Positions 1 through 64,000 of a stretch of DNA of 64,000 nucleotides are shown piece by piece; position 1 is the stretch's first letter; the number at the start of each line of letters is the position of its first letter. The translations under genes and the position numbers were made by a program. Source of the DNA: Gemmatimonadota bacterium (GTDB lineage: Bacteria > Gemmatimonadota > Gemmatimonadetes > Gemmatimonadales > Gemmatimonadaceae). The notes beneath the pieces are model-generated. The model was not told the origin of the DNA. It searched no databases and saw nothing but the letters and a program-made list of their open reading frames with translations. The stretch lies in the NCBI GenBank assembly GCA_040389905.1, contig JAZJZK010000020.1, forward strand, positions 98,977-162,976, in the 5' to 3' direction.

Positions 1-176
1 TTACATGCGCTTCGACCATCTACTCAACCCTGGTCAATCGGGCAATGTGGCCGAGCGTCCGGTCACTCCTACCGATCACACGACCGGACCTGTCGGATGG
101 TAACATCCGGGCACTACAGGCCGTGTGATTGGGGTCACCAGACCCCGAAACGCAACGAAACAGATGACGTCCGACA

Positions 177-650
177 TCAGTAGATATCGGCAATGCCCCA
201 CTGTGGAATCAGCGTGGGGAGGAGGATTGCGGATATGCTGTCGGTCGAAAGGGGTTGATCGAGAAGGGCCAAGCGTCGCCGGCGGGCGACGACAGCATCT
301 TCCGGGCCGATGCGGCAGTCCACGGCGACGACGAAGCGCATTGAGGACAACCGGTGAAGCCGCACCGTCGTCGTCGCGGTCGCTCCGTTCGGGTCGGCGC
401 TTCGCGGTCCAACATCCCATCGGCGATCGCCGCCGATCGGGAGCGAGTCGCGATCCGGCCAGCCCGTCGCGATGACGTCGCTGAGAACGCGCATGGATTC
501 CGCTTCCGCGAGCATGCCCCAGTTGAACGAATTCGACGATCGGGCGGCGCGCCGGCTGGCGGCGGAGGATCCCGTCAGGAGGGCGGCGCCGAGTGTGAGG
601 ATGGCGATCGCGATGACGAGGGCGCCCCCGTGACGTTGCTGACGCGTCAT
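177..650 (-). CDS. PilX-like minor pilin / pilus assembly protein (157 aa)
   Basis: Start re-assigned to ATG 650 (MTRQQRHGG/ALVIAIAILTLG): basic leader, Gly, hydrophobic helix without Glu5, as in PilX; ATGA overlap with upstream gene. Confidence 0.7.
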   Translation of the reverse strand: MTRQQRHGGALVIAIAILTLGAALLTGSSAASRRAARSSNSFNWGMLAEAESMRVLSDVIATGWPDRDSLPIGGDRRWDVGPRSADPNGATATTTVRLHRLSSMRFVVAVDCRIGPEDAVVARRRRLALLDQPLSTDSISAILLPTLIPQWGIADIY

Positions 651-1504
651 GGCGCTCTGCGGCGGATGGGGATGTCGGTTGAGTCGCTCCGTGTGCTGTC
701 CTGCGACTGAGAGCGCATGGGTGCGGCAGCGATCGCCGTAACGCGGATGCGTGCGATGCGGTCGGCGTCCGCCGGGACGTGCGTGGGATCGAGCCTCGAA
801 CCGGCGGCATCGAGATAGGTGAAGCCAGAGCGGCGGGTGCCCGCGCGGAGGAGCAGCGGTCCGGCAACGGGCTGGGGAGAGGTGAAGGCGCCGGACGCGG
901 TGTTCCATTCGCGGAATCCGAGTTGCCAGCTTCCGTCGCCGGACTTGTACAGGGCGTATCTCGTCTGTCTCGTGACGCGAATTGGCGCGCCACCCGGGAT
1001 GGTGTCCGGTGCCGAAATTCCGATCCGCGTGGACGCGCCGGTGGCGGAGATGGGTGTCGTACACCGCGCCTCCACATCGGCCAACGACGTGATCTCTCGG
1101 CCCGTCCATGCGGAGTCTCCGAGCCACCAGAGTGTATCTCCCGTCCGAATGGGGGAGGTGTAGCCGGAGAGGGAGATCGTGCTCGACTCGTCTGGTGTGA
1201 GCGTGGTAGAGCCCACGTTTGTTGTGCAGGCGAAGGAGATCGCGACGGGCGCGCGCACCTGAAGCGCGGTATCGCTGGCCGCTGAGGGGAGCAAGTCGCC
1301 GGCGGTGAGGTCGAGCATGGCGAGCTGGCTGGCCAGAACGCTCGTGGTGATCCCGGTTTGCGCATCGGCGGAGGAGACCGAACCGATTCGTGCGTGCGTT
1401 TGCTGCTGTCTGAGGAGACTTGCCGTCGCGGTCCCGAGCACCACGCTGGCCAGCGAAATCGCGACAACGAGCTCGATGAGTGTGGCGCCGCGGCGACTCA
1501 GCAT
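647..1504 (-). CDS. PilW-like minor pilin, prepilin N-terminal cleavage/methylation domain (285 aa)
   Basis: MLSRRG/ATLIELVVAISLASVVLG class III signal peptide with Glu5; start re-assigned to 1504. Confidence 0.8.
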   Translation of the reverse strand: MLSRRGATLIELVVAISLASVVLGTATASLLRQQQTHARIGSVSSADAQTGITTSVLASQLAMLDLTAGDLLPSAASDTALQVRAPVAISFACTTNVGSTTLTPDESSTISLSGYTSPIRTGDTLWWLGDSAWTGREITSLADVEARCTTPISATGASTRIGISAPDTIPGGAPIRVTRQTRYALYKSGDGSWQLGFREWNTASGAFTSPQPVAGPLLLRAGTRRSGFTYLDAAGSRLDPTHVPADADRIARIRVTAIAAAPMRSQSQDSTRSDSTDIPIRRRAP

Positions 1505-1854
1505 GGGATCGCCGTGGAGATAGCGACGGTCTTCTGGCCGCGTGCGCTCATCCAGACGATGGTGTCGGTTACGGTTGCAAAACCGCCCTTGCTTGGACCC
1601 ACACTCCATTTTTCGGTCAACGCATGTTGTGGATCAGAAAGGGCTCCGCCGCGCGCCGCGGCGCATCCCGAAGCGGCAAGGCTCGCGATGCGAATGGCGG
1701 AGCGCTGGGTGGCTTCGCGCCGGCGGGCGGCGTCGAGCGTGGTCCTCAGTGCGAGGGCGGAACTGCCGGCCATGCCGAGTAGGCCGACGCACACGAGGAT
1801 GAGGGCGACGAGGACCTCGACGACGGTGAGGCCAGACCGGGAGTGAGTTCGCAT
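1498..1854 (-). CDS. PilV-like minor pilin (118 aa)
   Basis: MRTHSRSG/LTVVEVLVALILVCVGLLGMAG matches PilV N-terminal pattern; first gene of an overlapping V-W-X trio. Confidence 0.8.
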   Translation of the reverse strand: MRTHSRSGLTVVEVLVALILVCVGLLGMAGSSALALRTTLDAARRREATQRSAIRIASLAASGCAAARGGALSDPQHALTEKWSVGPSKGGFATVTDTIVWMSARGQKTVAISTAIPC

Positions 1855-1938
1855 GGCCGGAGCATATTCCGACTGCGTGGCAAGCGCGTCACCGTTTTCA
1901 TGCACGCGAGTACCAAAGCAGCGCATGACGCCGGACAT

Positions 1939-2134
1939 CAGCTTTTGTCAGGTGCTCAGTGGCCAGCCACAGCTTTCAGAACGTCAGGGGGTGCGGCACT
2001 CTGGTGGCGCTTCTCCCGACGACGGCTCCACGGGTGCAAGCCCCTCGCTTCGCTCTGGGCGACAAAACACGCGAACGCCACACCCCCTGAAAATCTGTAG
2101 GCCGTGGCTGATCACTGGGCACCTGTCACATCTG
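1939..2134. repeat. Long imperfect inverted-repeat element, copy 1 (contains a REP-like unit at 2034-2068)
   Basis: Arms CAGGTGCTCAGTGGCCAGCCACAGC...CAGGGGGTGCGGC and GCCACACCCCCTG...GCCGTGGCTGATCACTGGGCACCTG; homologous to 4538-4678. Confidence 0.85.
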
Positions 2135-2155
2135 CGTCCCGTGCGACGACTCTCT

Positions 2156-3790
2156 TTAGTGCGGCGCTGCTAAAGCCACGTTGATATCTCGGATTGCCGC
2201 CCGCAGCAGCTTGATGTCTTGTGGCGGCGCATGTGAGAGCCCCGTGAACGCCTCGCGCTTCGCGTCTTTCCACCGTCCAAGCCTCGCCAGGCAGTACACG
2301 TATTCGTACCGCCCGTTGCCTGCTTCGGGATCGACGTTGAACGTCCACTCGAACAGCGTGACCGCCTGTGCACACATGCCGGCCCGCGTGTACGCGTCGG
2401 CGACGCCGAGGTTCATGCCGGCGTCATAGGGGAAAATCCGGATGGCGTGCCGGTACTCCACCTCCATCTCCGCGAAGCGCGACAGGCGCTGGAGTTCGAG
2501 CGCGTGCAGGTAGTGTGCGCGATACCCGTTCGCCGCGTCGCGCATGAGCGCCGCGAAAAAGCGCTCGTTGTTCTTCCAGACGCGCATGCGGTCGATGCTT
2601 CGTGCCAGCGCCGCGCAGAGGACGACGCCCAGTGCGAGTGCCGCGATGCGGCGCTGTCCCGCACCTATCGTTTCGCTCACATACACCGCGATCGCCCCGG
2701 CCAGCAAGACCACCCCCACACTCGGCAGGAAGAGGGTGCGTTCCGCCGTGATGAAGCCCGCCGGCACGAGGAGGTTGCTCACCGGGAGAAACGCGATCAT
2801 CAGCCACCACAGCCCGAAACTCACAACCGGTGCCCTTCGTCGCAGCGACACGGCGAGGACAATGGCTCCAGCGCAGATGACGAGTCCCGGGAGTTGCGCG
2901 GGGGAAAAGCCTCTGGCTGCCGAGACATCTGTTGGTGAGTAGTCCGCGCTCAGCTTTGTCGGGAACACCAGCAGTTGGCCGATTCGTGGGACTTCCGTCA
3001 TCATCGTTCCGATGCGGTCCCACGCGTTCAAGTGCAGAAACTTGAAGACACCGTACGGCTGAATTCCGGTGATGTCCTCCTGGACGAGGCCGCGCGCGAG
3101 CAGGTACACAACAGCAACAAGCGACAGGGCCAGGACGAGTGGCCGAGCTGCTCGAATCGACTGTCGCCATCCCTGCCCTTCCACCACGAGCAGGTCGGCG
3201 GCAACGATCAGCGCGGGGAGCACGATGGCATGTTCCTTCGAGAGCAAGGCGACCGCGAACAGCGCGGCGACCGCGATGATCAGCGCTGCGCGCAGCGTGC
3301 CCTGGCGTCGTGCTCGTATGTACAATCCCATTGCCAATGCGACGCACAGTGCCACGATCAGCTCGGATTGCCCGACGATGTTGCCTGTGACTTCGACGTG
3401 CACTGGGTGCACGGCGAAGAACGCGCCCGCGACCCATGCGCCGAGCGGGGGAAGGATGGCCAATGCGCACCAGTACACGGCGAGCGCGGTGGCTATGGCG
3501 AGGAGGATATTGATGGCGTGGAACACCCAGGGCGCGCCGTGGCCGGCCGCCCATTGCAGCGTGAAGAGCGACATCACAAAGGGGCGATAGCCGTCCCCGC
3601 CGAAGCGGGCGGGCCAGTACGTCTCCGCGAACAGACGCGGCAGGTGCGCGAGCGAGTGCACGCGCTCGTTCTCGAGGATGACGCCGCGATCGTCGAAGGT
3701 GAAGTCGTGGCCGATGCTGGTGGCCGTCGCGATGAGGGCCAGGGCGGCGATGGTTGCCGCGGGGATGATCCTGCGCCAGCTCGTGGTCAT
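2156..3790 (-). CDS. TMTC-like GT-C protein O-glycosyltransferase (DUF1736 region + C-terminal TPRs), paralog 1
   Basis: FTFDD, YRP, HPVHVE, SKE, LVFPTKLSADYS, AERTLFLPS, VWKNN motifs in TMTC order; multiple TM helices then TPR-like helices. Confidence 0.8.
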   Translation of the reverse strand: MTTSWRRIIPAATIAALALIATATSIGHDFTFDDRGVILENERVHSLAHLPRLFAETYWPARFGGDGYRPFVMSLFTLQWAAGHGAPWVFHAINILLAIATALAVYWCALAILPPLGAWVAGAFFAVHPVHVEVTGNIVGQSELIVALCVALAMGLYIRARRQGTLRAALIIAVAALFAVALLSKEHAIVLPALIVAADLLVVEGQGWRQSIRAARPLVLALSLVAVVYLLARGLVQEDITGIQPYGVFKFLHLNAWDRIGTMMTEVPRIGQLLVFPTKLSADYSPTDVSAARGFSPAQLPGLVICAGAIVLAVSLRRRAPVVSFGLWWLMIAFLPVSNLLVPAGFITAERTLFLPSVGVVLLAGAIAVYVSETIGAGQRRIAALALGVVLCAALARSIDRMRVWKNNERFFAALMRDAANGYRAHYLHALELQRLSRFAEMEVEYRHAIRIFPYDAGMNLGVADAYTRAGMCAQAVTLFEWTFNVDPEAGNGRYEYVYCLARLGRWKDAKREAFTGLSHAPPQDIKLLRAAIRDINVALAAPH

Positions 3791-3823
3791 CCGTGACGCG
3801 TGAAGTTGAGTGGGCGGAAACGA

Positions 3824-3855
3824 AGAGCGGCGCGCCGAAACCGGCGCGCCGCTCT
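3824..3855 (-). terminator. Hairpin terminator/attenuator downstream of pilA
   Basis: Perfect 14-bp stem AGAGCGGCGCGCCG / CGGCGCGCCGCTCT, 4-nt loop, 19 bp past the pilA stop; weak U tract. Confidence 0.7.
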
Positions 3856-3874
3856 CAGTTAACCTGTGCAGCGG

Positions 3875-4264
3875 TTACTTACAAGCCGGCTCGCCATCGC
3901 CAGCGGTGCTGACGATCGGGTTCGCGGTGTTGACGCCGATGCCGCAGGAGAACGACGCGATCTGCGTGTGCGTGATCGTGGCAGACCAGTAGCCCGAGCC
4001 CGGGACGATCGTCGGGGTGTTCACGCCCGTGGAGGGCTTGAACTTGAGCTTCGTGGTGTCGTAGGTCACGTACTTGGTCGAATCAGCGAAGAAGGACTCT
4101 TCGGCGGTGACCAGGTTACGGAGATCCGACTTCATCGCGGCGATGTAGGCCTTCGACTTCGTGTTCGCGAACTTCGGGATCGCGATCGCGGCGAGAATGC
4201 CGATAATCACGACGACGATCAGCAGCTCGATCAGGGTAAAGCCACGGCGTGAGCGGTTCATCAT
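3875..4264 (-). CDS. pilA: Type IVa major pilin (121 aa mature)
   Basis: MMNRSRRG/FTLIELLIVVVIIGILAAIAIPKF; C-terminal Cys pair; own promoter and hairpin; strongly biased codons. Confidence 0.92.
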   Translation of the reverse strand: MMNRSRRGFTLIELLIVVVIIGILAAIAIPKFANTKSKAYIAAMKSDLRNLVTAEESFFADSTKYVTYDTTKLKFKPSTGVNTPTIVPGSGYWSATITHTQIASFSCGIGVNTANPIVSTAGDGEPACK

Positions 4265-4355
4265 GTGCAGGTTCCTCGGGGTGGTGCAGCGGGGGGACGA
4301 ACGCGACGGTTCGTCGGGCGGGGTGCCGGCGACGGGTGCCGGCGACTGATGCTAG

Positions 4356-4371
4356 AGCAACCTGCGGACCA
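4356..4371 (-). promoter_or_regulatory. Sigma54 (-24/-12) promoter of pilA
   Basis: Minus strand TGGTCCGCAGGTTGCT has exact GG-N10-GC spacing about 90 bp upstream of pilA; NtrC-family PilR encoded in the locus. Confidence 0.75.
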
Positions 4372-4399
4372 TTCGTTTGGCTGACTGTAAGTGTATATC

Positions 4400-4412
4400 G
4401 TACAACGTGTTG
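4400..4412. promoter_or_regulatory. Possible IHF site between enhancer region and sigma54 promoter
   Basis: GTACAACGTGTTG fits the CAA-N4-TTR core of WATCAANNNNTTR inside an AT-rich patch. Confidence 0.4.
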
Positions 4413-4537
4413 AGAATTCTTTAAGGGGTGGTATACCGGGCTGTTTGTGCTGGATTTTGCGGAATACATAGCAGTTTGCGGCACTGCGCCTCGGGCCGGG
4501 ACTGGTGGTTCCGAGCAGTGCATTGGTCCACCGGCCT

Positions 4538-4678
4538 CAGCTTTGTCAGGTGCTCAGGGATCAGCCGCAGCCGACAGTTTTTCAGGGGGTGTGGCGTTCA
4601 GGGGGCATCGCGCGCAGTCCGCCACACCCCCTGTCGCTCTGTTGGCTGCGGCTGGCCACTGAGCACCTGTCGCATCTG
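4538..4678. repeat. Long imperfect inverted-repeat element, copy 2
   Basis: Arms CAGGTGCTCAGGGATCAGCCGCAGCC...CAGGGGGTGTGGC and GCCACACCCCCTG...GGCTGCGGCTGGCCACTGAGCACCTG; homologous to 1939-2134. Confidence 0.85.
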
Positions 4679-4709
4679 ATTACCGCACGAGACAGCGTCC
4701 GCAGCACCT

Positions 4710-6353
4710 TTACTTGTACTTGCCACCCGCACGCAGCACCCGCGCCGACTCCCAGACCGCCGCGCGCATGAGTCGTAAGTCCCGTGATGGCACGTATTTG
4801 AGCCCGGCCAGCGCCTGGCTCCGCACGTCCGTCCACCGCCCCAGCTTCGCAAGACAATAGACGTACTCGTATCGACCCTCGCCCATTTCCGGTTCCACAC
4901 TGAACGTCCATTCGAACAGCGCAACGGCCGGCGCACACAGGCCTGCCCGCGTATATGAGTCGGCGATGCTCAGTGTCATGCCGGCGTCGTACGGGAAAAT
5001 ACGGATCGCCCGACGATACTCCATCTCCATCTGCGCGAGATGGCTCTGGAGCCCGACGTGCTTGGCGAACAAGAAATGCGCGCGATACCCGTTCGGGGCA
5101 TCGCGCATCAGGGCGACGAAGAATGCGTCGTTGTTCTTCCACACGTGCATGCGGTCGATGCTCCGCGCGAGTCCAGCGAGGATCAATGCCGCGAGCGCAG
5201 CGCCCGCCAGTGTGCGGCGTGTCGCGCCCGCGCGTGCGCGCACATACTCCGCAATCACCCCCACCACGATCAACACACCCACACTCGGCAGGAATAACGT
5301 GCGCTCTGCCGTCACGAAGCCGGCTGGGATGATCAGGTTGCTGACCGGTGCGAACGATACGATCAACCAGAAAAGCCCGAAGGAGGCGACGGGTGCTCGT
5401 TTTCGCAGCACGACCGCGAGCAGCACCGTGCCGCAGGTGATGATGATGCCTGGCAGCTGCGAGACGTCGAAGCCCCTCGCGACGATCACATCGTTCGGCG
5501 AGTAGTCGGCGCTCAGCTTGACCGGAAAAACCAGCAGCTGCGCGATGCGCGGCATCTCGTTCATCATCGTCCCGATGCGGTCCGTCGCGCTCATGCGCAA
5601 GAATCGGAAGATCGGAAACGGGATGAATCCCGTGAGGTCGCTCTGCACCGCGCCTCGCGCGAGGAGATAACCGAGTGCGACGGCGGTGAGCGCGAGCAGG
5701 AGCGGTCGCACCGCCCTGGCGCGTGCACGACAATCGTCGTGCGCCGGCAGGACGAGCTCCGCAGCGACGATCAGCGCAGGCAGCACGATGGCGTGCTCCT
5801 TCGAGAACAGCGCAAGCGCGAAGAGCGCAGTGATCGTTACCGTACTGCGCCCATCGGGCCCGCCGCGCGTGCGCTGCCGCAGAAAGACGCCCATGGCCAG
5901 CGTGACGAAGAGGGCAACCAGCAATTCCGATTGCCCGACGACGTTGCCGGTGACCTCGACGTGGACCGGGTGGACCGCGAACAGCGCGGCAGCGACCCAC
6001 GCGCCCAGCGGGGGAAGAATCGCCGAGATACACCAGAACACGGCGAGCGCCGTGGCCACCGCCAGCAGGATGTTGACGAGATGGAACAGCCACGGCGCAC
6101 CGTGCGCGGCACTCCATTGCATTGTGAAGAGCGTCGTGACAATCGGCCGATAGCCGTCACCGCCGTACTTGGGTGGCCAGTAGGTTTCCGTAAACAGTTG
6201 CGGAATTCGCCACATCGCGTGCACGCGATCGTTGTCGAAAATGACGCTGCGATCGTCGTAGGTGAAATCGTGGCCGATACTGCCGATCGTCGCGGCGAGG
6301 GCGAGTGCGCCCACGCTGCCGGCGGAGAGAAGCTCCCGCCGCGACGTGCTCAT
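4710..6353 (-). CDS. TMTC-like GT-C protein O-glycosyltransferase, paralog 2
   Basis: Same motif series as 2156-3790 (FTYDD, YRP, HPVHVEVTGNVVGQSEL, SKEHAIVLPALI, AERTLFLPS); start re-assigned to ATG 6353 (TGATG overlap). Confidence 0.8.
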   Translation of the reverse strand: MSTSRRELLSAGSVGALALAATIGSIGHDFTYDDRSVIFDNDRVHAMWRIPQLFTETYWPPKYGGDGYRPIVTTLFTMQWSAAHGAPWLFHLVNILLAVATALAVFWCISAILPPLGAWVAAALFAVHPVHVEVTGNVVGQSELLVALFVTLAMGVFLRQRTRGGPDGRSTVTITALFALALFSKEHAIVLPALIVAAELVLPAHDDCRARARAVRPLLLALTAVALGYLLARGAVQSDLTGFIPFPIFRFLRMSATDRIGTMMNEMPRIAQLLVFPVKLSADYSPNDVIVARGFDVSQLPGIIITCGTVLLAVVLRKRAPVASFGLFWLIVSFAPVSNLIIPAGFVTAERTLFLPSVGVLIVVGVIAEYVRARAGATRRTLAGAALAALILAGLARSIDRMHVWKNNDAFFVALMRDAPNGYRAHFLFAKHVGLQSHLAQMEMEYRRAIRIFPYDAGMTLSIADSYTRAGLCAPAVALFEWTFSVEPEMGEGRYEYVYCLAKLGRWTDVRSQALAGLKYVPSRDLRLMRAAVWESARVLRAGGKYK

Positions 6354-7132
6354 CACGCCAGGTTGAACTTCAGAATATGCCAGAGCGCGGCGATGCCGTC
6401 GCGCCAACTGATCTTCTTCCCTTCCGCGTACGTCCTGCCCGCGTAGGAAATCGGTACTTCGAAAATCCTGGCATCGCGCTTGGCAAGCTGCGCCGTGATC
6501 TCCGGCTCGAAGCCGAAGCGGTCGGACGTCAGCGACAGCGAGCGCGCCAGGTCACCCCGCACCGCCTTGTAGCAGGTCTCCATGTCGGTGAGGTTGAGAT
6601 TCGTCAGCATGTTGCTGAAGAGCGTGAGCAACGTGTTGCCGACGGAGTGCCAGTAGTAGAGGACACGATGCGGCCCCCCGAGAAAGCGCGAGCCGAAGCA
6701 GGCGTCGGCCTTGCCGTCCACGATCGGCTTGAGCAGTTCGGGCCAATCCTGCGGATCGTATTCGAGATCGGCGTCCTGCACGATGACGACATCGCCGGTG
6801 CTTGCGGCGAGCGCTGTGCGAATGGCCTTTCCCTTTCCACCGTTTACCGGCTGGAAAATGAGGCGATCGACGAAGCCCGCCGCATGCAGTTCAACGAGGC
6901 GTTCGCGCGTGCCGTCCGTCGAGCAGTCATCGACGCAGATGATCTCTTTCGCAATCGGCGTGGCGTGCACGCGATCGAGAATCGTCTCGATGGTATTCCG
7001 CTCGTTGTACACGGGGATGAGTACCGAGAGGCGCAGCGTGTTGATGTCGAGCGGCGTCAACTCGCGCGGCTTCGCCGCGAGGGTGAGCGATTTTGCGGCC
7101 GTCGTCGGGACGGAAGAGGGAGTGGGATTCAT
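6353..7132 (-). CDS. GT2 glycosyltransferase, Dpm1/Ppm1-like polyprenol-phosphate-sugar synthase (259 aa)
   Basis: [49 protein letters not shown] motifs; start re-assigned to ATG 7132. Confidence 0.88.
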
Positions 7133-8673
7133 CGAGGAAGAACGGTGAACGCCGCGCCACCGGCGAATTGATCTCGCAGCACCAGCAACGGCGACGGCCC
7201 CGAGGCAAGATACTGGGCCGCGTCGAAAGTTCGTGGTGAGCCCACCAACACGACGGAGATCGGATAGCGGGCGAGGAGTGGCACCAGTCCCTCCGCTGCC
7301 TCGACCGCGGGAGTTCGCGTGCCGAGATAGTCGGCCGTGGTGAACGAGGCGACGGGAACCGAGTGACGCCCGGTATACAGAAAGACAGCGCCCTCGTCGT
7401 CGGCGGCGACGACCGCGTCGCGCGCCGTGTTCGCGCGGGTCCACGCGACGACAGAATCCACGCGCGGACTCGCGGCGCGGGAGATGCTCGACCACCACTG
7501 GCCGCGGATCGCGCGAAACTCGTACGATGCGTAGCCGACGGCGAGCCAGGCGGAACACGCGAGGACCGTCGCGCGCACGGCGGCCGGCCAACGCGCTTCC
7601 GCGCGAGCGGCCCAACCCGCGGCGGCGAGCATCATCAGCACGAGTGGCCAGAGCCCCCACACGAAGCGCGAGGGAGCGAATGGCCACACGAGCACGATCG
7701 CGAAGTACCCGGCCATGAACAGCGCAGTGACGGGTGCGCTGCGCCACAGCGCCACGCCGCCAACCAGCAGTGCGATGCACAGCGCGACACCGGTGATGTC
7801 GTGCACCACGGGCGAGCGCGCCACGGAAAACAGTGAGACGAGCATCGACGCGGTTTCCGGTATCGTTCGCATGAGCGTCGCCGGAATCAGGCGGAGCCCC
7901 ATCGCGTCGTAGCCGCGCAGCCACCACGCCGCGTACGAGCCGTAGTTGCCTTGCAGCGGCGCCGCGAGATCGGCGGCGTGCAATCTGCCCCAGAGTTGCC
8001 ACGGTGCGATGATCACGAGCGCGGTCGCGAGCGCGAGCGTTACATCACGCCACCGTCGCTGCAACAGCAGAGGAATCGCGAGCGCGGGCAGCAGGACGAT
8101 GCCGTGCGCCCGCACCAGTGACGCGACGCCGATGAGCAGTCCAATCGCGATGATGTGCGGCGTCGCGCTCGCGGATGTGACGAGCCGTTCCGAGAAGATG
8201 AGCGTCGCAAGGACGAGCACAATGAACAAGGGCTCGGAAAGCACCATCGTGACGAGGACCAGCAGCGGCACACTCACCGCCGTCGTAATACCGATCGCGC
8301 GCGCGAGCCACGCGCTGCCCAGCCGTTCGCGGACCAGGCTCACCGTGAGCCACGCGATGGCCGCGAGCAGAAGCACATTCATCGCCTTGAATGCGACGAC
8401 GTTCGCCGGAAAATTCGGCGCGAGTCTCCAGATCAACGAAAGAACGGCGGGATAGAGCGGCGGGAAATGCGACGCGAACGGCGCATCGGGGAGATTGATG
8501 TATCGATAGCCTTGGCCCGTGGCCATCGATTTCGCCAACACGAGGTACATGGCGTCATCATGAAAAACGCCGACGCTGTACTGGTCCATGACGCAGGCGC
8601 CGACGACCAGCGCGATCGCGCTGATCACGATGGTGTCAACGCGAGAAACGCGAGGCGTCGCCACGACCGCCAT
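7129..8673 (-). CDS. GT-C fold (PMT/ArnT-like) membrane glycosyltransferase B
   Basis: [22 protein letters not shown] after first TM, HFPPLYP, LSEPLF, many TM helices; start ATG 8673 or GTG 8679. Confidence 0.72.
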
Positions 8674-8675
8674 CG

Positions 8676-10292
8676 TCACGGCACCACCTCGTAGACGCCG
8701 GTCCCCTGGAGTGACTGCACACGCCGCAGCCCTGGGTGGGACGGCGCGAGTGCGTCGGCCGACTGCTGCAGGCCCGGCGCGGTGAGAATGACATAGCGCG
8801 CGGGAACGGCGTCGAGCATTGCCGTGAGCCGCGCCCTGCCCTCGTCCAGCGTCAACGGCGCCACGTATTCCCGTGCCGTAAACGAAACAGGCGGCGCGGC
8901 CACCTGACCGAGATAGAGTGCCAGCACCTGCTCGCCGTCGCTGAGAATGGGTTGCTCCGGTGTGACGTTCCGATGTACCCACGCGAGCACGGGCGTAACC
9001 GTTCGTGCGCCGTCACGCGCCGGCGACCGCCAGTCGCGCGTTGCGTACACATGCAGCTCGACGCGCAGAATGATCACCGCCGGAAGCACCGCCGCCACTG
9101 CGACGCCGACGCGCCAGCGTCCCGCGCTGCTCCACGCCCAGCGCACGCCGCTGAAGACCAACAGGCCAAGGAGGGGCCAGACCGCCCAGAGGAATCGCCA
9201 CGGGTTGTAGGGCCACACCAGCACGATCGCGAAGTAAAAGCAAGCGAAGAGGAGCGTGACTGGCGCTCTTCGCCGAAGCGACCAACACCCCACGATCAAC
9301 GCGACGACGACCATCGTCGTGGCCAGGACTTGGAGGAGTGGAGGGAACCCGGCCGCGAGCCGGTCGCCGACGAAGAGCCAGCACTCCGTTGCGTTCATCT
9401 TCACGGTCGCCAGTACGAACGACGCGCCTCCATCGCGCACGCCGGTCACGAACCACCCGACGTAGGAGCCGTACGATCCTTCGAGCGGCCGAGTGACGTG
9501 TGGAGAGGCGAACGCCGTCCACAGAATCCACGGCAGTTGGACACCAATCGCGCTGGCCCCAACGATGGCTCCCTCGCGCCATCGCCGATGGATTGCCATC
9601 ATCACCACCATCGCCCCCAGCAACGCGAGTGCGTGCGTGCGCACGAGCATGAGTGCGCCGATGGCGACGCCCGTCCAAATCAGCCTGCGATTGGATGAGG
9701 GAAGAAACGGTGCCGCGTCGTTCCGTTGGTTTTGTCGCCCTGAGTGTAACGAAGGGCCCGCACCTGCTGTGGCTTCGGCAACGCCCTCGCACAGCAGTAA
9801 ACACGGCCACAGCATCGCGAGAAACATCGTCTCCGATAAGAGCGCGTTCGCGAGGACCAGTGTCGGCATTGTCAACGACGCGGCGAGTGCACCCGCGATG
9901 GCGACCCACCGATTCCATTCGCCGCGACGCGTCGCGAAATGCCACCATCCCAAGGCCGCGCCACCGACCATCGCGGCGTTCAGTCCGAGCAGCGAGGGCA
10001 CATTGTCGGGAAAGGACGGCGCGAGCGCCCAGAACAGCGAGAGGAGCAAGGGATACAACGGCGGGTAGTGCGTCGCGGCCGGCGCGCCAGGGAGGAACGA
10101 ATAGTGGAAACCATTCCCGCTCGCGATCGATTGCGCGAGGAGAGCGTAGACGCCGTCATCATGGAACACGCCGACGAGGTACGTGCCCAGCGACCAGAAG
10201 GCGATCGACGTGGCAACGACGAGCACGATCGCCGGCGCGACGAATCGCCAGCGGTCCCCGTGGTGTGGTGCCGCGGAATGGCGGGCCGTCAT
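8676..10292 (-). CDS. GT-C fold (PMT/ArnT-like) membrane glycosyltransferase A
   Basis: GVFHDDGVYALLAQSIASGNGF, HYPPLYP, LSETMF; clear paralog of 7129-8673. Confidence 0.72.
   Translation of the reverse strand: MTARHSAAPHHGDRWRFVAPAIVLVVATSIAFWSLGTYLVGVFHDDGVYALLAQSIASGNGFHYSFLPGAPAATHYPPLYPLLLSLFWALAPSFPDNVPSLLGLNAAMVGGAALGWWHFATRRGEWNRWVAIAGALAASLTMPTLVLANALLSETMFLAMLWPCLLLCEGVAEATAGAGPSLHSGRQNQRNDAAPFLPSSNRRLIWTGVAIGALMLVRTHALALLGAMVVMMAIHRRWREGAIVGASAIGVQLPWILWTAFASPHVTRPLEGSYGSYVGWFVTGVRDGGASFVLATVKMNATECWLFVGDRLAAGFPPLLQVLATTMVVVALIVGCWSLRRRAPVTLLFACFYFAIVLVWPYNPWRFLWAVWPLLGLLVFSGVRWAWSSAGRWRVGVAVAAVLPAVIILRVELHVYATRDWRSPARDGARTVTPVLAWVHRNVTPEQPILSDGEQVLALYLGQVAAPPVSFTAREYVAPLTLDEGRARLTAMLDAVPARYVILTAPGLQQSADALAPSHPGLRRVQSLQGTGVYEVVP
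9729..9763. repeat. REP-like unit inside a coding sequence
   Basis: GTTTTGTCGCCCTGAGTGTAACGAAGGGCCCGCAC matches the intergenic units at 26504, 35305 and 60632. Confidence 0.85.
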
Positions 10293-11662
10293 GCCTCCAC
10301 GCCGTAGCGCGACAGCTTTCGATAGAGTGTCGATGGATCGATGCCGAGGGCATCAGCGGCGCGACTCTTGTTGCCGCCTTCACTCTGGAGTACCCACATG
10401 ATGTACGCGCGCTCGACCGCTTCGAGCGTCGGATTGGAGTGAATGCGGTCCGCGACGAGCGGCTCGCTCACGCGGGCCGTCACACGCTCGGGAAGCGCCG
10501 CGGGTTGAATCTCCGCGCCCGGCGTGAGGATGACGGCACGCTCCAGTGCGTTCTCGAGTTCACGGACATTTCCGGGCCACGTATACGCAACGAGGGCTTC
10601 GAGCGTGTCCGGCGATAACGCCTTTTGCGCCTCCTTGCGGAGATCGGCAATGCGCTCGAGAAAATGTTCGGCCAGAAGCGGAATGTCGTCGGCGCGCTGG
10701 CGGAGCGTCGGAAGGTGGAGCGCAATGACGTTGAGCCGGTAATAGAGATCGGTGCGAAACGATCCGCGGCGAATCTCCTCCTCGAGTTCCCGGTTCGTCG
10801 CGGCAATGAGGCGAACGTCGATCGGCTGCGGATCCGTTCCGCCGACGGGGATGACCTCACGCTGCTGGAGTACGCGGAGCAACTTGACCTGCGTCGCGGG
10901 AGTCGTCTCGCCGATCTCATCGAGAAAGAAGGTGCCCTTCGCAGCCGCGGTGAATAGCCCGCTCTTGTCCTTGATCGCACCAGTGAACGAGCCCTTCACG
11001 TGTCCGAACAACTCGCTCTCGAGCAAGCTTTCCGGCAGTGCGCCGCAGTTGATCGACGCGAAGGTGCGATCCGAACGCGACGAGAGCTCGTGGATGTAGC
11101 GCGCGATGACTTCCTTTCCGGTGCCGGACTCACCCTGAATCAGAACCGTGGATTCCGTGGGAGCGACGGTTTCGGCGAGTCGCAGGACGTCGAGCCAGCT
11201 GCGGCTATTCCCCACGGGTCGCGACCCCGTCGGCCCCTCTCGGCGCTTGATTTCCTGCCGCAGCGAACGGTTTTCGACGCGCAGTTCGCGGTGCTCGGCG
11301 GCGCGCTTGAGGATCGCGAGCAGCTCGTCGTTCCGAAAGGGCTTCTGGATGTAGTAGAAGGCACCCTCGTTGACCGCCTGCATGGCGGATTGGAGGGTCG
11401 CCTGCGCGGTCATCAGGATGACCGGCGTATCGGCATTCTGCTGCCGCGCCGCCGCGAGTATCTCCACACCCGTGACATCGGGCATCCGGATGTCGGAGAG
11501 CACGATGTCCGGTTGGAGCGCGCTCAACTGCTCAAGGCCGGCACGCCCTCCACGCGCCGTGTATGTATCGAAGCCGGCGTTTCTGAGGAGAATGCCAAGG
11601 GTCTCGAGAATGCCCGGCTCATCGTCGATGACAAGGACCGACGGAATGCGATTCGCGTTCAC
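10289..11662 (-). CDS. pilR: Sigma54-dependent response regulator (REC-AAA+-Fis HTH), PilR-like
   Basis: IDDE and SDIRMP receiver, GESGTGKE Walker A, ESELFGHVKGSFTGA, WPGNVRELEN, C-terminal HTH; beside pilin genes. Confidence 0.85.
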   Translation of the reverse strand: MNANRIPSVLVIDDEPGILETLGILLRNAGFDTYTARGGRAGLEQLSALQPDIVLSDIRMPDVTGVEILAAARQQNADTPVILMTAQATLQSAMQAVNEGAFYYIQKPFRNDELLAILKRAAEHRELRVENRSLRQEIKRREGPTGSRPVGNSRSWLDVLRLAETVAPTESTVLIQGESGTGKEVIARYIHELSSRSDRTFASINCGALPESLLESELFGHVKGSFTGAIKDKSGLFTAAAKGTFFLDEIGETTPATQVKLLRVLQQREVIPVGGTDPQPIDVRLIAATNRELEEEIRRGSFRTDLYYRLNVIALHLPTLRQRADDIPLLAEHFLERIADLRKEAQKALSPDTLEALVAYTWPGNVRELENALERAVILTPGAEIQPAALPERVTARVSEPLVADRIHSNPTLEAVERAYIMWVLQSEGGNKSRAADALGIDPSTLYRKLSRYGVEA

Positions 11663-13458
11663 GTGTAGGCGGGTCGGGGGGTGTTCGGAACATGCGAGGG
11701 TGTCGCGCTCTCGAGCGTCGTGCGCGGGGCGCAGGGCAAAACGACGGTGAAGCGAGTGCCGGCGGGGCTCGAGTCCACGAAAATGAGGCCGCGATGTGCG
11801 TCGATCGCCCGGTGCACGACCGCCAATCCAAGGCCCGAGCCGCCGGGTTTCGTCGTGAAGAACGGATCGAAGAGCCGATCGCGACTTTCCGGCGCGATCC
11901 CGGACCCCGCGTCGGCCACGCTGATGGCGACAGCACCCGTCGCGAACGCGCCGCCCGACCCGATATGCTCGGGCGACGGCGTGGACACGTCGAGCCTGAT
12001 CTCGCCATTGGGTGGCGACGCCTGAATCGCATTGAGCAGGAGGTTGAACACCGCGCGATGCATCAGGTCTTCATCCCCCTCGATCACGAACTCCCCTGGC
12101 TCGACGCGTGAGCGGATGGCGATGCCGGCACTGTCAGGGTGCGCGAGCGCGAGCCTCGTCGTTTCAGACACGAGGGATCCGACGTCGAGGGGTTCGAGCC
12201 GCGCGACCCGCACGCGGGCGAAATCGAGAAACTCCGACAGCAGGCGACTGAGCCGGTCGGATTCACGCATGACGAGATGCGCCAGTGTGCGCTCGTCGGC
12301 CCCGGAATATGGGGAGCGCGAGAGCTGCTCAACGGCACTGCGAATCGACGCCAGTGGATTCTTGATCTCGTGGGCAAGCGACGCCGACAACTCCGCGACT
12401 CCCTCCAGCCGCTCCGCGCGAAGGCGCAGCGTGTCCATACGCTTCTGGTCGGAGATATCCTGGAAGATCGCCGTCGCCGTGCGGTCCGTCCGCCGGCCGT
12501 CGCCGTCCGTGTACGTGGTCGTGACGCCGATGGGGAACCGCTTGTCGACCGTCATGATCATGCCTTCCGCGCGCGTCGTGCGAATGCGGTCGTTGACCGA
12601 GCGTGCGAGTGCGTCGGCCAACTCCGGCGCGATGCGGCGAATCGCCTCGATCACGGGCAATCCGATGAATTCGTCGAGCGCCAGTCCGAGCAACTGCTCC
12701 GCCATCGGGTTCGCATAGAGGAGCAGTCCGGTCGCATCGATGGTCACGACGCCGCTCCTGATGTTGAACAGGATGTCCGCGGCTTGGAGCCGGACCTGCG
12801 CCAGCTCCGCTTCCGTGCCAGTGCGCCCCTCCTGGAGCTTTCCGCTCAGGTAGGCACTGCCGAGCGCGACGAACGCGAAGACGCCGAGGTGGAGATAGAC
12901 GACGGGCGTGAATCCGGAATCGATGCTCCACAGCGAATCCGCTACATATAGGACGCATCCAAGCGCGGCCACCAGGATCCCACCGCCACCGGCCGGGAGC
13001 AGCAGCGACGACGCCGCGATGACAAGGATGTAGAGCGCGGCGAACTGGGAGCTGCCGCCTGCGGCACGTTCGCGCGTGAGTTCCACGACGACCGTGACCA
13101 GGAGCAGGTCGAAGATGGACTGGAGATAGTAGAAGGTCGGGCGGACCGGTTTGGAGAAGAACCGGACGTAGAAGAACGACGCGACCCACGAGCCGACGGT
13201 GACCAGCAGCGTGATCGACGCGACGAGGAGTTTGCTCGTATCATGGAGTTCTGGCGCCTCTCCCTGCCACACGACGACCGCAGCGATGAATATTGCGGTG
13301 GCGATCGAAATACGAGCGACGTAGACCCAGCGCATGAGTCGCGACGGGTCCAACAGGATGATGCGACTGGATCGGTCGGCTCGCTCGAATGGTCTCACAG
13401 CGTCTGTTGCAAAGTGCGTGATGTTGGACGGTGGCGCGACACTGGCATTCTGCCACAC
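11659..13458 (-). CDS. pilS: Membrane sensor histidine kinase with PAS domain, PilS-like (start uncertain, may be up to about 120 nt downstream)
   Basis: About six TM helices, PAS, AHEIKNPL H-box, NLLLNA, DAGSGI, FDPFFTTK, GSGLGL; GTGA overlap with pilR. Confidence 0.82.
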   Translation of the reverse strand: MWQNASVAPPSNITHFATDAVRPFERADRSSRIILLDPSRLMRWVYVARISIATAIFIAAVVVWQGEAPELHDTSKLLVASITLLVTVGSWVASFFYVRFFSKPVRPTFYYLQSIFDLLLVTVVVELTRERAAGGSSQFAALYILVIAASSLLLPAGGGGILVAALGCVLYVADSLWSIDSGFTPVVYLHLGVFAFVALGSAYLSGKLQEGRTGTEAELAQVRLQAADILFNIRSGVVTIDATGLLLYANPMAEQLLGLALDEFIGLPVIEAIRRIAPELADALARSVNDRIRTTRAEGMIMTVDKRFPIGVTTTYTDGDGRRTDRTATAIFQDISDQKRMDTLRLRAERLEGVAELSASLAHEIKNPLASIRSAVEQLSRSPYSGADERTLAHLVMRESDRLSRLLSEFLDFARVRVARLEPLDVGSLVSETTRLALAHPDSAGIAIRSRVEPGEFVIEGDEDLMHRAVFNLLLNAIQASPPNGEIRLDVSTPSPEHIGSGGAFATGAVAISVADAGSGIAPESRDRLFDPFFTTKPGGSGLGLAVVHRAIDAHRGLIFVDSSPAGTRFTVVLPCAPRTTLESATPSHVPNTPRPAYT

Positions 13459-13497
13459 TACATTGCCATGGACGATTCGGCACGGAGGTGGTTACGG

Positions 13498-13932
13498 ATG
13501 GCGACTGAAGACGGACTGCTGGTGTCTCTGACCACAGTCATTCCGCGTGCCGAGCTCATGTATAGGGCGAGCCGAGCCGGCGGCGCGGGAGGGCAGCATG
13601 TGAATACGTCGTCGACGCGGATCGAGCTGCTCTGGAATGTGCGAACCTCGCCGTCGATTTCTGAGGACCAACGCGCTCTGCTCGAGACGAAACTCGCGAC
13701 GCGGATTGATGGCGAGGGATGGATCCGGGTTGTTTCCAGCGCGCGTCGCAGCCAGAGTCAGAATCGGGAGGCGGCAGACGAGCGATTGGAGGAGTTGGTG
13801 CGCAAGGCACTTGTCGTCCAGAAGAAACGAAAAGCCACCAAACCGTCGCGAGGGGCGAAGGAGGCTCGGCTCAGCTCGAAGAAAAAGCGCGGCGATACTA
13901 AGCGGCAGCGGCGCGGCGACGCTTTCGACTAA
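13498..13932 (+). CDS. arfB: Alternative ribosome rescue peptidyl-tRNA hydrolase ArfB
   Basis: SRAGGAGGQHVNT GGQ motif, RSQSQNR, basic tail KRKATKPSRGAKEARL. Confidence 0.93.
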   Translation: MATEDGLLVSLTTVIPRAELMYRASRAGGAGGQHVNTSSTRIELLWNVRTSPSISEDQRALLETKLATRIDGEGWIRVVSSARRSQSQNREAADERLEELVRKALVVQKKRKATKPSRGAKEARLSSKKKRGDTKRQRRGDAFD

Positions 13933-13942
13933 GGGATTGGCT

Positions 13943-14134
13943 CGCGTTGGACGGGAATGGTCCGGCTCACAAGCCAAAACGACCCGGTTTCAATGAAGCA
14001 GATTTGACGGATTGAACGGATTCTGCGGATAACTACGTGAACGGAAGATCCGTCGAATCCGCTTAATCCGCATAATCTTTTTCGAAAACTGGGTCAGTGA
14101 TGCTTTTGAGGGTGCGTGTGCAATGTCCAACGCG
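13943..14134. repeat. About 190-bp imperfect palindrome with internal CGGATT/AATCCG repeats
   Basis: CGCGTTGGAC/GTCCAACGCG ends, GACCCGGTTT/AAACTGGGTC inner arms, tandem CGGAT units at 14001-14077; between convergent genes. Confidence 0.7.
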
Positions 14135-14164
14135 CCGAGACGTTTGGCGTAGCGGCAGATCCGA

Positions 14165-14848
14165 TTAGTCGATCGCCATTCTGGCTTTCATCGCCGGGAG
14201 CGCTTCGCGGGCATGTTTGGCCATCGCAGAGCCCGGATACCGCTCGATAATCCGCCGAAGCTCGACCACGGCGCGCCCGGGGTCCGCCAGGGGTCCTTCA
14301 TATAGATCCACGAGCCGGCTCGACGCGTACACCGCGTCGCGCGACGGAACGCCCGGGATGTCGCGAATCTCCCGAAAGAGCTCGGCGGCCCGCGTGGGAT
14401 TCCTGTTCCCTTTCACATAATGCTCCGCGGCCCGCATCCGTGGAGACACGAGCTGGGGGTTCTCTGCGATGATCGCCTCGTATGACTCCAGCGCCTCGGC
14501 GATTTCGCCCTTCATGATCATCGCCTCCTGGTACGAGAACTGTTGCTCGTACGGAGTTGAGTTGCCGGATGGAAGGGTAAATCCCTTGGCCACGGCGCCG
14601 GCGGCAGTCGGGATCGACAATACGGCGAAGGCGCCGATACTCCCGAGGAGTGCGCCAAGCCCGACCGAGGTGAACGAGAATCCCATCTTCCCGATGACGG
14701 CGAGCAAGGCGAAGCAGAACACGAAGACGGCGCCGACGCGCGCACGCAGCACGTTGACGCCATCCGGTCCGGCGCGATCGAGCCACGACCGCTTGTATTC
14801 GGGAGATCCCTCCATTCCTGGAGGCAGCACAGGGGGTGCGCTAGGCAT
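14165..14848 (-). CDS. Hypothetical protein, two TM helices plus TPR-like domain (227 aa)
   Basis: GGAGA RBS before ATG 14848; TPR-like EALESYEAII and RRIIERYPGS segments. Confidence 0.7.
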   Translation of the reverse strand: MPSAPPVLPPGMEGSPEYKRSWLDRAGPDGVNVLRARVGAVFVFCFALLAVIGKMGFSFTSVGLGALLGSIGAFAVLSIPTAAGAVAKGFTLPSGNSTPYEQQFSYQEAMIMKGEIAEALESYEAIIAENPQLVSPRMRAAEHYVKGNRNPTRAAELFREIRDIPGVPSRDAVYASSRLVDLYEGPLADPGRAVVELRRIIERYPGSAMAKHAREALPAMKARMAID

Positions 14849-15014
14849 TGTGTCTCCATATTGCGCCGGACACGTTCGTCCGGCAACCGCCAAACGGCTT
14901 GTGTCTCGATGTGCATACCGTGAGGTTAAGCATAGCGGGCTCAGGAAAGTGGTTGATCCGCTTGGCGGGGGGCCTTCGTCACCGTGGCTTTGTGACGATG
15001 GGTTCGTTGGAGAG

Positions 15015-15030
15015 GGGCACCATCTTTGCC
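15015..15030 (+). promoter_or_regulatory. Possible sigma54 promoter for the Omp85-family gene
   Basis: GGGCACCATCTTTGCC = GGCAC-N5-TTGC with GG-N10-GC spacing about 80 bp upstream of 15107. Confidence 0.4.
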
Positions 15031-15106
15031 CCTGTTGCACATGACGCCGTCAAATTCGCGGCGCATGGACTCGACCTCAGTTGCGGTTTGACCGCGGGAC
15101 TGAACG

Positions 15107-18100
15107 ATGACCCGTTTCGCTCCCCGCTCTGCAATGCTCGCGGCGTTGCTCGGCGCGCTCCTTCTCGGACTCCCTGGTAGCGGGGGAGCACAGTATTTCG
15201 GACGCAACAAGGTCCAATACGAGCGCTTCAATTTCAGTATCATGCGCACGCAGCACTTCGACCTGTATTTCTATCCGGCGGAGTCGCTCGTCACGAAGGA
15301 TGCAGGTCGCATGGCGGAGCGCTGGTATACGCGCCACTCCGACAGCTTCCGTCACACCTTCGACCGAAAGTCGGTCGTGTTCTATGCGGACCAGCCTGAC
15401 TTTCAGCAGACGAATGTCGTCGGCGAGGAGCTCACGGAGGGAACCGGCGGTGTGACGGAGGGCCTTCGCACGCGCGTCGTGATGCCATTCACCGGCATCT
15501 ACGCCGACAATGATCACGTGCTCGGCCATGAGCTCGTGCACGTGTTCCAGTACAGCGTCGCTGAAGCCGGGCCCGGCGGCCTCCAACGGCTCAACGCGCT
15601 TCCACTCTGGCTCATCGAAGGCATGGCGGAGTATTTCTCGCTCGGCCGCGACAACGCCTTGACCGCCATGTGGCTGCGCGACGCCGCCGAGCGGGAAAAG
15701 CTGCCGACCATTCATCAGCTGAATACCGATCCTCGATTCTTCCCGTACCGTTACGGCCAGGCACTCTGGGCCTATGTTGGCGGCCGGTGGGGAGATCGCG
15801 CGGTCGTGGACGTGTACCGCACCGCGCTGCGCGTCGGCTTCGAGGATGGCATTCGGCGCGTGCTCGGCGTGAATACCGATTCGCTGTCGAAGGATTGGAT
15901 TGCGGCAACGCGCCGTGCCTACCTGCCGGTGCTCGAAGGTCGGACGCGCCCCAATCAGGCTGGCGATCCGATCCTCCAGATCGACCGGAAGAGCGGCGAG
16001 ATGAATCTCGCGCCGACCGTGAGCCCCGACGGCAAGCTGGTTGCCTTCTTCGCGCGTCGCGGCCTGTTCGAGATCGAACTCTTCGTCGCCGATGCGACGA
16101 CGGGCCGCACGATCAAGAAGCTTGCGGGACCCACGAGCAACTCGCACTTCGACGCGATCACGTTCATCTCGTCATCGGGCGCGTGGTCGCCGGACAACAA
16201 GAAGTTCGTGTTCATCGCGCAGTCCGCGGGCAATCACGAGTTGGCGGTGCTGGATGTCGAATCGGGCAACATCGATCGCCGCATTCAGGTGCCGAACATC
16301 GGCGCCATCTCGAATGTGGCCTGGTCGCCCGACGGCAATACGATCGCATTCTCCGGACAGCAAGGCGGACTGTCGGATCTCTACCTGATCGACGTGAACG
16401 GCGGCACGGTGCGGCAGCTCACGAATGACCGATACGCCGACATCCAGCCAACCTGGTCGCCGGATAGCAAGCGCATCGCGTTCTCGACGGACCGCGGGCC
16501 GACGACGAACTTCGAGACGATGGTGTTCTCGGACCTGCAGCTCGCCTCGGTCGAAATTGCGACTGGACGGGTCACGGTGTACCCGGGCTTCGCGCACGGC
16601 AAGCACCTGAATCCGCAGTATTCACCTGATGGCAAGGACCTGTTTTTCATCAGCGATCAGGACGGATTCTGCGACATCTACCGCCTCGAGATCGCCACGA
16701 ATGCAATGTCGCGCGTGACGCGGTTGTCGACCGGCGTGAGCGGCATTACGGCGACCTCTCCGGCACTCACCGTCGCCCCGTCATCTGGACGGATGCTCTT
16801 TTCCGTCTTCGAAGATCAGGGTTATGCGGTGTACGCGCTCGATGCGTCACGCACGCGCGGCGAGCCGATGACACCGGGCGTGGCGGTCGCGTCGGCGGGC
16901 ATTCTGCCGCCCGGCGATACCCCTGGCCGCGCGACGGTGACGAATTACCTGAAGGATCCCGTCTCGGGACTGGCTTCAGGAACCGACTTCACGGTCGGTA
17001 GCTACCACTCGTCATTCTCGCTCGATGCCGTCGGCCAGCCGCAGCTTGGCGTATCCGCCGGTGGCCCCTTCGGTACGGGGGTGCAGGGTGGCGTGTCGTT
17101 CCTGTTCGGCGACCAGTTGAGCGACCGGCAGATCGGCGTGGCAGTCCAGGCCAACGGACAGGTCCAGGACATCGGCGGACAAGTGCAGTACGTCAATCTC
17201 CGGAATCGATGGAACTGGGGGCTTACCGCCTCGCACATTCCGTATCAGTTCGGACAGTACGGCAACTACATCCCGACCAACGGATTGTATCAGCAGGATC
17301 TCTACATCACGCGCCAGTTCTACGATCAGTTGGGGGTCAACACTGCGTACCCGTTCTCGGCCACCAAGCGGATCGAGTTCTCCGCGTCGGCAAACCACAT
17401 TGGGTACAGCACGCAGATCCTGAGCGTCCTGTACGATCAGTTCGGCAATCCGGTACAGCAGCAGGTGCAGAACATCCCTTCGTATCCGTCTGTGACGTTC
17501 GGCGCCGGAAGCATCGCGTATGTCAGCGACAATTCCTACTCGGCGTTCACGAATCCCATTCAAGGTGCGCGTTCGCGTTTCGAGTTCGCACCGACGGTGG
17601 GCACGCTCACGTACAATGCGCTGCTCGCTGACGTGCGAAAGTACTTTTTCGCGCGGCCGTTCACGTTCGCGTTCCGCGGACTGCACTACGGGCGCTATGG
17701 GCGTAGCGCGGAAGACTCCACCCGTATGTATCCGCTCTTTCTCGGCGAGGAGTATTTCATGCGCGGGTATAGCTGGGGGTCGCTCGAGTCGTCGGAGTGC
17801 GGCCAGAATAGCTGCCCCGTGATCGACCGTCTCTTTGGAAGCAAGATCGCCATGGTGAGTGCGGAATTCCGCATCCCGGTGCTCGGCGTGCCGGAATACG
17901 GGTTGATCAACTTCCCGTATCTACCGCTGACGGTGTCGCCGTTCATCGATGCCGGCGAGGCGTGGAAAACCAACGAGCCATTCTCGCTCAGCACCAATCA
18001 GAGCAATACGCGAATTCCAGTGGTCAGCACGGGCGTCTCGGCGCGAGTGAACCTGCTCGGCTATGCTGTCTTCGAGGCGTACATCGCGCATCCGTTCCAG

Positions 18101-18151
18101 CGGCCCGGCAAGGGTTGGATCTGGGGACTTCAGTTGATGCCGGGTTGGTAA
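15107..18151 (+). CDS. Zinc-peptidase-like + PD40/TolB beta-propeller + Omp85/BamA-type beta-barrel outer membrane protein
   Basis: Signal peptide, AQYFGRNKVQY, GHELVH...EGMAEY gluzincin motif, repeated WSPD, MRGY loop-6 motif, C-terminal Trp. Confidence 0.82.
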   Translation: MTRFAPRSAMLAALLGALLLGLPGSGGAQYFGRNKVQYERFNFSIMRTQHFDLYFYPAESLVTKDAGRMAERWYTRHSDSFRHTFDRKSVVFYADQPDFQQTNVVGEELTEGTGGVTEGLRTRVVMPFTGIYADNDHVLGHELVHVFQYSVAEAGPGGLQRLNALPLWLIEGMAEYFSLGRDNALTAMWLRDAAEREKLPTIHQLNTDPRFFPYRYGQALWAYVGGRWGDRAVVDVYRTALRVGFEDGIRRVLGVNTDSLSKDWIAATRRAYLPVLEGRTRPNQAGDPILQIDRKSGEMNLAPTVSPDGKLVAFFARRGLFEIELFVADATTGRTIKKLAGPTSNSHFDAITFISSSGAWSPDNKKFVFIAQSAGNHELAVLDVESGNIDRRIQVPNIGAISNVAWSPDGNTIAFSGQQGGLSDLYLIDVNGGTVRQLTNDRYADIQPTWSPDSKRIAFSTDRGPTTNFETMVFSDLQLASVEIATGRVTVYPGFAHGKHLNPQYSPDGKDLFFISDQDGFCDIYRLEIATNAMSRVTRLSTGVSGITATSPALTVAPSSGRMLFSVFEDQGYAVYALDASRTRGEPMTPGVAVASAGILPPGDTPGRATVTNYLKDPVSGLASGTDFTVGSYHSSFSLDAVGQPQLGVSAGGPFGTGVQGGVSFLFGDQLSDRQIGVAVQANGQVQDIGGQVQYVNLRNRWNWGLTASHIPYQFGQYGNYIPTNGLYQQDLYITRQFYDQLGVNTAYPFSATKRIEFSASANHIGYSTQILSVLYDQFGNPVQQQVQNIPSYPSVTFGAGSIAYVSDNSYSAFTNPIQGARSRFEFAPTVGTLTYNALLADVRKYFFARPFTFAFRGLHYGRYGRSAEDSTRMYPLFLGEEYFMRGYSWGSLESSECGQNSCPVIDRLFGSKIAMVSAEFRIPVLGVPEYGLINFPYLPLTVSPFIDAGEAWKTNEPFSLSTNQSNTRIPVVSTGVSARVNLLGYAVFEAYIAHPFQRPGKGWIWGLQLMPGW

Positions 18152-18175
18152 GACTCGGCTGGGGCTTGTGAGTGC

Positions 18176-18203
18176 AAAGGGCTCGCCGAAAGGCGGGCCC
18201 TTT
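18176..18203 (+). terminator. Intrinsic terminator
   Basis: AAAGGGCTCGCC-GAAA-GGCGGGCCCTTT hairpin just after the 18151 stop. Confidence 0.75.
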
Positions 18204-18231
18204 CGCTTGCACGCTCGTTCAAGAAGAACGG

Positions 18232-18347
18232 TGCACCGGAACATTGAACGCGGATTGGGCGGATTCTGAACTCCAAAAACTCGATAAAGCCATTTTGATA
18301 ACGCTTGATCGGATTTGATCCGCTTCAATCGGCTCAATCCGCGTTCA
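18232..18347. repeat. MITE-like element (TGAACGCGGATTG...CAATCCGCGTTCA), copy 1
   Basis: 13-bp perfect terminal inverted repeat; second copy at 42784-42896. Confidence 0.85.
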
Positions 18348-18412
18348 AATGTGCTGGTGGGGTCGCATCCGATGCGATTCCATAGGATGCCGGTGAGCGG
18401 AGCAAACAGCAC

Positions 18413-18448
18413 GTGCAGGCCCTTCGCTACGCTCAAGGGCGACAAAAC
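18413..18448. repeat. REP-like unit (single)
   Basis: GTGCAGGCCCTTCGCTACGCTCAAGGGCGACAAAAC. Confidence 0.8.
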
Positions 18449-18456
18449 GTGCGGAG

Positions 18457-20757
18457 CTACTTAAGCCCGTAGAGCGCTCGGTAGATCGCGGCATTCCGCG
18501 TCACCAGACGCACGTAGTCGCGTGTTTCGGTGAACGGAATCCACTCCGTAAACAGCTCGTCATCGTCCGATCCGGGGCGCGCAACCCAACGAGTCACGCG
18601 TGACGCCCCGGCATTGTATGCCGCCAGCGCCCGCTCGACCGGCGTGCCGCGGCGAAGACTCGACGCAAGGTGCGACGTCCCAAGCTCGAGGCTCACGTCG
18701 GGCTCGAACAAGAGGGCCGTATTCCAGAGCGGGTAGCGACGTGCCGACGCGATGGATGCGCCGACAGCCGGCAGTAGTTGCATCAACCCGCGCGCATTCG
18801 CCGGCGAGAGCGCTCGGGGATTCCAGCTCGACTCCTGACGGATGAGCCCCGCGACGAGCGCGGGATCGAGCTGATTGCGCCGCGCCTCCTCGATCAGCGC
18901 ATCCTCGTGCACCACGGGATAGGCGGCGCGATACAGCGCGGCACTCGACGTGCCGCGCTCGATCGCCGCGAGTGCGATTCGCAGCGCACGTGCCGGTTCG
19001 CCGACCGTGGCGAGCGCGGCGCACACGGCAGCGGCCAGGGTGGGCGTTTTTTCCCCGGATTCGGCCAGCGCATCGATTTCAAAACGCGTCTCGACGTCCA
19101 TGCCGAGCGTCCGAAGCGCGGCGATGCGCGCGACGGCGCTGTCCACGGCGGCGATGCCCCGCGCGGTGTCGGAACCTGTTGGGGGAGCCCACTCCGCAGC
19201 GCCGAGCCGGCGGGACGCGAGAATACCGTAATAGCTGAGCGGCGCGTTGCGACTAATGGTCGTCCAGCGTTGATCAGCGTCACCTTTACGTCCGAGCTTC
19301 TCGTACGCGCGGCCCGCCCAGTAACGGGCGGCCGTGACTTCGTCGTCGTTCGGATAATTCGCGACCAGCGAATCGAATCGCTGCGCCGCCGCTGCCGGCG
19401 ACGCACCCCACTCGATCAGGCCAAGACGAAACGCCGCGAGCGGCGCCTGTGCGGCGTTGCGGTAACCTGCGAGCAACTCACGGAGCGTTGCGGCTGCGGA
19501 GTCGGTGTTTCCCTCGTCGATCTGGAGGTCGGCGAGTAGCAAGAGCGCCGGCGCCCCAGCGTTGCGAGACGACGCGAACTGCGTGGCCACGGAGCGGAGT
19601 GCCTCCCGAGCGCCGGTGCCGTCGCCTGCCTGCAGCAGCATGCGCGCGCGCTGATAGGCGGCCGCCGGCGCGAGCGCGGGATCGCCGCTGATCGTCGCAT
19701 ACATGCGAGCAGCTTCTGCGGCGCGCCCGGCTTTCACCAGCGAAGTCGCGTACGTCATGCGGTCCTGGGCGCTCAGTTCCGCTACCGTGGACGCACGCTT
19801 GAAGCCAGCGATTGCGCGTGTCGTGACGCCCGCGGTCGCGGCCGCGCGCGCGACGACCACCTCATCCGCGACTGGCAGTTGGCCAAGTGAATCGAGTACA
19901 GCGAGCGCCTGACGAATCGTCGCAGCGCGCGACGATTGCTTGAGATAACTCACGATGCGAGTCGAGAGCGCCGCTCGCGCCGCATCGTCGCGAGCGGCAA
20001 GCCCCTCGACGCGAAATGCGGAGCCGTCATCTCCTGCACGACGGAATGCCTGTGCCGCACCAACAAAGTCTCCCGCGCGCTCGCGCGCCTGGGCGTCGGT
20101 TGCCGTGATGCGGGCCTTTGCTGCGTGGCCCGTGACGCGCGCGAACAGTGCGAGGCGCAGCGCACTGTCGCCGGTCACGCCCGCCGCGCGCAAGCGAAGC
20201 CAGTCGGCGACGCGAGGCAGTCGTGCGGCGGCGGCGAGGTAGTATGTCGAAGCGCTGTCGCGCTGCCCGGCGCGGTCATACGCGCGGGCGAGCAACACCC
20301 CGCGCGTCACTCGGCTCGGCCCATCGGTTCCGTGCGCCAGCGCGAGGCGCGCATCGGGGAGTGCATCGGTGCCACGGTCGAGCGCACTCCGCGCGAGTAG
20401 TTCCCTTCCCTCTCCGCCGAACTGCGTGTCGAGCCACGGTGCGTCACGGAGCACGCGATCGACTTCGCTCCAGCCGTCCCACGCCGCGGCGGCGCGCGCC
20501 GCGGCGAGACGCAACTCAGGCGACGCCGTTGCCGGGCTCGCTACCTTCGCTGCGACCAGCGCCGTCGCACGCCATGCCCGTCCCGCACGCACGAGCGAGT
20601 CCGCGCGCTGCGCAAGCGTATCCGCCTGCAGCGATGCGTTGGCGGCGTTCGCGAGGTCTACGTCGCCCCCGGATTGGAGCGCACCCGCACTGCTGCCGGA
20701 TCCGCAGCCAGCGGCTGTGCAAAGCAGCGCGAACAAAAGGCATCGGAGTCGATTCAT
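18457..20757 (-). CDS. Slt-type lytic transglycosylase with TPR-like repeats, probable lipoprotein
   Basis: AAGC lipobox; IRQES, SPANARGLMQL, AAYNAG, IPFTETRDYV motifs. Confidence 0.9.
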   Translation of the reverse strand: MNRLRCLLFALLCTAAGCGSGSSAGALQSGGDVDLANAANASLQADTLAQRADSLVRAGRAWRATALVAAKVASPATASPELRLAAARAAAAWDGWSEVDRVLRDAPWLDTQFGGEGRELLARSALDRGTDALPDARLALAHGTDGPSRVTRGVLLARAYDRAGQRDSASTYYLAAAARLPRVADWLRLRAAGVTGDSALRLALFARVTGHAAKARITATDAQARERAGDFVGAAQAFRRAGDDGSAFRVEGLAARDDAARAALSTRIVSYLKQSSRAATIRQALAVLDSLGQLPVADEVVVARAAATAGVTTRAIAGFKRASTVAELSAQDRMTYATSLVKAGRAAEAARMYATISGDPALAPAAAYQRARMLLQAGDGTGAREALRSVATQFASSRNAGAPALLLLADLQIDEGNTDSAAATLRELLAGYRNAAQAPLAAFRLGLIEWGASPAAAAQRFDSLVANYPNDDEVTAARYWAGRAYEKLGRKGDADQRWTTISRNAPLSYYGILASRRLGAAEWAPPTGSDTARGIAAVDSAVARIAALRTLGMDVETRFEIDALAESGEKTPTLAAAVCAALATVGEPARALRIALAAIERGTSSAALYRAAYPVVHEDALIEEARRNQLDPALVAGLIRQESSWNPRALSPANARGLMQLLPAVGASIASARRYPLWNTALLFEPDVSLELGTSHLASSLRRGTPVERALAAYNAGASRVTRWVARPGSDDDELFTEWIPFTETRDYVRLVTRNAAIYRALYGLK

Positions 20758-20797
20758 GCCATCGACAATGTCACGGTTCGTGCCACCGTGCGCACGA

Positions 20798-20823
20798 TGT
20801 CATCCCGAGTGAAGTCGAGGGAT
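20798..20823. repeat. Truncated REP-like unit abutting a stop codon
   Basis: TGTCATCCCGAGTGAAGTCGAGGGAT identical to the start of the 61981 unit. Confidence 0.75.
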
Positions 20824-22994
20824 TACTGGCTCGCTGCCGCACTACGCGGCGTGTCGCCCTGCAGCCAATAGGCGAACCATTGCCGCAGGCGGCCGAGTCG
20901 GTCGACGAGCAGCCAGGGCTCACCGGAGCGAGACAGTTCGTGCGTCGAGCGCGGATAGCGAACGAGCTCCACGGGTACGTTCTGCTTCTTGAGTGCGACG
21001 TACCAGAGTTCGGCGTTGCCCATCGGTGTCCGAAAATCCTCTTCCGACTGTACCATCAACGTGGGTGTGCGCACTTTCGTCACATGGCGGATCGGCGAGA
21101 GCTCGTCGTACATCTTGAAGTTGTCCCACGGCTTGCCGTAGAACTCGAACTCGGTGAGCCCCTGCGCATCGGATGCGCCGTACCAGTACGTCCAGTCGCT
21201 GATCATGCGATCGGTCTGCGCAGCCTTGAAGCGATTCGTCTTCGTCGTGATCCAGGCAGTCATGAATCCGCCGTACGATCCGCCGGTCACGCCCATCTTG
21301 GTGGAATCGATTTCCGGACGCACGGACACGAGGTCGACTGCCTTCATCAGGTCCTGATAGTCTTCGGCGCCCCAGCGTCCGCGCGTTGAATACGTGAAGT
21401 CGGCTCCATAGCCGCTCGAACCGCGCGGATTGGTGAACAGCACGTACATCCCCTGCGCAGCGAGATTCTGGAATTCGTCGAACCAGTTTTCACCGTAGGC
21501 GGAGTGCGGTCCGCCGTGAATGTAGAGGACGACCGGATACTTCTTGCCTGCTTGATAGCCGTATGGCCTCATCAGCCAACTCTCGATCTCAAGCCCGCCG
21601 ACCGATTTGAATGTGAAGCGCTCGGCGTCGCTGAATGCGACTGTACTCGTGAGCTTGTCGTTGAAGCTCGTGATGCGCCGCTCGTTCTTTCCATCGGCGT
21701 CTGCGATGTAGAGTTCGGTGGGTTTCGTCATGCTCGTCGCAACAAACGCGACTTTCTTTCCGGCGCCGTCGTAGCTGAATCCGCTCATGCGCCGACGGCC
21801 ACCGAGCAGCTGCGTGGCCTGCTTCGTATCCGTGTTGAGCTTGAAGAGCCCGCTGCTGCCACCGACCTCAGCGTTGAATTGCAGGCTGCCGTCTGGGAGC
21901 CAGTCGAGGCCCGCCGGCTCGTACTTGAACGACGGCGCCAGCACATTCGCCGGCGTGGCGCCGTTGGGATCGACGAGATAGATCGTGGCAGACGCGATGC
22001 GCGTCGCACGGCCGATGAAGGCGAGGCGTTTCGAGTCCGGTGACCAGGTCAAGTTGCCCTCGCCACCCATCCAGCGCGCGACGCGGCGCGGGGCGCCGCC
22101 ATCCGCGCTGATGACGAAGATGTCAACGTCGTTGCGCGGCGCTTCGTCGCGCTTCGCATCATACGGCAGGAAGGCGAGCGAATCAGCTTCGCGCTGCGCG
22201 AGGGAGTCGGAACGCAATTCGGCGTCGGCCGTGAAGGCGATCCACTTGCCGTCGGGACTCACCGTCGCGCCGCGATGCGAGTACGGGGTGCGGGTGATCT
22301 GCTTTTTCTCGGAACCGTCGAAGGCTTGGACCCAGATCTGCGCCGGGTGGTAGGCGCGTGCTTCCTTCGGCGAGGGAACGTAGCCTCGGTCGTTCGACTT
22401 GAACACCATGTCGGTGATGTGGCGTCCGTCGAAGCGGGCCGCGTCTGCCGGTTTGGTAATCGCGCCAAAGGGCGGGCGGGCCATCGGCAGCATCTTGCCG
22501 TAGATGTCGCGCCGCATCGCGCCGGAATCCGGTGAGAGCGCTGTGTCCGATTCGGTCCAGACGGCGAAGCGATGATCGGCCGGCATCGACCCCGACGGAT
22601 ACGTCTCGAGCTGCGTTGCCTCGCCGCTGGGCTGGTCCATCCTGATGGCCCAGGTGCTTCCTTTTCCGCCTGGACGGTTCGAGGTGAAGAACAGGTACCT
22701 GCCGTCGGGCGACCAACGCGGGGCGCTGCTCTCGGTCCCCGGCGAGGTGAGACGCATCGGCTCGCCGCCCGAGGTGGCAGCGACCCAGACTTCGCTGTGC
22801 CGCTTGCCTTCAGATTCGCGGACGGTGGTGACCGTGAAGGCGACCTTGTCGCCCGCTGGCGACGTCGCGGGCGAGCTCAGCGTCGTGAGCTTGTACCAGT
22901 CAGCGACCTGAAACGCGCGCGGCGTGGTGCCCTGCGCGAATGCGGGAGTAGCGCCGACGATCAGAAGCAGCGCGGCGCGAGCGGAGGAGTGCAT
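20823..22994 (-). CDS. S9 family (acylaminoacyl/dipeptidyl) peptidase with beta-propeller, secreted
   Basis: Signal peptide from ATG 22994, WSPD repeats, IHGGPH, NPRGSSGYG, GGSYGG nucleophile, EEDFR, STHE. Confidence 0.92.
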   Translation of the reverse strand: MHSSARAALLLIVGATPAFAQGTTPRAFQVADWYKLTTLSSPATSPAGDKVAFTVTTVRESEGKRHSEVWVAATSGGEPMRLTSPGTESSAPRWSPDGRYLFFTSNRPGGKGSTWAIRMDQPSGEATQLETYPSGSMPADHRFAVWTESDTALSPDSGAMRRDIYGKMLPMARPPFGAITKPADAARFDGRHITDMVFKSNDRGYVPSPKEARAYHPAQIWVQAFDGSEKKQITRTPYSHRGATVSPDGKWIAFTADAELRSDSLAQREADSLAFLPYDAKRDEAPRNDVDIFVISADGGAPRRVARWMGGEGNLTWSPDSKRLAFIGRATRIASATIYLVDPNGATPANVLAPSFKYEPAGLDWLPDGSLQFNAEVGGSSGLFKLNTDTKQATQLLGGRRRMSGFSYDGAGKKVAFVATSMTKPTELYIADADGKNERRITSFNDKLTSTVAFSDAERFTFKSVGGLEIESWLMRPYGYQAGKKYPVVLYIHGGPHSAYGENWFDEFQNLAAQGMYVLFTNPRGSSGYGADFTYSTRGRWGAEDYQDLMKAVDLVSVRPEIDSTKMGVTGGSYGGFMTAWITTKTNRFKAAQTDRMISDWTYWYGASDAQGLTEFEFYGKPWDNFKMYDELSPIRHVTKVRTPTLMVQSEEDFRTPMGNAELWYVALKKQNVPVELVRYPRSTHELSRSGEPWLLVDRLGRLRQWFAYWLQGDTPRSAAASQ

Positions 22995-23231
22995 CGGAAC
23001 CTCGATGGAGGGATCACGGCGCCACGGCGTCTGGCGTGACTCCCTCAAATATGCAGGCCGAGGCGCACCGGCACTACGCCAGCGATCTACGATGCTCGAC
23101 CTCGCGAGGGCGAACGCACAAATGGGCCGGCACGAATGCCGACCCATCTGTGGTCGCTCGGGTTCATGCAAGTGCGCCCCACCAGCGCCCAGACATTCCC
23201 CCTTGCTATCTATTGCTACACACCAACCGTA

Positions 23232-23738
23232 CTACGCGTTGGGTTTCCGTACTGCTGCCGCGCGCCGCGCCAGCTTGCCGCGCACAATCTTCGCCTGCCT
23301 CGCGCGTACGCGGGAAACTTTCTGCACGTTCGCGTCGAATACTTTCTGATTCTCGGCGGAAAGCGCCGCGCGCATCTCGCCCGCTTGCTGGACCATCAGC
23401 GCTCGGGTCTTCTGCTGACCTTCCCTCGCCTGTTGGATGAGCGTCCGCGCGCCCGCCGTGTCACCCTTCTGCCGCAGCGCACGCGCCTCGAGTAGCGTAG
23501 GCTTGAGCGCCTCGCGGGAAGCCTTCGCCTCTGCACGGTACTTCGCGTTCACTTCCTTCAGCTTCGTCTTCTCGTCAGCGCTGAGATTCAGTCCGCGAAG
23601 CAGGCCGCGCGCCGGGCCCTTGGCGTGACGCGCCTGAGCCGTTCGCGCGACTCCCGTCGAGGACGCCTGCGCGCCCGCAATGGATGCAGTGGCAACGAGT
23701 GACGAAAGCACGAATGCTGTAATGCGAAACCTGTTCAT
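23232..23738 (-). CDS. Spy/CpxP-like periplasmic helical protein
   Basis: Signal peptide, LNLSADEK and LSAENQ (LTxxQ-like) motifs, GGAGG RBS. Confidence 0.7.
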   Translation of the reverse strand: MNRFRITAFVLSSLVATASIAGAQASSTGVARTAQARHAKGPARGLLRGLNLSADEKTKLKEVNAKYRAEAKASREALKPTLLEARALRQKGDTAGARTLIQQAREGQQKTRALMVQQAGEMRAALSAENQKVFDANVQKVSRVRARQAKIVRGKLARRAAAVRKPNA

Positions 23739-23807
23739 CTATTCCTCCAGTGAGTTGTCGCGCACCCTCGCGCGCTCACATGGGAAGACGGCTGAATTCG
23801 GAACGCG

Positions 23808-24191
23808 TTAAGGACCCACGTACGCGACGGCACTGATCTCGACGAGAATATCACGGAGTTCCACACCGACGGCCGTACGACTCGGAAACGGACTCGAGAA
23901 GAACTCCGTGTACACAGAGTTCATCGTTGCCCAGTCATCGACGTTCGTGAGGTAAATGATGACACTGACGACGTCCTGCATCGTCGCCCCGGCTTCTGCG
24001 AGGATGCGTTGTACGTTAGACAGCGTCTGTCGCGTTTGCGTTGCCACATCGGTGCCGACGAGTTCTCCCGTGGCCTGGTCGCGCGGCGTCTGTCCACTGA
24101 CGTAGATGAAATCTCCAGCGCGCACAGCTGGGCTGTAGGGGCCCTTCGGCGGCGGAACGTCAGCGAGCGAAATCGATTTCCAGTGTGCCAT
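23808..24191 (-). CDS. RidA/YjgF family enamine/imine deaminase
   Basis: GPYSPAV, YVSGQ, MNSVYTEFF, PSRTAV, VEISAVA. Confidence 0.9.
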   Translation of the reverse strand: MAHWKSISLADVPPPKGPYSPAVRAGDFIYVSGQTPRDQATGELVGTDVATQTRQTLSNVQRILAEAGATMQDVVSVIIYLTNVDDWATMNSVYTEFFSSPFPSRTAVGVELRDILVEISAVAYVGP

Positions 24192-24236
24192 TTGAGAGGT
24201 GTACGCGCGCACCCGCTCCGGTGTTGCGGCTCGCGA

Positions 24237-24974
24237 TCAGCGCACGCCGAGACCCACGACGACGCGCACGAACGGACCGCCCGCCGAGGCGTCGGGACCG
24301 GTGAGCACCGGTCGCCCGTCAGTCGACCACGTTGTTCGATTGGGCGCGATCAGGTAGCCGCCTCGGACGCCGAACACGACGCCGGCAGGGCTGCCCGTAC
24401 CTCGCGTGATCAGGAAGTCTGCTCCACCACCCACACTGTAGAGCAAGTGGTTGCCCGCCACCACCGAGGACGCGCCCGGATTCGCGGCGACCTCGGCAAA
24501 CGTTGGCTGCGATGTGGTCACTGCGGCTCCACCACTCCGGTCACGCAACGTGATGTCGATTCGCCCGACGCCGACGCCCAGTGTTGGAAACAGATTCATG
24601 CGCTTCGTGGCAACCAGGTTGTACGAAGCGGTCCCGAGGAACTGCATCGCGTTCAGGTCGTCGGAGCGTCCACTGCTGGTGCCTTCCTCGCCATAGGTTG
24701 TTTTCGCGACGTCCACCCCGAGCAATGCTCGGCCGAGTGCCACGTATCCGTTCGCACCATAGCTGATGCCGTCGTTGGACAATCCGGAAAAGCGCGCCGT
24801 GGTGAGCACGCCGTTCAGCGCATCGACGGACATGGTCGTCGCGCCAGTGGTGAACACGACGGCGTGGAAGCCCTGGCCTTGGGACGCCGTGCTCAGGAGA
24901 GCGATGAGTAATCCGCTGCCGAGGCAAGCGTGGCGAGATGACGACATGTGCAATGACAGAGACATAGTGCTCAC
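24237..24974 (-). CDS. Hypothetical exported protein, probable small outer-membrane beta-barrel (start uncertain)
   Basis: Signal peptide and Gly-rich alternating beta-strands (GVRGGYL, GPFVRVVVGLG). Confidence 0.55.
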   Translation of the reverse strand: MSTMSLSLHMSSSRHACLGSGLLIALLSTASQGQGFHAVVFTTGATTMSVDALNGVLTTARFSGLSNDGISYGANGYVALGRALLGVDVAKTTYGEEGTSSGRSDDLNAMQFLGTASYNLVATKRMNLFPTLGVGVGRIDITLRDRSGGAAVTTSQPTFAEVAANPGASSVVAGNHLLYSVGGGADFLITRGTGSPAGVVFGVRGGYLIAPNRTTWSTDGRPVLTGPDASAGGPFVRVVVGLGVR

Positions 24975-25079
24975 CGCGATTAGGACTGAGTCGGAGTCTC
25001 GGTCGCATTGACGAAAACGTGAGTTCGGTTGCTCGCCGGCATCGAGTCGGTCGCTCAGGATGGTGTCGATGCCATTTCC

Positions 25080-25299
25080 ACCACAAAGGACGCAGAGGAA
25101 CAGAGGAGCGCAGAGGTAGTTCGTAACAGCACGTGCAGACCCCTCCCTTCGTCGCTTGCGCTCCTCGAGGGCAGGCTGCTTCGGTCGCTCGGGGTGACAA
25201 TGGGTTCACGCTCGTTAGTCGCTGAGCGTAACGAAGGCCCGCACCCATCAGTTCCGAAGTCCCCTCTGCGTCCCTCTGCGCCTCCGCGCCCTCTGCGGT
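25080..25299. repeat. Composite palindrome: GCAGAGG-repeat arms enclosing a REP-like doublet (25133-25244)
   Basis: ACCACAAAGGACGCAGAGG...CCTCTGCG..CCTCTGCGGT; inverted homolog at 56104-56236. Confidence 0.8.
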
Positions 25300-25403
25300 A
25301 AGAACGACAGCGCCACTGTACTCATCACGGCTGCTGACGTGATAACAAATCCTGACCACTCAAGCCCCTTTCGTATCACGGTGAGCCACACCAGAATCGG
25401 GGC

Positions 25404-26441
25404 ATGCCAATGAACTCAGACTCGTCCGAGTACGCGCCTGTCCGCTGGGGAATCCTCGGCGCGGCAAATATCGCCGTTGAAAAAGTCATCCCCGCGATGC
25501 AGCAGAGTCCTCACACGCCGGTCGTCGCCATCGCTTCCCGTGACCTCGCCAAGGCGCAGGCCGCCGCCGGGAGGCACGGCATTGCACGCGCGTATGGTTC
25601 ATACGAGGAGTTGATCGCTGATCCCGACATCGATGCGATCTACAACCCGTTGCCGAACCATCTGCACGTTCCGTGGGCTATTCGCGCTGCCGAAGCGGGC
25701 AAGCACGTGCTCTGTGAGAAACCGATTTCCCTCTCAGCCGCCGAAGCCCGAACACTCCTCGAGGTACGCGATCGGACCGGCGTCAAGATTGGCGAAGCGT
25801 TCATGGTGCGGGCACACCCGCAGTGGGCGGCCGTGCGTGAGCTGATCGCCGAGGGACGCATTGGAGACCTGCGTCTCGTCGTTGGGCATTTCAGTTACTA
25901 CCGTCGCGACCCGAACGATGTGCGCAGCAATCCCGACTGGGGCGGTGGTGCGCTCATGGATGTCGGCTGCTATCCGATCACGCTGTCGCGCTGGCTCTTT
26001 GGTGAGGAGCCGGAGGCGGTGATTGGCGTCCTGGAGAATGATCCAGACCTGCGCGTCGACCGGCTGGTCTCCGGACTTCTCGAGTTTCCATCTGGCCAGG
26101 CGAGCTTTACCGTCGGAGGCCAGTTGGTGTCCTTTCAGCGCATGCAGATGTTCGGAACGAAAGGTCGGATCGATGTGGAGATTCCATTCAGTCCGCAACC
26201 CGATCGGGAGTGCCGCATTCTCGTTGACGATGGAAGCCAATTTGCGGGCGCCGCTGCGGAGGTCATTTCATTTCCCGCACTCGACCAGTACCGGTTGCAA
26301 GGCGAGCGCTTTTCCGAGGCCGTACGAGGTAAAGGCTGGGTGCCGTGTTCACTCGAGGATGCGTTCGGCAACATGGCGGTCATCGATGCGATTTTCCGGT
26401 CGTCGGATTCGAAGAAATGGGAGACGCCGGAACGGCTTTAG
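25404..26441 (+). CDS. Gfo/Idh/MocA oxidoreductase, candidate D-xylose/aldose dehydrogenase
   Basis: VRWGILGAANIA, YNPLPNHLH, KHVLCEKP, GGALMDVGCY. Confidence 0.85.
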   Translation: MPMNSDSSEYAPVRWGILGAANIAVEKVIPAMQQSPHTPVVAIASRDLAKAQAAAGRHGIARAYGSYEELIADPDIDAIYNPLPNHLHVPWAIRAAEAGKHVLCEKPISLSAAEARTLLEVRDRTGVKIGEAFMVRAHPQWAAVRELIAEGRIGDLRLVVGHFSYYRRDPNDVRSNPDWGGGALMDVGCYPITLSRWLFGEEPEAVIGVLENDPDLRVDRLVSGLLEFPSGQASFTVGGQLVSFQRMQMFGTKGRIDVEIPFSPQPDRECRILVDDGSQFAGAAAEVISFPALDQYRLQGERFSEAVRGKGWVPCSLEDAFGNMAVIDAIFRSSDSKKWETPERL

Positions 26442-26494
26442 TGGCTTGGCACTAGGGACTAGGTCTTAGAAGGCAGGAGACAGGGGACAGGAAC

Positions 26495-26612
26495 TTCACG
26501 CTCGTTTTGTCGCCCTGAGCGAAGCGAAGGGCCTGCGCGTGCAGTTACGCTGGTGCTAGCCGAGCGTGAGGTGCCGGCCCTTCGCGTTGCTCAGGGCGAC
26601 AAAACGAGTGAA
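26495..26612. repeat. REP-like inverted doublet
   Basis: CTCGTTTTGTCGCCCTGAGC ... GCTCAGGGCGACAAAACGAG between convergent genes. Confidence 0.85.
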
Positions 26613-26617
26613 CTGAT

Positions 26618-27445
26618 CTACTCGACCGTGTTGTCGAGGGTGCCGATCTCGGCGACGCTAATCGCCACTCGATCACCCGATGCCAACGTGAACGAATCCG
26701 GCGGTACGACGCCTGTTCCCGTCAGCAGCACGCAGCCCTGGGGGAAGCTGGTTTCCCGAAAGAGATAGTCGACCAGTTCGCGCGGCGTGCGACGCATTTG
26801 CGCCAGCGTCGTACTGCCATCGAAGACGCTCACCCCGCCGCGCTCGATCAGAATCGAGATCGCCGTGTCCGCGCCCAGTGGCTCGTCCACAAGCAGCACC
26901 GATGGGCCGAGTGAGCATGAACCGTCGTACGTCTTGGCCTGCGGGAGATAGAGTGGATTCTCCCCCTCGATATCCCGGGAACTGACATCGTTGCCGATCG
27001 TGTAGCCGATGATCTCGCCGCGCGAGTTCACGTAGAGCGCAAACTCAGGCTCCGGCACGCTCCACTTGGAATCCCTGCGAACGCGAATGAGATCACCCGT
27101 TCCACGCACGCGCCAAGGCGCTGCCTTGAAGAACAGCTCTGGACGCGCGGCGTCGTACACGCGGTCGTAAAACGACCCGCCACCGGAGTCCTGAGACTCC
27201 TCAATCCGTGCCGTGCGGCTTCGGAAGTAGGTCACACCTGCCGCCCACACTTCCTGGGAGCCGATCGGAGCGAGGCACACGCCGCCCGCCGGCGCGTCGG
27301 TAAGCGATGGAAACGTCTCCGTGAGATGCAGCAGGAGCCCATCGCGATTGATGAGCGCATCCCACTCTTCGTCGATCAGCCGCGCCACTCCGTCGAGCTC
27401 GACGCGAACACCCGCCGGCGTGCGTGAAAGCTTCACTGAAGTCAT
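26618..27445 (-). CDS. FAH-family protein, probable 2-keto-3-deoxy-pentonate dehydratase (XylX/KdxD-like)
   Basis: [45 protein letters not shown]. Confidence 0.85.
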
Positions 27446-29442
27446 GTGTCCTGTGTGAGGTGTGCCGGCGCTCCCTCGAGCGCGTGAATGATTGCGTCAA
27501 CGTCATAGACGCATCCCGCCCAGGTGCCGCCGCTCGCGCGTTGCAGCGCAGCCCAGAGTCGTGTGTCGTCGGGAAGTGCGGCGTCTGGCCGAAGCGATGG
27601 ATGCGCGGAACGTCTGGCGAGGACGTCGTCGCAGGTGACGGTGTCCAGCCGGACGCCTCCCTCTCCAACAAAGTTGATCGACCCGGCGAGCGACTCGCGA
27701 TCCACGATGATCTCGATCAGGTCATCGTCGCGCAGCCGACCAATGGGCCCGCCGTGTAACGCCTCCGGACCGATGTGCCCAACGCACGCCCCACTCGAGA
27801 AGCCCGAGAAGCGCCCGTCGGTGAGCAGCGCAACCTGCTTGCCCCACGGTAGATACTTGAGCGCGATCGTGATCTGCGCCGTCTCCTGCATGCCGGTTCC
27901 CGAAGGACCGTTCCCGATCAACACGATGACGTCACCAGGCTTGATCGGCCGGTCCGTTGTTCCCTTCACCGCCTGAATCGCGTCGCGCTCATCGGCAAAC
28001 ACCCGCGCCGGTCCGGTATGACGATAGACGTTGTCTGCATCGATCACGGACCGATCCATCGCCGTCGCCTTGATCACCGATCCCTCGGGCGCAATGTTGC
28101 CGACCGGAAACACCACGGTGCTCGTGAGCCCGGCACTCCGCGCCGCCTCTGGACTCATGATCACATTGGCCGGATCGACCTCGGCGCCCGATGCGAGACG
28201 CGCACGCGCTTCGCGTCTCCGGTCGCTCGATTCCCACCAGTCGAGCGTCGTATCGAGCGTGTCACCCGTCGCGGTAATGACGTCGCCATGCAAGAGACCC
28301 AGGCGCCGCAAATGCAACATGACTTCTGGAACGCCGCCGGCCATGAAGACCTGCACGGTCGGATGGCCTCGCGGACCGTTCGGCAACGCATCGACGAGAC
28401 GTGGAACCGACTTGTTGACGCGAATCCAGTCCGACACCGTCGGCCGCGACAGCCCCGCCGCGTGCGCGATGGCCGGTATGTGCAACAGCAGATTCGTCGA
28501 TCCGCCGAACGCCGCATGCACCAGCATTGCATTCTCGATGGCATGCTGGGTGAGAATGCTCGCGAGCGGAATCTTCATCGCGCGCAGGCGCATGAGCGCC
28601 GTCGCCGAGCGACGCCCGAGCTCGTACCACGCCGGCTCTCCTGACGGGGCAAGCGCACTGTGCGGCAGCGCGAGACCAAGCGCTTCCGCGACGACCTGCG
28701 AGGTCGCCGCCGTGCCGAGGAACTGGCACCCGCCACCGGCAGAGCCGCAAGCCCGACATCCCATCTCGGCGGCGTAGTCCAGCGACACGAGATCTCGAGA
28801 GAACCGCGCACCGAGACTCTGAATCTGCCCTGCATCCTCGGCACCCTGCGCGGGAAGCGTCACCCCGCCCGGAACGATCACGCCCGGTAAATGCTTCACT
28901 CCCGCGAGCGCGAGCATCGTTGCCGGCAACCCTTTATCGCACGTCGCAATGCCCATCACGCCCGATGCGGTCGGCAGCGAGCGTATCTGCCGACGCATGA
29001 CGGTTGCCGCATCGTTGCGATACGCGAGGCTGTCGAACATTCCGGTCGTGCCTTGCGTGCGGCCGTCACATGGGTCGCTGCAATACGCCGCGAAGGGAAT
29101 CGCGCCGCCTGCACGCAGCGTTTCCGCTGCTTCACGCACGAGGAGCCCAATCTCCCAATGCCCGGTGTGATAGCCGAGTGCGATCGGCGTGCCGTCTTCG
29201 CCACGCAATCCGCCGAGTGTGCTGACGATCAGATATTCCGGCCCCTGGAGTTGTGCCGCGGCCCACCCCATCCCGACATTCTGCGTCAACCCGAACAGAT
29301 CACCGCTCGGCCGTTCACGCAGCATTTCGGGCGTCAGCGGCAGCGCACCGGACGGCCCGCTACCCGAAAGTCGGCCGGCGACCACGGCATCGGCGGAACC
29401 AAGGACGGATTCGAGCGGCGGAACAGCGGGTGACCTCATCAT
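27442..29442 (-). CDS. YjhG/YagF family D-xylonate dehydratase (IlvD/Edd fold)
   Basis: [60 protein letters not shown]. Confidence 0.9.
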
Positions 29443-29507
29443 ATTGCAAGCTTGCGGACTGCACGGCAGTGCCGCCAGTGACGAAATTGTGAAAAAAAGG
29501 AGACCTC

Positions 29508-31094
29508 ATGGAGCTCGTCGGCGGCAACCTGATCGGTGGAAGTTCGAGCGTCGAAGGCGACGTCGTATTCCGTGGAGTCGATCCGCGGAGCAACACGGAA
29601 ATCGAGCCGTCGTTTCACGAGGCGACGATCGCGGAAGTCCATCATGCGGCGTCGCTTGCCGCAGAAGCGTTCAAGTCATATAGGCGGACCGCGCCAGCCG
29701 TTCGCTCTCGTTTCCTGCGCGCGATCGCCGACGAGCTGATCGCGATCGGACCCGCGCTGATCGAGCGCGCGCACCTGGAGACGGCACTACCTATCGCGCG
29801 ACTGGAGGGTGAGCGCGGGCGAACGGTTGGTCAGCTGCGTCTCTTCGCCGACTTGCTGGACGAAGGATCGTGGGTCGAGGCGCGAATCGACCGCGGTGAT
29901 CCGGCGCGCACCCCACTTCCCAAACCCGATTTGCGCCGAATGCTTGTACCACTCGGCCCGGTCGCCGTGTTCGGCGCAAGTAACTTTCCCTTCGCGTTCT
30001 CGGTGGCGGGCGGCGACACCGCGTCGGCGCTGGCGGCGGGCTGTCCTGTCGTCTGCAAGGGACATCCGGCGCATCCGGGAACGTCAGAGTATGCTGCGCT
30101 AGCGATCACGCGCGCGGCCGCGGCGTGCGACCTCCACCACGGCGTATTCTCCATGGTGCACGGTTGGTCGCACGAGGTAGGTCTCGCGTTGGTTCGCCAT
30201 CCGAAGATCTGCGCGGTGGGCTTTACAGGATCGCTGCGCGGCGGCCGCGCGGTGTACGACGCCGCGGCGGCGCGTCCAGAGCCGATTCCCGTCTATGCAG
30301 AGATGGGGAGCATCAATCCGGTCTTTCTTCTTCCGTCGGCCGCCGCCGAACGAGCCGAAACGGTCGCGCAGGGCCTGGCGCAGTCGATCACCATGGGCAC
30401 CGGTCAGTTCTGCACGAATCCCGGAGTCGTTATTGGCGTTGGCGGTGCTGAACTCGAACGCATGAGTTCACTCATCGCGGAGCGAATCAGCGCCACGGAC
30501 TCGAGCGTCATGCTGTATCCGCAAATTGCTTCAGGCTACGCGAGCGGTGTCGCACGGGCTCGGAGCCACGGCGCGACATTACTCGCCGAGAGCGCATCGG
30601 CCGATGATGCACATCGGGCAAAACCCTCGCTGCTCCACGTCGACGCGGCGACCTTCGCAAAACGCGCCGAACTTCGCGATGAGATGTTTGGACCTGTCTC
30701 GATCGTTGTTGCCGCATCCGATGCGGCGGAGATGGAGCACGTCGCGGAGGCGATGGAGGGCCAGCTCACGGCAACGATTCACGGGACGCCGGAAGAACTA
30801 CGCACGTTCAGCCGGCTTGTCGAAATCCTGCAACGCAAAGTGGGGCGGCTGCTGTTCAACGGCTATCCAACCGGCGTGGAAGTTGGTCACGCGATGCAGC
30901 ACGGTGGACCGTATCCCGCATCGACAGATTCTCGCTCGACGTCGGTGGGGAGTGCGGCGATCTCCCGCTTTGCGAGACCGCTCTGCTATCAGAACTTCCC
31001 GGACGACGCGCTTCCGCCCGAACTGCGGAACGAGAATTCGGCTGGCATCTGGCGGCTGATCGACGGCGGGCTGACGAGAGACAACGTTTCATGA
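29508..31094 (+). CDS. NADP+-dependent aldehyde dehydrogenase, alpha-ketoglutaric semialdehyde dehydrogenase type
   Basis: FGASNFPFAFSVAGGDTASALAAGCPV, AEMGSINP, GQFCTNPG, PTGVEV, HGGPYPA. Confidence 0.9.
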   Translation: MELVGGNLIGGSSSVEGDVVFRGVDPRSNTEIEPSFHEATIAEVHHAASLAAEAFKSYRRTAPAVRSRFLRAIADELIAIGPALIERAHLETALPIARLEGERGRTVGQLRLFADLLDEGSWVEARIDRGDPARTPLPKPDLRRMLVPLGPVAVFGASNFPFAFSVAGGDTASALAAGCPVVCKGHPAHPGTSEYAALAITRAAAACDLHHGVFSMVHGWSHEVGLALVRHPKICAVGFTGSLRGGRAVYDAAAARPEPIPVYAEMGSINPVFLLPSAAAERAETVAQGLAQSITMGTGQFCTNPGVVIGVGGAELERMSSLIAERISATDSSVMLYPQIASGYASGVARARSHGATLLAESASADDAHRAKPSLLHVDAATFAKRAELRDEMFGPVSIVVAASDAAEMEHVAEAMEGQLTATIHGTPEELRTFSRLVEILQRKVGRLLFNGYPTGVEVGHAMQHGGPYPASTDSRSTSVGSAAISRFARPLCYQNFPDDALPPELRNENSAGIWRLIDGGLTRDNVS

Positions 31095-31109
31095 TCTCTG
31101 GCTCGGGCC

Positions 31110-31368
31110 AACGGACGTACACGATACGTGGTACCACCAAGTACGAACGGCGTACTCGGACCCGGTACACTGAGCGGCACAATGACCAAGGAGAGCCATC
31201 GAAAGCGGAGCCACGAACACCGCCATTTGCAACGTCAGACGGCGTTCGGCGTCGGGTCGATGCGAACAAGAGTTTCGATGGCTCTCTTTGGTTTGAATGC
31301 CAGTCCGGGTACAAAAGTCCGGGTACCTCGTACGTCGGTGGTTGTACTCGGTACCGGGTACGTCAGTT
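31110..31368. repeat. About 260-bp imperfect palindrome with GTAC-rich arms
   Basis: Inner 20-bp stem 31185-31204 / 31273-31292 (19 of 20 match); ends AACGGACGTAC / GTACGTCAGTT. Confidence 0.75.
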
Positions 31369-31427
31369 GACAACCTAGGCCGAATCCCCGAAGTATCTTC
31401 ACCCCTCATATTCGTCCGGAGTTGACC

Positions 31428-32579
31428 GTGAGTGACATTAGTCGCCGAGATCTAGTGAAGTCCTCCGCCGGCGTCGTCGCCGCGCTTGCGGCAACGGCCG
31501 CGCTACCGTCCCGCCTATCGGCCGCGGTCCACACCCTGCGCCGCGGAAAGATCGAGCCGCGCATCAAGTTCGCCGTCATTGGCATGGACCACGGCCACAT
31601 CAGCTCGATGACCGCGGCCGTTATCCGTGGCGGCGGCGAAGTCGCCGCGATCTATTCCAAGGACCCTGCGCAAAAGGCGGCGTTCGCGCGCCGCTACCCG
31701 AACGCGAAGGTTGCGAACGAGGAAAAGGAGATCCTCGAGGACAAGTCGATCAAGCTGGTGGCCTCCGCCAGCATTCCGGTCGACCGTGCTCCACTCGGCG
31801 TTCGCGTCATGCAGCATGGCAAGGACTTCATGGTGGACAAGCCGGGCATCACGACGCTCGCCCAGCTCGCCGAGGTGCGGAAGGTCCAGAAGGAGACGAA
31901 GCAGATCTACTCGATCTCGTTCAGCGAGCGGTTCGACAATGCGTCAACGGTCAAGGCCGGCGAGCTCGTGAAGGCGGGCGCCATCGGTACGGTGATCCAG
32001 ACGCTCGGCATGGGACCACATCGTATCAGTCCGGAAACGCGGCAGCCATGGTTCTGGGATCCCAACCAGGCTGGCGGCATTCTCTGCGACATCGGCTCAC
32101 ACCAGTTCGATCAGTTCCTCTTCTTCACCGGTTCGACCAGCGGTGAGATCGTGTCCGCGCAGGTGAGGAACGTCAGCCATCCCGACCACCCGGCGTTCCA
32201 GGATTTCGGCGACGTCATGGTTCGTGGCAACGGCGGCACGGGGTATATCCGCATGGATTGGTTCACTCCCGACGGGCTTCCCATCTGGGGCGACGGACGA
32301 CTCACGATCCTCGGCACCGAAGGCTACATCGAGCTGCGAAAGTACGTGGACATTGCCGGCCGGCCTGGCGGCAGCCACTTGTTCATCACGGACAAGAAGG
32401 CCGTGCAGTACATCGATGCCAAGAGTACCGTCCTCACGTACGGCCCAGCGCTCGTCGATGACGTGCTCAATCGCACCGAGACGGCGATGCCGCAGGCACA
32501 CGCCTTCCTTGCAACCGAGCTCGCACTCAAAGCGCAGGACAAGGCGACCGTCCTGAAGCCGGGCGCACACCCGGCGTAA
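31428..32579 (+). CDS. Gfo/Idh/MocA oxidoreductase with Tat signal peptide
   Basis: SRRDLVK twin-arginine motif, FAVIGMDHGHI, KDFMVDKP, GGILCDIGSHQ. Confidence 0.85.
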   Translation: MSDISRRDLVKSSAGVVAALAATAALPSRLSAAVHTLRRGKIEPRIKFAVIGMDHGHISSMTAAVIRGGGEVAAIYSKDPAQKAAFARRYPNAKVANEEKEILEDKSIKLVASASIPVDRAPLGVRVMQHGKDFMVDKPGITTLAQLAEVRKVQKETKQIYSISFSERFDNASTVKAGELVKAGAIGTVIQTLGMGPHRISPETRQPWFWDPNQAGGILCDIGSHQFDQFLFFTGSTSGEIVSAQVRNVSHPDHPAFQDFGDVMVRGNGGTGYIRMDWFTPDGLPIWGDGRLTILGTEGYIELRKYVDIAGRPGGSHLFITDKKAVQYIDAKSTVLTYGPALVDDVLNRTETAMPQAHAFLATELALKAQDKATVLKPGAHPA

Positions 32580-33596
32580 TCAGTTCTCCAGTGCCGAGGG
32601 CGCCGACGTGGCGCCTTCGGCCAGCCGTTCGGTGCGGTCGAGACGATCCACGTCGATCGCCAGAACGCCGTCGGGCGCGCTCGCGAAAATGCTCGCCCAC
32701 TTCACGTCCCACCGCAATTCATCCCACAGGTACGACGTTCTCGCGATGACCCGCGTCGAGAACGTCTCTTCGTGCGCGCTCACGTGGATGATGAATTCTG
32801 CCTCGGTCTCCGCCAGCTTTGCCGGCGTCATGCCGCGCAAGGGACTGGTCGCGGTGATCGGATGGACCACCGTCCAGTGCAGCGTAAAGAGTTCGACGGA
32901 GTCCCGCTCGAGCTCGAGCTCATGAAAATTGCGCTCGCGCACGCCATCGAAGTATTCGAACCACGCCAGGTTGATGCGAACTCGCACGTCGCTCAGCTCA
33001 CTCGGCTGCGTGTTCACCATGCGAAACATCAAGCCGCGCCCGCCTTCGTACGGTGCAATGATGGCCGATTCACTGAAGCGGATCGACATCCGCGGCCGCG
33101 TGAGCCGCGCGATGAGCAGGCCCGCGCACGTCACGAGTGACAGCGGACCGACGAACGACTCGAGCACCTGGAGCCAGTTCGCCGTCGACCCCACCGGATA
33201 CATGGCGCCGTTGCCCGTCGTCGTGAACACGCCGACGCTGTACGAGAATGCGCGCATGAACGGGTCGGTCAGACCCATCGATTCGACGCCATGCAATGCG
33301 CCTTCCCCGAGCGCGGCGTATGCCAGCGCGAACACGCCGTTCAGCAGTAGGAGCACACCGAACGACCACCCGAGGAACGCAGGCCACGGTGCGTTGAGCG
33401 CGAGGAGGTAGAATCGCGCCGTGTACTGCCGGCCGAGTCCGTATTTTCGGCTGGTGGCTACGCCGTCGCGCGAGATGAAGCGGCCGCGAACCTGCTGCGA
33501 CACCACGCGCCCGAACCCAAGATCGGACGGTTCGCCCGTTGGCGCGTTGTCGTCATTCTCGTCCGCGTCTTCACGTGCGGAGGGTTGAGTACTCAT
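32580..33596 (-). CDS. KirBac-like inward-rectifier ion channel
   Basis: Two TM helices with pore loop, RPRMSIRFSESAII, LMFRMVN, WTVVHPITATSPL cytoplasmic domain. Confidence 0.85.
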   Translation of the reverse strand: MSTQPSAREDADENDDNAPTGEPSDLGFGRVVSQQVRGRFISRDGVATSRKYGLGRQYTARFYLLALNAPWPAFLGWSFGVLLLLNGVFALAYAALGEGALHGVESMGLTDPFMRAFSYSVGVFTTTGNGAMYPVGSTANWLQVLESFVGPLSLVTCAGLLIARLTRPRMSIRFSESAIIAPYEGGRGLMFRMVNTQPSELSDVRVRINLAWFEYFDGVRERNFHELELERDSVELFTLHWTVVHPITATSPLRGMTPAKLAETEAEFIIHVSAHEETFSTRVIARTSYLWDELRWDVKWASIFASAPDGVLAIDVDRLDRTERLAEGATSAPSALEN

Positions 33597-33718
33597 GCGT
33601 GTTCACGGGTTGGCGGAACGGTTTTCGAGCCGATTGCCCGAAGAATACCACGATCCGCAAGGGATACCATATGCGCGCCTTGCGCAGGCCGGGGGGGCCG
33701 GAGGACATTGCGCGTGCG

Positions 33719-35293
33719 ATGCCCCACTTTCCGCCGATTCTCTTCGCGATCGCCTTCGCCACGCTCGTCGTTGCCCTGACGGCGCTCGCGCGGCGACTGC
33801 CCGTGCCGACACCGGTCCTTCAGGTGGGCGCTGGCCTACTCGTCGCGATGATTCCAAGCGTCTCCATTCCCGATCTCCAGCCGGAGATCGTGTTCTTCGT
33901 GTTCCTGCCGCCAATCCTCTGGGCGGCGGCGTTCTTCACCTCCCTCCGTGAGTTCAAGGCCAATCTCAGGCCGATCAGCCTGTTGGCGATTGGTCTGGTA
34001 CTCGTTACGACCGCCGCCGTGGCGATTGTCGCGCGTGCGCTCATGCCTGGACTGCCCTGGGCGGTTGCAGTGGTGCTCGGCGCGATCGTCTCTCCGCCCG
34101 ACGCGGTGGCCGCGACCGCCATCGTGTCTCGACTGCCGGTCCCGCGCCGCGTCATCGTCATTCTCGAGGGCGAGAGTTTAGTGAATGACGCGTCGGCGCT
34201 CGTACTGTACCGAACCGCAGTCGCCGCCACGGTCACCGGCGTCTTCAGCTGGGGAGAATCGGTCGTTCGCTTCTTCATCGACGCCGGCGTCGGAGCGCTG
34301 GTCGGCATCCTGATCGGATGGCTGGTGATTCGTGCGGTACGCCTGACGAAGGATGCCCTCGCCGAAACGCTGCTCACGATCGCGGCACCGTACGTCGCGT
34401 GGGTCGTCGCCGAAACGATGCACGTATCCGCAGTGTTGGCGTGCGTCTCCGGCGGGCTCTATCTGCGACAACACCTGTCCACAGCGGTCGGGCCGGTTTC
34501 GCGTCTTCAGACGCGCATCGTCTGGGACCTCCTCGTCTTCCTGCTCAACGCGATGATCTTTCTGCTGCTCGGCGCGCAGTTTGGGTCGTTGTTGCAGGCG
34601 ATTCCGAGCGATACCGTCGGCTCGGTCTTCGCGCATGGTGCCGTCATCACTGCGGTGGCCGTCATCGTGCGCCTCATCTGGGTACCCGTCGCGACGATCG
34701 CACCTCGGTGGTGGAGTGCCGAAGTTCGCCACCGCGATCCAATGCCCAATTGGCGCGGCGTTACTCTCGTCTCATGGACGAGCATGCGTGGAATTGTCTC
34801 GCTGGCGACGGCACTCGCGCTGCCCTTGATGCTCGAGAACGGACGGCCTTTTCCCTACCGCACCGAAATCATTCTCATCACGATGTGCGTGATCGTTCTC
34901 ACGCTCGTCGTTCAGGGGCTGACGCTCGCGCCGCTCATTCGCGCGTTCGACTTCGCGCCGGAGCATGCGCATCTCGAGGAAGAGCGACTCGCCCGCCTGG
35001 AGGCGGCGCGGCGTGGGGCCGAGGCGCTCGAGGATTTGTCTCGCGAATCGTGGGTCGATGCGCGCGATGTCGAAGTGTTGCGCAATGAGCTTCGCGACCG
35101 GATCCGCATGCACGAACACCACGGCGGAAACTCGCACGGGCGACGCAAGCTGCGGCTCGGGATGATCAAGGCGGAACGGCGCATGCTGGTGCGGCTGCGC
35201 AATGAGGGCGCGATTTCCGACGATGTGCTCCGTGAGCTCGAACAGGAACTCGATCTGGAGTCCGTGCGAGTTGGCGCTGGTACGCTCGTCTGA
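33719..35293 (+). CDS. CPA1 family Na+/H+ antiporter (YjcE/NhaK-like)
   Basis: FLPPIL, SPPDAVA, ILEGESLVNDAS, MRGIVSLA; start re-assigned to 33719. Confidence 0.9.
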   Translation: MPHFPPILFAIAFATLVVALTALARRLPVPTPVLQVGAGLLVAMIPSVSIPDLQPEIVFFVFLPPILWAAAFFTSLREFKANLRPISLLAIGLVLVTTAAVAIVARALMPGLPWAVAVVLGAIVSPPDAVAATAIVSRLPVPRRVIVILEGESLVNDASALVLYRTAVAATVTGVFSWGESVVRFFIDAGVGALVGILIGWLVIRAVRLTKDALAETLLTIAAPYVAWVVAETMHVSAVLACVSGGLYLRQHLSTAVGPVSRLQTRIVWDLLVFLLNAMIFLLLGAQFGSLLQAIPSDTVGSVFAHGAVITAVAVIVRLIWVPVATIAPRWWSAEVRHRDPMPNWRGVTLVSWTSMRGIVSLATALALPLMLENGRPFPYRTEIILITMCVIVLTLVVQGLTLAPLIRAFDFAPEHAHLEEERLARLEAARRGAEALEDLSRESWVDARDVEVLRNELRDRIRMHEHHGGNSHGRRKLRLGMIKAERRMLVRLRNEGAISDDVLRELEQELDLESVRVGAGTLV

Positions 35294-35304
35294 ACGACAT
35301 AAAG

Positions 35305-35433
35305 GTGCGGGCCCTTCGCTGCACTCAGAGCGACAAAACAAGCGGAAAGAGAACGTTGTTCATGTTCGTTTTGTCGCCCTGAGCCCTTCGTCACTAGCGC
35401 TCCTCGAGGGTAAACTCCGCGAAGGGCACGCAC
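35305..35433. repeat. REP-like doublet (second unit carries an internal insertion)
   Basis: GTGCGGGCCCTTCGC..GCGACAAAAC and GTTTTGTCGCCCTGAGC..GAAGGGCACGCAC. Confidence 0.8.
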
Positions 35434-35474
35434 CTCCAAAAGCTCGCAGTCTTACTGCAAAGAAAGGAGTCGAA

Positions 35475-36206
35475 ATGGGCGCTTGGGGTTACGGCATCAT
35501 GCAGAATGACACGGCGCGCGACTACGAAGTCTACTGGAACACGTACGTAGCGCGCGGCCGGAAAAAGGACCCTGAGTTCTGGACAGTCGCGCAGGTGGAC
35601 GATTTCGTGTGGCACGGGCGCTTTCGCAGCGAAGTTGACTATGGCGACCCGAACGTTCGTGCCGAGCTGCTCGCGGCGGCGCTGCTATATCGGAAGGCTG
35701 GCCTTCCGCTTGGCGGACGCGTATTCGACGCGGTGGAGAAGGCCGCGTCGTTGGAACTCGGCCCGGACGAACTGAAGGAGTACGCGTCGCCTGCTGCGCG
35801 CAAACGCGCGATTCTCAAGTTCATGGAATCGTTCGGAATGCAGCAGCGGAGTGCCGCCGATCTTCCTCCGGGGGAGGCGCGGCCGAGTGCCTTACGGAGT
35901 GAGGTGGAGAAATGGGTTGCATTTTCCGCGCGCTATCCGGAGTGGATCGAGGTGTCGCATCGGCCGTTCTCGCACAAGCCGTTTTTCGACCTCGTGCCCC
36001 AGTGGTTCTTTGCGTTGCAGGACGTTCTCGGAAAAGGGGCCGGGCACAACGACAAGGAGCTGGAGAATCAGGGCAAGAAGTACCGGCTGATGTGCCTTGC
36101 CTTCTACACCGGCTTTGTCATGCGGCTGCCGGACGACGAGCGGCTGCGGCTTATCGAGAAAGTCGACCGCGATTGGAATGAGATGTACTTTCTGCCGATG
36201 CCGTAA
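35475..36206 (+). CDS. Hypothetical protein with DUF4259-like N-terminus (243 aa)
   Basis: AAGGAG RBS; MGAWGYGIMQNDTARD resembles the MGAWG...NDxAxD start of DUF4259. Confidence 0.65.
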   Translation: MGAWGYGIMQNDTARDYEVYWNTYVARGRKKDPEFWTVAQVDDFVWHGRFRSEVDYGDPNVRAELLAAALLYRKAGLPLGGRVFDAVEKAASLELGPDELKEYASPAARKRAILKFMESFGMQQRSAADLPPGEARPSALRSEVEKWVAFSARYPEWIEVSHRPFSHKPFFDLVPQWFFALQDVLGKGAGHNDKELENQGKKYRLMCLAFYTGFVMRLPDDERLRLIEKVDRDWNEMYFLPMP

Positions 36207-36288
36207 GTGCAGATCCCTCGACTTCGCTCGGGATGACAAACCGACGATGTCACCCCGAGCAAGCGAAGCGAGTCGAGCGGGTCTGCAC
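36207..36288. repeat. REP-like doublet
   Basis: GTGCAGATCCCTCGACTTCGCTCGGGATGACAA and TGTCACCCCGAGC..GGGTCTGCAC. Confidence 0.85.
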
Positions 36289-36305
36289 GCAAAACCCACC
36301 CTGCC

Positions 36306-37685
36306 TTACTTCGCAGCCACGACGCGAGGTGCTTGATTCTGCCATATCCTGACCGCGGCGATCGCTATCTGCCCAGCGCGGACATTGACGGGCCCCAGAT
36401 CCACGCGTGATGCATCAGCGTTGAGCGCAAGCTCGATGCGACGCGGACCCGTCGGCGCATGCATACGCATCAGCGTGATTTCCTGGGGGAGCAGGTGCCA
36501 CGACCGCACGTCCGCGCGTTCGAGCAACGACGCACCAATGTTCGCGATCGTCCCGGCCACCTCGCCCTTCTTGTCCTTGACGGCTTTGGTCACCGCATAT
36601 TTCGCCGCGGCGCGCACCACCGCCCGTGCAATGATGCCGGTGCGCTCCCGCCGCTCATCGGCGACGATGGCGTCGTCGACCAGTGTCGCGACGCGCGAAC
36701 TCGCGGCGCTGACTCCGTCCACGAACGCATCGAGTTGCACGGAGTGATAGGGCGCCCGCCGCATTGACGGAAAGGCGACGGATAACCAGTAGCCGTCGTC
36801 GTCATCATCGCGGTCGCGGCCATGCTTCCGCCCGCGACGACGGTCGCGTGACCCGTCGCTTGCGGCGATCGCAATCCGCTCGGCAACGGATCGCGTATGG
36901 TCGCGATCGCCTGACCGAAGCGAATCACGGTCATCGTCATCCAGGAACACGTTGATGGATTCCGTGGCGCGATGCGCGACGAAACCCCGCTCAACGACCA
37001 CAAGGACTTCCCCGTCGTTCGACGCGCGGTCGAACAGCACGCTGTCTGCAGCGGGCATCAATGACCGCGCGAGACGATACGCAACCTGCGCTTCCTGTTT
37101 TTCCCCCGCGCGCTCGAAGACGGCGCCCGCCAGATAGTGCAGCGCGCCATGCGTGGATTGCTCGGAGTCGTTCCGATCAGTCGCATACTCGGCGAGCAAT
37201 GCACTCAGACGGCGTGCCTCGACCGCGGCGTCTTCCCAGCGATCGAGCCGCGCGTACGACAGCATCCCATAGTACGAGATGAACAACCGCTCGGTGCGCC
37301 GTGGTTGATACGGACGCGCGAGATCATTGGTGATCATCGACAGCGCGTCTTTCGAGATGCTGGCGGTGATTCGGTCATCCGCGAGCAACGCGGCCGAATC
37401 GAGTACCGCAGCGCTCCGTGCGAACTGCGATGCGTAGTAGCTGCTGACACCCATGTTCAGTGCATGAAGCAGCGCGTCGTCCTCACTCCACCCCAGTGCC
37501 ACGGCAAAGTCCGCGTGCGACAACGCCTCGCGCAGACGCTGCTGCGGACGCGAGATCCCATCGCGGCCGACCTCGTACGAACCGATCGTGGCCTTGAGTG
37601 TCGAGCACGCCGAGGCACCCCACAGCGCGGCGACGAGCGCCACGCTGCGGAGTGCGATTCGGAGTGCGCTGGGTGGGGTGCGCAC
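36306..37685 (-). CDS. COG3014-like lipoprotein
   Basis: ASAC lipobox, NDLARPY, AAVEARR, ERADVRSWHLLP; last gene of the lpoB cluster; GTG start 37685. Confidence 0.72.
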   Translation of the reverse strand: MRTPPSALRIALRSVALVAALWGASACSTLKATIGSYEVGRDGISRPQQRLREALSHADFAVALGWSEDDALLHALNMGVSSYYASQFARSAAVLDSAALLADDRITASISKDALSMITNDLARPYQPRRTERLFISYYGMLSYARLDRWEDAAVEARRLSALLAEYATDRNDSEQSTHGALHYLAGAVFERAGEKQEAQVAYRLARSLMPAADSVLFDRASNDGEVLVVVERGFVAHRATESINVFLDDDDRDSLRSGDRDHTRSVAERIAIAASDGSRDRRRGRKHGRDRDDDDDGYWLSVAFPSMRRAPYHSVQLDAFVDGVSAASSRVATLVDDAIVADERRERTGIIARAVVRAAAKYAVTKAVKDKKGEVAGTIANIGASLLERADVRSWHLLPQEITLMRMHAPTGPRRIELALNADASRVDLGPVNVRAGQIAIAAVRIWQNQAPRVVAAK

Positions 37686-37689
37686 GTTC

Positions 37690-38508
37690 TTACTTCTTCT
37701 CCAACACCACGAGCCGCTCACGCGCCGCCATGATCGCCTCGGCGAGCTTCGCGTTCGCGTTGCCCTGTGCGTCGATTTTCTGAATCTCCAGCTGGTTCAG
37801 GAACATCTTGTAGCGCAGCTCTGCTTCGATCGGGCGCAAGAGCTTGTCGAGCGACGTGGCCATCTTGTACTGCAGCTCGGCGTCAGCCCGGTTGATGACG
37901 CTCGCGCGATCGTACCGGTCGAGCGCGGACGTGAAGTCGCCCGCAGCGGCCAGCGCATCTCCGTCACGCACGAGTGCCGCGGCACGCATGCGATTCGCAT
38001 CATTCAGATCGGAGGTGCTGCTGACGGTGCGGAGGCCCTGCGCCTCACGATACGTCACGCTGGCCACCATTCCACCGGCCAGTTGCACGAGCGCAATATT
38101 TCCTGTCGCGTCAGACGGACTCGCCTCGGCGTCGCGTGGCGTGAGCACCGCGACGTTACCGCTGCGGCGCGACGTCCAGGCAATCGGTGTCGTGTGCGTT
38201 GCGGTCAGGAGTTGTGCTTCGCTCATGCCAAGCGCGATCTCCCCGCGGCCGAGTGCATTGCAGACGGAGGGCGCACAGCCGGCGAAGGCGACCGCCGCCA
38301 GCGAGTCGCGACGATCGCGACCCTCCATGCGCGCTTCGAGCGCCTGCGTCGTGGCCGCGTCGACCGCACGGGTCGGTGTCTCGACGCGATCGCCGGTGCG
38401 CATCACGGTGATCGGGCCTTCGTCAATGCGCTTTGGATTCGCGCAGGCAGCGAGCATCGCGCCGATGAAGATGGTGGGCGCCAGCTGGGGAAAACGATTC
38501 GGTGTCAT
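37690..38508 (-). CDS. Hypothetical lipoprotein with C-terminal TPR
   Basis: LAAC lipobox; GDALAAAGDFTSALDRYDRA TPR. Confidence 0.7.
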   Translation of the reverse strand: MTPNRFPQLAPTIFIGAMLAACANPKRIDEGPITVMRTGDRVETPTRAVDAATTQALEARMEGRDRRDSLAAVAFAGCAPSVCNALGRGEIALGMSEAQLLTATHTTPIAWTSRRSGNVAVLTPRDAEASPSDATGNIALVQLAGGMVASVTYREAQGLRTVSSTSDLNDANRMRAAALVRDGDALAAAGDFTSALDRYDRASVINRADAELQYKMATSLDKLLRPIEAELRYKMFLNQLEIQKIDAQGNANAKLAEAIMAARERLVVLEKK

Positions 38509-38530
38509 TGGTTTGTCTCGACGTGGAAGG

Positions 38531-39154
38531 TCAGAATGCGAAGCGGGCGCGTTCGACGTACTTCTTGATCTTGTGCTGGCCGACCCAGACCTTCGTGTTT
38601 GTCTCGAGGTCCACCAGCGCCGCGTCGATCTGGTAGAAAATCACCCGCTCGCGACCATCCTTGTCTTCGATCGCCTGAAGCTCGCCGGTCAGCGCATAGC
38701 GCGCTCCCAACTCCTGTCCAACGCGAGAACGCGTATCGGTGCGCGCATTCTGTTGCTGGTCCTTTCGCTCGGCGCGTATCTCCTGACGCTCGTCGCTCGA
38801 GGCAACGACGCGCGCCGCGCCCGTCGTGATGAAGGCCTTCTCGATGTCCTTCACGAAGGTTCCGACCGGAATGTGCTCCATGGTGCGGTTCGCGAAGGTG
38901 CCGATGATGATCGTGGGCGCCTCGCCGGCGTGGAGGTCGGCGTACCGCCTCGCCCACCCAGCCGAGAGCGACTGCTCGACGAGCTCATTGGCGACCAACC
39001 GCGCGTCAGTGTCGTTCCACCGTCCCGAGAGATCGGTGACGGCATTCGGCTCGATGCGCGTGACGCGCTTGCTGAAACAGGCGCCGGCCGGTAGAAGAAG
39101 AATGAGTGCGGCGGTGCGAAGGACGCCGAGGTACGACGACGGACGAATGGACAT
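38531..39154 (-). CDS. lpoB: Penicillin-binding protein activator LpoB family lipoprotein
   Basis: AGAC lipobox, TDLSGRWNDTD, NRTMEHI, LVDLETNTKVW..IKK. Confidence 0.8.
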   Translation of the reverse strand: MSIRPSSYLGVLRTAALILLLPAGACFSKRVTRIEPNAVTDLSGRWNDTDARLVANELVEQSLSAGWARRYADLHAGEAPTIIIGTFANRTMEHIPVGTFVKDIEKAFITTGAARVVASSDERQEIRAERKDQQQNARTDTRSRVGQELGARYALTGELQAIEDKDGRERVIFYQIDAALVDLETNTKVWVGQHKIKKYVERARFAF

Positions 39155-39351
39155 GGTGGGCTCCGGAAGTGTGCGGTCTCGCCACAGCAACAAGGCATTC
39201 CGTGAACCAGTTGTGTCCTACATCACAAACTCAGTAACGACAACCACTTAGCATCTACCATGGCAATGAAGTGTCTCCCTTCGAGGACAGAAATGTTTCA
39301 GTTTGCGGGGACAACGTTCTCTCGGCGCGGACGGCGCGCTACTTTCACCGC

Positions 39352-39618
39352 ATGATCGAGGACGAAGGCGACGCCGAGCAGTGGACGGAGGAAGACATCG
39401 ATTCCGAGTTTCCGCTTGGTGATGGAACCGCGGAGACGGAGGCGATCGTGGAGTGTCCACACTGCGGGGAACCCAACGAAATCGCGCTCGATCCCGGAGG
39501 CGGCAGCAAACAGGAGTACGTCGAGGATTGCCAGGTCTGCTGCCGGCCGTGGCTCATGTACGTGACGTACGACCGGAAGGGAAACGCCGAGGTCGAGGTG
39601 TACGCGTCGGATTCGTAG
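39352..39618 (+). CDS. CPXCG-motif cysteine-rich protein
   Basis: ECPHCGE...QEYVEDCQVCCRPW. Confidence 0.88.
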   Translation: MIEDEGDAEQWTEEDIDSEFPLGDGTAETEAIVECPHCGEPNEIALDPGGGSKQEYVEDCQVCCRPWLMYVTYDRKGNAEVEVYASDS

Positions 39619-39624
39619 ACGTGA

Positions 39625-39659
39625 AAAGAGGCGGAAGCGCAATGCGCTTCCGCCTCTTT
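39625..39659. terminator. Bidirectional intrinsic terminator
   Basis: AAAGAGGCGGAAGCGC-AAT-GCGCTTCCGCCTCTTT between convergent genes. Confidence 0.85.
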
Positions 39660-39682
39660 CTCTCACCTGCATGACCGATCGA

Positions 39683-41182
39683 TCAGGGAACCAGCGCGTC
39701 CCGCTTCCGGCCTTCCGTGTCGTAGATCTCGAGCGGCCCGAACTTCTTCATCGTCGCCTCGATCTTCTTGCCATCCCCCACCGAAACGATCTGCACCTTG
39801 TCGGGAGCGAGGTACACCTTCGCCGCGTTTTGCACCTGCGCCGACGTGACGGCCATGATACGCGCCGGATACTTGTCCCAGTAGTCCTCCGACAGCTTGT
39901 AGATCCACCGCGTGACGTAGTAGCCAAGCACCTGCTGCGGTGATTCGAGCGAGAGGGCGAAGTTCGCCACCATCGAGCGTTTCTTGTCCTGCAATTCCTT
40001 CGGTGACACCGTGATCTCCCGCATCTGCCGAATCTCGTCCATGAGATCCGTCAGCGCAGGTTCGGTGACCTCGGAACGGACATCGGTGCTCGCCGTCCAC
40101 GTTCCGCGAAAGCGGCCCGCATTCAGGTTGCTGTACGCACCGTACGTATAGCCCTTCTCCTCGCGCAGATGGGTAAAGAGTCGTCCGGTGGGTCCGCCAC
40201 CGATGACCTGGTTCATCATCTGGAGCACGTCATAGTCCTTGTGCAGGCGATCGACACCCGGCGCGCCGACAACGAAGCTCGTCTGCACCGAGTTCGGGCG
40301 GTCGACAAGGTACACCTTCGCCGGGCCTGACATCGGTGGATCCTTCGCCGCAACGACGGGCGTGCCGGCCTTCTTCCAGCCACCCAGCCTGGAATCGACG
40401 AGCTGCCTGGCCTGCTCGAGTGAGATGTCGCCAGAAAATGCGATCGCTGCGTGGTCCGGAACGTAGTGCGACTTGTAGAAGGCAACGAGTTGATCGCGCG
40501 TTACGCTCTTGACGTCATCCGGCGTCATCGAAATACGGCTGCCGGGGTGATCGCCCATCATCACCTTCGAGTACAGCTCCTGAGCGAGGAAGCCCGGACT
40601 CGCCCGCTGCTGTGCCAATTGTGCCGCGGTGCGCTGCTTGTACTTCGCCAGCTCGCTCTCCGGGAAGGTTGGATTCAGCAACACGTCGGCGGCGAGATCG
40701 AAGACCGGACCAAGCTTTTCCGTGAGCGCCGACCCACTGACCTGGGCGTCGAGACCCGACATCGCGGCGTTGACGCCGAAACCAGCCGCCATCGTCTCGA
40801 TCTGTTCCGCGATCTGTGTGGTCGAACGCGTTGGTGTTCCCTCGCGCATCATGAGCGCGGTGATACTCGCAACGCCGTTGGCGTTCGGCGCGTCGAAGTA
40901 GCCGCCGGCCCCGGGGATGATCAACTGAAAGGAGACTTGCGGCGTCCGGTGATCTTCGAGCACGATGAGGTGGATGCCATTGGCGAGATCGGCTTCCTTC
41001 GCTCTCGGAAGCTTGACGTCGAGCACCTTGTCGCTCACCGGTGCTCTGCCCTTCATGACGACGGCCTGCGGCTTGGCGGCCGGCTGTCCCATGACTTGCG
41101 CGGCCGAGCTGTTCGCGATGAGTGGTGCCGCCGCGAGCGCGATGGAAAGCGCCCGGACCAGCGTCTGGGAGTGTGTCATCAC
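39683..41182 (-). CDS. M16 family peptidase, non-catalytic subunit
   Basis: M16 fold, lacks HxxEH, retains RLFTHLREEKGYTYG; signal peptide. Confidence 0.85.
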   Translation of the reverse strand: MMTHSQTLVRALSIALAAAPLIANSSAAQVMGQPAAKPQAVVMKGRAPVSDKVLDVKLPRAKEADLANGIHLIVLEDHRTPQVSFQLIIPGAGGYFDAPNANGVASITALMMREGTPTRSTTQIAEQIETMAAGFGVNAAMSGLDAQVSGSALTEKLGPVFDLAADVLLNPTFPESELAKYKQRTAAQLAQQRASPGFLAQELYSKVMMGDHPGSRISMTPDDVKSVTRDQLVAFYKSHYVPDHAAIAFSGDISLEQARQLVDSRLGGWKKAGTPVVAAKDPPMSGPAKVYLVDRPNSVQTSFVVGAPGVDRLHKDYDVLQMMNQVIGGGPTGRLFTHLREEKGYTYGAYSNLNAGRFRGTWTASTDVRSEVTEPALTDLMDEIRQMREITVSPKELQDKKRSMVANFALSLESPQQVLGYYVTRWIYKLSEDYWDKYPARIMAVTSAQVQNAAKVYLAPDKVQIVSVGDGKKIEATMKKFGPLEIYDTEGRKRDALVP

Positions 41183-42561
41183 TGGGCTCCGCGGCTGGCG
41201 GCCGCCTTGGGGTTCGTCTGGATTACACTGCGATTCGTTGGCACCAGGTACTTCTGCGCGACGCGTTGCACATCCGCCGCCGTCACCGCCTTGATCATGC
41301 CGACGCGCGTATTGATGCGGCCAGGATCATTGTAGAAGAGCGCGTTCTGCGACAGCTGGATGGCGCGCGACAGCGAGCTCTCCTGCGACGCGATCGCACT
41401 CCGCTGCGCGTTCGTCTTGGCTTTGTCCATTTCCCAGTCCGCCGGCGGCGCCGTCTTCAGCTTCTCGATTTCGTCCATCACCGCTTTCTCGGCGTCGGCG
41501 GCCTGTTTGCCCGGCGCGACCGTGATGCCGATCTGGAAGAGTCCGTTGCCGCGGCTCTCGCCCTTGCCGGCGGACACATTGGTCGCGAGCTGCTGCTGTC
41601 GAACGACATTCTCGTAGAAGCGCGAGCTGCGGCCGCCGCCGAGCACCGTACCGAGCACCGACAGCGCCGCGTCGTCCGCGGAACTCGAGGGCGGCACCAT
41701 GTACGACAGGTCGATGCGCGTCGCGCGCGCGAGTGCGTCGTCGAGCGCGATACGCTTTTCGGCTGCCGGCGTCGGCTCCGTCATGTCGACGGCCGGTGGG
41801 GGCGTTTGCGACGGAATACCTTCGAACGCCTTACGGACCTTCGCGAGCGCATCGGCGGCGTTCACATCGCCGACGATCGCCATGACCGCATTGTTCGGTG
41901 CATAGTAGGTCTTGAAGAACGCCTGTACATCCCCAACCGAGGCCGCACTCAGGTCGGCCATCGAGCCGATGACGGAGTGCGAGTAGGCGAAGTTCGTGAA
42001 CGCGAGTGAGTCGATCGCCTCGAACGTCTTGCCGTACGCGGCATTGTCGACGCCGATACGGCGCTCCTCCTGCACCGCGTTGATCTGGTTCTCGAGCGCG
42101 TCCTTCGTAATGACGAGCGACTTCATGCGATCGGCCTCGAGATACAGTCCGAGGTCGAGCTGGTTGCTGGGCAGCGTTTCGTAGTACAGGGTCCGATCCT
42201 TGTTCGTCGTCCCGTTCATGTTGCCGCCGTTATTGAACACCAGCGTGAAGTGCTCACCGGGTCCAACGTTTTCCGAGCCCTTGAACATCATATGCTCGAA
42301 GAGATGCGCGAAACCGGTGCGGCCACGCCGCTCGTCGCGCGATCCCACGTTGTAGCTGATCGCGATCGAGAACACCGGTGCGGTGTGGTCCTCGGCGATG
42401 ATGACGCGAAGGCCGTTCTTGAGCTTCGTGTCGGTGAACTTGAGGTCGGCAACGTTCTTGGTTGGCGCTGAGGCGCCGACCAGAGAGGCCAGGAGCACGG
42501 CGCTGACGACAGCACCGGCTCGGGATGTAAATGGGGTCACGGGGCTCCGGGGTTCGGGCAA
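41179..42561 (-). CDS. M16 family zinc peptidase, catalytic subunit (start uncertain)
   Basis: GFAHLFEHMMFKGS, NGTT, LEADRM, VQEERR. Confidence 0.9.
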   Translation of the reverse strand: MPEPRSPVTPFTSRAGAVVSAVLLASLVGASAPTKNVADLKFTDTKLKNGLRVIIAEDHTAPVFSIAISYNVGSRDERRGRTGFAHLFEHMMFKGSENVGPGEHFTLVFNNGGNMNGTTNKDRTLYYETLPSNQLDLGLYLEADRMKSLVITKDALENQINAVQEERRIGVDNAAYGKTFEAIDSLAFTNFAYSHSVIGSMADLSAASVGDVQAFFKTYYAPNNAVMAIVGDVNAADALAKVRKAFEGIPSQTPPPAVDMTEPTPAAEKRIALDDALARATRIDLSYMVPPSSSADDAALSVLGTVLGGGRSSRFYENVVRQQQLATNVSAGKGESRGNGLFQIGITVAPGKQAADAEKAVMDEIEKLKTAPPADWEMDKAKTNAQRSAIASQESSLSRAIQLSQNALFYNDPGRINTRVGMIKAVTAADVQRVAQKYLVPTNRSVIQTNPKAAASRGAQ

Positions 42562-42662
42562 CGCGGGGTGGGGTTGCTACGATACGTCATTTTCGCCGCG
42601 AATGACATCCCGGTATGACAGTTCTCATCCCGAATTTGGTTGCCCGGTGGGCGGCGCCATGA

Positions 42663-42753
42663 TTGTCACCCTGAGCGAGCGAAGCGAGTCGAAGGGTCTG
42701 CACCTCGTACACAGGCGGCAAGGGCAGATCTCTCGACTTCCCTCGGGACGACA
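42663..42753. repeat. REP-like doublet
   Basis: TTGTCACCCTGAGC..GGGTCTGCAC and GCAGATCTCTCGACTTCCCTCGGGACGACA. Confidence 0.8.
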
Positions 42754-42783
42754 GCCCGACCTGAACCGTAGTGCACCTATGGC

Positions 42784-42896
42784 TGCACCGGAACATTGAA
42801 CGCGGATTGAGCGGATTTGGAACCGAAAAAACGATAAAGCCGTGTTGAAACTGGTTTATCAGTTTTATCCGCTTCAATCGGCTCAATCCGCGTTCA
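42784..42896. repeat. MITE-like element, copy 2
   Basis: TGCACCGGAACATTGAACGCGGATTG...ATCCGCTTCAATCGGCTCAATCCGCGTTCA shared with 18232-18347. Confidence 0.85.
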
Positions 42897-42924
42897 CGGC
42901 TCCGGTGAGTCTACGCCTGGCCGC

Positions 42925-45579
42925 CTACTCCGCTCGCAACGCCAGCATCGGATCCGAGCGACTCACCCGCGCCGCCGGCAGCCAGCACGCCGCGATCGCA
43001 GCGGCCGCGAGGATGAGCGGAACGACCACGAAGGTCAGCGGATCGACCGGCTCCACCCCGTAGAGCAAGGTACGAAGCACTCCAGCCACCGCCGTCGCGA
43101 CGCCCAACCCGATAGCGATGCCGGCGGCCGTGAGCGTCAGCCCACGTCGCACCACGAGCCAACGGACGTCGCTCGCCTGTGCGCCGAGTGCGATCCTGAT
43201 GCCCATCTCGCGGACGCGACCGCGCGCAACGCGCGCCATCACACCATACACACCAACGAGCGCCAGCACGAAGCCGACGAAGGCAAACGCGAACAGCAGC
43301 AGCGTCATGAACCGCTCTCGTGACGACGACTGCGCCACGACCTCGGTCATCGTCTTCACGTCCGCGAGCGCGAGCCCCGGATCGAGGCGTGCGACCGATT
43401 GTCGAAGGAGTGGAACGAGCGCCTCCGGGTCTCGCGTGGCACGAATCACCAGCACCATTGTCCCGCTCCCGCGCTGCGCCGCCGGCTGGAAGATCTCCGG
43501 CTTCGCCGGCTCGGCGAGTGCGCCCTGCCGTTCGCTCCCCACCACGCCGACAATCCGGTACCACACCGACGTCGAGTCCGGCACGCGATTGAATGTTACC
43601 TGCTGTCCCACTGGCTCTTCATTCGGGAAGTACTGTCGCACCGCGGCGTCATTGAGGACGACCACGCCTTCGCCGTCCGCACGGTCTCCTTCGTCGATAT
43701 ACCGGCCCTTGAGCAGTGGCACGCGAAGGGTTTCGAAGTAGCCAGGCAGGACATCGCGATGCACCACGTCCACGCCGATTCGCTCAGCCGGCCATCCGCG
43801 TGCGACGAAATCGCTCGTCCAGCTGGGCTCCGTGAGTGGGAGGACGGAAACCGCGCCCACCGACGCGACACTGGGCAGCGCGCGCGCGGCGTCCGTCAAG
43901 TGCGTCCAGAACGCCTGAATCTTGTAGCTGCTGTCATAGCGGACGCCGGGAAGCGAAACCTTCGTGGTGAGCACGCCTTCGGCGCTGACGCCGGTCTTTA
44001 CCCGCGCGAGGTTGCTGAAGCTTTTGACAAGAAGTCCAGCCCCGAGCGTAAGCACCACGGCAATGGCGACCTCGCCCACGAGGAGGAAGTCGGCCCATCG
44101 CTTCACGCGCACACCGCCGCCAGTCCGTGCGCCATCGCGCATCGCCTCGCCTGGCGCCCGCGTGCGGCTCCAAAGAATCGGCGCGACGCCAAAGAGCAGG
44201 CTGCTCGCCACCGTGATGCAGGCGACATACGCGAGAACAGGCCAGCTGATCGACACCTCGCCCGACGGGAGTAGACCCGCCGGTTGAAGCACGCTGAGCA
44301 ACCGCAACACCCAGAATCCAATGAGGCAGCCCGCAAGTCCGCCAAGCACAGCGAGCACGAGACTCTCCGTCAGCGCCTGCCGCACGAGACGTGAGGCGCG
44401 CGCGCCAAGTGCCAATCGAAGCGCGGTCTCCTGCGTACGCCCAGAGGCATGCACAAGGAGGAGATTTCCCACGTTCGCGCAGGCGATCAACAGCAACAGT
44501 GCAACGGCGCCGAACAGCACGAGCAGCGGACGCTTGCTGTCGCCGATGAGGAACTCGTGCAGTGGCGTCAGGCCGCCGCCCATTTTGGTGTTCGTGGCCG
44601 GATACTCGCGTTGGAGCCGGCCGATCACGGTTTGCAGCTCCGCGTTCGCCTGCGACAGCGTGAATCCATCGCGCAGGCGAGCGACCGGAAGAATCCAGTG
44701 CGCTCGACGAAAGAATGGCCTGGAGCGGGTGGCGGGGTCCCACGCGGTCGGCCGGAACATCTGGGCGGTCACGCCGGGTAAGACAAACTCTGCCGGCAGC
44801 ACACCCGTGACGCGAACGTCGCGACCATTGAGTGAGATCGTCTTCCCCACAAGTGACGCTTCCCCGTGGAAGCGAGCGCGCCAGAGCCCGTACGTGATCA
44901 TGACGGAAGGCTCACGTCCGCTCCACGTCTCGGAATCATCGAACAGACGACCCGCCGCGGGCCGCACGCCAAGCAGTCGAAAGAAGTTTCCGGTGACGGC
45001 GAGCGTCTGGTACACTGCGGGCTCGCCGGTGCCAGTGAGCGTAGCACTCGTGGCAAAGCTCGCGTATCCGGCGACGTCGGAAAACGCGCGGACCTGCTCA
45101 CCCCAGTCCAGCATGTTCGCAGGTGCCGCGCTCGCATGCACCCATCCCCTGTCTTCGTTCTCCTCCCAGAGCATCACGAGCCGGTCAGGACTCGCATAGG
45201 GCAGTGGGCGAAGGAGCACGTCGTGCACGGCGCTGAAGATGGCCACATTCGCCCCGATGCCGAGCATGAGGGTGATGATGGCGGCCGCGGCAAAACCGGG
45301 GTTTCGGCGGAAGGTCCTCAGCGCGAGCCGCGTGTCGACAATGAAATCGTTGACCAGTCGCGTCCCCCGTCCGTCTCGGTGCGCTTCCTTGGCTGCGTCC
45401 ACCGAGCCGAAATCAACCTTTGCGCGCCGATGTGCCTCCTCGGGCGAGAAACCAAGGCGGATGTTCTTCTCCGTCTCGTTTGCGAGGTGAAAGGCAACCT
45501 CCCTCTGAAGCTCGTGCTCGACGCGGGCAGGCTGAACGAATGCGCGCAGTGTCCGACGCATGTTCCTGAAGACCCCCAT
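42925..45579 (-). CDS. ADOP-family duplicated ABC (MacB/FtsX-like) permease
   Basis: EEAHRRAKVDFG prefix, LGIGANVAIFS, LLIACANVGNLLL, REMGIRIALGA, DPMLALRAE; start ATG 45579. Confidence 0.9.
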   Translation of the reverse strand: MGVFRNMRRTLRAFVQPARVEHELQREVAFHLANETEKNIRLGFSPEEAHRRAKVDFGSVDAAKEAHRDGRGTRLVNDFIVDTRLALRTFRRNPGFAAAAIITLMLGIGANVAIFSAVHDVLLRPLPYASPDRLVMLWEENEDRGWVHASAAPANMLDWGEQVRAFSDVAGYASFATSATLTGTGEPAVYQTLAVTGNFFRLLGVRPAAGRLFDDSETWSGREPSVMITYGLWRARFHGEASLVGKTISLNGRDVRVTGVLPAEFVLPGVTAQMFRPTAWDPATRSRPFFRRAHWILPVARLRDGFTLSQANAELQTVIGRLQREYPATNTKMGGGLTPLHEFLIGDSKRPLLVLFGAVALLLLIACANVGNLLLVHASGRTQETALRLALGARASRLVRQALTESLVLAVLGGLAGCLIGFWVLRLLSVLQPAGLLPSGEVSISWPVLAYVACITVASSLLFGVAPILWSRTRAPGEAMRDGARTGGGVRVKRWADFLLVGEVAIAVVLTLGAGLLVKSFSNLARVKTGVSAEGVLTTKVSLPGVRYDSSYKIQAFWTHLTDAARALPSVASVGAVSVLPLTEPSWTSDFVARGWPAERIGVDVVHRDVLPGYFETLRVPLLKGRYIDEGDRADGEGVVVLNDAAVRQYFPNEEPVGQQVTFNRVPDSTSVWYRIVGVVGSERQGALAEPAKPEIFQPAAQRGSGTMVLVIRATRDPEALVPLLRQSVARLDPGLALADVKTMTEVVAQSSSRERFMTLLLFAFAFVGFVLALVGVYGVMARVARGRVREMGIRIALGAQASDVRWLVVRRGLTLTAAGIAIGLGVATAVAGVLRTLLYGVEPVDPLTFVVVPLILAAAAIAACWLPAARVSRSDPMLALRAE

Positions 45580-45581
45580 GG

Positions 45582-45926
45582 TCAGGTGGTCTCCAGAATG
45601 AGGTCGACCGCAGTGACGTACCGCCGCCAGTTCGCCGTTTCGACACCGAGTGCTTTGCGCCCCTGCGCCGTGAGCCGATAGTACTTCGCTTCCCGGTTGT
45701 TTTCGGTGGTTTTCCATTCGCTGTCGATCCAGTCGTTGCGCTCGAGACGCTGGAGTGCCGGATACAACGAGCCCTGATTCACGTCGAGCACTCCGCGGGA
45801 CATCTGCTGGATTCGCTGGCTGATCCCCCAGCCATGCATGGGCTCGAGCGCGAGTGTCTTGAGGACGAGCAGGTCCAGGGTGCCACGCAGGACGTCGGAG
45901 GAAGCGGGTGCCACGGGCCCTCTCAT
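45582..45926 (-). CDS. PadR family transcriptional regulator (acidobacterial type)
   Basis: GTLDLLVLKTL, MHGWGI, QGSLYPALQRLE, ENNREAKYY; directly upstream of ADOP permease. Confidence 0.92.
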   Translation of the reverse strand: MRGPVAPASSDVLRGTLDLLVLKTLALEPMHGWGISQRIQQMSRGVLDVNQGSLYPALQRLERNDWIDSEWKTTENNREAKYYRLTAQGRKALGVETANWRRYVTAVDLILETT

Positions 45927-46059
45927 GTCGGGTTCCTAGGGAAGGTTGCCATTCTTCTGTAGGAAGTCAAGAGGAGTATGCCGAGGCGCGCGCGGCGTTG
46001 GCTCGACCATGGCGTTCCGGGTGGCATTGACGATGGCCGACAGGCACCGTACGTTGAAT

Positions 46060-46095
46060 CTGAACTATATTCAGTATTGTCTGAATATTGTTCAG
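46060..46095. promoter_or_regulatory. Tandem palindromic operators, probable TetR sites
   Basis: CTGAACTATATTCAG (46060-46074) and CTGAATATTGTTCAG (46081-46095), 21 bp apart, just upstream of a TetR gene. Confidence 0.75.
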
Positions 46096-46116
46096 TTTAT
46101 CCCATGGGAGAACGGC

Positions 46117-46800
46117 GTGAACACCCTGCCCACCGTCGCCACGGCGCCCGTGCAACAGCGGGCGCGAGCCCTCATCGACCGCGTGGCGGCGGCGACAAGC
46201 GCGCTGCTCGCTGAGCGCGACTTCGAGGACATCACCGTCGCCGACATCGCGCGGCGCGCTGGCGTCTCCGTCGGCGTCGTCTACACGCGCTTCGCCACCA
46301 AGGAGCACCTGCTCGCACATCTCGCGCGGGACCTCACGCCCGCCCTTCTCGCGCGCGTCGAGTCCGCACTCGCGGAGGAACGCACGGCCACCCTCTCTAT
46401 CCGGGAAATCGCGGAGCGGTATTTCCTGATCGCGGCGACTGCATTCGTCAGGCACCGCGCCGTGCTCCGCCCGCTCTCGCTGATCGTGCGGATCGAAGCA
46501 CACCGTGAGCTGCGTCTGTTGACCGCATCCTTCAATGCCGGCGTGCATGCGATCCTGCGCCAGCGCCTCCTCGCTCATCGCGAACACATCCACAGCGAGG
46601 ATCCCGAGGCGGCGGTGGACTTCGCGATCCTCGCCGCCTCAGCCGCGCTGCGTGAAGTCGTCCTCTATGGCGATCCCGTGTCTCGCCTCTCGCGTCATCA
46701 GCGGCAGGTGGTCTCCGATTGCGCTCGGCTCTGCGCGTCGTTCCTCGTGTCTCGCAACGACGAGGACGGGCGCTCCTCCAGCCCCGAGAACCGATCGTGA
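46117..46800 (+). CDS. TetR/AcrR family regulator
   Basis: ITVADIARRAGVSVGVVYTRFATKEHL HTH; GGGAG RBS before GTG 46117. Confidence 0.88.
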   Translation: MNTLPTVATAPVQQRARALIDRVAAATSALLAERDFEDITVADIARRAGVSVGVVYTRFATKEHLLAHLARDLTPALLARVESALAEERTATLSIREIAERYFLIAATAFVRHRAVLRPLSLIVRIEAHRELRLLTASFNAGVHAILRQRLLAHREHIHSEDPEAAVDFAILAASAALREVVLYGDPVSRLSRHQRQVVSDCARLCASFLVSRNDEDGRSSSPENRS

Positions 46801-48623
46801 GTCGTTGTCTCGTGCGCGCGAAGGCGCTCATCGTCGGCCTCCTCGCGCTCGGGATGGCCGCAGAATCTGGCATGGCGCAGCTCGCCTCCGTCGATTCGGC
46901 ATCTGACCAGCGCGTACGCGACTGGATTCGCGCGGAAGTTCCGCGTCTCATGAAGCGGCTCGATGTGCCGGGCGCCGTTGTCACGATCGTACGCGGTGAT
47001 CGCCTCATTGTGAACGATGGGTTCGGCGTCGCGGACGTTTTGCAGCGCACACCCGTCAACGCAGCGACCACGGTGTTCCGCATCGCCAGCGTGGCGAAGG
47101 TCTTCAGCGCCCTCGCCATCCTGCGCGCTGCCGAATCGCGCCACGTTGGGCTGTCGCAGGATATCCGCCCTTTCCTGGCCGACATCCTGTCGCGAGATGA
47201 CCTGAACGCGCCGATCACGCTCCATCAGCTGCTGACGCACACCGCTGGATTCGATGAGCAGTTGATCGGTTACATCAATCGGCCCGGCGTGTCTGCTGCG
47301 CGGCTCGCGGAGTACTTGAAGACGTCGCTACCGCCTCGAAGCCGTGCGCCTGGCGACGTTCCGGGATACTCCAATCATGGATTCGGTCTCGCAGGACTCC
47401 TGGCGGAGCGATTGACGGGGCTACCCTTCGATCGTTATGCGCGAGACAGCGTGTTTCGGGTGGTCGGCATGCCGAACACGGCCTTCCTGCTCGACCCGGC
47501 GGGCAGCGCACCACCCAATCTCGCCCGTGAGTATCGGTCGAACGGCAGCGTGCGCGTGCCGCGCTCCAGTCGCGCCTATCCCGCAGGGAACGTCGGCACG
47601 ACGGGGTCCGACATGGCGGCGTTCATGCGTTGGGTGCTCGCCGCACTTCGGTCAGCCGATACGGGGCAGGCGCGTGCTCGCCTCGTGCGGCAACTCGCGG
47701 GGCCGATGCTCACATACGATTCCGCACTTCCGCCAATGGGATATGGATTCAACGGGGTGCCCTTCAGCGGACGAGTCCTCTGGATGAAGGGTGGCGCGGC
47801 ACCGTCGCATTCGGCGGTGCTTGCCCTGATCCCGGAACTCGACATCGCCTTCTTCATTGCACTCAACCGGCAGGAGCCCTTGATGTGGGACCGCCTCATC
47901 CCGCGGCTCGTTGCAACGTTCTGGGCCGACACGGTCGTGCATGCGGAGCCGCAGCTTGCGGACGCGACGAAGGTCGCGGGCGACTACCTGTGGACACGGG
48001 CGCCGCTCGCATCGCCAGAAAAGCTCTTGGGCCTCGCCGCGCAATTGCACGTTGAAACCTCCGGCACAGGTATTGACGTCTCGGGACCGGAGTTGTCGGG
48101 CCATTGGATGCGTGTGAGTGCGCGGACGTTTCGCGATTCGACCGGCCGACTCATGGCGTTCAGGCCGGATACGACGGGTTACGCGGCGTTAGCTTTCGCG
48201 ATCGTGCAGGGTCAACCGGTGTCCTTTGAAAGGATCGGTATTGCCAGTACGACGCGATTTCAGCTCGGTGTGCTCGTCGTCGGCTCGCTGCTGGCGCTCT
48301 CGGCCGCCTTCGCTGCGCGCGCTCACCAGAGTGCCGTACGCTGGACAGTGCTCATACTCCCACTTGCTGACGTCGCGATGCTCGTCGCCGCGCTGATGCT
48401 CGCGCGCCAATCCGACCTACTGCCTGAGGGACCGACCGGGACGTACCGCGTGGCCATCTTGCTCACCACACTCACCGGAGTGCTCTCGGTCACGCAAATG
48501 CTCGGTGCTGCCTACCTCGCCGTGCAACCGAGCGGGGCACTCCGTCGCCTGCTCCTCGCCTGCGGTGCGGCGGGCGGATTGGGTATCGCATGGTTCCTCG
48601 GCAGCAATCACCTCATTGGCTAG
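46797..48623 (+). CDS. Serine hydrolase (beta-lactamase class C / S12-like) with C-terminal membrane helices
   Basis: FRIASVAK SxxK, LLTHTAG, YSN, KGG; about four C-terminal TM helices; GTGA overlap with TetR. Confidence 0.82.
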   Translation: MSRCLVRAKALIVGLLALGMAAESGMAQLASVDSASDQRVRDWIRAEVPRLMKRLDVPGAVVTIVRGDRLIVNDGFGVADVLQRTPVNAATTVFRIASVAKVFSALAILRAAESRHVGLSQDIRPFLADILSRDDLNAPITLHQLLTHTAGFDEQLIGYINRPGVSAARLAEYLKTSLPPRSRAPGDVPGYSNHGFGLAGLLAERLTGLPFDRYARDSVFRVVGMPNTAFLLDPAGSAPPNLAREYRSNGSVRVPRSSRAYPAGNVGTTGSDMAAFMRWVLAALRSADTGQARARLVRQLAGPMLTYDSALPPMGYGFNGVPFSGRVLWMKGGAAPSHSAVLALIPELDIAFFIALNRQEPLMWDRLIPRLVATFWADTVVHAEPQLADATKVAGDYLWTRAPLASPEKLLGLAAQLHVETSGTGIDVSGPELSGHWMRVSARTFRDSTGRLMAFRPDTTGYAALAFAIVQGQPVSFERIGIASTTRFQLGVLVVGSLLALSAAFAARAHQSAVRWTVLILPLADVAMLVAALMLARQSDLLPEGPTGTYRVAILLTTLTGVLSVTQMLGAAYLAVQPSGALRRLLLACGAAGGLGIAWFLGSNHLIG

Positions 48624-50239
48624 TGCGCCGCCGGCCCGTGTCCGCGGGACTTGCCCGACCGGAAGAGAAAGAGCAGCGGTAACGACGCCATCAACGCGAT
48701 GCCGCTCAAGAGATACAGCCGAGAGAACGCGAGCACACTCGCCTGGCCCGACAACTGCCGATCGAGAATCATCAGCGCCTGTTGCTTCGCGGCAAATGCG
48801 TTCATCCCTTTCGCAATCAACGCGCGCGTAATGCCCTCCACGCGAGCCAGCGTCACGGGATCGCTCACGACGACATGCTCCGCGAGCAACGCTCGCGACT
48901 GCGCTGCGAAGCGCGACAGAAGCGTCGCACTGATGGCGATGCCGAGCGAGCCACCGAGTTGGCGCGTGAGGTTGAACATGCCGGTGCCCTGCGCGAGTTG
49001 GCTCGGCTTCAATTCCGCCATCGTTGCGCCCGTCAATGGCACGAAGATGAGACCCAGCCCAACACCGCGAAACACCAGCGGCCAGAAGAGGTCGTGCGCT
49101 CCGGCGTCGAACGTCAACAGCGACAACTTGTACATCGACAGGAAGAAGAAGCTCGCGCCAATCGGTACAGTCACTCTCGCATCCAGCCGCGCGGAGTTCT
49201 TCCCCACGAATGCCATGGTGAATGCGGAGGACAGCGCGCCGGGCAGGATGATCATTCCTGTTTGGTTCGCCGTCATGCCGTGTAAGCCCTGCAAGAACAC
49301 GGGCAGCACGAACACTGATCCGTACAGCGCAAAACCGAGAAACGCACCCATCGTGACGCCCGCCGCTAGCTGGCGGTTCTTGAGCACCTTGAAGTCGATC
49401 ACCGGCTCCTTGATCGTCAGCTCGCGCCAGATCAACAGCACGAATGATACGACCGCCGTGATGGCCAGGATGGTGACGAAACGCGAATCGAACCAATCGA
49501 AGCGTTCACCTCGTTCGAGCATCCACTGGAGCGACCCGATGCACAATGCGAGCAGGAGAATTCCGGTGCCGTCAATCGTGTTCGTCTTCTGTTGGTGCGC
49601 CGAATCTCGCACGTACGCGAACACCATCCACGCTGCGAAAATGCCGAGCGGAATGTTGATGTAGAAGATCCAGGGCCAGCTCAGGTTGTCGACGATGTAA
49701 CCGCCAAGCGTCGGACCGATCGTTGGTCCCACCATGACACCGACGCCGAACATCGCCTGGCCAACGCCCACTTCCTTTGGCGGGAACGCTTCGAACAACG
49801 TGGTTTGCGCCGTCGAGAGAAGCGCACCCCCGCCGAGCCCCTGAATGACACGCCAGAAGATCAGGCCGCCCAGCGTCGTAGCAGCGCCACAGAAGAACGA
49901 CGCGGCGACGAACAGCAGGATCGATCCCGTGAGGTACCGTTTTCTCCCAAAGTACCCAGACAGCCAGCTCGAGAGCGGGATGACGATAACGTTTGCGATG
50001 ATGTAGCCCGTCGACACCCAGGAAATCTCATCGAGGGTCGCGCCGAGATTCCCCATCATGTGGGGAATCGCGACGTTCACGATCGAGGTATCGATCAACT
50101 CGAGCACCGCCGCCAGCGTCACCGCGATGGCGATCAGGTATTTGTGCTTGTACTTGTCCTCCGCCACCTCGGCGTCCACGGGCACGTGAACCCATGCCGT
50201 GCCCCGCGGCCCGGAGGTGATCGTCGACGCAGTGGCCAT
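48620..50239 (-). CDS. emrB: DHA2 family MFS efflux permease (EmrB-like)
   Basis: DTSIVNVAIP, WVSTGY, RVIQGLGGG, GPTIGPTLGG, WPWIFYINIP. Confidence 0.9.
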   Translation of the reverse strand: MATASTITSGPRGTAWVHVPVDAEVAEDKYKHKYLIAIAVTLAAVLELIDTSIVNVAIPHMMGNLGATLDEISWVSTGYIIANVIVIPLSSWLSGYFGRKRYLTGSILLFVAASFFCGAATTLGGLIFWRVIQGLGGGALLSTAQTTLFEAFPPKEVGVGQAMFGVGVMVGPTIGPTLGGYIVDNLSWPWIFYINIPLGIFAAWMVFAYVRDSAHQQKTNTIDGTGILLLALCIGSLQWMLERGERFDWFDSRFVTILAITAVVSFVLLIWRELTIKEPVIDFKVLKNRQLAAGVTMGAFLGFALYGSVFVLPVFLQGLHGMTANQTGMIILPGALSSAFTMAFVGKNSARLDARVTVPIGASFFFLSMYKLSLLTFDAGAHDLFWPLVFRGVGLGLIFVPLTGATMAELKPSQLAQGTGMFNLTRQLGGSLGIAISATLLSRFAAQSRALLAEHVVVSDPVTLARVEGITRALIAKGMNAFAAKQQALMILDRQLSGQASVLAFSRLYLLSGIALMASLPLLFLFRSGKSRGHGPAAH

Positions 50240-50245
50240 GATCGC

Positions 50246-51367
50246 TTACTTCGTCGCGACGTGCGCGAAAACCGACATCCCTGGACGCAGAGGGTGCTCC
50301 TTGTCCACACCCTTCACGATGGCGATGCGAACCGGGACGCGCTGAACGACTTTGGTGAAGTTGCCCGTCGCGTTGTCCGGAGGGAGCAGCGCGAACTTCG
50401 CGCCGGTTGCGGCACTCACGCTTTCGACCTTGCCCTCCACCTTCCATCCGCCATACGCATCGATCTCCAACTCCACCGGTTGGCCGATCTTGATGTCGCC
50501 GAGTTGCGTCTCCTTGAAGTTCGCCGTGACCCACACGCCGGAGTCGGAGACGATCGTGAGCAACGGCTGGCCCGCCTGGACGAGCTGACCGACCTCCACC
50601 TGTTTACGCGAGATGATTCCGCCGACGGGCGCCGCGACGCGCGTGTAAGAGAGTTGGAGCGCGGCGTTGTCCCGCGCGGCCTGCGCCGCCGCGAGACGCG
50701 CGATGGCGAGCCGTACACCGGCCTGCGCATTCACGATGCCGGCTCCCGCGGCACCCGCCGAGCGCTGCGCGGACGCCAGTTGCGCGCGCGCGGCATCGGC
50801 CGCAGCCTGCGCCGCGTCGAGCTGCTGGCGCGAAACGACCTGCTTGGCGACGAGCTCCTTCATGCGTGCGAGATCCGCCTCCGCCTTGGTGAAGTTGGCT
50901 CTCGCGGCAATGATGTTCTCATCGAGCGCGGCGCGTTGGCCCGTTGCGTTCTGGACCATCGCTTCCGCCTGTCCCTCGACACCGCGGCCGCCGGCAGCGG
51001 CACGCGCTGCAGCGAGGTCAGCGTCTGCCTGCGCGAGCTTGACGGCAAACTCGCGCTCGTCGATTCGCACGAGAGCCGAATCGGCGCGCACGTGTTCGTT
51101 CTCGCCGGCTTGCACGGCCGTGACGTATCCGCTCACCTTGGCAAGCACGGGGACGATGTGTCCGTCCACCTGCGCGTTGTCGGTGGATTCATGCGTGCGG
51201 CCGTACATCCACTGCTTGACGCCCCATCCGAGACCAAGGATGGCGCCGAGCACGACGAGCGCGAGGACGATTCGGCCCTTGTTCGAGGCCGGTGGTGCGG
51301 GTTCTTCGCCGCGGACTATCGTCGGCGACTCGGCGGTTTGCGGTTGCGTTGCGGTTGCCATGGTCAA
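50246..51367 (-). CDS. emrA: HlyD/EmrA membrane fusion protein
   Basis: STDNAQV, ANFKETQL, LLPPDNATGNFTKVVQRVPVRI. Confidence 0.9.
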   Translation of the reverse strand: MTMATATQPQTAESPTIVRGEEPAPPASNKGRIVLALVVLGAILGLGWGVKQWMYGRTHESTDNAQVDGHIVPVLAKVSGYVTAVQAGENEHVRADSALVRIDEREFAVKLAQADADLAAARAAAGGRGVEGQAEAMVQNATGQRAALDENIIAARANFTKAEADLARMKELVAKQVVSRQQLDAAQAAADAARAQLASAQRSAGAAGAGIVNAQAGVRLAIARLAAAQAARDNAALQLSYTRVAAPVGGIISRKQVEVGQLVQAGQPLLTIVSDSGVWVTANFKETQLGDIKIGQPVELEIDAYGGWKVEGKVESVSAATGAKFALLPPDNATGNFTKVVQRVPVRIAIVKGVDKEHPLRPGMSVFAHVATK

Positions 51368-51445
51368 GTCAAATGCGTGCGTGGAGATGCGAGAAACGAA
51401 CGGATACGGCGTGGATCAATTGCTATTGGCGATGGCGCAACACGC

Positions 51446-51560
51446 TGTCACCCCGAGCGAGCTCCGCATACCGCGCGCGGGGTAAACTCCGCGAGTCGAG
51501 GGGTCTACACCTCGTCAACAGCGTGATGTGCAGATCCCTCGACTTCGCTCGGGATGACAA
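51446..51560. repeat. REP-like doublet inside the efflux operon
   Basis: TGTCACCCCGAGC..GGGGTCTACAC and GTGCAGATCCCTCGACTTCGCTCGGGATGACAA (identical to 36207-36239). Confidence 0.85.
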
Positions 51561-51571
51561 CGAACGATGCA

Positions 51572-52954
51572 TCATTGCAGCGTCGCGATGGAGCCATGCG
51601 CACGGGCGAGCGCAACACGTGACGCCTGGTACGACGTGAGTGCATCGATCAATTGGGTGCGCGCGGCATTCAGCGAAATGGACGCCGTGACCACGTCCGC
51701 ATTGCCCGATACGCCGGCTTGAAAACGCTCGCGCGCCTGCGCGACTTCCTGCTCGGCGAGCGCCAGTCGCTCGCGCGAAGCGGCGACCGCCTCGCCAGAC
51801 GACCGGAGGTTCAACGTCGAGACGCGGACGTCGGCGTCGACCTGCGCGCGGAGATCGCGCACGCGAATATCGAGATCGCGCGCGGTAGACCGCTGTTCCT
51901 CGACCCGCCCTTCGCGGCGATTCCCGTCGAAGATGGGTAGCGAGACCTGGATGCCCCAGTCGTACGTCGGCAGATAGCTGCGGCCATTGCGCTGGCTCAG
52001 ACCCTCATCGGCGAACACGCCGATCGTGGGAAGCCGCTCACTGTGAATCGCCTCGGCCTGTTCGTGCGCGGATTTCGCCTGAACGTTCAAGGCCGCGAGG
52101 TCCTTCCGATTGTTTGTCGCGTTGCCAAGCAGCGCGAGTTCACTCGCGACCTCGGGCGTCGGGAGCGTCGCGAGCGCATCGGCGAGCTCGATGCGGAGCG
52201 GCGGCAAGCCCAACGCGCGCGCGAGATCGACGCGCGTGCGATCGCGATCGTTACGCGCCATGATGATCTGTGCCCGCGCGCTGGTGAGTTGCGACCGCGC
52301 ACGCGTGACGTCCAGCGCGATGCCGGTGCCCGCCGTGAGCTGGTCCTGCGCAATACTCACCAACTCCGCCGCCAGCGTGGAATCCTGAATGCGTGCGGTG
52401 TAGACGGCGTCCGCTCGGAGCACGGCGAGGTAGGCATTCGCCGCCGTCGCGGCGGCAACGTCCATCAGCGTTGCGGCTTCGGCACTGGCGGCGGCAACGC
52501 CAGTCTTTGCATTCTCGATGCGCGAGCGCGCTGCCGGATCGTACAGCATTTGCGAAACACGCGCGCGCGCATCCAGCGCATTCACCGGCCCGAGGATTGT
52601 TCCCTTCGGGTCGAACAGCGGCGGCTGGCCCGGTTGCGCCGGGAAGTCGATCGGAAAGGTTGCGCTGTTGATCGTCGATCCGCGCTCTGCCACCGCCGCC
52701 GAAACGGAGGGCAGCAAATCCGCGCGACGTTGGGTGACGCGCGCCTTGGCGGCATCCACGCGCGCCATCGCGCCTTCCACCCCCGCCGTCTGCTTTGCGG
52801 CGAGCCGAACGGCCTGCCCGAGCGTAAGGCGGATGGTGCTGTCGCCTGTGATCTGCTGCGCGGACGCAGCGCGTGCGACGAACGCCATCAACGCCACGAC
52901 AATGGCGAGCGTGAGACCGATGGTGGCGGAACGACGAAGGGACAAGCAATTCAT
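51572..52954 (-). CDS. TolC family outer membrane efflux protein
   Basis: Signal peptide, LTLGQAV, ADLLPSV, SLPIFDG, ERFQAG; start ATG 52954. Confidence 0.88.
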   Translation of the reverse strand: MNCLSLRRSATIGLTLAIVVALMAFVARAASAQQITGDSTIRLTLGQAVRLAAKQTAGVEGAMARVDAAKARVTQRRADLLPSVSAAVAERGSTINSATFPIDFPAQPGQPPLFDPKGTILGPVNALDARARVSQMLYDPAARSRIENAKTGVAAASAEAATLMDVAAATAANAYLAVLRADAVYTARIQDSTLAAELVSIAQDQLTAGTGIALDVTRARSQLTSARAQIIMARNDRDRTRVDLARALGLPPLRIELADALATLPTPEVASELALLGNATNNRKDLAALNVQAKSAHEQAEAIHSERLPTIGVFADEGLSQRNGRSYLPTYDWGIQVSLPIFDGNRREGRVEEQRSTARDLDIRVRDLRAQVDADVRVSTLNLRSSGEAVAASRERLALAEQEVAQARERFQAGVSGNADVVTASISLNAARTQLIDALTSYQASRVALARAHGSIATLQ

Positions 52955-52958
52955 TGTG

Positions 52959-53618
52959 TCAGCGTTGATCGGACGCGCCCGACACATCCGGACGCATGGC
53001 GGTGAAGTAAAAGTCTCGGATTTGTTCGAACAGCACATCGGGGTCGATGTGCGCGATGGATTTGTGGCTCTCCCGCTGGTGATACCACATACCGTGCATC
53101 ACGAAGAGCGAGCTCAGCATTCGCGACGCGACCAGCGGGTCCATTCGACGCAGGACGCCGCTGTCCATCCCCCGTTCGAGCGTTCCGCGGACGAGTCGTT
53201 GGGCGCGCTCGATCACTTCCGTCGCATAAAACGCCTGCAGGTCTGGAAAGCTGCTGAGCTCCGTGGTGAGCAGGCGATTGAGCGCATGAAAGACCGGCGA
53301 CCGCAGCCACTTCCAGAACCCGTCCATCCAACGCTCCAACGCCTTGATGGGATCGGGCTCGACGGCGACGAACTCTTCGGCCCGCGCGATGAACGCGATC
53401 ACCGAACTGCGGACCACTTCGCGAAAGAGTTCTTCCTTGTTGGGGAAGTAGAGGTAAATCGTGCCCTTCGAGAGGCCCGCGTGCTTCGCGATATCGTCGA
53501 GGCGAGAGGCGGCCAGACCACGCTCCGCAAACACCGCAAGTGCGGCATCGAGAATTTGTCTCGGCCGTTCTTCGGGGAGCCTGCGCCAACGAGGTTCGAG
53601 CGATGCGTCGGAGGTCAC
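52959..53618 (-). CDS. TetR/AcrR family regulator heading the efflux operon (start GTG 53618 or TTG 53639)
   Basis: RLDDIAKHAGLSKGTIYLYFPNKEELF HTH. Confidence 0.9.
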   Translation of the reverse strand: MTSDASLEPRWRRLPEERPRQILDAALAVFAERGLAASRLDDIAKHAGLSKGTIYLYFPNKEELFREVVRSSVIAFIARAEEFVAVEPDPIKALERWMDGFWKWLRSPVFHALNRLLTTELSSFPDLQAFYATEVIERAQRLVRGTLERGMDSGVLRRMDPLVASRMLSSLFVMHGMWYHQRESHKSIAHIDPDVLFEQIRDFYFTAMRPDVSGASDQR

Positions 53619-53620
53619 GA

Positions 53621-53724
53621 TAACTGACTGACTGGTCAACAGGAGAATGCGCTGGGACGGAGCTGAGTTCCCGGCTTTGCTTAATGACTGGTCAGTAATT
53701 TACTCGCTCGACCGCGCCGGTCAA
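53621..53724 (-). promoter_or_regulatory. Sigma70-like promoter with two TGACTGGTCA operator boxes
   Basis: Minus strand TTGACC-N16-TAAATT (53724-53697); TGACTGGTCA repeated within 53621-53639 and 53681-53698. Confidence 0.6.
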
Positions 53725-53754
53725 GTGATGCCGCACAGACTCCTTCCGCCGGCG

Positions 53755-55497
53755 CTAGTGTGGCTGCGAGCGGCGCTTCGGCCTCGGAAGGCTTTCGGCG
53801 CTGCCGATGGGAACGCGAAGGGTGAACGACGATCCCCCGCCCGGAACACTCGAGACGCGGATGTCCCCGTCCATCGCTCGCGCGAGGTCACGGCTGATCG
53901 ACAGCCCTAAGCCTGTGCCTTCATGCGCACTCGTGAGCGATCGGCCGACCTGAACGAAAGGCTCGAAGATCGCCTCCAGCTGGTCCTGATGAATTCCGAC
54001 GCCAGTGTCACGGATGGTGGTGATGATGAATGACTCCCCCGCCTCACAGGTGAGCGAGACTGACCCACCGGGCGGAGTGAACTTCATGGCATTGGAAAGC
54101 AGGTTCACCAGGATTTGCAGAAACTTCGACGAGTCCACCTGGGCGACCAGGCTCTCATCGCATGGCGCAATCTCGAAGCGTATCGCCTTTTGCTGGGCCT
54201 GCGGGGCGATCATGTGCGAAACGTTCTCGATGACATGACACACGGATGTCGGCCTGATGTCGTACCTGATTTGTCCGGCCTCGACGCGACTGTAGTTCAG
54301 GATGTCGTTGATCACGGCGAGGAGATGTTGCTGGCTGCTTCGGATCCGTTCCAGCTGTTCGATCTGCAAGTCATTCACCGAGCCGGAGATACCGAGCCTC
54401 AGCAGCTCGGCGTAGCCACCAATGGCGTTGAGGGGAGTGCGCAGCTCGTGAGACATCGCCGCAAGAAACTCGCTCTTCGCCAGGTTGGCACTCTCAGCCT
54501 CCTTCGTCCGAGCCTGCAGCGCCTCTGACCGCTCGCGGAGCTCCGCGGCGAGGCGGTTCAACTCCCGCGCGCGCTCTTCTGCTGCGTGGCGCGCCGCCTC
54601 CTTGGCGACGATGGCACGCGCGTCCTCCAAGGCTTTCTGATGCGCAGCGCGACGCTCGGTGAGGTCGCGCGTCACCTTCGCGAAGCCAATCAGTTCGCCA
54701 TCGTCATTGCGAATGGCCGTGATGAGGACGTTCGCCCAGAAGGGCGTACCGTCTTTCCTGATCCGGATTCCCTCTTCCTCGAACTTGCCCGCGTGCGACG
54801 CAACTTCCAGCTCGTGCTCGATCTTGCCCGCCGCAACGTCCTCGGGAGGGTAAAAAATCGACATGTGCTGACCGACGATCTCCTCGGCCGTGTAGCCTTT
54901 GATGCGTTCGGCACCTTCGTTCCAGGTCACGATCCGGCCCGATGGGCTGAGCATGAAGATGGCATAGTCCATCACGCCCGTAACGAGCAACCTGAAGCGC
55001 GTCTCGCTCTCCCGAAGTGCCTCCTCGGCAGCCCTTCGTTCCGTGAGGTCGCGGGTGACCTTTGCGAAGCCGATCAGCGATCCGTCGGCGTCGCGCAACG
55101 CGGTCAGGACGACATTGGCCCAGAACAGCGAACCGTCCTTCCGAACACGCCAGCCCTCATCCTCGAAGCGACCCTTCTCGGCGGCGGTGTCGAGTTCGTA
55201 CTGCGGGAAGCCCTCCGCGATCTTCTCAGCAGGATAGAAAATGGAGAAGTGTTTTCCGATGATTTCCGCCGGCTGGTACCCTTTCAGACGCTTGGCACCC
55301 GCGTTCCAGCTGAGGATGTGGCCTGTCGCGTCGAGCGCGAAGATGGCGTAATCCAGCACGCTGTCGACGAGGAGGCGATACAAACCGTCCGTTTCTCGGG
55401 CGACCCGGGACGACTCGTTCGAGTCTCCCGGTCCGCGACGGGGTTCTTCCCGTTCTGTTGGCGCGTCTTCGCTGGGCACGGCACTCGTCACGCGCAT
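53755..55497 (-). CDS. Cytoplasmic PAS-PAS sensor histidine kinase (start uncertain)
   Basis: Two DYAIF..WN.GA...KGY PAS/PAC repeats, MSHELRTPL, NLLSNAMKFT, GTGLGL. Confidence 0.88.
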   Translation of the reverse strand: MRVTSAVPSEDAPTEREEPRRGPGDSNESSRVARETDGLYRLLVDSVLDYAIFALDATGHILSWNAGAKRLKGYQPAEIIGKHFSIFYPAEKIAEGFPQYELDTAAEKGRFEDEGWRVRKDGSLFWANVVLTALRDADGSLIGFAKVTRDLTERRAAEEALRESETRFRLLVTGVMDYAIFMLSPSGRIVTWNEGAERIKGYTAEEIVGQHMSIFYPPEDVAAGKIEHELEVASHAGKFEEEGIRIRKDGTPFWANVLITAIRNDDGELIGFAKVTRDLTERRAAHQKALEDARAIVAKEAARHAAEERARELNRLAAELRERSEALQARTKEAESANLAKSEFLAAMSHELRTPLNAIGGYAELLRLGISGSVNDLQIEQLERIRSSQQHLLAVINDILNYSRVEAGQIRYDIRPTSVCHVIENVSHMIAPQAQQKAIRFEIAPCDESLVAQVDSSKFLQILVNLLSNAMKFTPPGGSVSLTCEAGESFIITTIRDTGVGIHQDQLEAIFEPFVQVGRSLTSAHEGTGLGLSISRDLARAMDGDIRVSSVPGGGSSFTLRVPIGSAESLPRPKRRSQPH

Positions 55498-55641
55498 AGC
55501 GACGTCGGCGGTTGGAACGTTGGGCAACACCGGCTTGCACACGGTCAAGAGATTCAATGAAACACGTTCGCACATGCAAGGACGCGGCCGAGCGGTGGTT
55601 CTGCCTTCGCCGGCACGCAACCCACGACCTAGATTCCGGTC

Positions 55642-56055
55642 ATGCGACAGGACGAACCCTCGACAGCCGGCAAGGTGCGCATCGACAAGTGGCTCTGGGC
55701 CGCGCGCTTTTTCAAGACACGGTCTCTCGCCGCCGATGCGATCGGCGGCGGCAAGGTCACGGTTCACGGCGACAGCGTCAAATCCGCCAAGCTGATTCAG
55801 GTCGGCGACGAAATCCGCATCCGGCTCGGCGCGTTCGAGCATGTGGTCGTCGTGCGTGCCGTTTCCGAGCGCCGAGGTCCAGCCACGGTCGCAGCCACGC
55901 TGTACGAGGAAACCGAGGCAAGCCGAACAACCCGCGCTCGCCTCGCGGAGCAGCATCGCATGGCGCCGGCGGCGTTCGTCTACGAGGAGAAAGGTCGGCC
56001 GACCAAGCGCGATCGTCGCGAGATCGATCGATTCAGGGAGGACCGGCGGAAGTAG
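55642..56055 (+). CDS. hslR: S4-domain ribosome-associated heat shock protein Hsp15
   Basis: VRIDKWLWAARFFKTRSLA, GRPTKRDRR. Confidence 0.92.
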   Translation: MRQDEPSTAGKVRIDKWLWAARFFKTRSLAADAIGGGKVTVHGDSVKSAKLIQVGDEIRIRLGAFEHVVVVRAVSERRGPATVAATLYEETEASRTTRARLAEQHRMAPAAFVYEEKGRPTKRDRREIDRFREDRRK

Positions 56056-56103
56056 GCTCGCCACGACGCGCTGCAGCCGAGGGAAACTGTAGGTGTCGTT
56101 ATT

Positions 56104-56236
56104 ACCGCAGAGGGCGCGGAGGAGCGGAGGAACGCAGAGAACGACGGAATGTGCAGGCCCTTCGCGTCACTCAGGGCGACAAAACGAGCGTGGTTTTTCC
56201 CTCTGCGTACCTCTGCTCCTCTGCGTCCTCTGCGGT
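56104..56236. repeat. Composite palindrome: GCAGAGG-repeat arms enclosing one REP-like unit (56151-56185)
   Basis: ACCGCAGAGGGCGCGGAGG...CCTCTGCGTCCTCTGCGGT. Confidence 0.8.
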
Positions 56237-56296
56237 TAAACGCGTTTGACTTTCCCGGCGTCGAGTTCAGATCGAGGGCACCGATGCCGTGCGTAG

Positions 56297-56986
56297 CTAC
56301 CGCCCCGCAAAACTCGCAGCGAGCTCTTCGAGGGCGCCACCGTCGATGGCGTGACCCCCTGCATAGCGCTGCATCGTGAAAGCCACGCCGGCCGCCGATA
56401 GTCGCTCTGCCTGCGCGGCAATCGCTGCCGGTGTCGCCAATTCGTCCGCATCGCCCGCCACGAGCGTGAGCGTGGCGCCGTGGAGTCGCTCCGACCATTT
56501 GGCGAGATCCAGTTCCGGAGGAATTGCTCCCGCCCAGAGCACCAGCTCGTCAGCTCGTAGTGCTGAGGCCGCCAGCCAGCGACAAACGGTGGCTGTTCCC
56601 TGGGAAAACCCCAGGACCACGATCCGCGGCGACGCGCCCGCAAGGTGGTGCCGGATTTCGCCGGCGACCCGGTCGAGGTACCCGACATGGTCCGCGATCT
56701 CCGCGTTCCTGTCCTCCCGCGTCATCCACGTCGCACCGACGCGCGGGTTGGAGTCGTTCCGGCGGTCAGGGATCGAGTCGAGGTAGAAGCGGGACAACCC
56801 CTCCGGCGCCACGATGAGCCGAGTGCCGTCATCGACCGAGGAGAACTGCGAGATGAAGCGACCCGCGAGCATTCCGTACCCATGCGCGACGATCCAGAGT
56901 TCGCGCGGGAATCCGTGTGTCGGGCCGAGCGTGTAGTACCGGGCCGTACGGGGAACGACGATCGCGTGCTCGACCGGAGTGGCCAC
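56297..56986 (-). CDS. Alpha/beta hydrolase (phospholipase/carboxylesterase-like)
   Basis: HGYG, APEGLSRFY, GFSQG nucleophile, GDADE, GGH. Confidence 0.85.
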   Translation of the reverse strand: MATPVEHAIVVPRTARYYTLGPTHGFPRELWIVAHGYGMLAGRFISQFSSVDDGTRLIVAPEGLSRFYLDSIPDRRNDSNPRVGATWMTREDRNAEIADHVGYLDRVAGEIRHHLAGASPRIVVLGFSQGTATVCRWLAASALRADELVLWAGAIPPELDLAKWSERLHGATLTLVAGDADELATPAAIAAQAERLSAAGVAFTMQRYAGGHAIDGGALEELAASFAGR

Positions 56987-56990
56987 CGTG

Positions 56991-57602
56991 CTACCGCGAC
57001 GCGACGGGAATGACGAGCTTCTCCGCCGTATCTGTTTCGGAGACGCGCACGACCTTCGTGTACGTCAGTCCGGCCGCCTTTGCGGCGGTAAAGATCACGG
57101 TATCGGCAACGGACGCGTCGCCCCGCGGGTGAATGACCCAGATGGCTCCGTCGCGCGCGATACTCTTCACCATTGCGGTGAGCTTGCTCAACTGCGTCGG
57201 CCGAGTGATTCGCCAGAGCACCATGGCGGTGCCCTTTGGAACCTTGCCGACAGTGACGACCGCCGACCTTGCCTCGAGGTCAGCCAATATCCCGGCATCG
57301 TCGACGTCGAGGAGAGCGACGGTCATGCCCTGCGTGATCCCGAGCTTGTCTGCCAGCGTGCGCGGATTACGGATTTTGTCCGCCCACTTCGATGCCATCA
57401 CGTCGCCGAGACCGAGAATGGCGACGCCCTCCGCGTGCGTGACGTGGAGGGCACCGTTCTTCACTGCCAGATCACTAATCGCCGTGAGCGGAATGCGGAG
57501 ACGTGTATCACCGCGAAAGATCAGCTCCGTGGTTTCGAGCAACGCTGTGCCGGCGTACGTCTGCCGGCCCAGCGTGAGCGTCGTCTTCGCTTCCGCACCC
57601 AT
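56991..57602 (-). CDS. Hypothetical protein, DUF3052-like C-terminal part
   Basis: LADKLGI, DGAIWVIHPRG, AAGLTYTKV. Confidence 0.6.
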   Translation of the reverse strand: MGAEAKTTLTLGRQTYAGTALLETTELIFRGDTRLRIPLTAISDLAVKNGALHVTHAEGVAILGLGDVMASKWADKIRNPRTLADKLGITQGMTVALLDVDDAGILADLEARSAVVTVGKVPKGTAMVLWRITRPTQLSKLTAMVKSIARDGAIWVIHPRGDASVADTVIFTAAKAAGLTYTKVVRVSETDTAEKLVIPVASR

Positions 57603-57611
57603 CTCAGCGGC

Positions 57612-59225
57612 TTACTTCTTCACCACCGGCTTTGCGGCACTCGCCACCGTCGCGGATGCGAGCAGCGCATCCTGCGTGCGCGCGGCCGAGAGCAACGCGA
57701 TCGCACGTGAGAGTTGATGGTCTTCAGAGAGGCCGCGGATCTTCGCACCTGCGTCGCCAAGAACGAGGCGTGCCACTCGTTTGTCGAGCTCGTTGTCGAG
57801 CAGCTTGACGCTGACCGCATCGAACTTCGGATCGATGATGACGCCCGCCGTCGTCAGCCGCTTCCGCAGCTCTGCGCGCCATTCCGGCGTCACGGTGAAC
57901 TTCTTAGGCGCGCCCTTCAACTCGAACGCATAGGCATTCAATGTTGTGAACCACGCCTGCGCCTTGGGTGCGACGACGACCCGATAGAACTCCTGCTCCA
58001 GCGTCGTCAGCGTATCGTCGGGAACGATGAGATCGGGCGTGATGCCGCCGCCACCATACACCGTGCGTCCTGCATCCGACTTGTATGCCGGCTTCGCCTT
58101 CTTCTCCGCTTCAGTCTCCATCGAATCAGGACGAACTTCGACGAAGCGGCCATCGGCGAGCAGCTTGCGCTCACGGTGAATGCTGCGCCCGTTCGGCGTG
58201 TACCACTTGCCGGTGGTGATCTTGAGCGCGTATCCGCCATCGAGTGGGAACAGCGACTGCACCAAGCCCTTGCCGAAGCTCGTCGTGCCGAGCACCAGCG
58301 CACGATCGTGATCCTGAAGCGATCCGGCCACGATCTCGCTCGCCGACGCGGTGCCTCCATCGGTCAGGATGACGAGCGGCAGTTGGGTAGCAAGGTGCTC
58401 GCTCGTCGCGCGCGCAATTTCGTCCACCGTGTTGCGCCCGCGGACGTTGACGATTGGCTGGCCATCCTTGAGGAAGAGGGAACTCACCTCGAGCGACTGC
58501 TCGACGATGCCGCCGCCATTGTCGCGGAGATCGAGCACGAGCCCTTTCGCGCCCTGCTTCAGCAGTTCATTCGCCGCCGCAGTGACTTCTTCCGAGGTGT
58601 TCTCGTTGAACGTCTGGAGCGGGATGTAGCCGATGTTATCCGCGGCGATCATCGAAAAGGGAACCGCGGGCACCTTGATGATGGCGCGCGTGAAAGAGAG
58701 CTTGATCGGTTCCGTCACCGTCGGGCGGGCATACTGCACATTCACCGTCGTCCCGACGGGGCCGCGCAGCGCGTTGGACACCTGGTCGATCTTGATGTCG
58801 CCCGTCACGGACATGGTGTCGACCTTCGTAATGACGTCGCCCTCGAGGACACCGTTCGCTTCCGCCGGCGAGTTGTGGAACACGCGCTGCACGACGATTC
58901 GTGTGAGACCGTTGGCCTTTTGCTCCTCGAGCAGCATGCCGACGCCGCCGTAACGGCCGCCGACGCTGCGGTTGAACTCCTCGTTCAGCTTCGGCGAGAG
59001 CAACTCGCTGTAGGGGTCGTTCAGTTCGCGAATCAGCCCCTTGGCCGCTTTCTCGAAGATCGCGTCCTGCGCGAGTGTGTCCACGTACCGCTGCGACACG
59101 ATCTGCAGCACCGACTTGAACAGGTCCACCGGCGCTTTCGACGGTGAGGTATTGAGAAGAAATCCCCCGGCGACCATCGGGAGCAGCAACAGCGAAGCGA
59201 CGGCCGCAGTGCGTGGGCGAAGCAT
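57612..59225 (-). CDS. S41 family C-terminal processing protease (PDZ)
   Basis: LNDPYS, GGVG PDZ, DLRDNGGG, ASASEI, SFGKGLVQ, KWYTPNG. Confidence 0.92.
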   Translation of the reverse strand: MLRPRTAAVASLLLLPMVAGGFLLNTSPSKAPVDLFKSVLQIVSQRYVDTLAQDAIFEKAAKGLIRELNDPYSELLSPKLNEEFNRSVGGRYGGVGMLLEEQKANGLTRIVVQRVFHNSPAEANGVLEGDVITKVDTMSVTGDIKIDQVSNALRGPVGTTVNVQYARPTVTEPIKLSFTRAIIKVPAVPFSMIAADNIGYIPLQTFNENTSEEVTAAANELLKQGAKGLVLDLRDNGGGIVEQSLEVSSLFLKDGQPIVNVRGRNTVDEIARATSEHLATQLPLVILTDGGTASASEIVAGSLQDHDRALVLGTTSFGKGLVQSLFPLDGGYALKITTGKWYTPNGRSIHRERKLLADGRFVEVRPDSMETEAEKKAKPAYKSDAGRTVYGGGGITPDLIVPDDTLTTLEQEFYRVVVAPKAQAWFTTLNAYAFELKGAPKKFTVTPEWRAELRKRLTTAGVIIDPKFDAVSVKLLDNELDKRVARLVLGDAGAKIRGLSEDHQLSRAIALLSAARTQDALLASATVASAAKPVVKK

Positions 59226-59329
59226 TCGAACGACCTCAGAAGGAGGGTACCGGCCGCACGGACGCGACCGGTAGACTACACAATGTATCGAATCGGGACA
59301 CCCTTGTCTTGCAGTACCCTCTTTCGAGC

Positions 59330-60553
59330 TTACGGTCGAGCGGTCGCACGGAGTTTCCAGATTCCGTTGATCATGTCGGAAGCATAGACCGCGCCGTTCA
59401 CGTATTGGACACCCCAGACATAGACAGGGTTACCTCGGTCCAGCAGCCCTATCCCCAATTCTCGGCCCATTTTGCGAAGATCGCACATCGGGACCGTGGA
59501 ATTCGCCGGCTGCGATTTCTGCGCGTCGGTGCACGTGCCGAGGTCGCCTCGCACGTCCAGGGCCCGGACTCCACCGTTGTAGTACGCCGCATACAGAATT
59601 CCGTTCTGTTCATCCACCGAGAAGTTGTGCGTTCCGGCGCCGGCAACGGTGTAGAACGCCACTTCACGCGGCGCACTCATGGTGCTCACATCGACCACAT
59701 GGACATCTCCCACAGATGAGGCGCCGATCGAACCCGGCCCCTCCTCGCCGATGAACGCGTACTTCGTGTTGCCCGTGACGGGATCCTTCAACCACCAGAC
59801 GTTGTGAACTTCGCCATTCAGCGTCTTCACACGACCTACCTCTTTCGGCGCGGAGACCGATCCACCCAGCGCGCCTCCGCCAATATCCCAGATCGCGACG
59901 CCGTCGTTCCACAGCCCGAGAAAGAGCAAGCCGTCGCGGACGAAGGTGTCGTGCACGTAGGGCGTGCCGATGGTCTGCGTGTAGACCTGCTGCGGACTCG
60001 CCGGAACGCTGAGGTCCACGATGACAATGCGCGCTCCGACACCGCTCCCAGGATCGATGCACAGGAAGCCGTACAACTTTCCGTTTACTTGGCCGATTTC
60101 CGCCGTGTGAACGCCCAGGGTCGTGTTGTTATTCTGAAAGCGAGAGACGAACACCGGCTTCCGCGGATTGGCGAGGCTGTAGAGCACGATGGCGCCCGAT
60201 GCGCGTTCGGTGGCGACGACCAGCAGCGAACCGTCATCGCTCACGGCGACGTCGCCCAGCGTGGTGGCGTTGTCGACAATCACTGAATCGACCACCGCGG
60301 GCGTGTTGCCGGATACGTCCCAGATGTAGATAGCGCTCGAGGGGCCAGCATTTCCCCACGTCGTGGTGTACGCTGTCGTGCCGCGCACGAAGACTTCACC
60401 GGTGTACCGGGCCGGCTTGTAGTCTCCGCGGCCGAGCACCGCCATCGTCACCGGATTACTGGATGTGACGGGGACAACCGGGACATCGCTGATCTGGGCG
60501 ACAGAGCAGCCAACGGCGAGCGCGAGAAATATTGTGAGACGTCGTATGTGCAT
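59330..60553 (-). CDS. LVIVD-repeat beta-propeller lipoprotein
   Basis: AVGC lipobox; IVIVDLS.P, VHVVDVS repeats; His residues in VHT, VHD, VHN, THN. Confidence 0.72.
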   Translation of the reverse strand: MHIRRLTIFLALAVGCSVAQISDVPVVPVTSSNPVTMAVLGRGDYKPARYTGEVFVRGTTAYTTTWGNAGPSSAIYIWDVSGNTPAVVDSVIVDNATTLGDVAVSDDGSLLVVATERASGAIVLYSLANPRKPVFVSRFQNNNTTLGVHTAEIGQVNGKLYGFLCIDPGSGVGARIVIVDLSVPASPQQVYTQTIGTPYVHDTFVRDGLLFLGLWNDGVAIWDIGGGALGGSVSAPKEVGRVKTLNGEVHNVWWLKDPVTGNTKYAFIGEEGPGSIGASSVGDVHVVDVSTMSAPREVAFYTVAGAGTHNFSVDEQNGILYAAYYNGGVRALDVRGDLGTCTDAQKSQPANSTVPMCDLRKMGRELGIGLLDRGNPVYVWGVQYVNGAVYASDMINGIWKLRATARP

Positions 60554-60585
60554 CGAGATAATTGGCTTCGGAATGTAAACGGCGG

Positions 60586-60665
60586 GTGCAGACCCCTCGA
60601 TTCGCTTCGCTCACTCGGGGTGACAACGCATGTTTTGTCGCGCTGAACGGAGCGAAGGCCCGCAC
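60586..60665. repeat. REP-like doublet
   Basis: GTGCAGACCCCTCGA..GGGGTGACAA and GTTTTGTCGCGCTGAAC..GGCCCGCAC. Confidence 0.8.
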
Positions 60666-60676
60666 GTGCTTTGAAA

Positions 60677-61924
60677 TCAGTTCACCAGTGCTACCCCGTA
60701 GCGCCCCATTCGGGAATGGGCTGTTCCGGCGCGCAGGCGAAGCCCCACCGTGACCATCCAGAACGAAGAGGTACCGTACAGACGCTGCGGGGTGACGAGC
60801 GAGTTCGGTGTGCGAGGTGATGCGGCGAGGCGTGCAATTTCTACAAAGGGCAACCCTGACACCGTGGCGTAGGTCACGCTCGGTGCGTCGATGTGACCCG
60901 TCGCGACGCGCCAGCGCGTGATACCGTTGATGCTGAGGTCCGAGCTCGGCCTCGGCGTTCGAAACGCATCGGCGAGACGCTCTTCCTCTGGACGTTCCGT
61001 CTGCTCGAGTCGCAACGCGATCGTGAACTGGCCGGGCGCCGCCGAGGCTTCCACGAGGTGGGAGTCGTATTGAAAGACATCCAGCTGTCGGCCGTGGTCG
61101 CGTTCAATGGTACGAGACCACTCCCCGAGGACGTACAACCGACCACTGCGCGATGTCATTCTGGCCGACGCACTCGACTTCCGCTGGTCGAGTCCAAAGC
61201 CAGCTACCTGTTCCGGCGATGCGACACGCGCGTAGCTCGCCTGAACTTCAGTCCCCGCGCGCGGCAGGATCGTCCCGCGAAGAGACCAGGAATCGCCGAG
61301 GCGACTCATCGCCGGGAGCGAGGAGGGATGCGTGGGCTCGTCTCCGCCGAACGTCCCGGCTTCGACGATCACCGGCCCCGCACGGGCCGCGCCGATCAGC
61401 GTGCCGCGCTCGAGGATCTGCGAGAGGTGATGATTGATTGGATACTTGGCGAAGGGCCGCATCATCGGATCGTCGGTGCCAAATGGTGCAAAGCCCCGCC
61501 CAGCCGCTGCGGACCATGAGAGCGCGCCAGCACTGCCGCGCGCCGTGCCCATCAACTCGTGCACGTACGTGTGCGGGTGGCGTTTGTCCACGAAGCCTTC
61601 GCCGTGCGCCCCCGTGTTGAGCTCACCATCCGGCATCGTGATGCCTTCGGCGTTGAGCGTCGCATCGAGCGACGCGCGGCCTTGCCAGAACGCCAACCGG
61701 CCCATCGCGAACAGTTGCGTGAGGGTGAACTCGGTGCGGGCGATACCGCCAGCCGAGGGATCTGCGCGCGTCACGAGAGGAATGGCCTGCACCATGAGAT
61801 GGCGTCGCATCCCGCTGTCGGCGATCATGGTGGACATGTCGTGCCCGGCGTGCTGCGCCGAGAGTGCCGGCGCGAACAACGGGAGAGCGATGACAAGCGC
61901 CGACAAACGCCATTTCGAGGACAT
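60677..61924 (-). CDS. Hypothetical exported protein, probable outer-membrane beta-barrel with His/Met motifs
   Basis: Signal peptide then QHAGHDMSTM; DKRHPHTYVHEL; PINHH; alternating beta-strands. Confidence 0.6.
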   Translation of the reverse strand: MSSKWRLSALVIALPLFAPALSAQHAGHDMSTMIADSGMRRHLMVQAIPLVTRADPSAGGIARTEFTLTQLFAMGRLAFWQGRASLDATLNAEGITMPDGELNTGAHGEGFVDKRHPHTYVHELMGTARGSAGALSWSAAAGRGFAPFGTDDPMMRPFAKYPINHHLSQILERGTLIGAARAGPVIVEAGTFGGDEPTHPSSLPAMSRLGDSWSLRGTILPRAGTEVQASYARVASPEQVAGFGLDQRKSSASARMTSRSGRLYVLGEWSRTIERDHGRQLDVFQYDSHLVEASAAPGQFTIALRLEQTERPEEERLADAFRTPRPSSDLSINGITRWRVATGHIDAPSVTYATVSGLPFVEIARLAASPRTPNSLVTPQRLYGTSSFWMVTVGLRLRAGTAHSRMGRYGVALVN

Positions 61925-61980
61925 ACTCGTAAGTTAATGTGCATCCTGACGCTGCCATTCTTGGAGCGCATCGCCATGGA

Positions 61981-62070
61981 TGTCATCCCGAGTGAAGTCG
62001 AGGGATCTGCACGTTTCAACAGCATGAGGTGCAGACCCGCTCGACTCGCTGCGCTCGCTCGGGGTGACAA
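61981..62070. repeat. REP-like doublet
   Basis: TGTCATCCCGAGTGAAGTCGAGGGATCTGCAC and GTGCAGACCCGCTCGA..GGGGTGACAA. Confidence 0.85.
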
Positions 62071-62132
62071 TTCAGTAGTGGGACACCGAGTTCGACGTCG
62101 TCCCTTCGTCCCCCGCACCACATCACCGACTA

Positions 62133-63509
62133 ATGCGATTCCCCGGCAAGACCGAGCTCGGCGCGATGGTTCGACTGGCACTACCTGTCGTGATCGCGCA
62201 AGTCGGTTTGATGGCGATGGGAGTCGTCGACACGTTGATGGTTGGCCGGGTCAGCGCTGAGGCGCTTGCCGCCGTCGCGCTGGGGAATCTCTACTTCCTG
62301 TTCACCGTGTTTCCTGCCTCGGGCACGCTGATGGTGCTCGATCCCATCGTGGCGCAAGCCGTCGGCGCGCGCGACGAGGAAGGCGTTGCGCGCGGCATAC
62401 AGAGAGGGTTCGTGTTGGCGGTCGCGCTGAGTGTGTTGGCCAGCATCATTCTGCTGCCCGTGCGTCCCGTGCTTCAGCTGCTCCATCAGCCGCCCGCGAT
62501 CATCCCGATGGCGACGTCGTACGTCCTCGTCTCGATTCTCGGGATCCTGCCATTTCTCGGATTCGTCGTCCTGCGGCAGAGTCTCCAGGCACTCGGTTCC
62601 GTAAGGTCGATCGTCGCGGTGATCCTCGTTGCCAACCTGCTGAATGCGTTCCTGAACTGGGTGTTCGTATATGGACATCTCGGGAGCTCTGCGATGGGCG
62701 CGGTGGGTAGCGCCTGGGCAACACTAGCGAGCCGGTGGATGATGCTGCTTCTGCTGCTCGTCTTTGGGTGGCGCGCACTGCACCCCGCGCTGTTTCCATG
62801 GCGTCGGGAGACGTTTCATCTGGCGCCGATGCGGTCGATGCTGCACCTGGGCCTTCCCATCGGACTGCACCAAGGGCTCGAGCTCGGCGCTTTCGCCGCC
62901 ATCGGCGTGCTGATGGGCGTGCTCGGAACGCGCGAGATGGCCGCCCACCAGATTGCGATCAACCTCGCGAGTTTTTCGTTCATGGTGCCGCTCGGCGTGG
63001 GTGCTGCGGCAGCGGTGCGGGTGGGCCACGCGGCGGGTGCTGGTGACGGCGATGCGGCCCGCGAGGCGGCCAGCGCAGCGCTCTTCTGCGGCGTCGGGTT
63101 CATGCTCTTTACCGCCGCGGCCTTCCTACTGGCCCCGCATGCGATTGCCGAGCGCTACACGCGCGATGGGAACGTGGTCGCACTCGCGACGATGCTGATT
63201 CCGATTGCTGGTGTGTTTCAGGTCTTCGACGGGATTCAGGTCGTCTGCGCCGGGGTGCTGCGAGGGCTTGGTGATACGAAAGTGCCGTTCGTGATCAACC
63301 TGACGGGGTTCTGGCTCGTGGGCTTTCCGGTCAGCGTGGGACTCGGCTTCTTCACGACGTGGGGCGCGCCGGGGCTCTGGTCGGGGCTTGTCGCGGGGCT
63401 GGGCGTGGTTTCGTCGCTGCTGCTGTGGCGCGTCGTGCACCAGTTGCGGGGGCCGATTTCGCGCACGGTGGTCGAGGCCGACGAGTACCACCTCGCGACG
63501 GACGCCTGA
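62133..63509 (+). CDS. MATE family efflux transporter (NorM-like)
   Basis: LALPVVIAQ, VDTLMVG, AAHQIA, FQVFDGIQ, LRGLGDT. Confidence 0.92.
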   Translation: MRFPGKTELGAMVRLALPVVIAQVGLMAMGVVDTLMVGRVSAEALAAVALGNLYFLFTVFPASGTLMVLDPIVAQAVGARDEEGVARGIQRGFVLAVALSVLASIILLPVRPVLQLLHQPPAIIPMATSYVLVSILGILPFLGFVVLRQSLQALGSVRSIVAVILVANLLNAFLNWVFVYGHLGSSAMGAVGSAWATLASRWMMLLLLLVFGWRALHPALFPWRRETFHLAPMRSMLHLGLPIGLHQGLELGAFAAIGVLMGVLGTREMAAHQIAINLASFSFMVPLGVGAAAAVRVGHAAGAGDGDAAREAASAALFCGVGFMLFTAAAFLLAPHAIAERYTRDGNVVALATMLIPIAGVFQVFDGIQVVCAGVLRGLGDTKVPFVINLTGFWLVGFPVSVGLGFFTTWGAPGLWSGLVAGLGVVSSLLLWRVVHQLRGPISRTVVEADEYHLATDA

Positions 63510-63560
63510 GCGAAAAAAAGCGCCGCATGCGCGACGCTCCAGTTCTCCGATCGACCAGTT

Positions 63561-63782
63561 TTAGTTCTTGTGCCGGAAGGTGATGCGGCCGCGCGTGAGG
63601 TCGTACGGCGACACCTCGATCGTCACCCGATCACCAGCGAGAACGCGAATGCGGAAACGGCGCATGTTGCCGCCGAGCGTAGCAAGGACGTTGTGGCCGT
63701 TGGTGAGTTGCACCCGGAACGTAGCGTTCGGGAGCACTTCAGTGACGGCGCCCTCGAGCTGAATCGCGTCTTCTTTCGCCAT
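63561..63782 (-). CDS. infA: Translation initiation factor IF-1
   Basis: [32 protein letters not shown]. Confidence 0.97.
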
Positions 63783-63809
63783 CCGTTACTTGCGCAGTGG
63801 CCCGAGGGC

Positions 63810-63998
63810 TCAGCGCGAGCGCTCGGTGCGGCTGCGGCGGCGTGCCGCGGCGGCCTTGAGCTGCCGAGCTTCACTCGGCTTGACGTAGTAGCGCTTCTTG
63901 CGGAGATCCTTGAGGATTCCGGCCTTGGCGATCTTGCGCTTGAAGGCCTTGAGCGCCCAATCCAGGCGATCGCTTTCTTCGAGATGAATCTCGACCAT
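63810..63998 (-). CDS. rpsU: 30S ribosomal protein bS21
   Basis: ALKAFKRK..AGILKDLRKKRYYVKPSE. Confidence 0.93.
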   Translation of the reverse strand: MVEIHLEESDRLDWALKAFKRKIAKAGILKDLRKKRYYVKPSEARQLKAAAARRRSRTERSR

Positions 63999-64000
63999 CA

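What the first reader, a model, noticed from the sequence alone, without database searches (positions are those of the whole stretch)
2156..13458. Candidate self-contained pilin O-glycosylation system built on TMTC-like transferases and wired into the PilSR operon
Seen: pilS-pilR-GTC-GTC-GT2-TMTC are joined by overlapping stop/start codons at every junction (11659/11662, 10289/10292, 8676/8679, 7129/7132, 6353), then come pilA, a second TMTC-like gene and pilV/W/X. Known: metazoan TMTC1-4 are Dol-P-Man-dependent O-mannosyltransferases for cadherin beta-strands; Dpm1/Ppm1-type GT2 enzymes make the lipid-phosphate-sugar donor; GT-C enzymes use an acidic DD motif in the first external loop (FDD/YDD and HDD here). 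The well-studied pilin glycosylation enzymes are PglL/TfpO O-OTases and TfpW, not TMTC-type. Mature PilA has 25 Ser/Thr in 121 residues. Inference: GT2 makes a polyprenol-P-sugar, the TMTC-like enzymes prime pilin Ser/Thr, and the two GT-C paralogs extend or decorate the glycan in the periplasm. I know of no characterised bacterial TMTC-type pilin pathway, but cannot search to confirm novelty.
Basis: partly seen in the sequence, partly recalled or inferred. Interest (0 to 1): 0.85.

Follow-up and report, generated by a model that had tools for sequence, protein, structure and literature searches.

The report
TfpW/TMTC-family pilin glycosylation cassette
Around the main pilus-subunit gene of this Gemmatimonadota bacterium sit five sugar-handling genes that likely attach an unidentified sugar to the pilus subunit outside the cytoplasm; two of them are relatives of the known Pseudomonas pilin enzyme TfpW and resemble animal TMTC enzymes, so this is an untested variant of a known system rather than a new kind.

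Summary
The gene order, junctions, DD motifs and pilin Ser/Thr count are real. Both transferase types model as GT-C folds. The cassette is an optional insert between pilR and pilA: 52 of 55 examined TMTC-positive genomes of the class carry such a gene in the pil locus, and in 18 of 27 loci lacking the three families pilR abuts pilA. Pilins beside a TMTC-like gene are richer in Ser/Thr (0.277 vs 0.225; PGLS p 6e-6 to 3e-4, weaker on the pilin tree, p 0.012). So it likely works like TfpW with a different, GT2-made lipid-sugar donor; sugar unknown; no flippase in the cassette. The role of the two other GT-Cs is open. The scan found this module before on other DNA, including other Gemmatimonadota. 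New variant of a known kind; nothing shown biochemically.

The parts
11659..13458 (-). pilS-type sensor histidine kinase (start codon uncertain)
   Evidence: Pfam 6TM_PilS 1.2e-9, HisKA, HATPase_c, PAS; GTGA overlap with pilR
10289..11662 (-). pilR-type sigma-54 response regulator
   Evidence: Response_reg, Sigma54_activat, HTH_8; single close orthologue per genome in relatives
8676..10292 (-). GT-Ca: GT-C membrane glycosyltransferase, HDD motif, paralogue of GT-Cb
   Evidence: 32% identity to GT-Cb over 529 aa; member of profile A2; not folded itself
7129..8673 (-). GT-Cb: GT-C glycosyltransferase with a C-terminal alpha/beta domain like that of AglB/ArnT (alternative GTG start at 8679)
   Evidence: PMT_2 1.2e-4, under cut-off; model pLDDT 96; VIA Z 23.3, rmsd 4.7, 420 aligned to AglB 3waj; Z 21.2 to ArnT 5f15 and Pmt 6p2r; D39 invariant in 96 of 96
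6353..7132 (-). GT2, predicted polyprenol-phosphate sugar synthase (DPM1/Ppm1-like), no membrane helix; sugar unknown
   Evidence: Glycos_transf_2 2.6e-31; best solved relative Pyrococcus Dol-P-Man synthase 5mlz 4.2e-17; best NCBIfam AglJ 118 bits vs cut-off 325; 0 hydrophobic segments
4710..6353 (-). TMTC1: TfpW/TMTC-family GT-C with C-terminal TPR hairpins
   Evidence: model pLDDT 96; VIA Z 22.8, rmsd 4.0, 325 aligned AglB; Z 20.3 Pmt 6p2r; Z 19.3 ArnT; TPR matches over 421-545; BLASTP to TfpW 29% over 210 aa, E 2e-17
4537..4679 (.). about 150-nt imperfect palindrome, member of a genome-wide interspersed repeat; not part of the pathway
   Evidence: arms 60 nt, 78% complementary; 35 loci on 16 contigs
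4357..4371 (-). sigma-54 (-24/-12)-type promoter-like site for pilA
   Evidence: 2-mismatch consensus match, not above chance in the window alone; such a site lies upstream of 27 of 123 pilA genes vs 3 of 123 on the opposite strand
3875..4264 (-). pilA, major type IV pilin, predicted acceptor
   Evidence: N_methyl 2.2e-10; NF041775 3.4e-19, under cut-off; 121-aa mature chain, 25 Ser/Thr, C-terminal Cys pair
3819..3860 (-). 15-bp hairpin between pilA and TMTC2, likely terminator/attenuator
   Evidence: -40.6 kcal/mol, z -4.36, 0 of 200 shuffles as stable; inverted repeat I9; not listed by the terminator scan
2156..3790 (-). TMTC2: second TfpW/TMTC-family GT-C/TPR, in the tfpW position directly behind pilA
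   Evidence: 64% identity to TMTC1 over 533 aa; groups with TMTC1 and the same-genus orthologue, support 100; TPR_19 8.7e-4
1946..2128 (.). second copy of the palindromic repeat
   Evidence: arms 61 nt, 75% complementary; hit
177..1857 (-). minor pilin genes pilV-, pilW- and pilX-like (possible further acceptors)
   Evidence: TIGR02523 pilV 6.5e-8, under cut-off; N_methyl weak hits; pilX by position only

Best explanation
The cassette likely O-glycosylates the type IV pilin in the periplasm: the GT2 is predicted to load one sugar onto a polyprenol phosphate, an unlinked transporter would flip it, and the two TfpW/TMTC-family GT-C enzymes likely transfer it to Ser/Thr of membrane-held PilA, which their TPR tails would recognise. 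Shown: gene order and coupling, GT-C and TPR folds in high-confidence models, conserved catalytic residues, homology to TfpW, conserved and optional position between pilR and pilA, co-occurrence with the GT2, and higher pilin Ser/Thr where the enzyme is present. Inferred: the donor chemistry, the flippase, the acceptor, TPR recognition. The sugar is not identified (mannose is one candidate, not shown). GT-Ca/b use the same donor type; my split for them is 45% extend or branch the pilin sugar, 30% prime other Ser/Thr sites or proteins themselves, 25% act on another envelope glycan. The most likely benefit is masking the pilus from pilus-binding phages, as shown for TfpW and TfpO in Pseudomonas (10.1101/150227, abstract); this is by analogy only.
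For: Folds. Motifs of human TMTC (PMC7801869 Table 4 text) in 87 pil-linked homologues: D33 87, D34 85, R69 87, P70 87, E133 87, K185 87, E186 87, E350 86, R351 87. TfpW homology: best profile hit in P. paraeruginosa ATCC 9027 is a 641-aa ORF between pilA and a TfpX-family gene, E 2.3e-23; hhalign 98.6%, 395 columns. Linkage: 52 of 55 examined TMTC-positive genomes of the class, 44 of 55 within 500 nt of a pilA frame; 53 of 72 loci; 2 of the 19 other loci lie beside pilB/pilT/pilC-type genes; one genome has an isolated TMTC-pilA pair away from its main locus (L073). In a Gammaproteobacteria sample 12 of 29 best loci have a pilin within 1.5 kb, 7 of them with a GT2, 5 with pilR. GT2 orthologue in 52 of 52 TMTC-positive and 13 of 31 TMTC-negative genomes of the two main families (hand count). 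Pilin Ser/Thr 0.277 (38 loci) vs 0.225 (23 loci); PGLS +0.053, p 5.6e-6 (lambda 0.86) and 2.9e-4 (lambda 1); simulated phylogenetic ANOVA p 0.0016; 8 of 9 nearest pairs; gains at mature positions 54-63 and 93; PilN, PilO, PilW, PilM, PilR show no difference, PilQ borderline p 0.05.
Against: No biochemical or expression data (no RNA holder listed). The binary independent-pairs test was not significant (3.5 same way, 1.0 opposite, median p 0.5); on the pilin's own tree the effect halves (+0.028, p 0.012); within this genome's family it is not significant (p 0.18). The family is huge (49,330 clusters at E up to 1e-3, part probably TPR-only) and 19 of 72 class loci, 12 of 12 loci in the other sampled class, and three more genes in this genome (C12, C52) have no pilin beside them. 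The TMTC1/2 active site differs from TMTC and TfpW at motif M3 (QxE instead of RxD). No GtrA flippase found in this 84.6%-complete genome.
Confidence: 0.75

Rival explanations
1. General periplasmic protein O-glycosylation: the TMTC-like enzymes modify many exported Ser/Thr-rich proteins (minor pilins, PilQ, adhesins) and PilA is a minor client or none; the position reflects co-regulation with pilus assembly.
For: Many homologues lie away from pilins, three in this genome; PilQ Ser/Thr is slightly higher in TMTC-positive loci (0.160 vs 0.149, p 0.05); two identical-architecture paralogues suggest more than one client.
Against: 44 of 55 genomes place the gene within 500 nt of pilA; the Ser/Thr shift is five times larger in PilA than in PilQ and absent in PilW, PilN, PilO; the characterised homologue TfpW modifies pilin.
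Confidence: 0.12
2. Three-component envelope-glycan modification (GtrABC/ArnT type): GT2 plus GT-Cs add side sugars to LPS, lipid A or another surface polymer, and the cassette only hitch-hikes at the pil locus.
For: GT-Cb matches ArnT and AftB over its whole length; in the other sampled class the GT2/GT-C pair lies in glycan clusters with GT4, YfhO, Bac_transf and LPG_synthase_TM genes and no pilin; two stand-alone GT-C orthologues lie beside an O-antigen-ligase gene.
Against: Does not explain the TPR-tailed TfpW homologues, their adjacency to pilA in two phyla or the pilin Ser/Thr shift. It remains plausible for GT-Ca/b alone.
Confidence: 0.08
3. Non-catalytic pilin accessory role: the TMTC-like proteins act as membrane chaperones for pilus assembly, as proposed for TfpY.
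For: Position behind pilA and a hairpin as for tfpY (PMC11841053 passages); altered M3 motif.
Against: Catalytic residues are invariant (D33 87 of 87, K185/E186 87 of 87) and the donor-making GT2 is present in 52 of 52 TMTC-positive genomes of the two main families.
Confidence: 0.05

Closest known systems
TfpW, pilin D-arabinofuranosyltransferase of Pseudomonas aeruginosa group IV / P. paraeruginosa (10.1101/2020.04.19.049825; PMC12369383)
   Same: Homologous (profile E 2.3e-23, BLASTP E 2e-17, hhalign 98.6%); 11 membrane helices, DD in the first outer loop, C-terminal TPR, two-proline spacing in loop 4, gene beside pilA, exchangeable pilin-locus cassette, lipid-monophosphate-type donor, Ser/Thr acceptor (inferred here).
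   Different: Donor predicted from a GT2 inside the cassette, not from the unlinked UbiA/DprE arabinose pathway; main copy upstream of pilA and coupled to pilSR; two copies; two extra GT-Cs of another family; no tfpX; strict YX6PFX7P absent (0 of 146); QxE for RxD; only about 29% identity over the N-terminal 210 aa.
Metazoan TMTC1-4 (CAZy GT105) cadherin O-mannosyltransferases (PMC7801869, PMC6801728)
   Same: 11-helix GT-C plus TPR; DD, YRP, KE, D-aromatic and ERxx-aromatic motifs in the same order; weak DUF1736 matches in at least 14 of 85 homologues.
   Different: No DUF1736 hit for the window's own proteins, best homologue 25.8 bits vs cut-off 27; SHKS replaced by GGDG, RxD by QxE, DW by DY; shorter TPR tail; donor and acceptor unknown. 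No eukaryotic sequence was aligned directly.
Polyprenol-phosphate sugar synthases (Pyrococcus DPMS 5mlz, ArnC, GtrB, AglJ, PpgS)
   Same: GT2 catalytic domain with DAD motif; best solved relative is DPMS.
   Different: No membrane helix, no GtrA partner found; under the cut-off of every named NCBIfam family, so the sugar cannot be read off.
PglL/TfpO O-oligosaccharyltransferases (Wzy_C)
   Same: Pilin O-glycosylation in the periplasm; tfpO also sits behind pilA.
   Different: No Wzy_C domain in any cassette gene; those enzymes transfer pre-built oligosaccharides from a diphosphate lipid.

Membership tests
TfpW-type pilin glycosyltransferase | Sequence homology to TfpW | tested here: met
   identity of the target as TfpW from its place between pilA and a TfpX-family gene over cut-off, divergent from pilB, and its YX6PFX7P motif
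TfpW-type pilin glycosyltransferase | GT-C fold, 11 membrane helices, DDX in the first periplasmic loop | tested here: met
   Model and fold search; helix count read from the model; D33-D34
TfpW-type pilin glycosyltransferase | C-terminal periplasmic TPR domain | tested here: met
   TPR matches over residues 421-545; Pfam TPR_19 weak in TMTC2
TfpW-type pilin glycosyltransferase | Proline-rich motif YX6PFX7P in loop 4 | tested here: not met
   Strict motif 0 of 146; relaxed [YW]X6PX8P 109 of 146; the window's proteins keep both prolines but have I and V/T at the Y and F places
TfpW-type pilin glycosyltransferase | Gene directly downstream of pilA | tested here: met
   Met by TMTC2; TMTC1 and most relatives lie upstream
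TfpW-type pilin glycosyltransferase | Polyprenyl-P-D-arabinofuranose donor pathway (UbiA-type synthase, DprE1/E2) | not tested
   Not in the cassette; the whole genome was not searched for it. One relative (L062) has a UbiA-type and a HAD gene in the slot
TfpW-type pilin glycosyltransferase | O-glycosylates pilin Ser/Thr | not testable with these tools
   Only indirect: Ser/Thr co-variation
TMTC / GT105 | Motifs M1 DD, M4 KE, M7 ER | tested here: met
   D33, D34, K185, E186, E350, R351 (F for Y at 354; Y in 51 of 87 pil-linked homologues)
TMTC / GT105 | Motifs M2 SHKSYRP, M3 RxD, M5 DW, M6 PxxP in full | tested here: not met
   YRP only; QxE (R in 43 of 87 homologues); DY; second proline only
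TMTC / GT105 | Pfam TMTC_DUF1736 above the curated cut-off | tested here: not met
   No hit in the window's proteins at E up to 0.1 or in the genome (where no control genome rang either); under-cut-off hits in at least 14 of 85 homologues. TfpW has no Pfam hit at all
TMTC / GT105 | Dolichol-P-mannose donor and cadherin beta-strand acceptor | not testable with these tools
   A mannose-1-phosphate guanylyltransferase-like gene exists elsewhere, under cut-off; says nothing on this pathway
PglL/TfpO O-oligosaccharyltransferase | Wzy_C domain | tested here: not met
   No Wzy_C hit in the five cassette proteins at E up to 0.1
GtrABC-type three-component system | GtrA-family flippase with the GT2 and GT-C | tested here: inconclusive
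   PF04138 not found in this genome, which is 84.6% complete; controls rang in 8 of 14; five LPG_synthase_TM genes lie elsewhere
STT3/AglB oligosaccharyltransferase (for GT-Ca/b) | WWDYG sequon-binding motif (motif recalled, from no call) in the C-terminal domain | tested here: not met
   Fold matches AglB end to end but the equivalent place reads A-[AT]-[DE]-D-E-G

The most novel reading that the evidence does not exclude
The pilR-pilA gap of Gemmatimonadales is an exchangeable pilin-armour slot in which pilin sequence co-evolves with its enzymes. TMTC-type protein O-glycosylation would be an old bacterial pilin function, with TfpW as its only tested member, and GT-Ca/b would be a second, so far unnamed family of AglB-shaped protein O-glycosyltransferases able to prime pilin without any TMTC (as loci L115 and L119 suggest), so that one pilus carries two independently installed glycans.
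Probability: 0.25. Interest if true: 0.7.

Novelty: new variant of a known kind. Interest (0 to 1): 0.45.

Why it matters
If true, a very large, untested bacterial enzyme family has pilin as a main client in at least two phyla, and TfpW, animal TMTC and these proteins are one family: a small bacterial enzyme with a 121-residue substrate would be a tractable model for TMTC catalysis and TPR-guided site choice, for which no solved structure came up in my searches. The present/absent slot, with a measurable shift in pilin Ser/Thr, gives a natural experiment on pilus masking in a little-studied phylum. It is not a new kind of system, and the scan has met it several times.

Tried and rejected
Co-folding TMTC1 with PilA: not run, the queue was full; binding stays untested. 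RNA runs: no RNA holder listed. Sequence search of solved structures with the TMTC profile returned TPR proteins only among the 60 shown; no TMTC or TfpW structure appeared in the fold searches, which does not exclude them. TMTC1 has no match among plasmids. GT-Ca/b are not TfpW-like (hhalign 0.3%) and only distantly related to TMTC1 (91.6%). The palindromes are a genome-wide repeat, not a regulatory RNA of the locus; Rfam gave only hairpin-level matches far under the gathering scores. The sigma-70 scan found no promoter in 1850-4800. The binary independent-pairs test was uninformative. Three pilins with frameshift-like tails or no C-terminal Cys pair were dropped before the 61-locus test; loci without a full pilin or without PilR/PilM were not counted. 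The TMTC tree (FastTree, 166 rows) leaves TfpW on a long, unplaced branch, so no direction of transfer is claimed. The sugar could not be assigned from GT2 matches. A primer route to TfpW failed: Kus et al. 2008 is not held and the one supplement of PMC11841053 that was searched named no tfpW primer. Look-alike search of earlier findings by place gave nothing.
Full report
Observation. The window lies on contig C20 of a 5.08-Mb, 84.6%-complete genome; named close homologues are from Gemmatimonadota. On the minus strand run pilS, pilR, GT-Ca, GT-Cb, GT2 and TMTC1 with overlapping or abutting stop/start codons at all five junctions, then after 445 nt pilA, a 15-bp hairpin, TMTC2 and three minor-pilin-like genes. 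pilM-Q-like genes follow beyond the window edge (names from recall). GC content is level across the cassette (0.61-0.68). The DD motifs and the count of 25 Ser/Thr in 121 residues are as stated.

Folds. TMTC1, folded with 146 aligned homologues, gives pLDDT 96: eleven membrane helices by my reading of the model, D33-D34 at the start of the first outer loop, and helical hairpins from residue 421. Against 48,161 solved chains the best matches are AglB (Z 22.8, rmsd 4.0, 325 aligned), Pmt (Z 20.3), STT3 (19.9) and ArnT (19.3) for residues 1-420 and TPR proteins for the tail; Foldseek agrees more weakly. GT-Cb, folded with 96 homologues (pLDDT 96), matches AglB end to end (Z 23.3, rmsd 4.7, 420 aligned), with ArnT, Pmt and ALG12 close behind; its C-terminal domain lacks the WWDYG motif (recalled) and reads A-[AT]-[DE]-D-E-G there. 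GT-Ca was not folded; it is 32% identical to GT-Cb. The GT2 has no hydrophobic segment and its best solved relative is the Pyrococcus Dol-P-mannose synthase (4e-17), but it is under every named NCBIfam cut-off, so the sugar is open.

TMTC-likeness. Against the seven motifs in Table 4 of PMC7801869 (passages seen), TMTC1 keeps DD, YRP, KE and ER, has DY for DW and F for the M7 tyrosine, and departs at SHKS, RxD (QxE) and the first proline of PxxP. Across 87 pil-linked homologues the core residues are at or near 87 of 87. DUF1736 is not hit by the window's proteins but is hit below cut-off by at least 14 of 85 homologues scanned (only the best five families were shown per protein). No eukaryotic sequence was compared directly, so the claim is 'TMTC-like', not 'GT105 member'.

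TfpW is in the same family. The TfpW preprint (10.1101/2020.04.19.049825; abstract, Introduction, first part of Results and Discussion read) describes a 646-aa GT-C with 11 predicted helices, DDX, a YX6PFX7P motif and a C-terminal TPR, encoded behind pilA and needed for D-arabinofuranose on several pilin Ser/Thr, mainly Thr64 and Thr66. I reached the genome of P. paraeruginosa ATCC 9027 and searched it with my profile: the best of 25 matches, and the only one in the membrane part, is at E 2.3e-23 in a 641-aa ORF that follows pilA, precedes a TfpX-family gene over its cut-off, diverges from pilB and holds YX6PFX7P. TMTC1 aligns to it at 29% over 210 aa (E 2e-17) and the profile at 98.6% over 395 columns, sharing DD, RP, HP, KE, ER and the W before the TPR; the GT-Cb profile does not (0.3%).

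Neighbourhood. Of 121 genomes of the phylum, 71 have a TMTC1 match at E up to 1e-8. I fetched up to 20 kb around matches for 55 of the 58 positive genomes of the class (own genome included) and 8 of 13 outside it, and behind pilR for 40 of 48 further pilR matches. In 52 of 55 the gene shares a locus with pilA, pilR or pilM, in 44 of 55 its open frame lies within 500 nt of a pilA frame; by locus 53 of 72; outside the class 0 of 12. In 67 loci where pilR and pilA or pilM were both seen, 26 hold TMTC, GT-C and GT2 together, 27 none of them, 5 TMTC alone, 5 TMTC+GT2, and one each TMTC+GT-C, GT-C+GT2, GT-C alone and GT2 alone; the two sets were chosen by different anchors, so these are not population frequencies. 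In 18 of the 27 empty slots pilR abuts pilA. Presence changes at least 11 times on a PilR+PilM tree of 61 loci. Other passengers of the slot are further PMT_2-type GT-Cs, methyltransferases, GT4s, a sugar aminotransferase with epimerase, a UbiA-type plus HAD pair, and a fused MFS/spermidine-synthase-like gene (65 of 93 candidate ORFs scanned). The GT2 is single-copy in 94 of 121 genomes, present in 52 of 52 TMTC-positive and 13 of 31 TMTC-negative genomes of the two main families (hand count; one match has stops inside). In 300 genomes of the class of P. paraeruginosa, 75 match the profile at E up to 1e-15 (the tally includes one genome marked unpublished, on which nothing else here rests); 12 of the 29 best loci examined have a pilin within 1.5 kb, 7 of these a GT2 and 5 pilR.

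Does the pilin respond? In residues 51 to the end, pilins of TMTC-positive loci have 0.277 Ser+Thr (38 loci) against 0.225 (23 loci) (three suspect pilins dropped). On the PilR+PilM tree PGLS gives +0.053 (p 5.6e-6 at lambda 0.86; 2.9e-4 at lambda 1), a simulated phylogenetic ANOVA p 0.0016, and 8 of 9 nearest opposite pairs go the same way; Ala and Pro fall; the largest column gains are at mature positions 54, 58, 59, 63 and 93, while position 78 goes the other way. PilN, PilO, PilW, PilM and PilR do not differ; PilQ is borderline (p 0.05). Against: the binary independent-pairs test is not significant, the own family alone is not (p 0.18), and on a tree of the pilins themselves the effect is +0.028, p 0.012, so part of it reflects pilin and cassette travelling together. 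This is support, not proof.

Regulation and completeness. The five overlaps suggest one transcript from pilS to TMTC1 (inference). pilA has its own sigma-54-type site at 4357-4371, a match not above chance alone but enriched upstream of pilA genes (27 of 123 vs 3 of 123). TMTC2 follows the pilA hairpin, as accessory genes do in Pseudomonas (PMC11841053, passages). Coupling to pilSR is not obligatory: 16 of 87 pil-linked TMTC-like genes face the other way. No flippase is in the cassette; GtrA was not found in the genome, five LPG_synthase_TM genes lie elsewhere; TfpW's flippase is also unidentified.

GT-Ca/b. Of 46 close orthologues (E under 1e-100) 41 lie in pil loci; the five others have no pilin near them, one faces a TMTC-like gene and two an O-antigen-ligase gene. 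Distant homologues in the other class pair with the GT2 inside envelope-glycan clusters. Two loci (L115, L119) have them next to pilA in genomes with no TMTC match. Extension, independent priming and a non-pilin acceptor all remain open.

Literature and novelty. Full-text searches (listings only unless named) found no paper on pilin glycosylation in Gemmatimonadota and none holding both whole words TfpW and TMTC (numbered names such as TMTC1 would be missed); subscription journals, Kus et al. 2008 and preprint supplements were not seen and may bear on this. Also seen as passages: PMC12369383 (most P. paraeruginosa carry tfpW; cassettes are swapped by transfer), PMC11194591, 10.64898/2026.10.26.761861, PMC10214176 (TPR as likely substrate recruiter), PMC6801728; abstract only: 10.1101/150227 (pilin glycans block phages). 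Earlier notes of this scan reached the same reading on other DNA. Verdict: a real, conserved, optional cassette that most likely O-glycosylates pilin as TfpW does, with a different predicted donor and extra GT-Cs: a new variant of a known kind, confidence 0.75, interest 0.45.

Noticed in passing
window 4537-4679 and 1946-2128: An imperfect palindrome of about 150 nt follows each TMTC-like gene; 35 loci on 16 contigs of this genome carry relatives. Looks like a REP/MITE-type interspersed repeat; the two copies bracket pilA and TMTC2.
   Followed up: partly
L057, L070, L093, L120, L123, L130, L131 (for example L131:12906-16016): A gene of about 1,030 aa for a membrane protein fused to a spermidine-synthase-like domain (NCBIfam fused MFS/spermidine synthase, over cut-off in L131) sits in the pilR-pilA slot of seven relatives, four of them without any of the glycosyltransferases: possibly another pilus-surface modification.
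   Followed up: partly
L062:2509-4289: A UbiA-type prenyltransferase (best match decaprenyl-phosphate phosphoribosyltransferase, under cut-off) and a HAD phosphatase lie upstream of two TMTC-like genes and three pilA copies: a pentofuranose donor route like the one TfpW uses.
   Followed up: partly
G000 C24:1517-1903 and C21:13396-13782: Two more pilA copies (92% and 82% identical) lie far from the pil locus with no glycosyltransferase beside them.
   Followed up: no
G000 C12:109857-111815, C12:120253-122067, C52:40386-42698: Three further TMTC-like genes without pilin neighbours; the two on C12 flank a large outer-membrane-receptor-like gene pair (recalled from the translations).
   Followed up: partly
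window 13396-20757: arfB, a small TPR membrane protein, a peptidase/WD40/beta-barrel-type protein and a TPR lytic transglycosylase follow pilS; arfB beside pilS is kept in many relatives of the family.
   Followed up: no
L171:1145-2764: Behind tfpX in P. paraeruginosa ATCC 9027 lie an ORF that reads like a DNA adenine methyltransferase and a convergent ORF (label recalled from the translation).
   Followed up: no
L114, L116, L117, L118, L038: Five pil loci of the own family show pilR and pilM but no major pilA in the 20 kb fetched; L038 keeps the whole glycosyltransferase cassette without pilA beside it.
   Followed up: no
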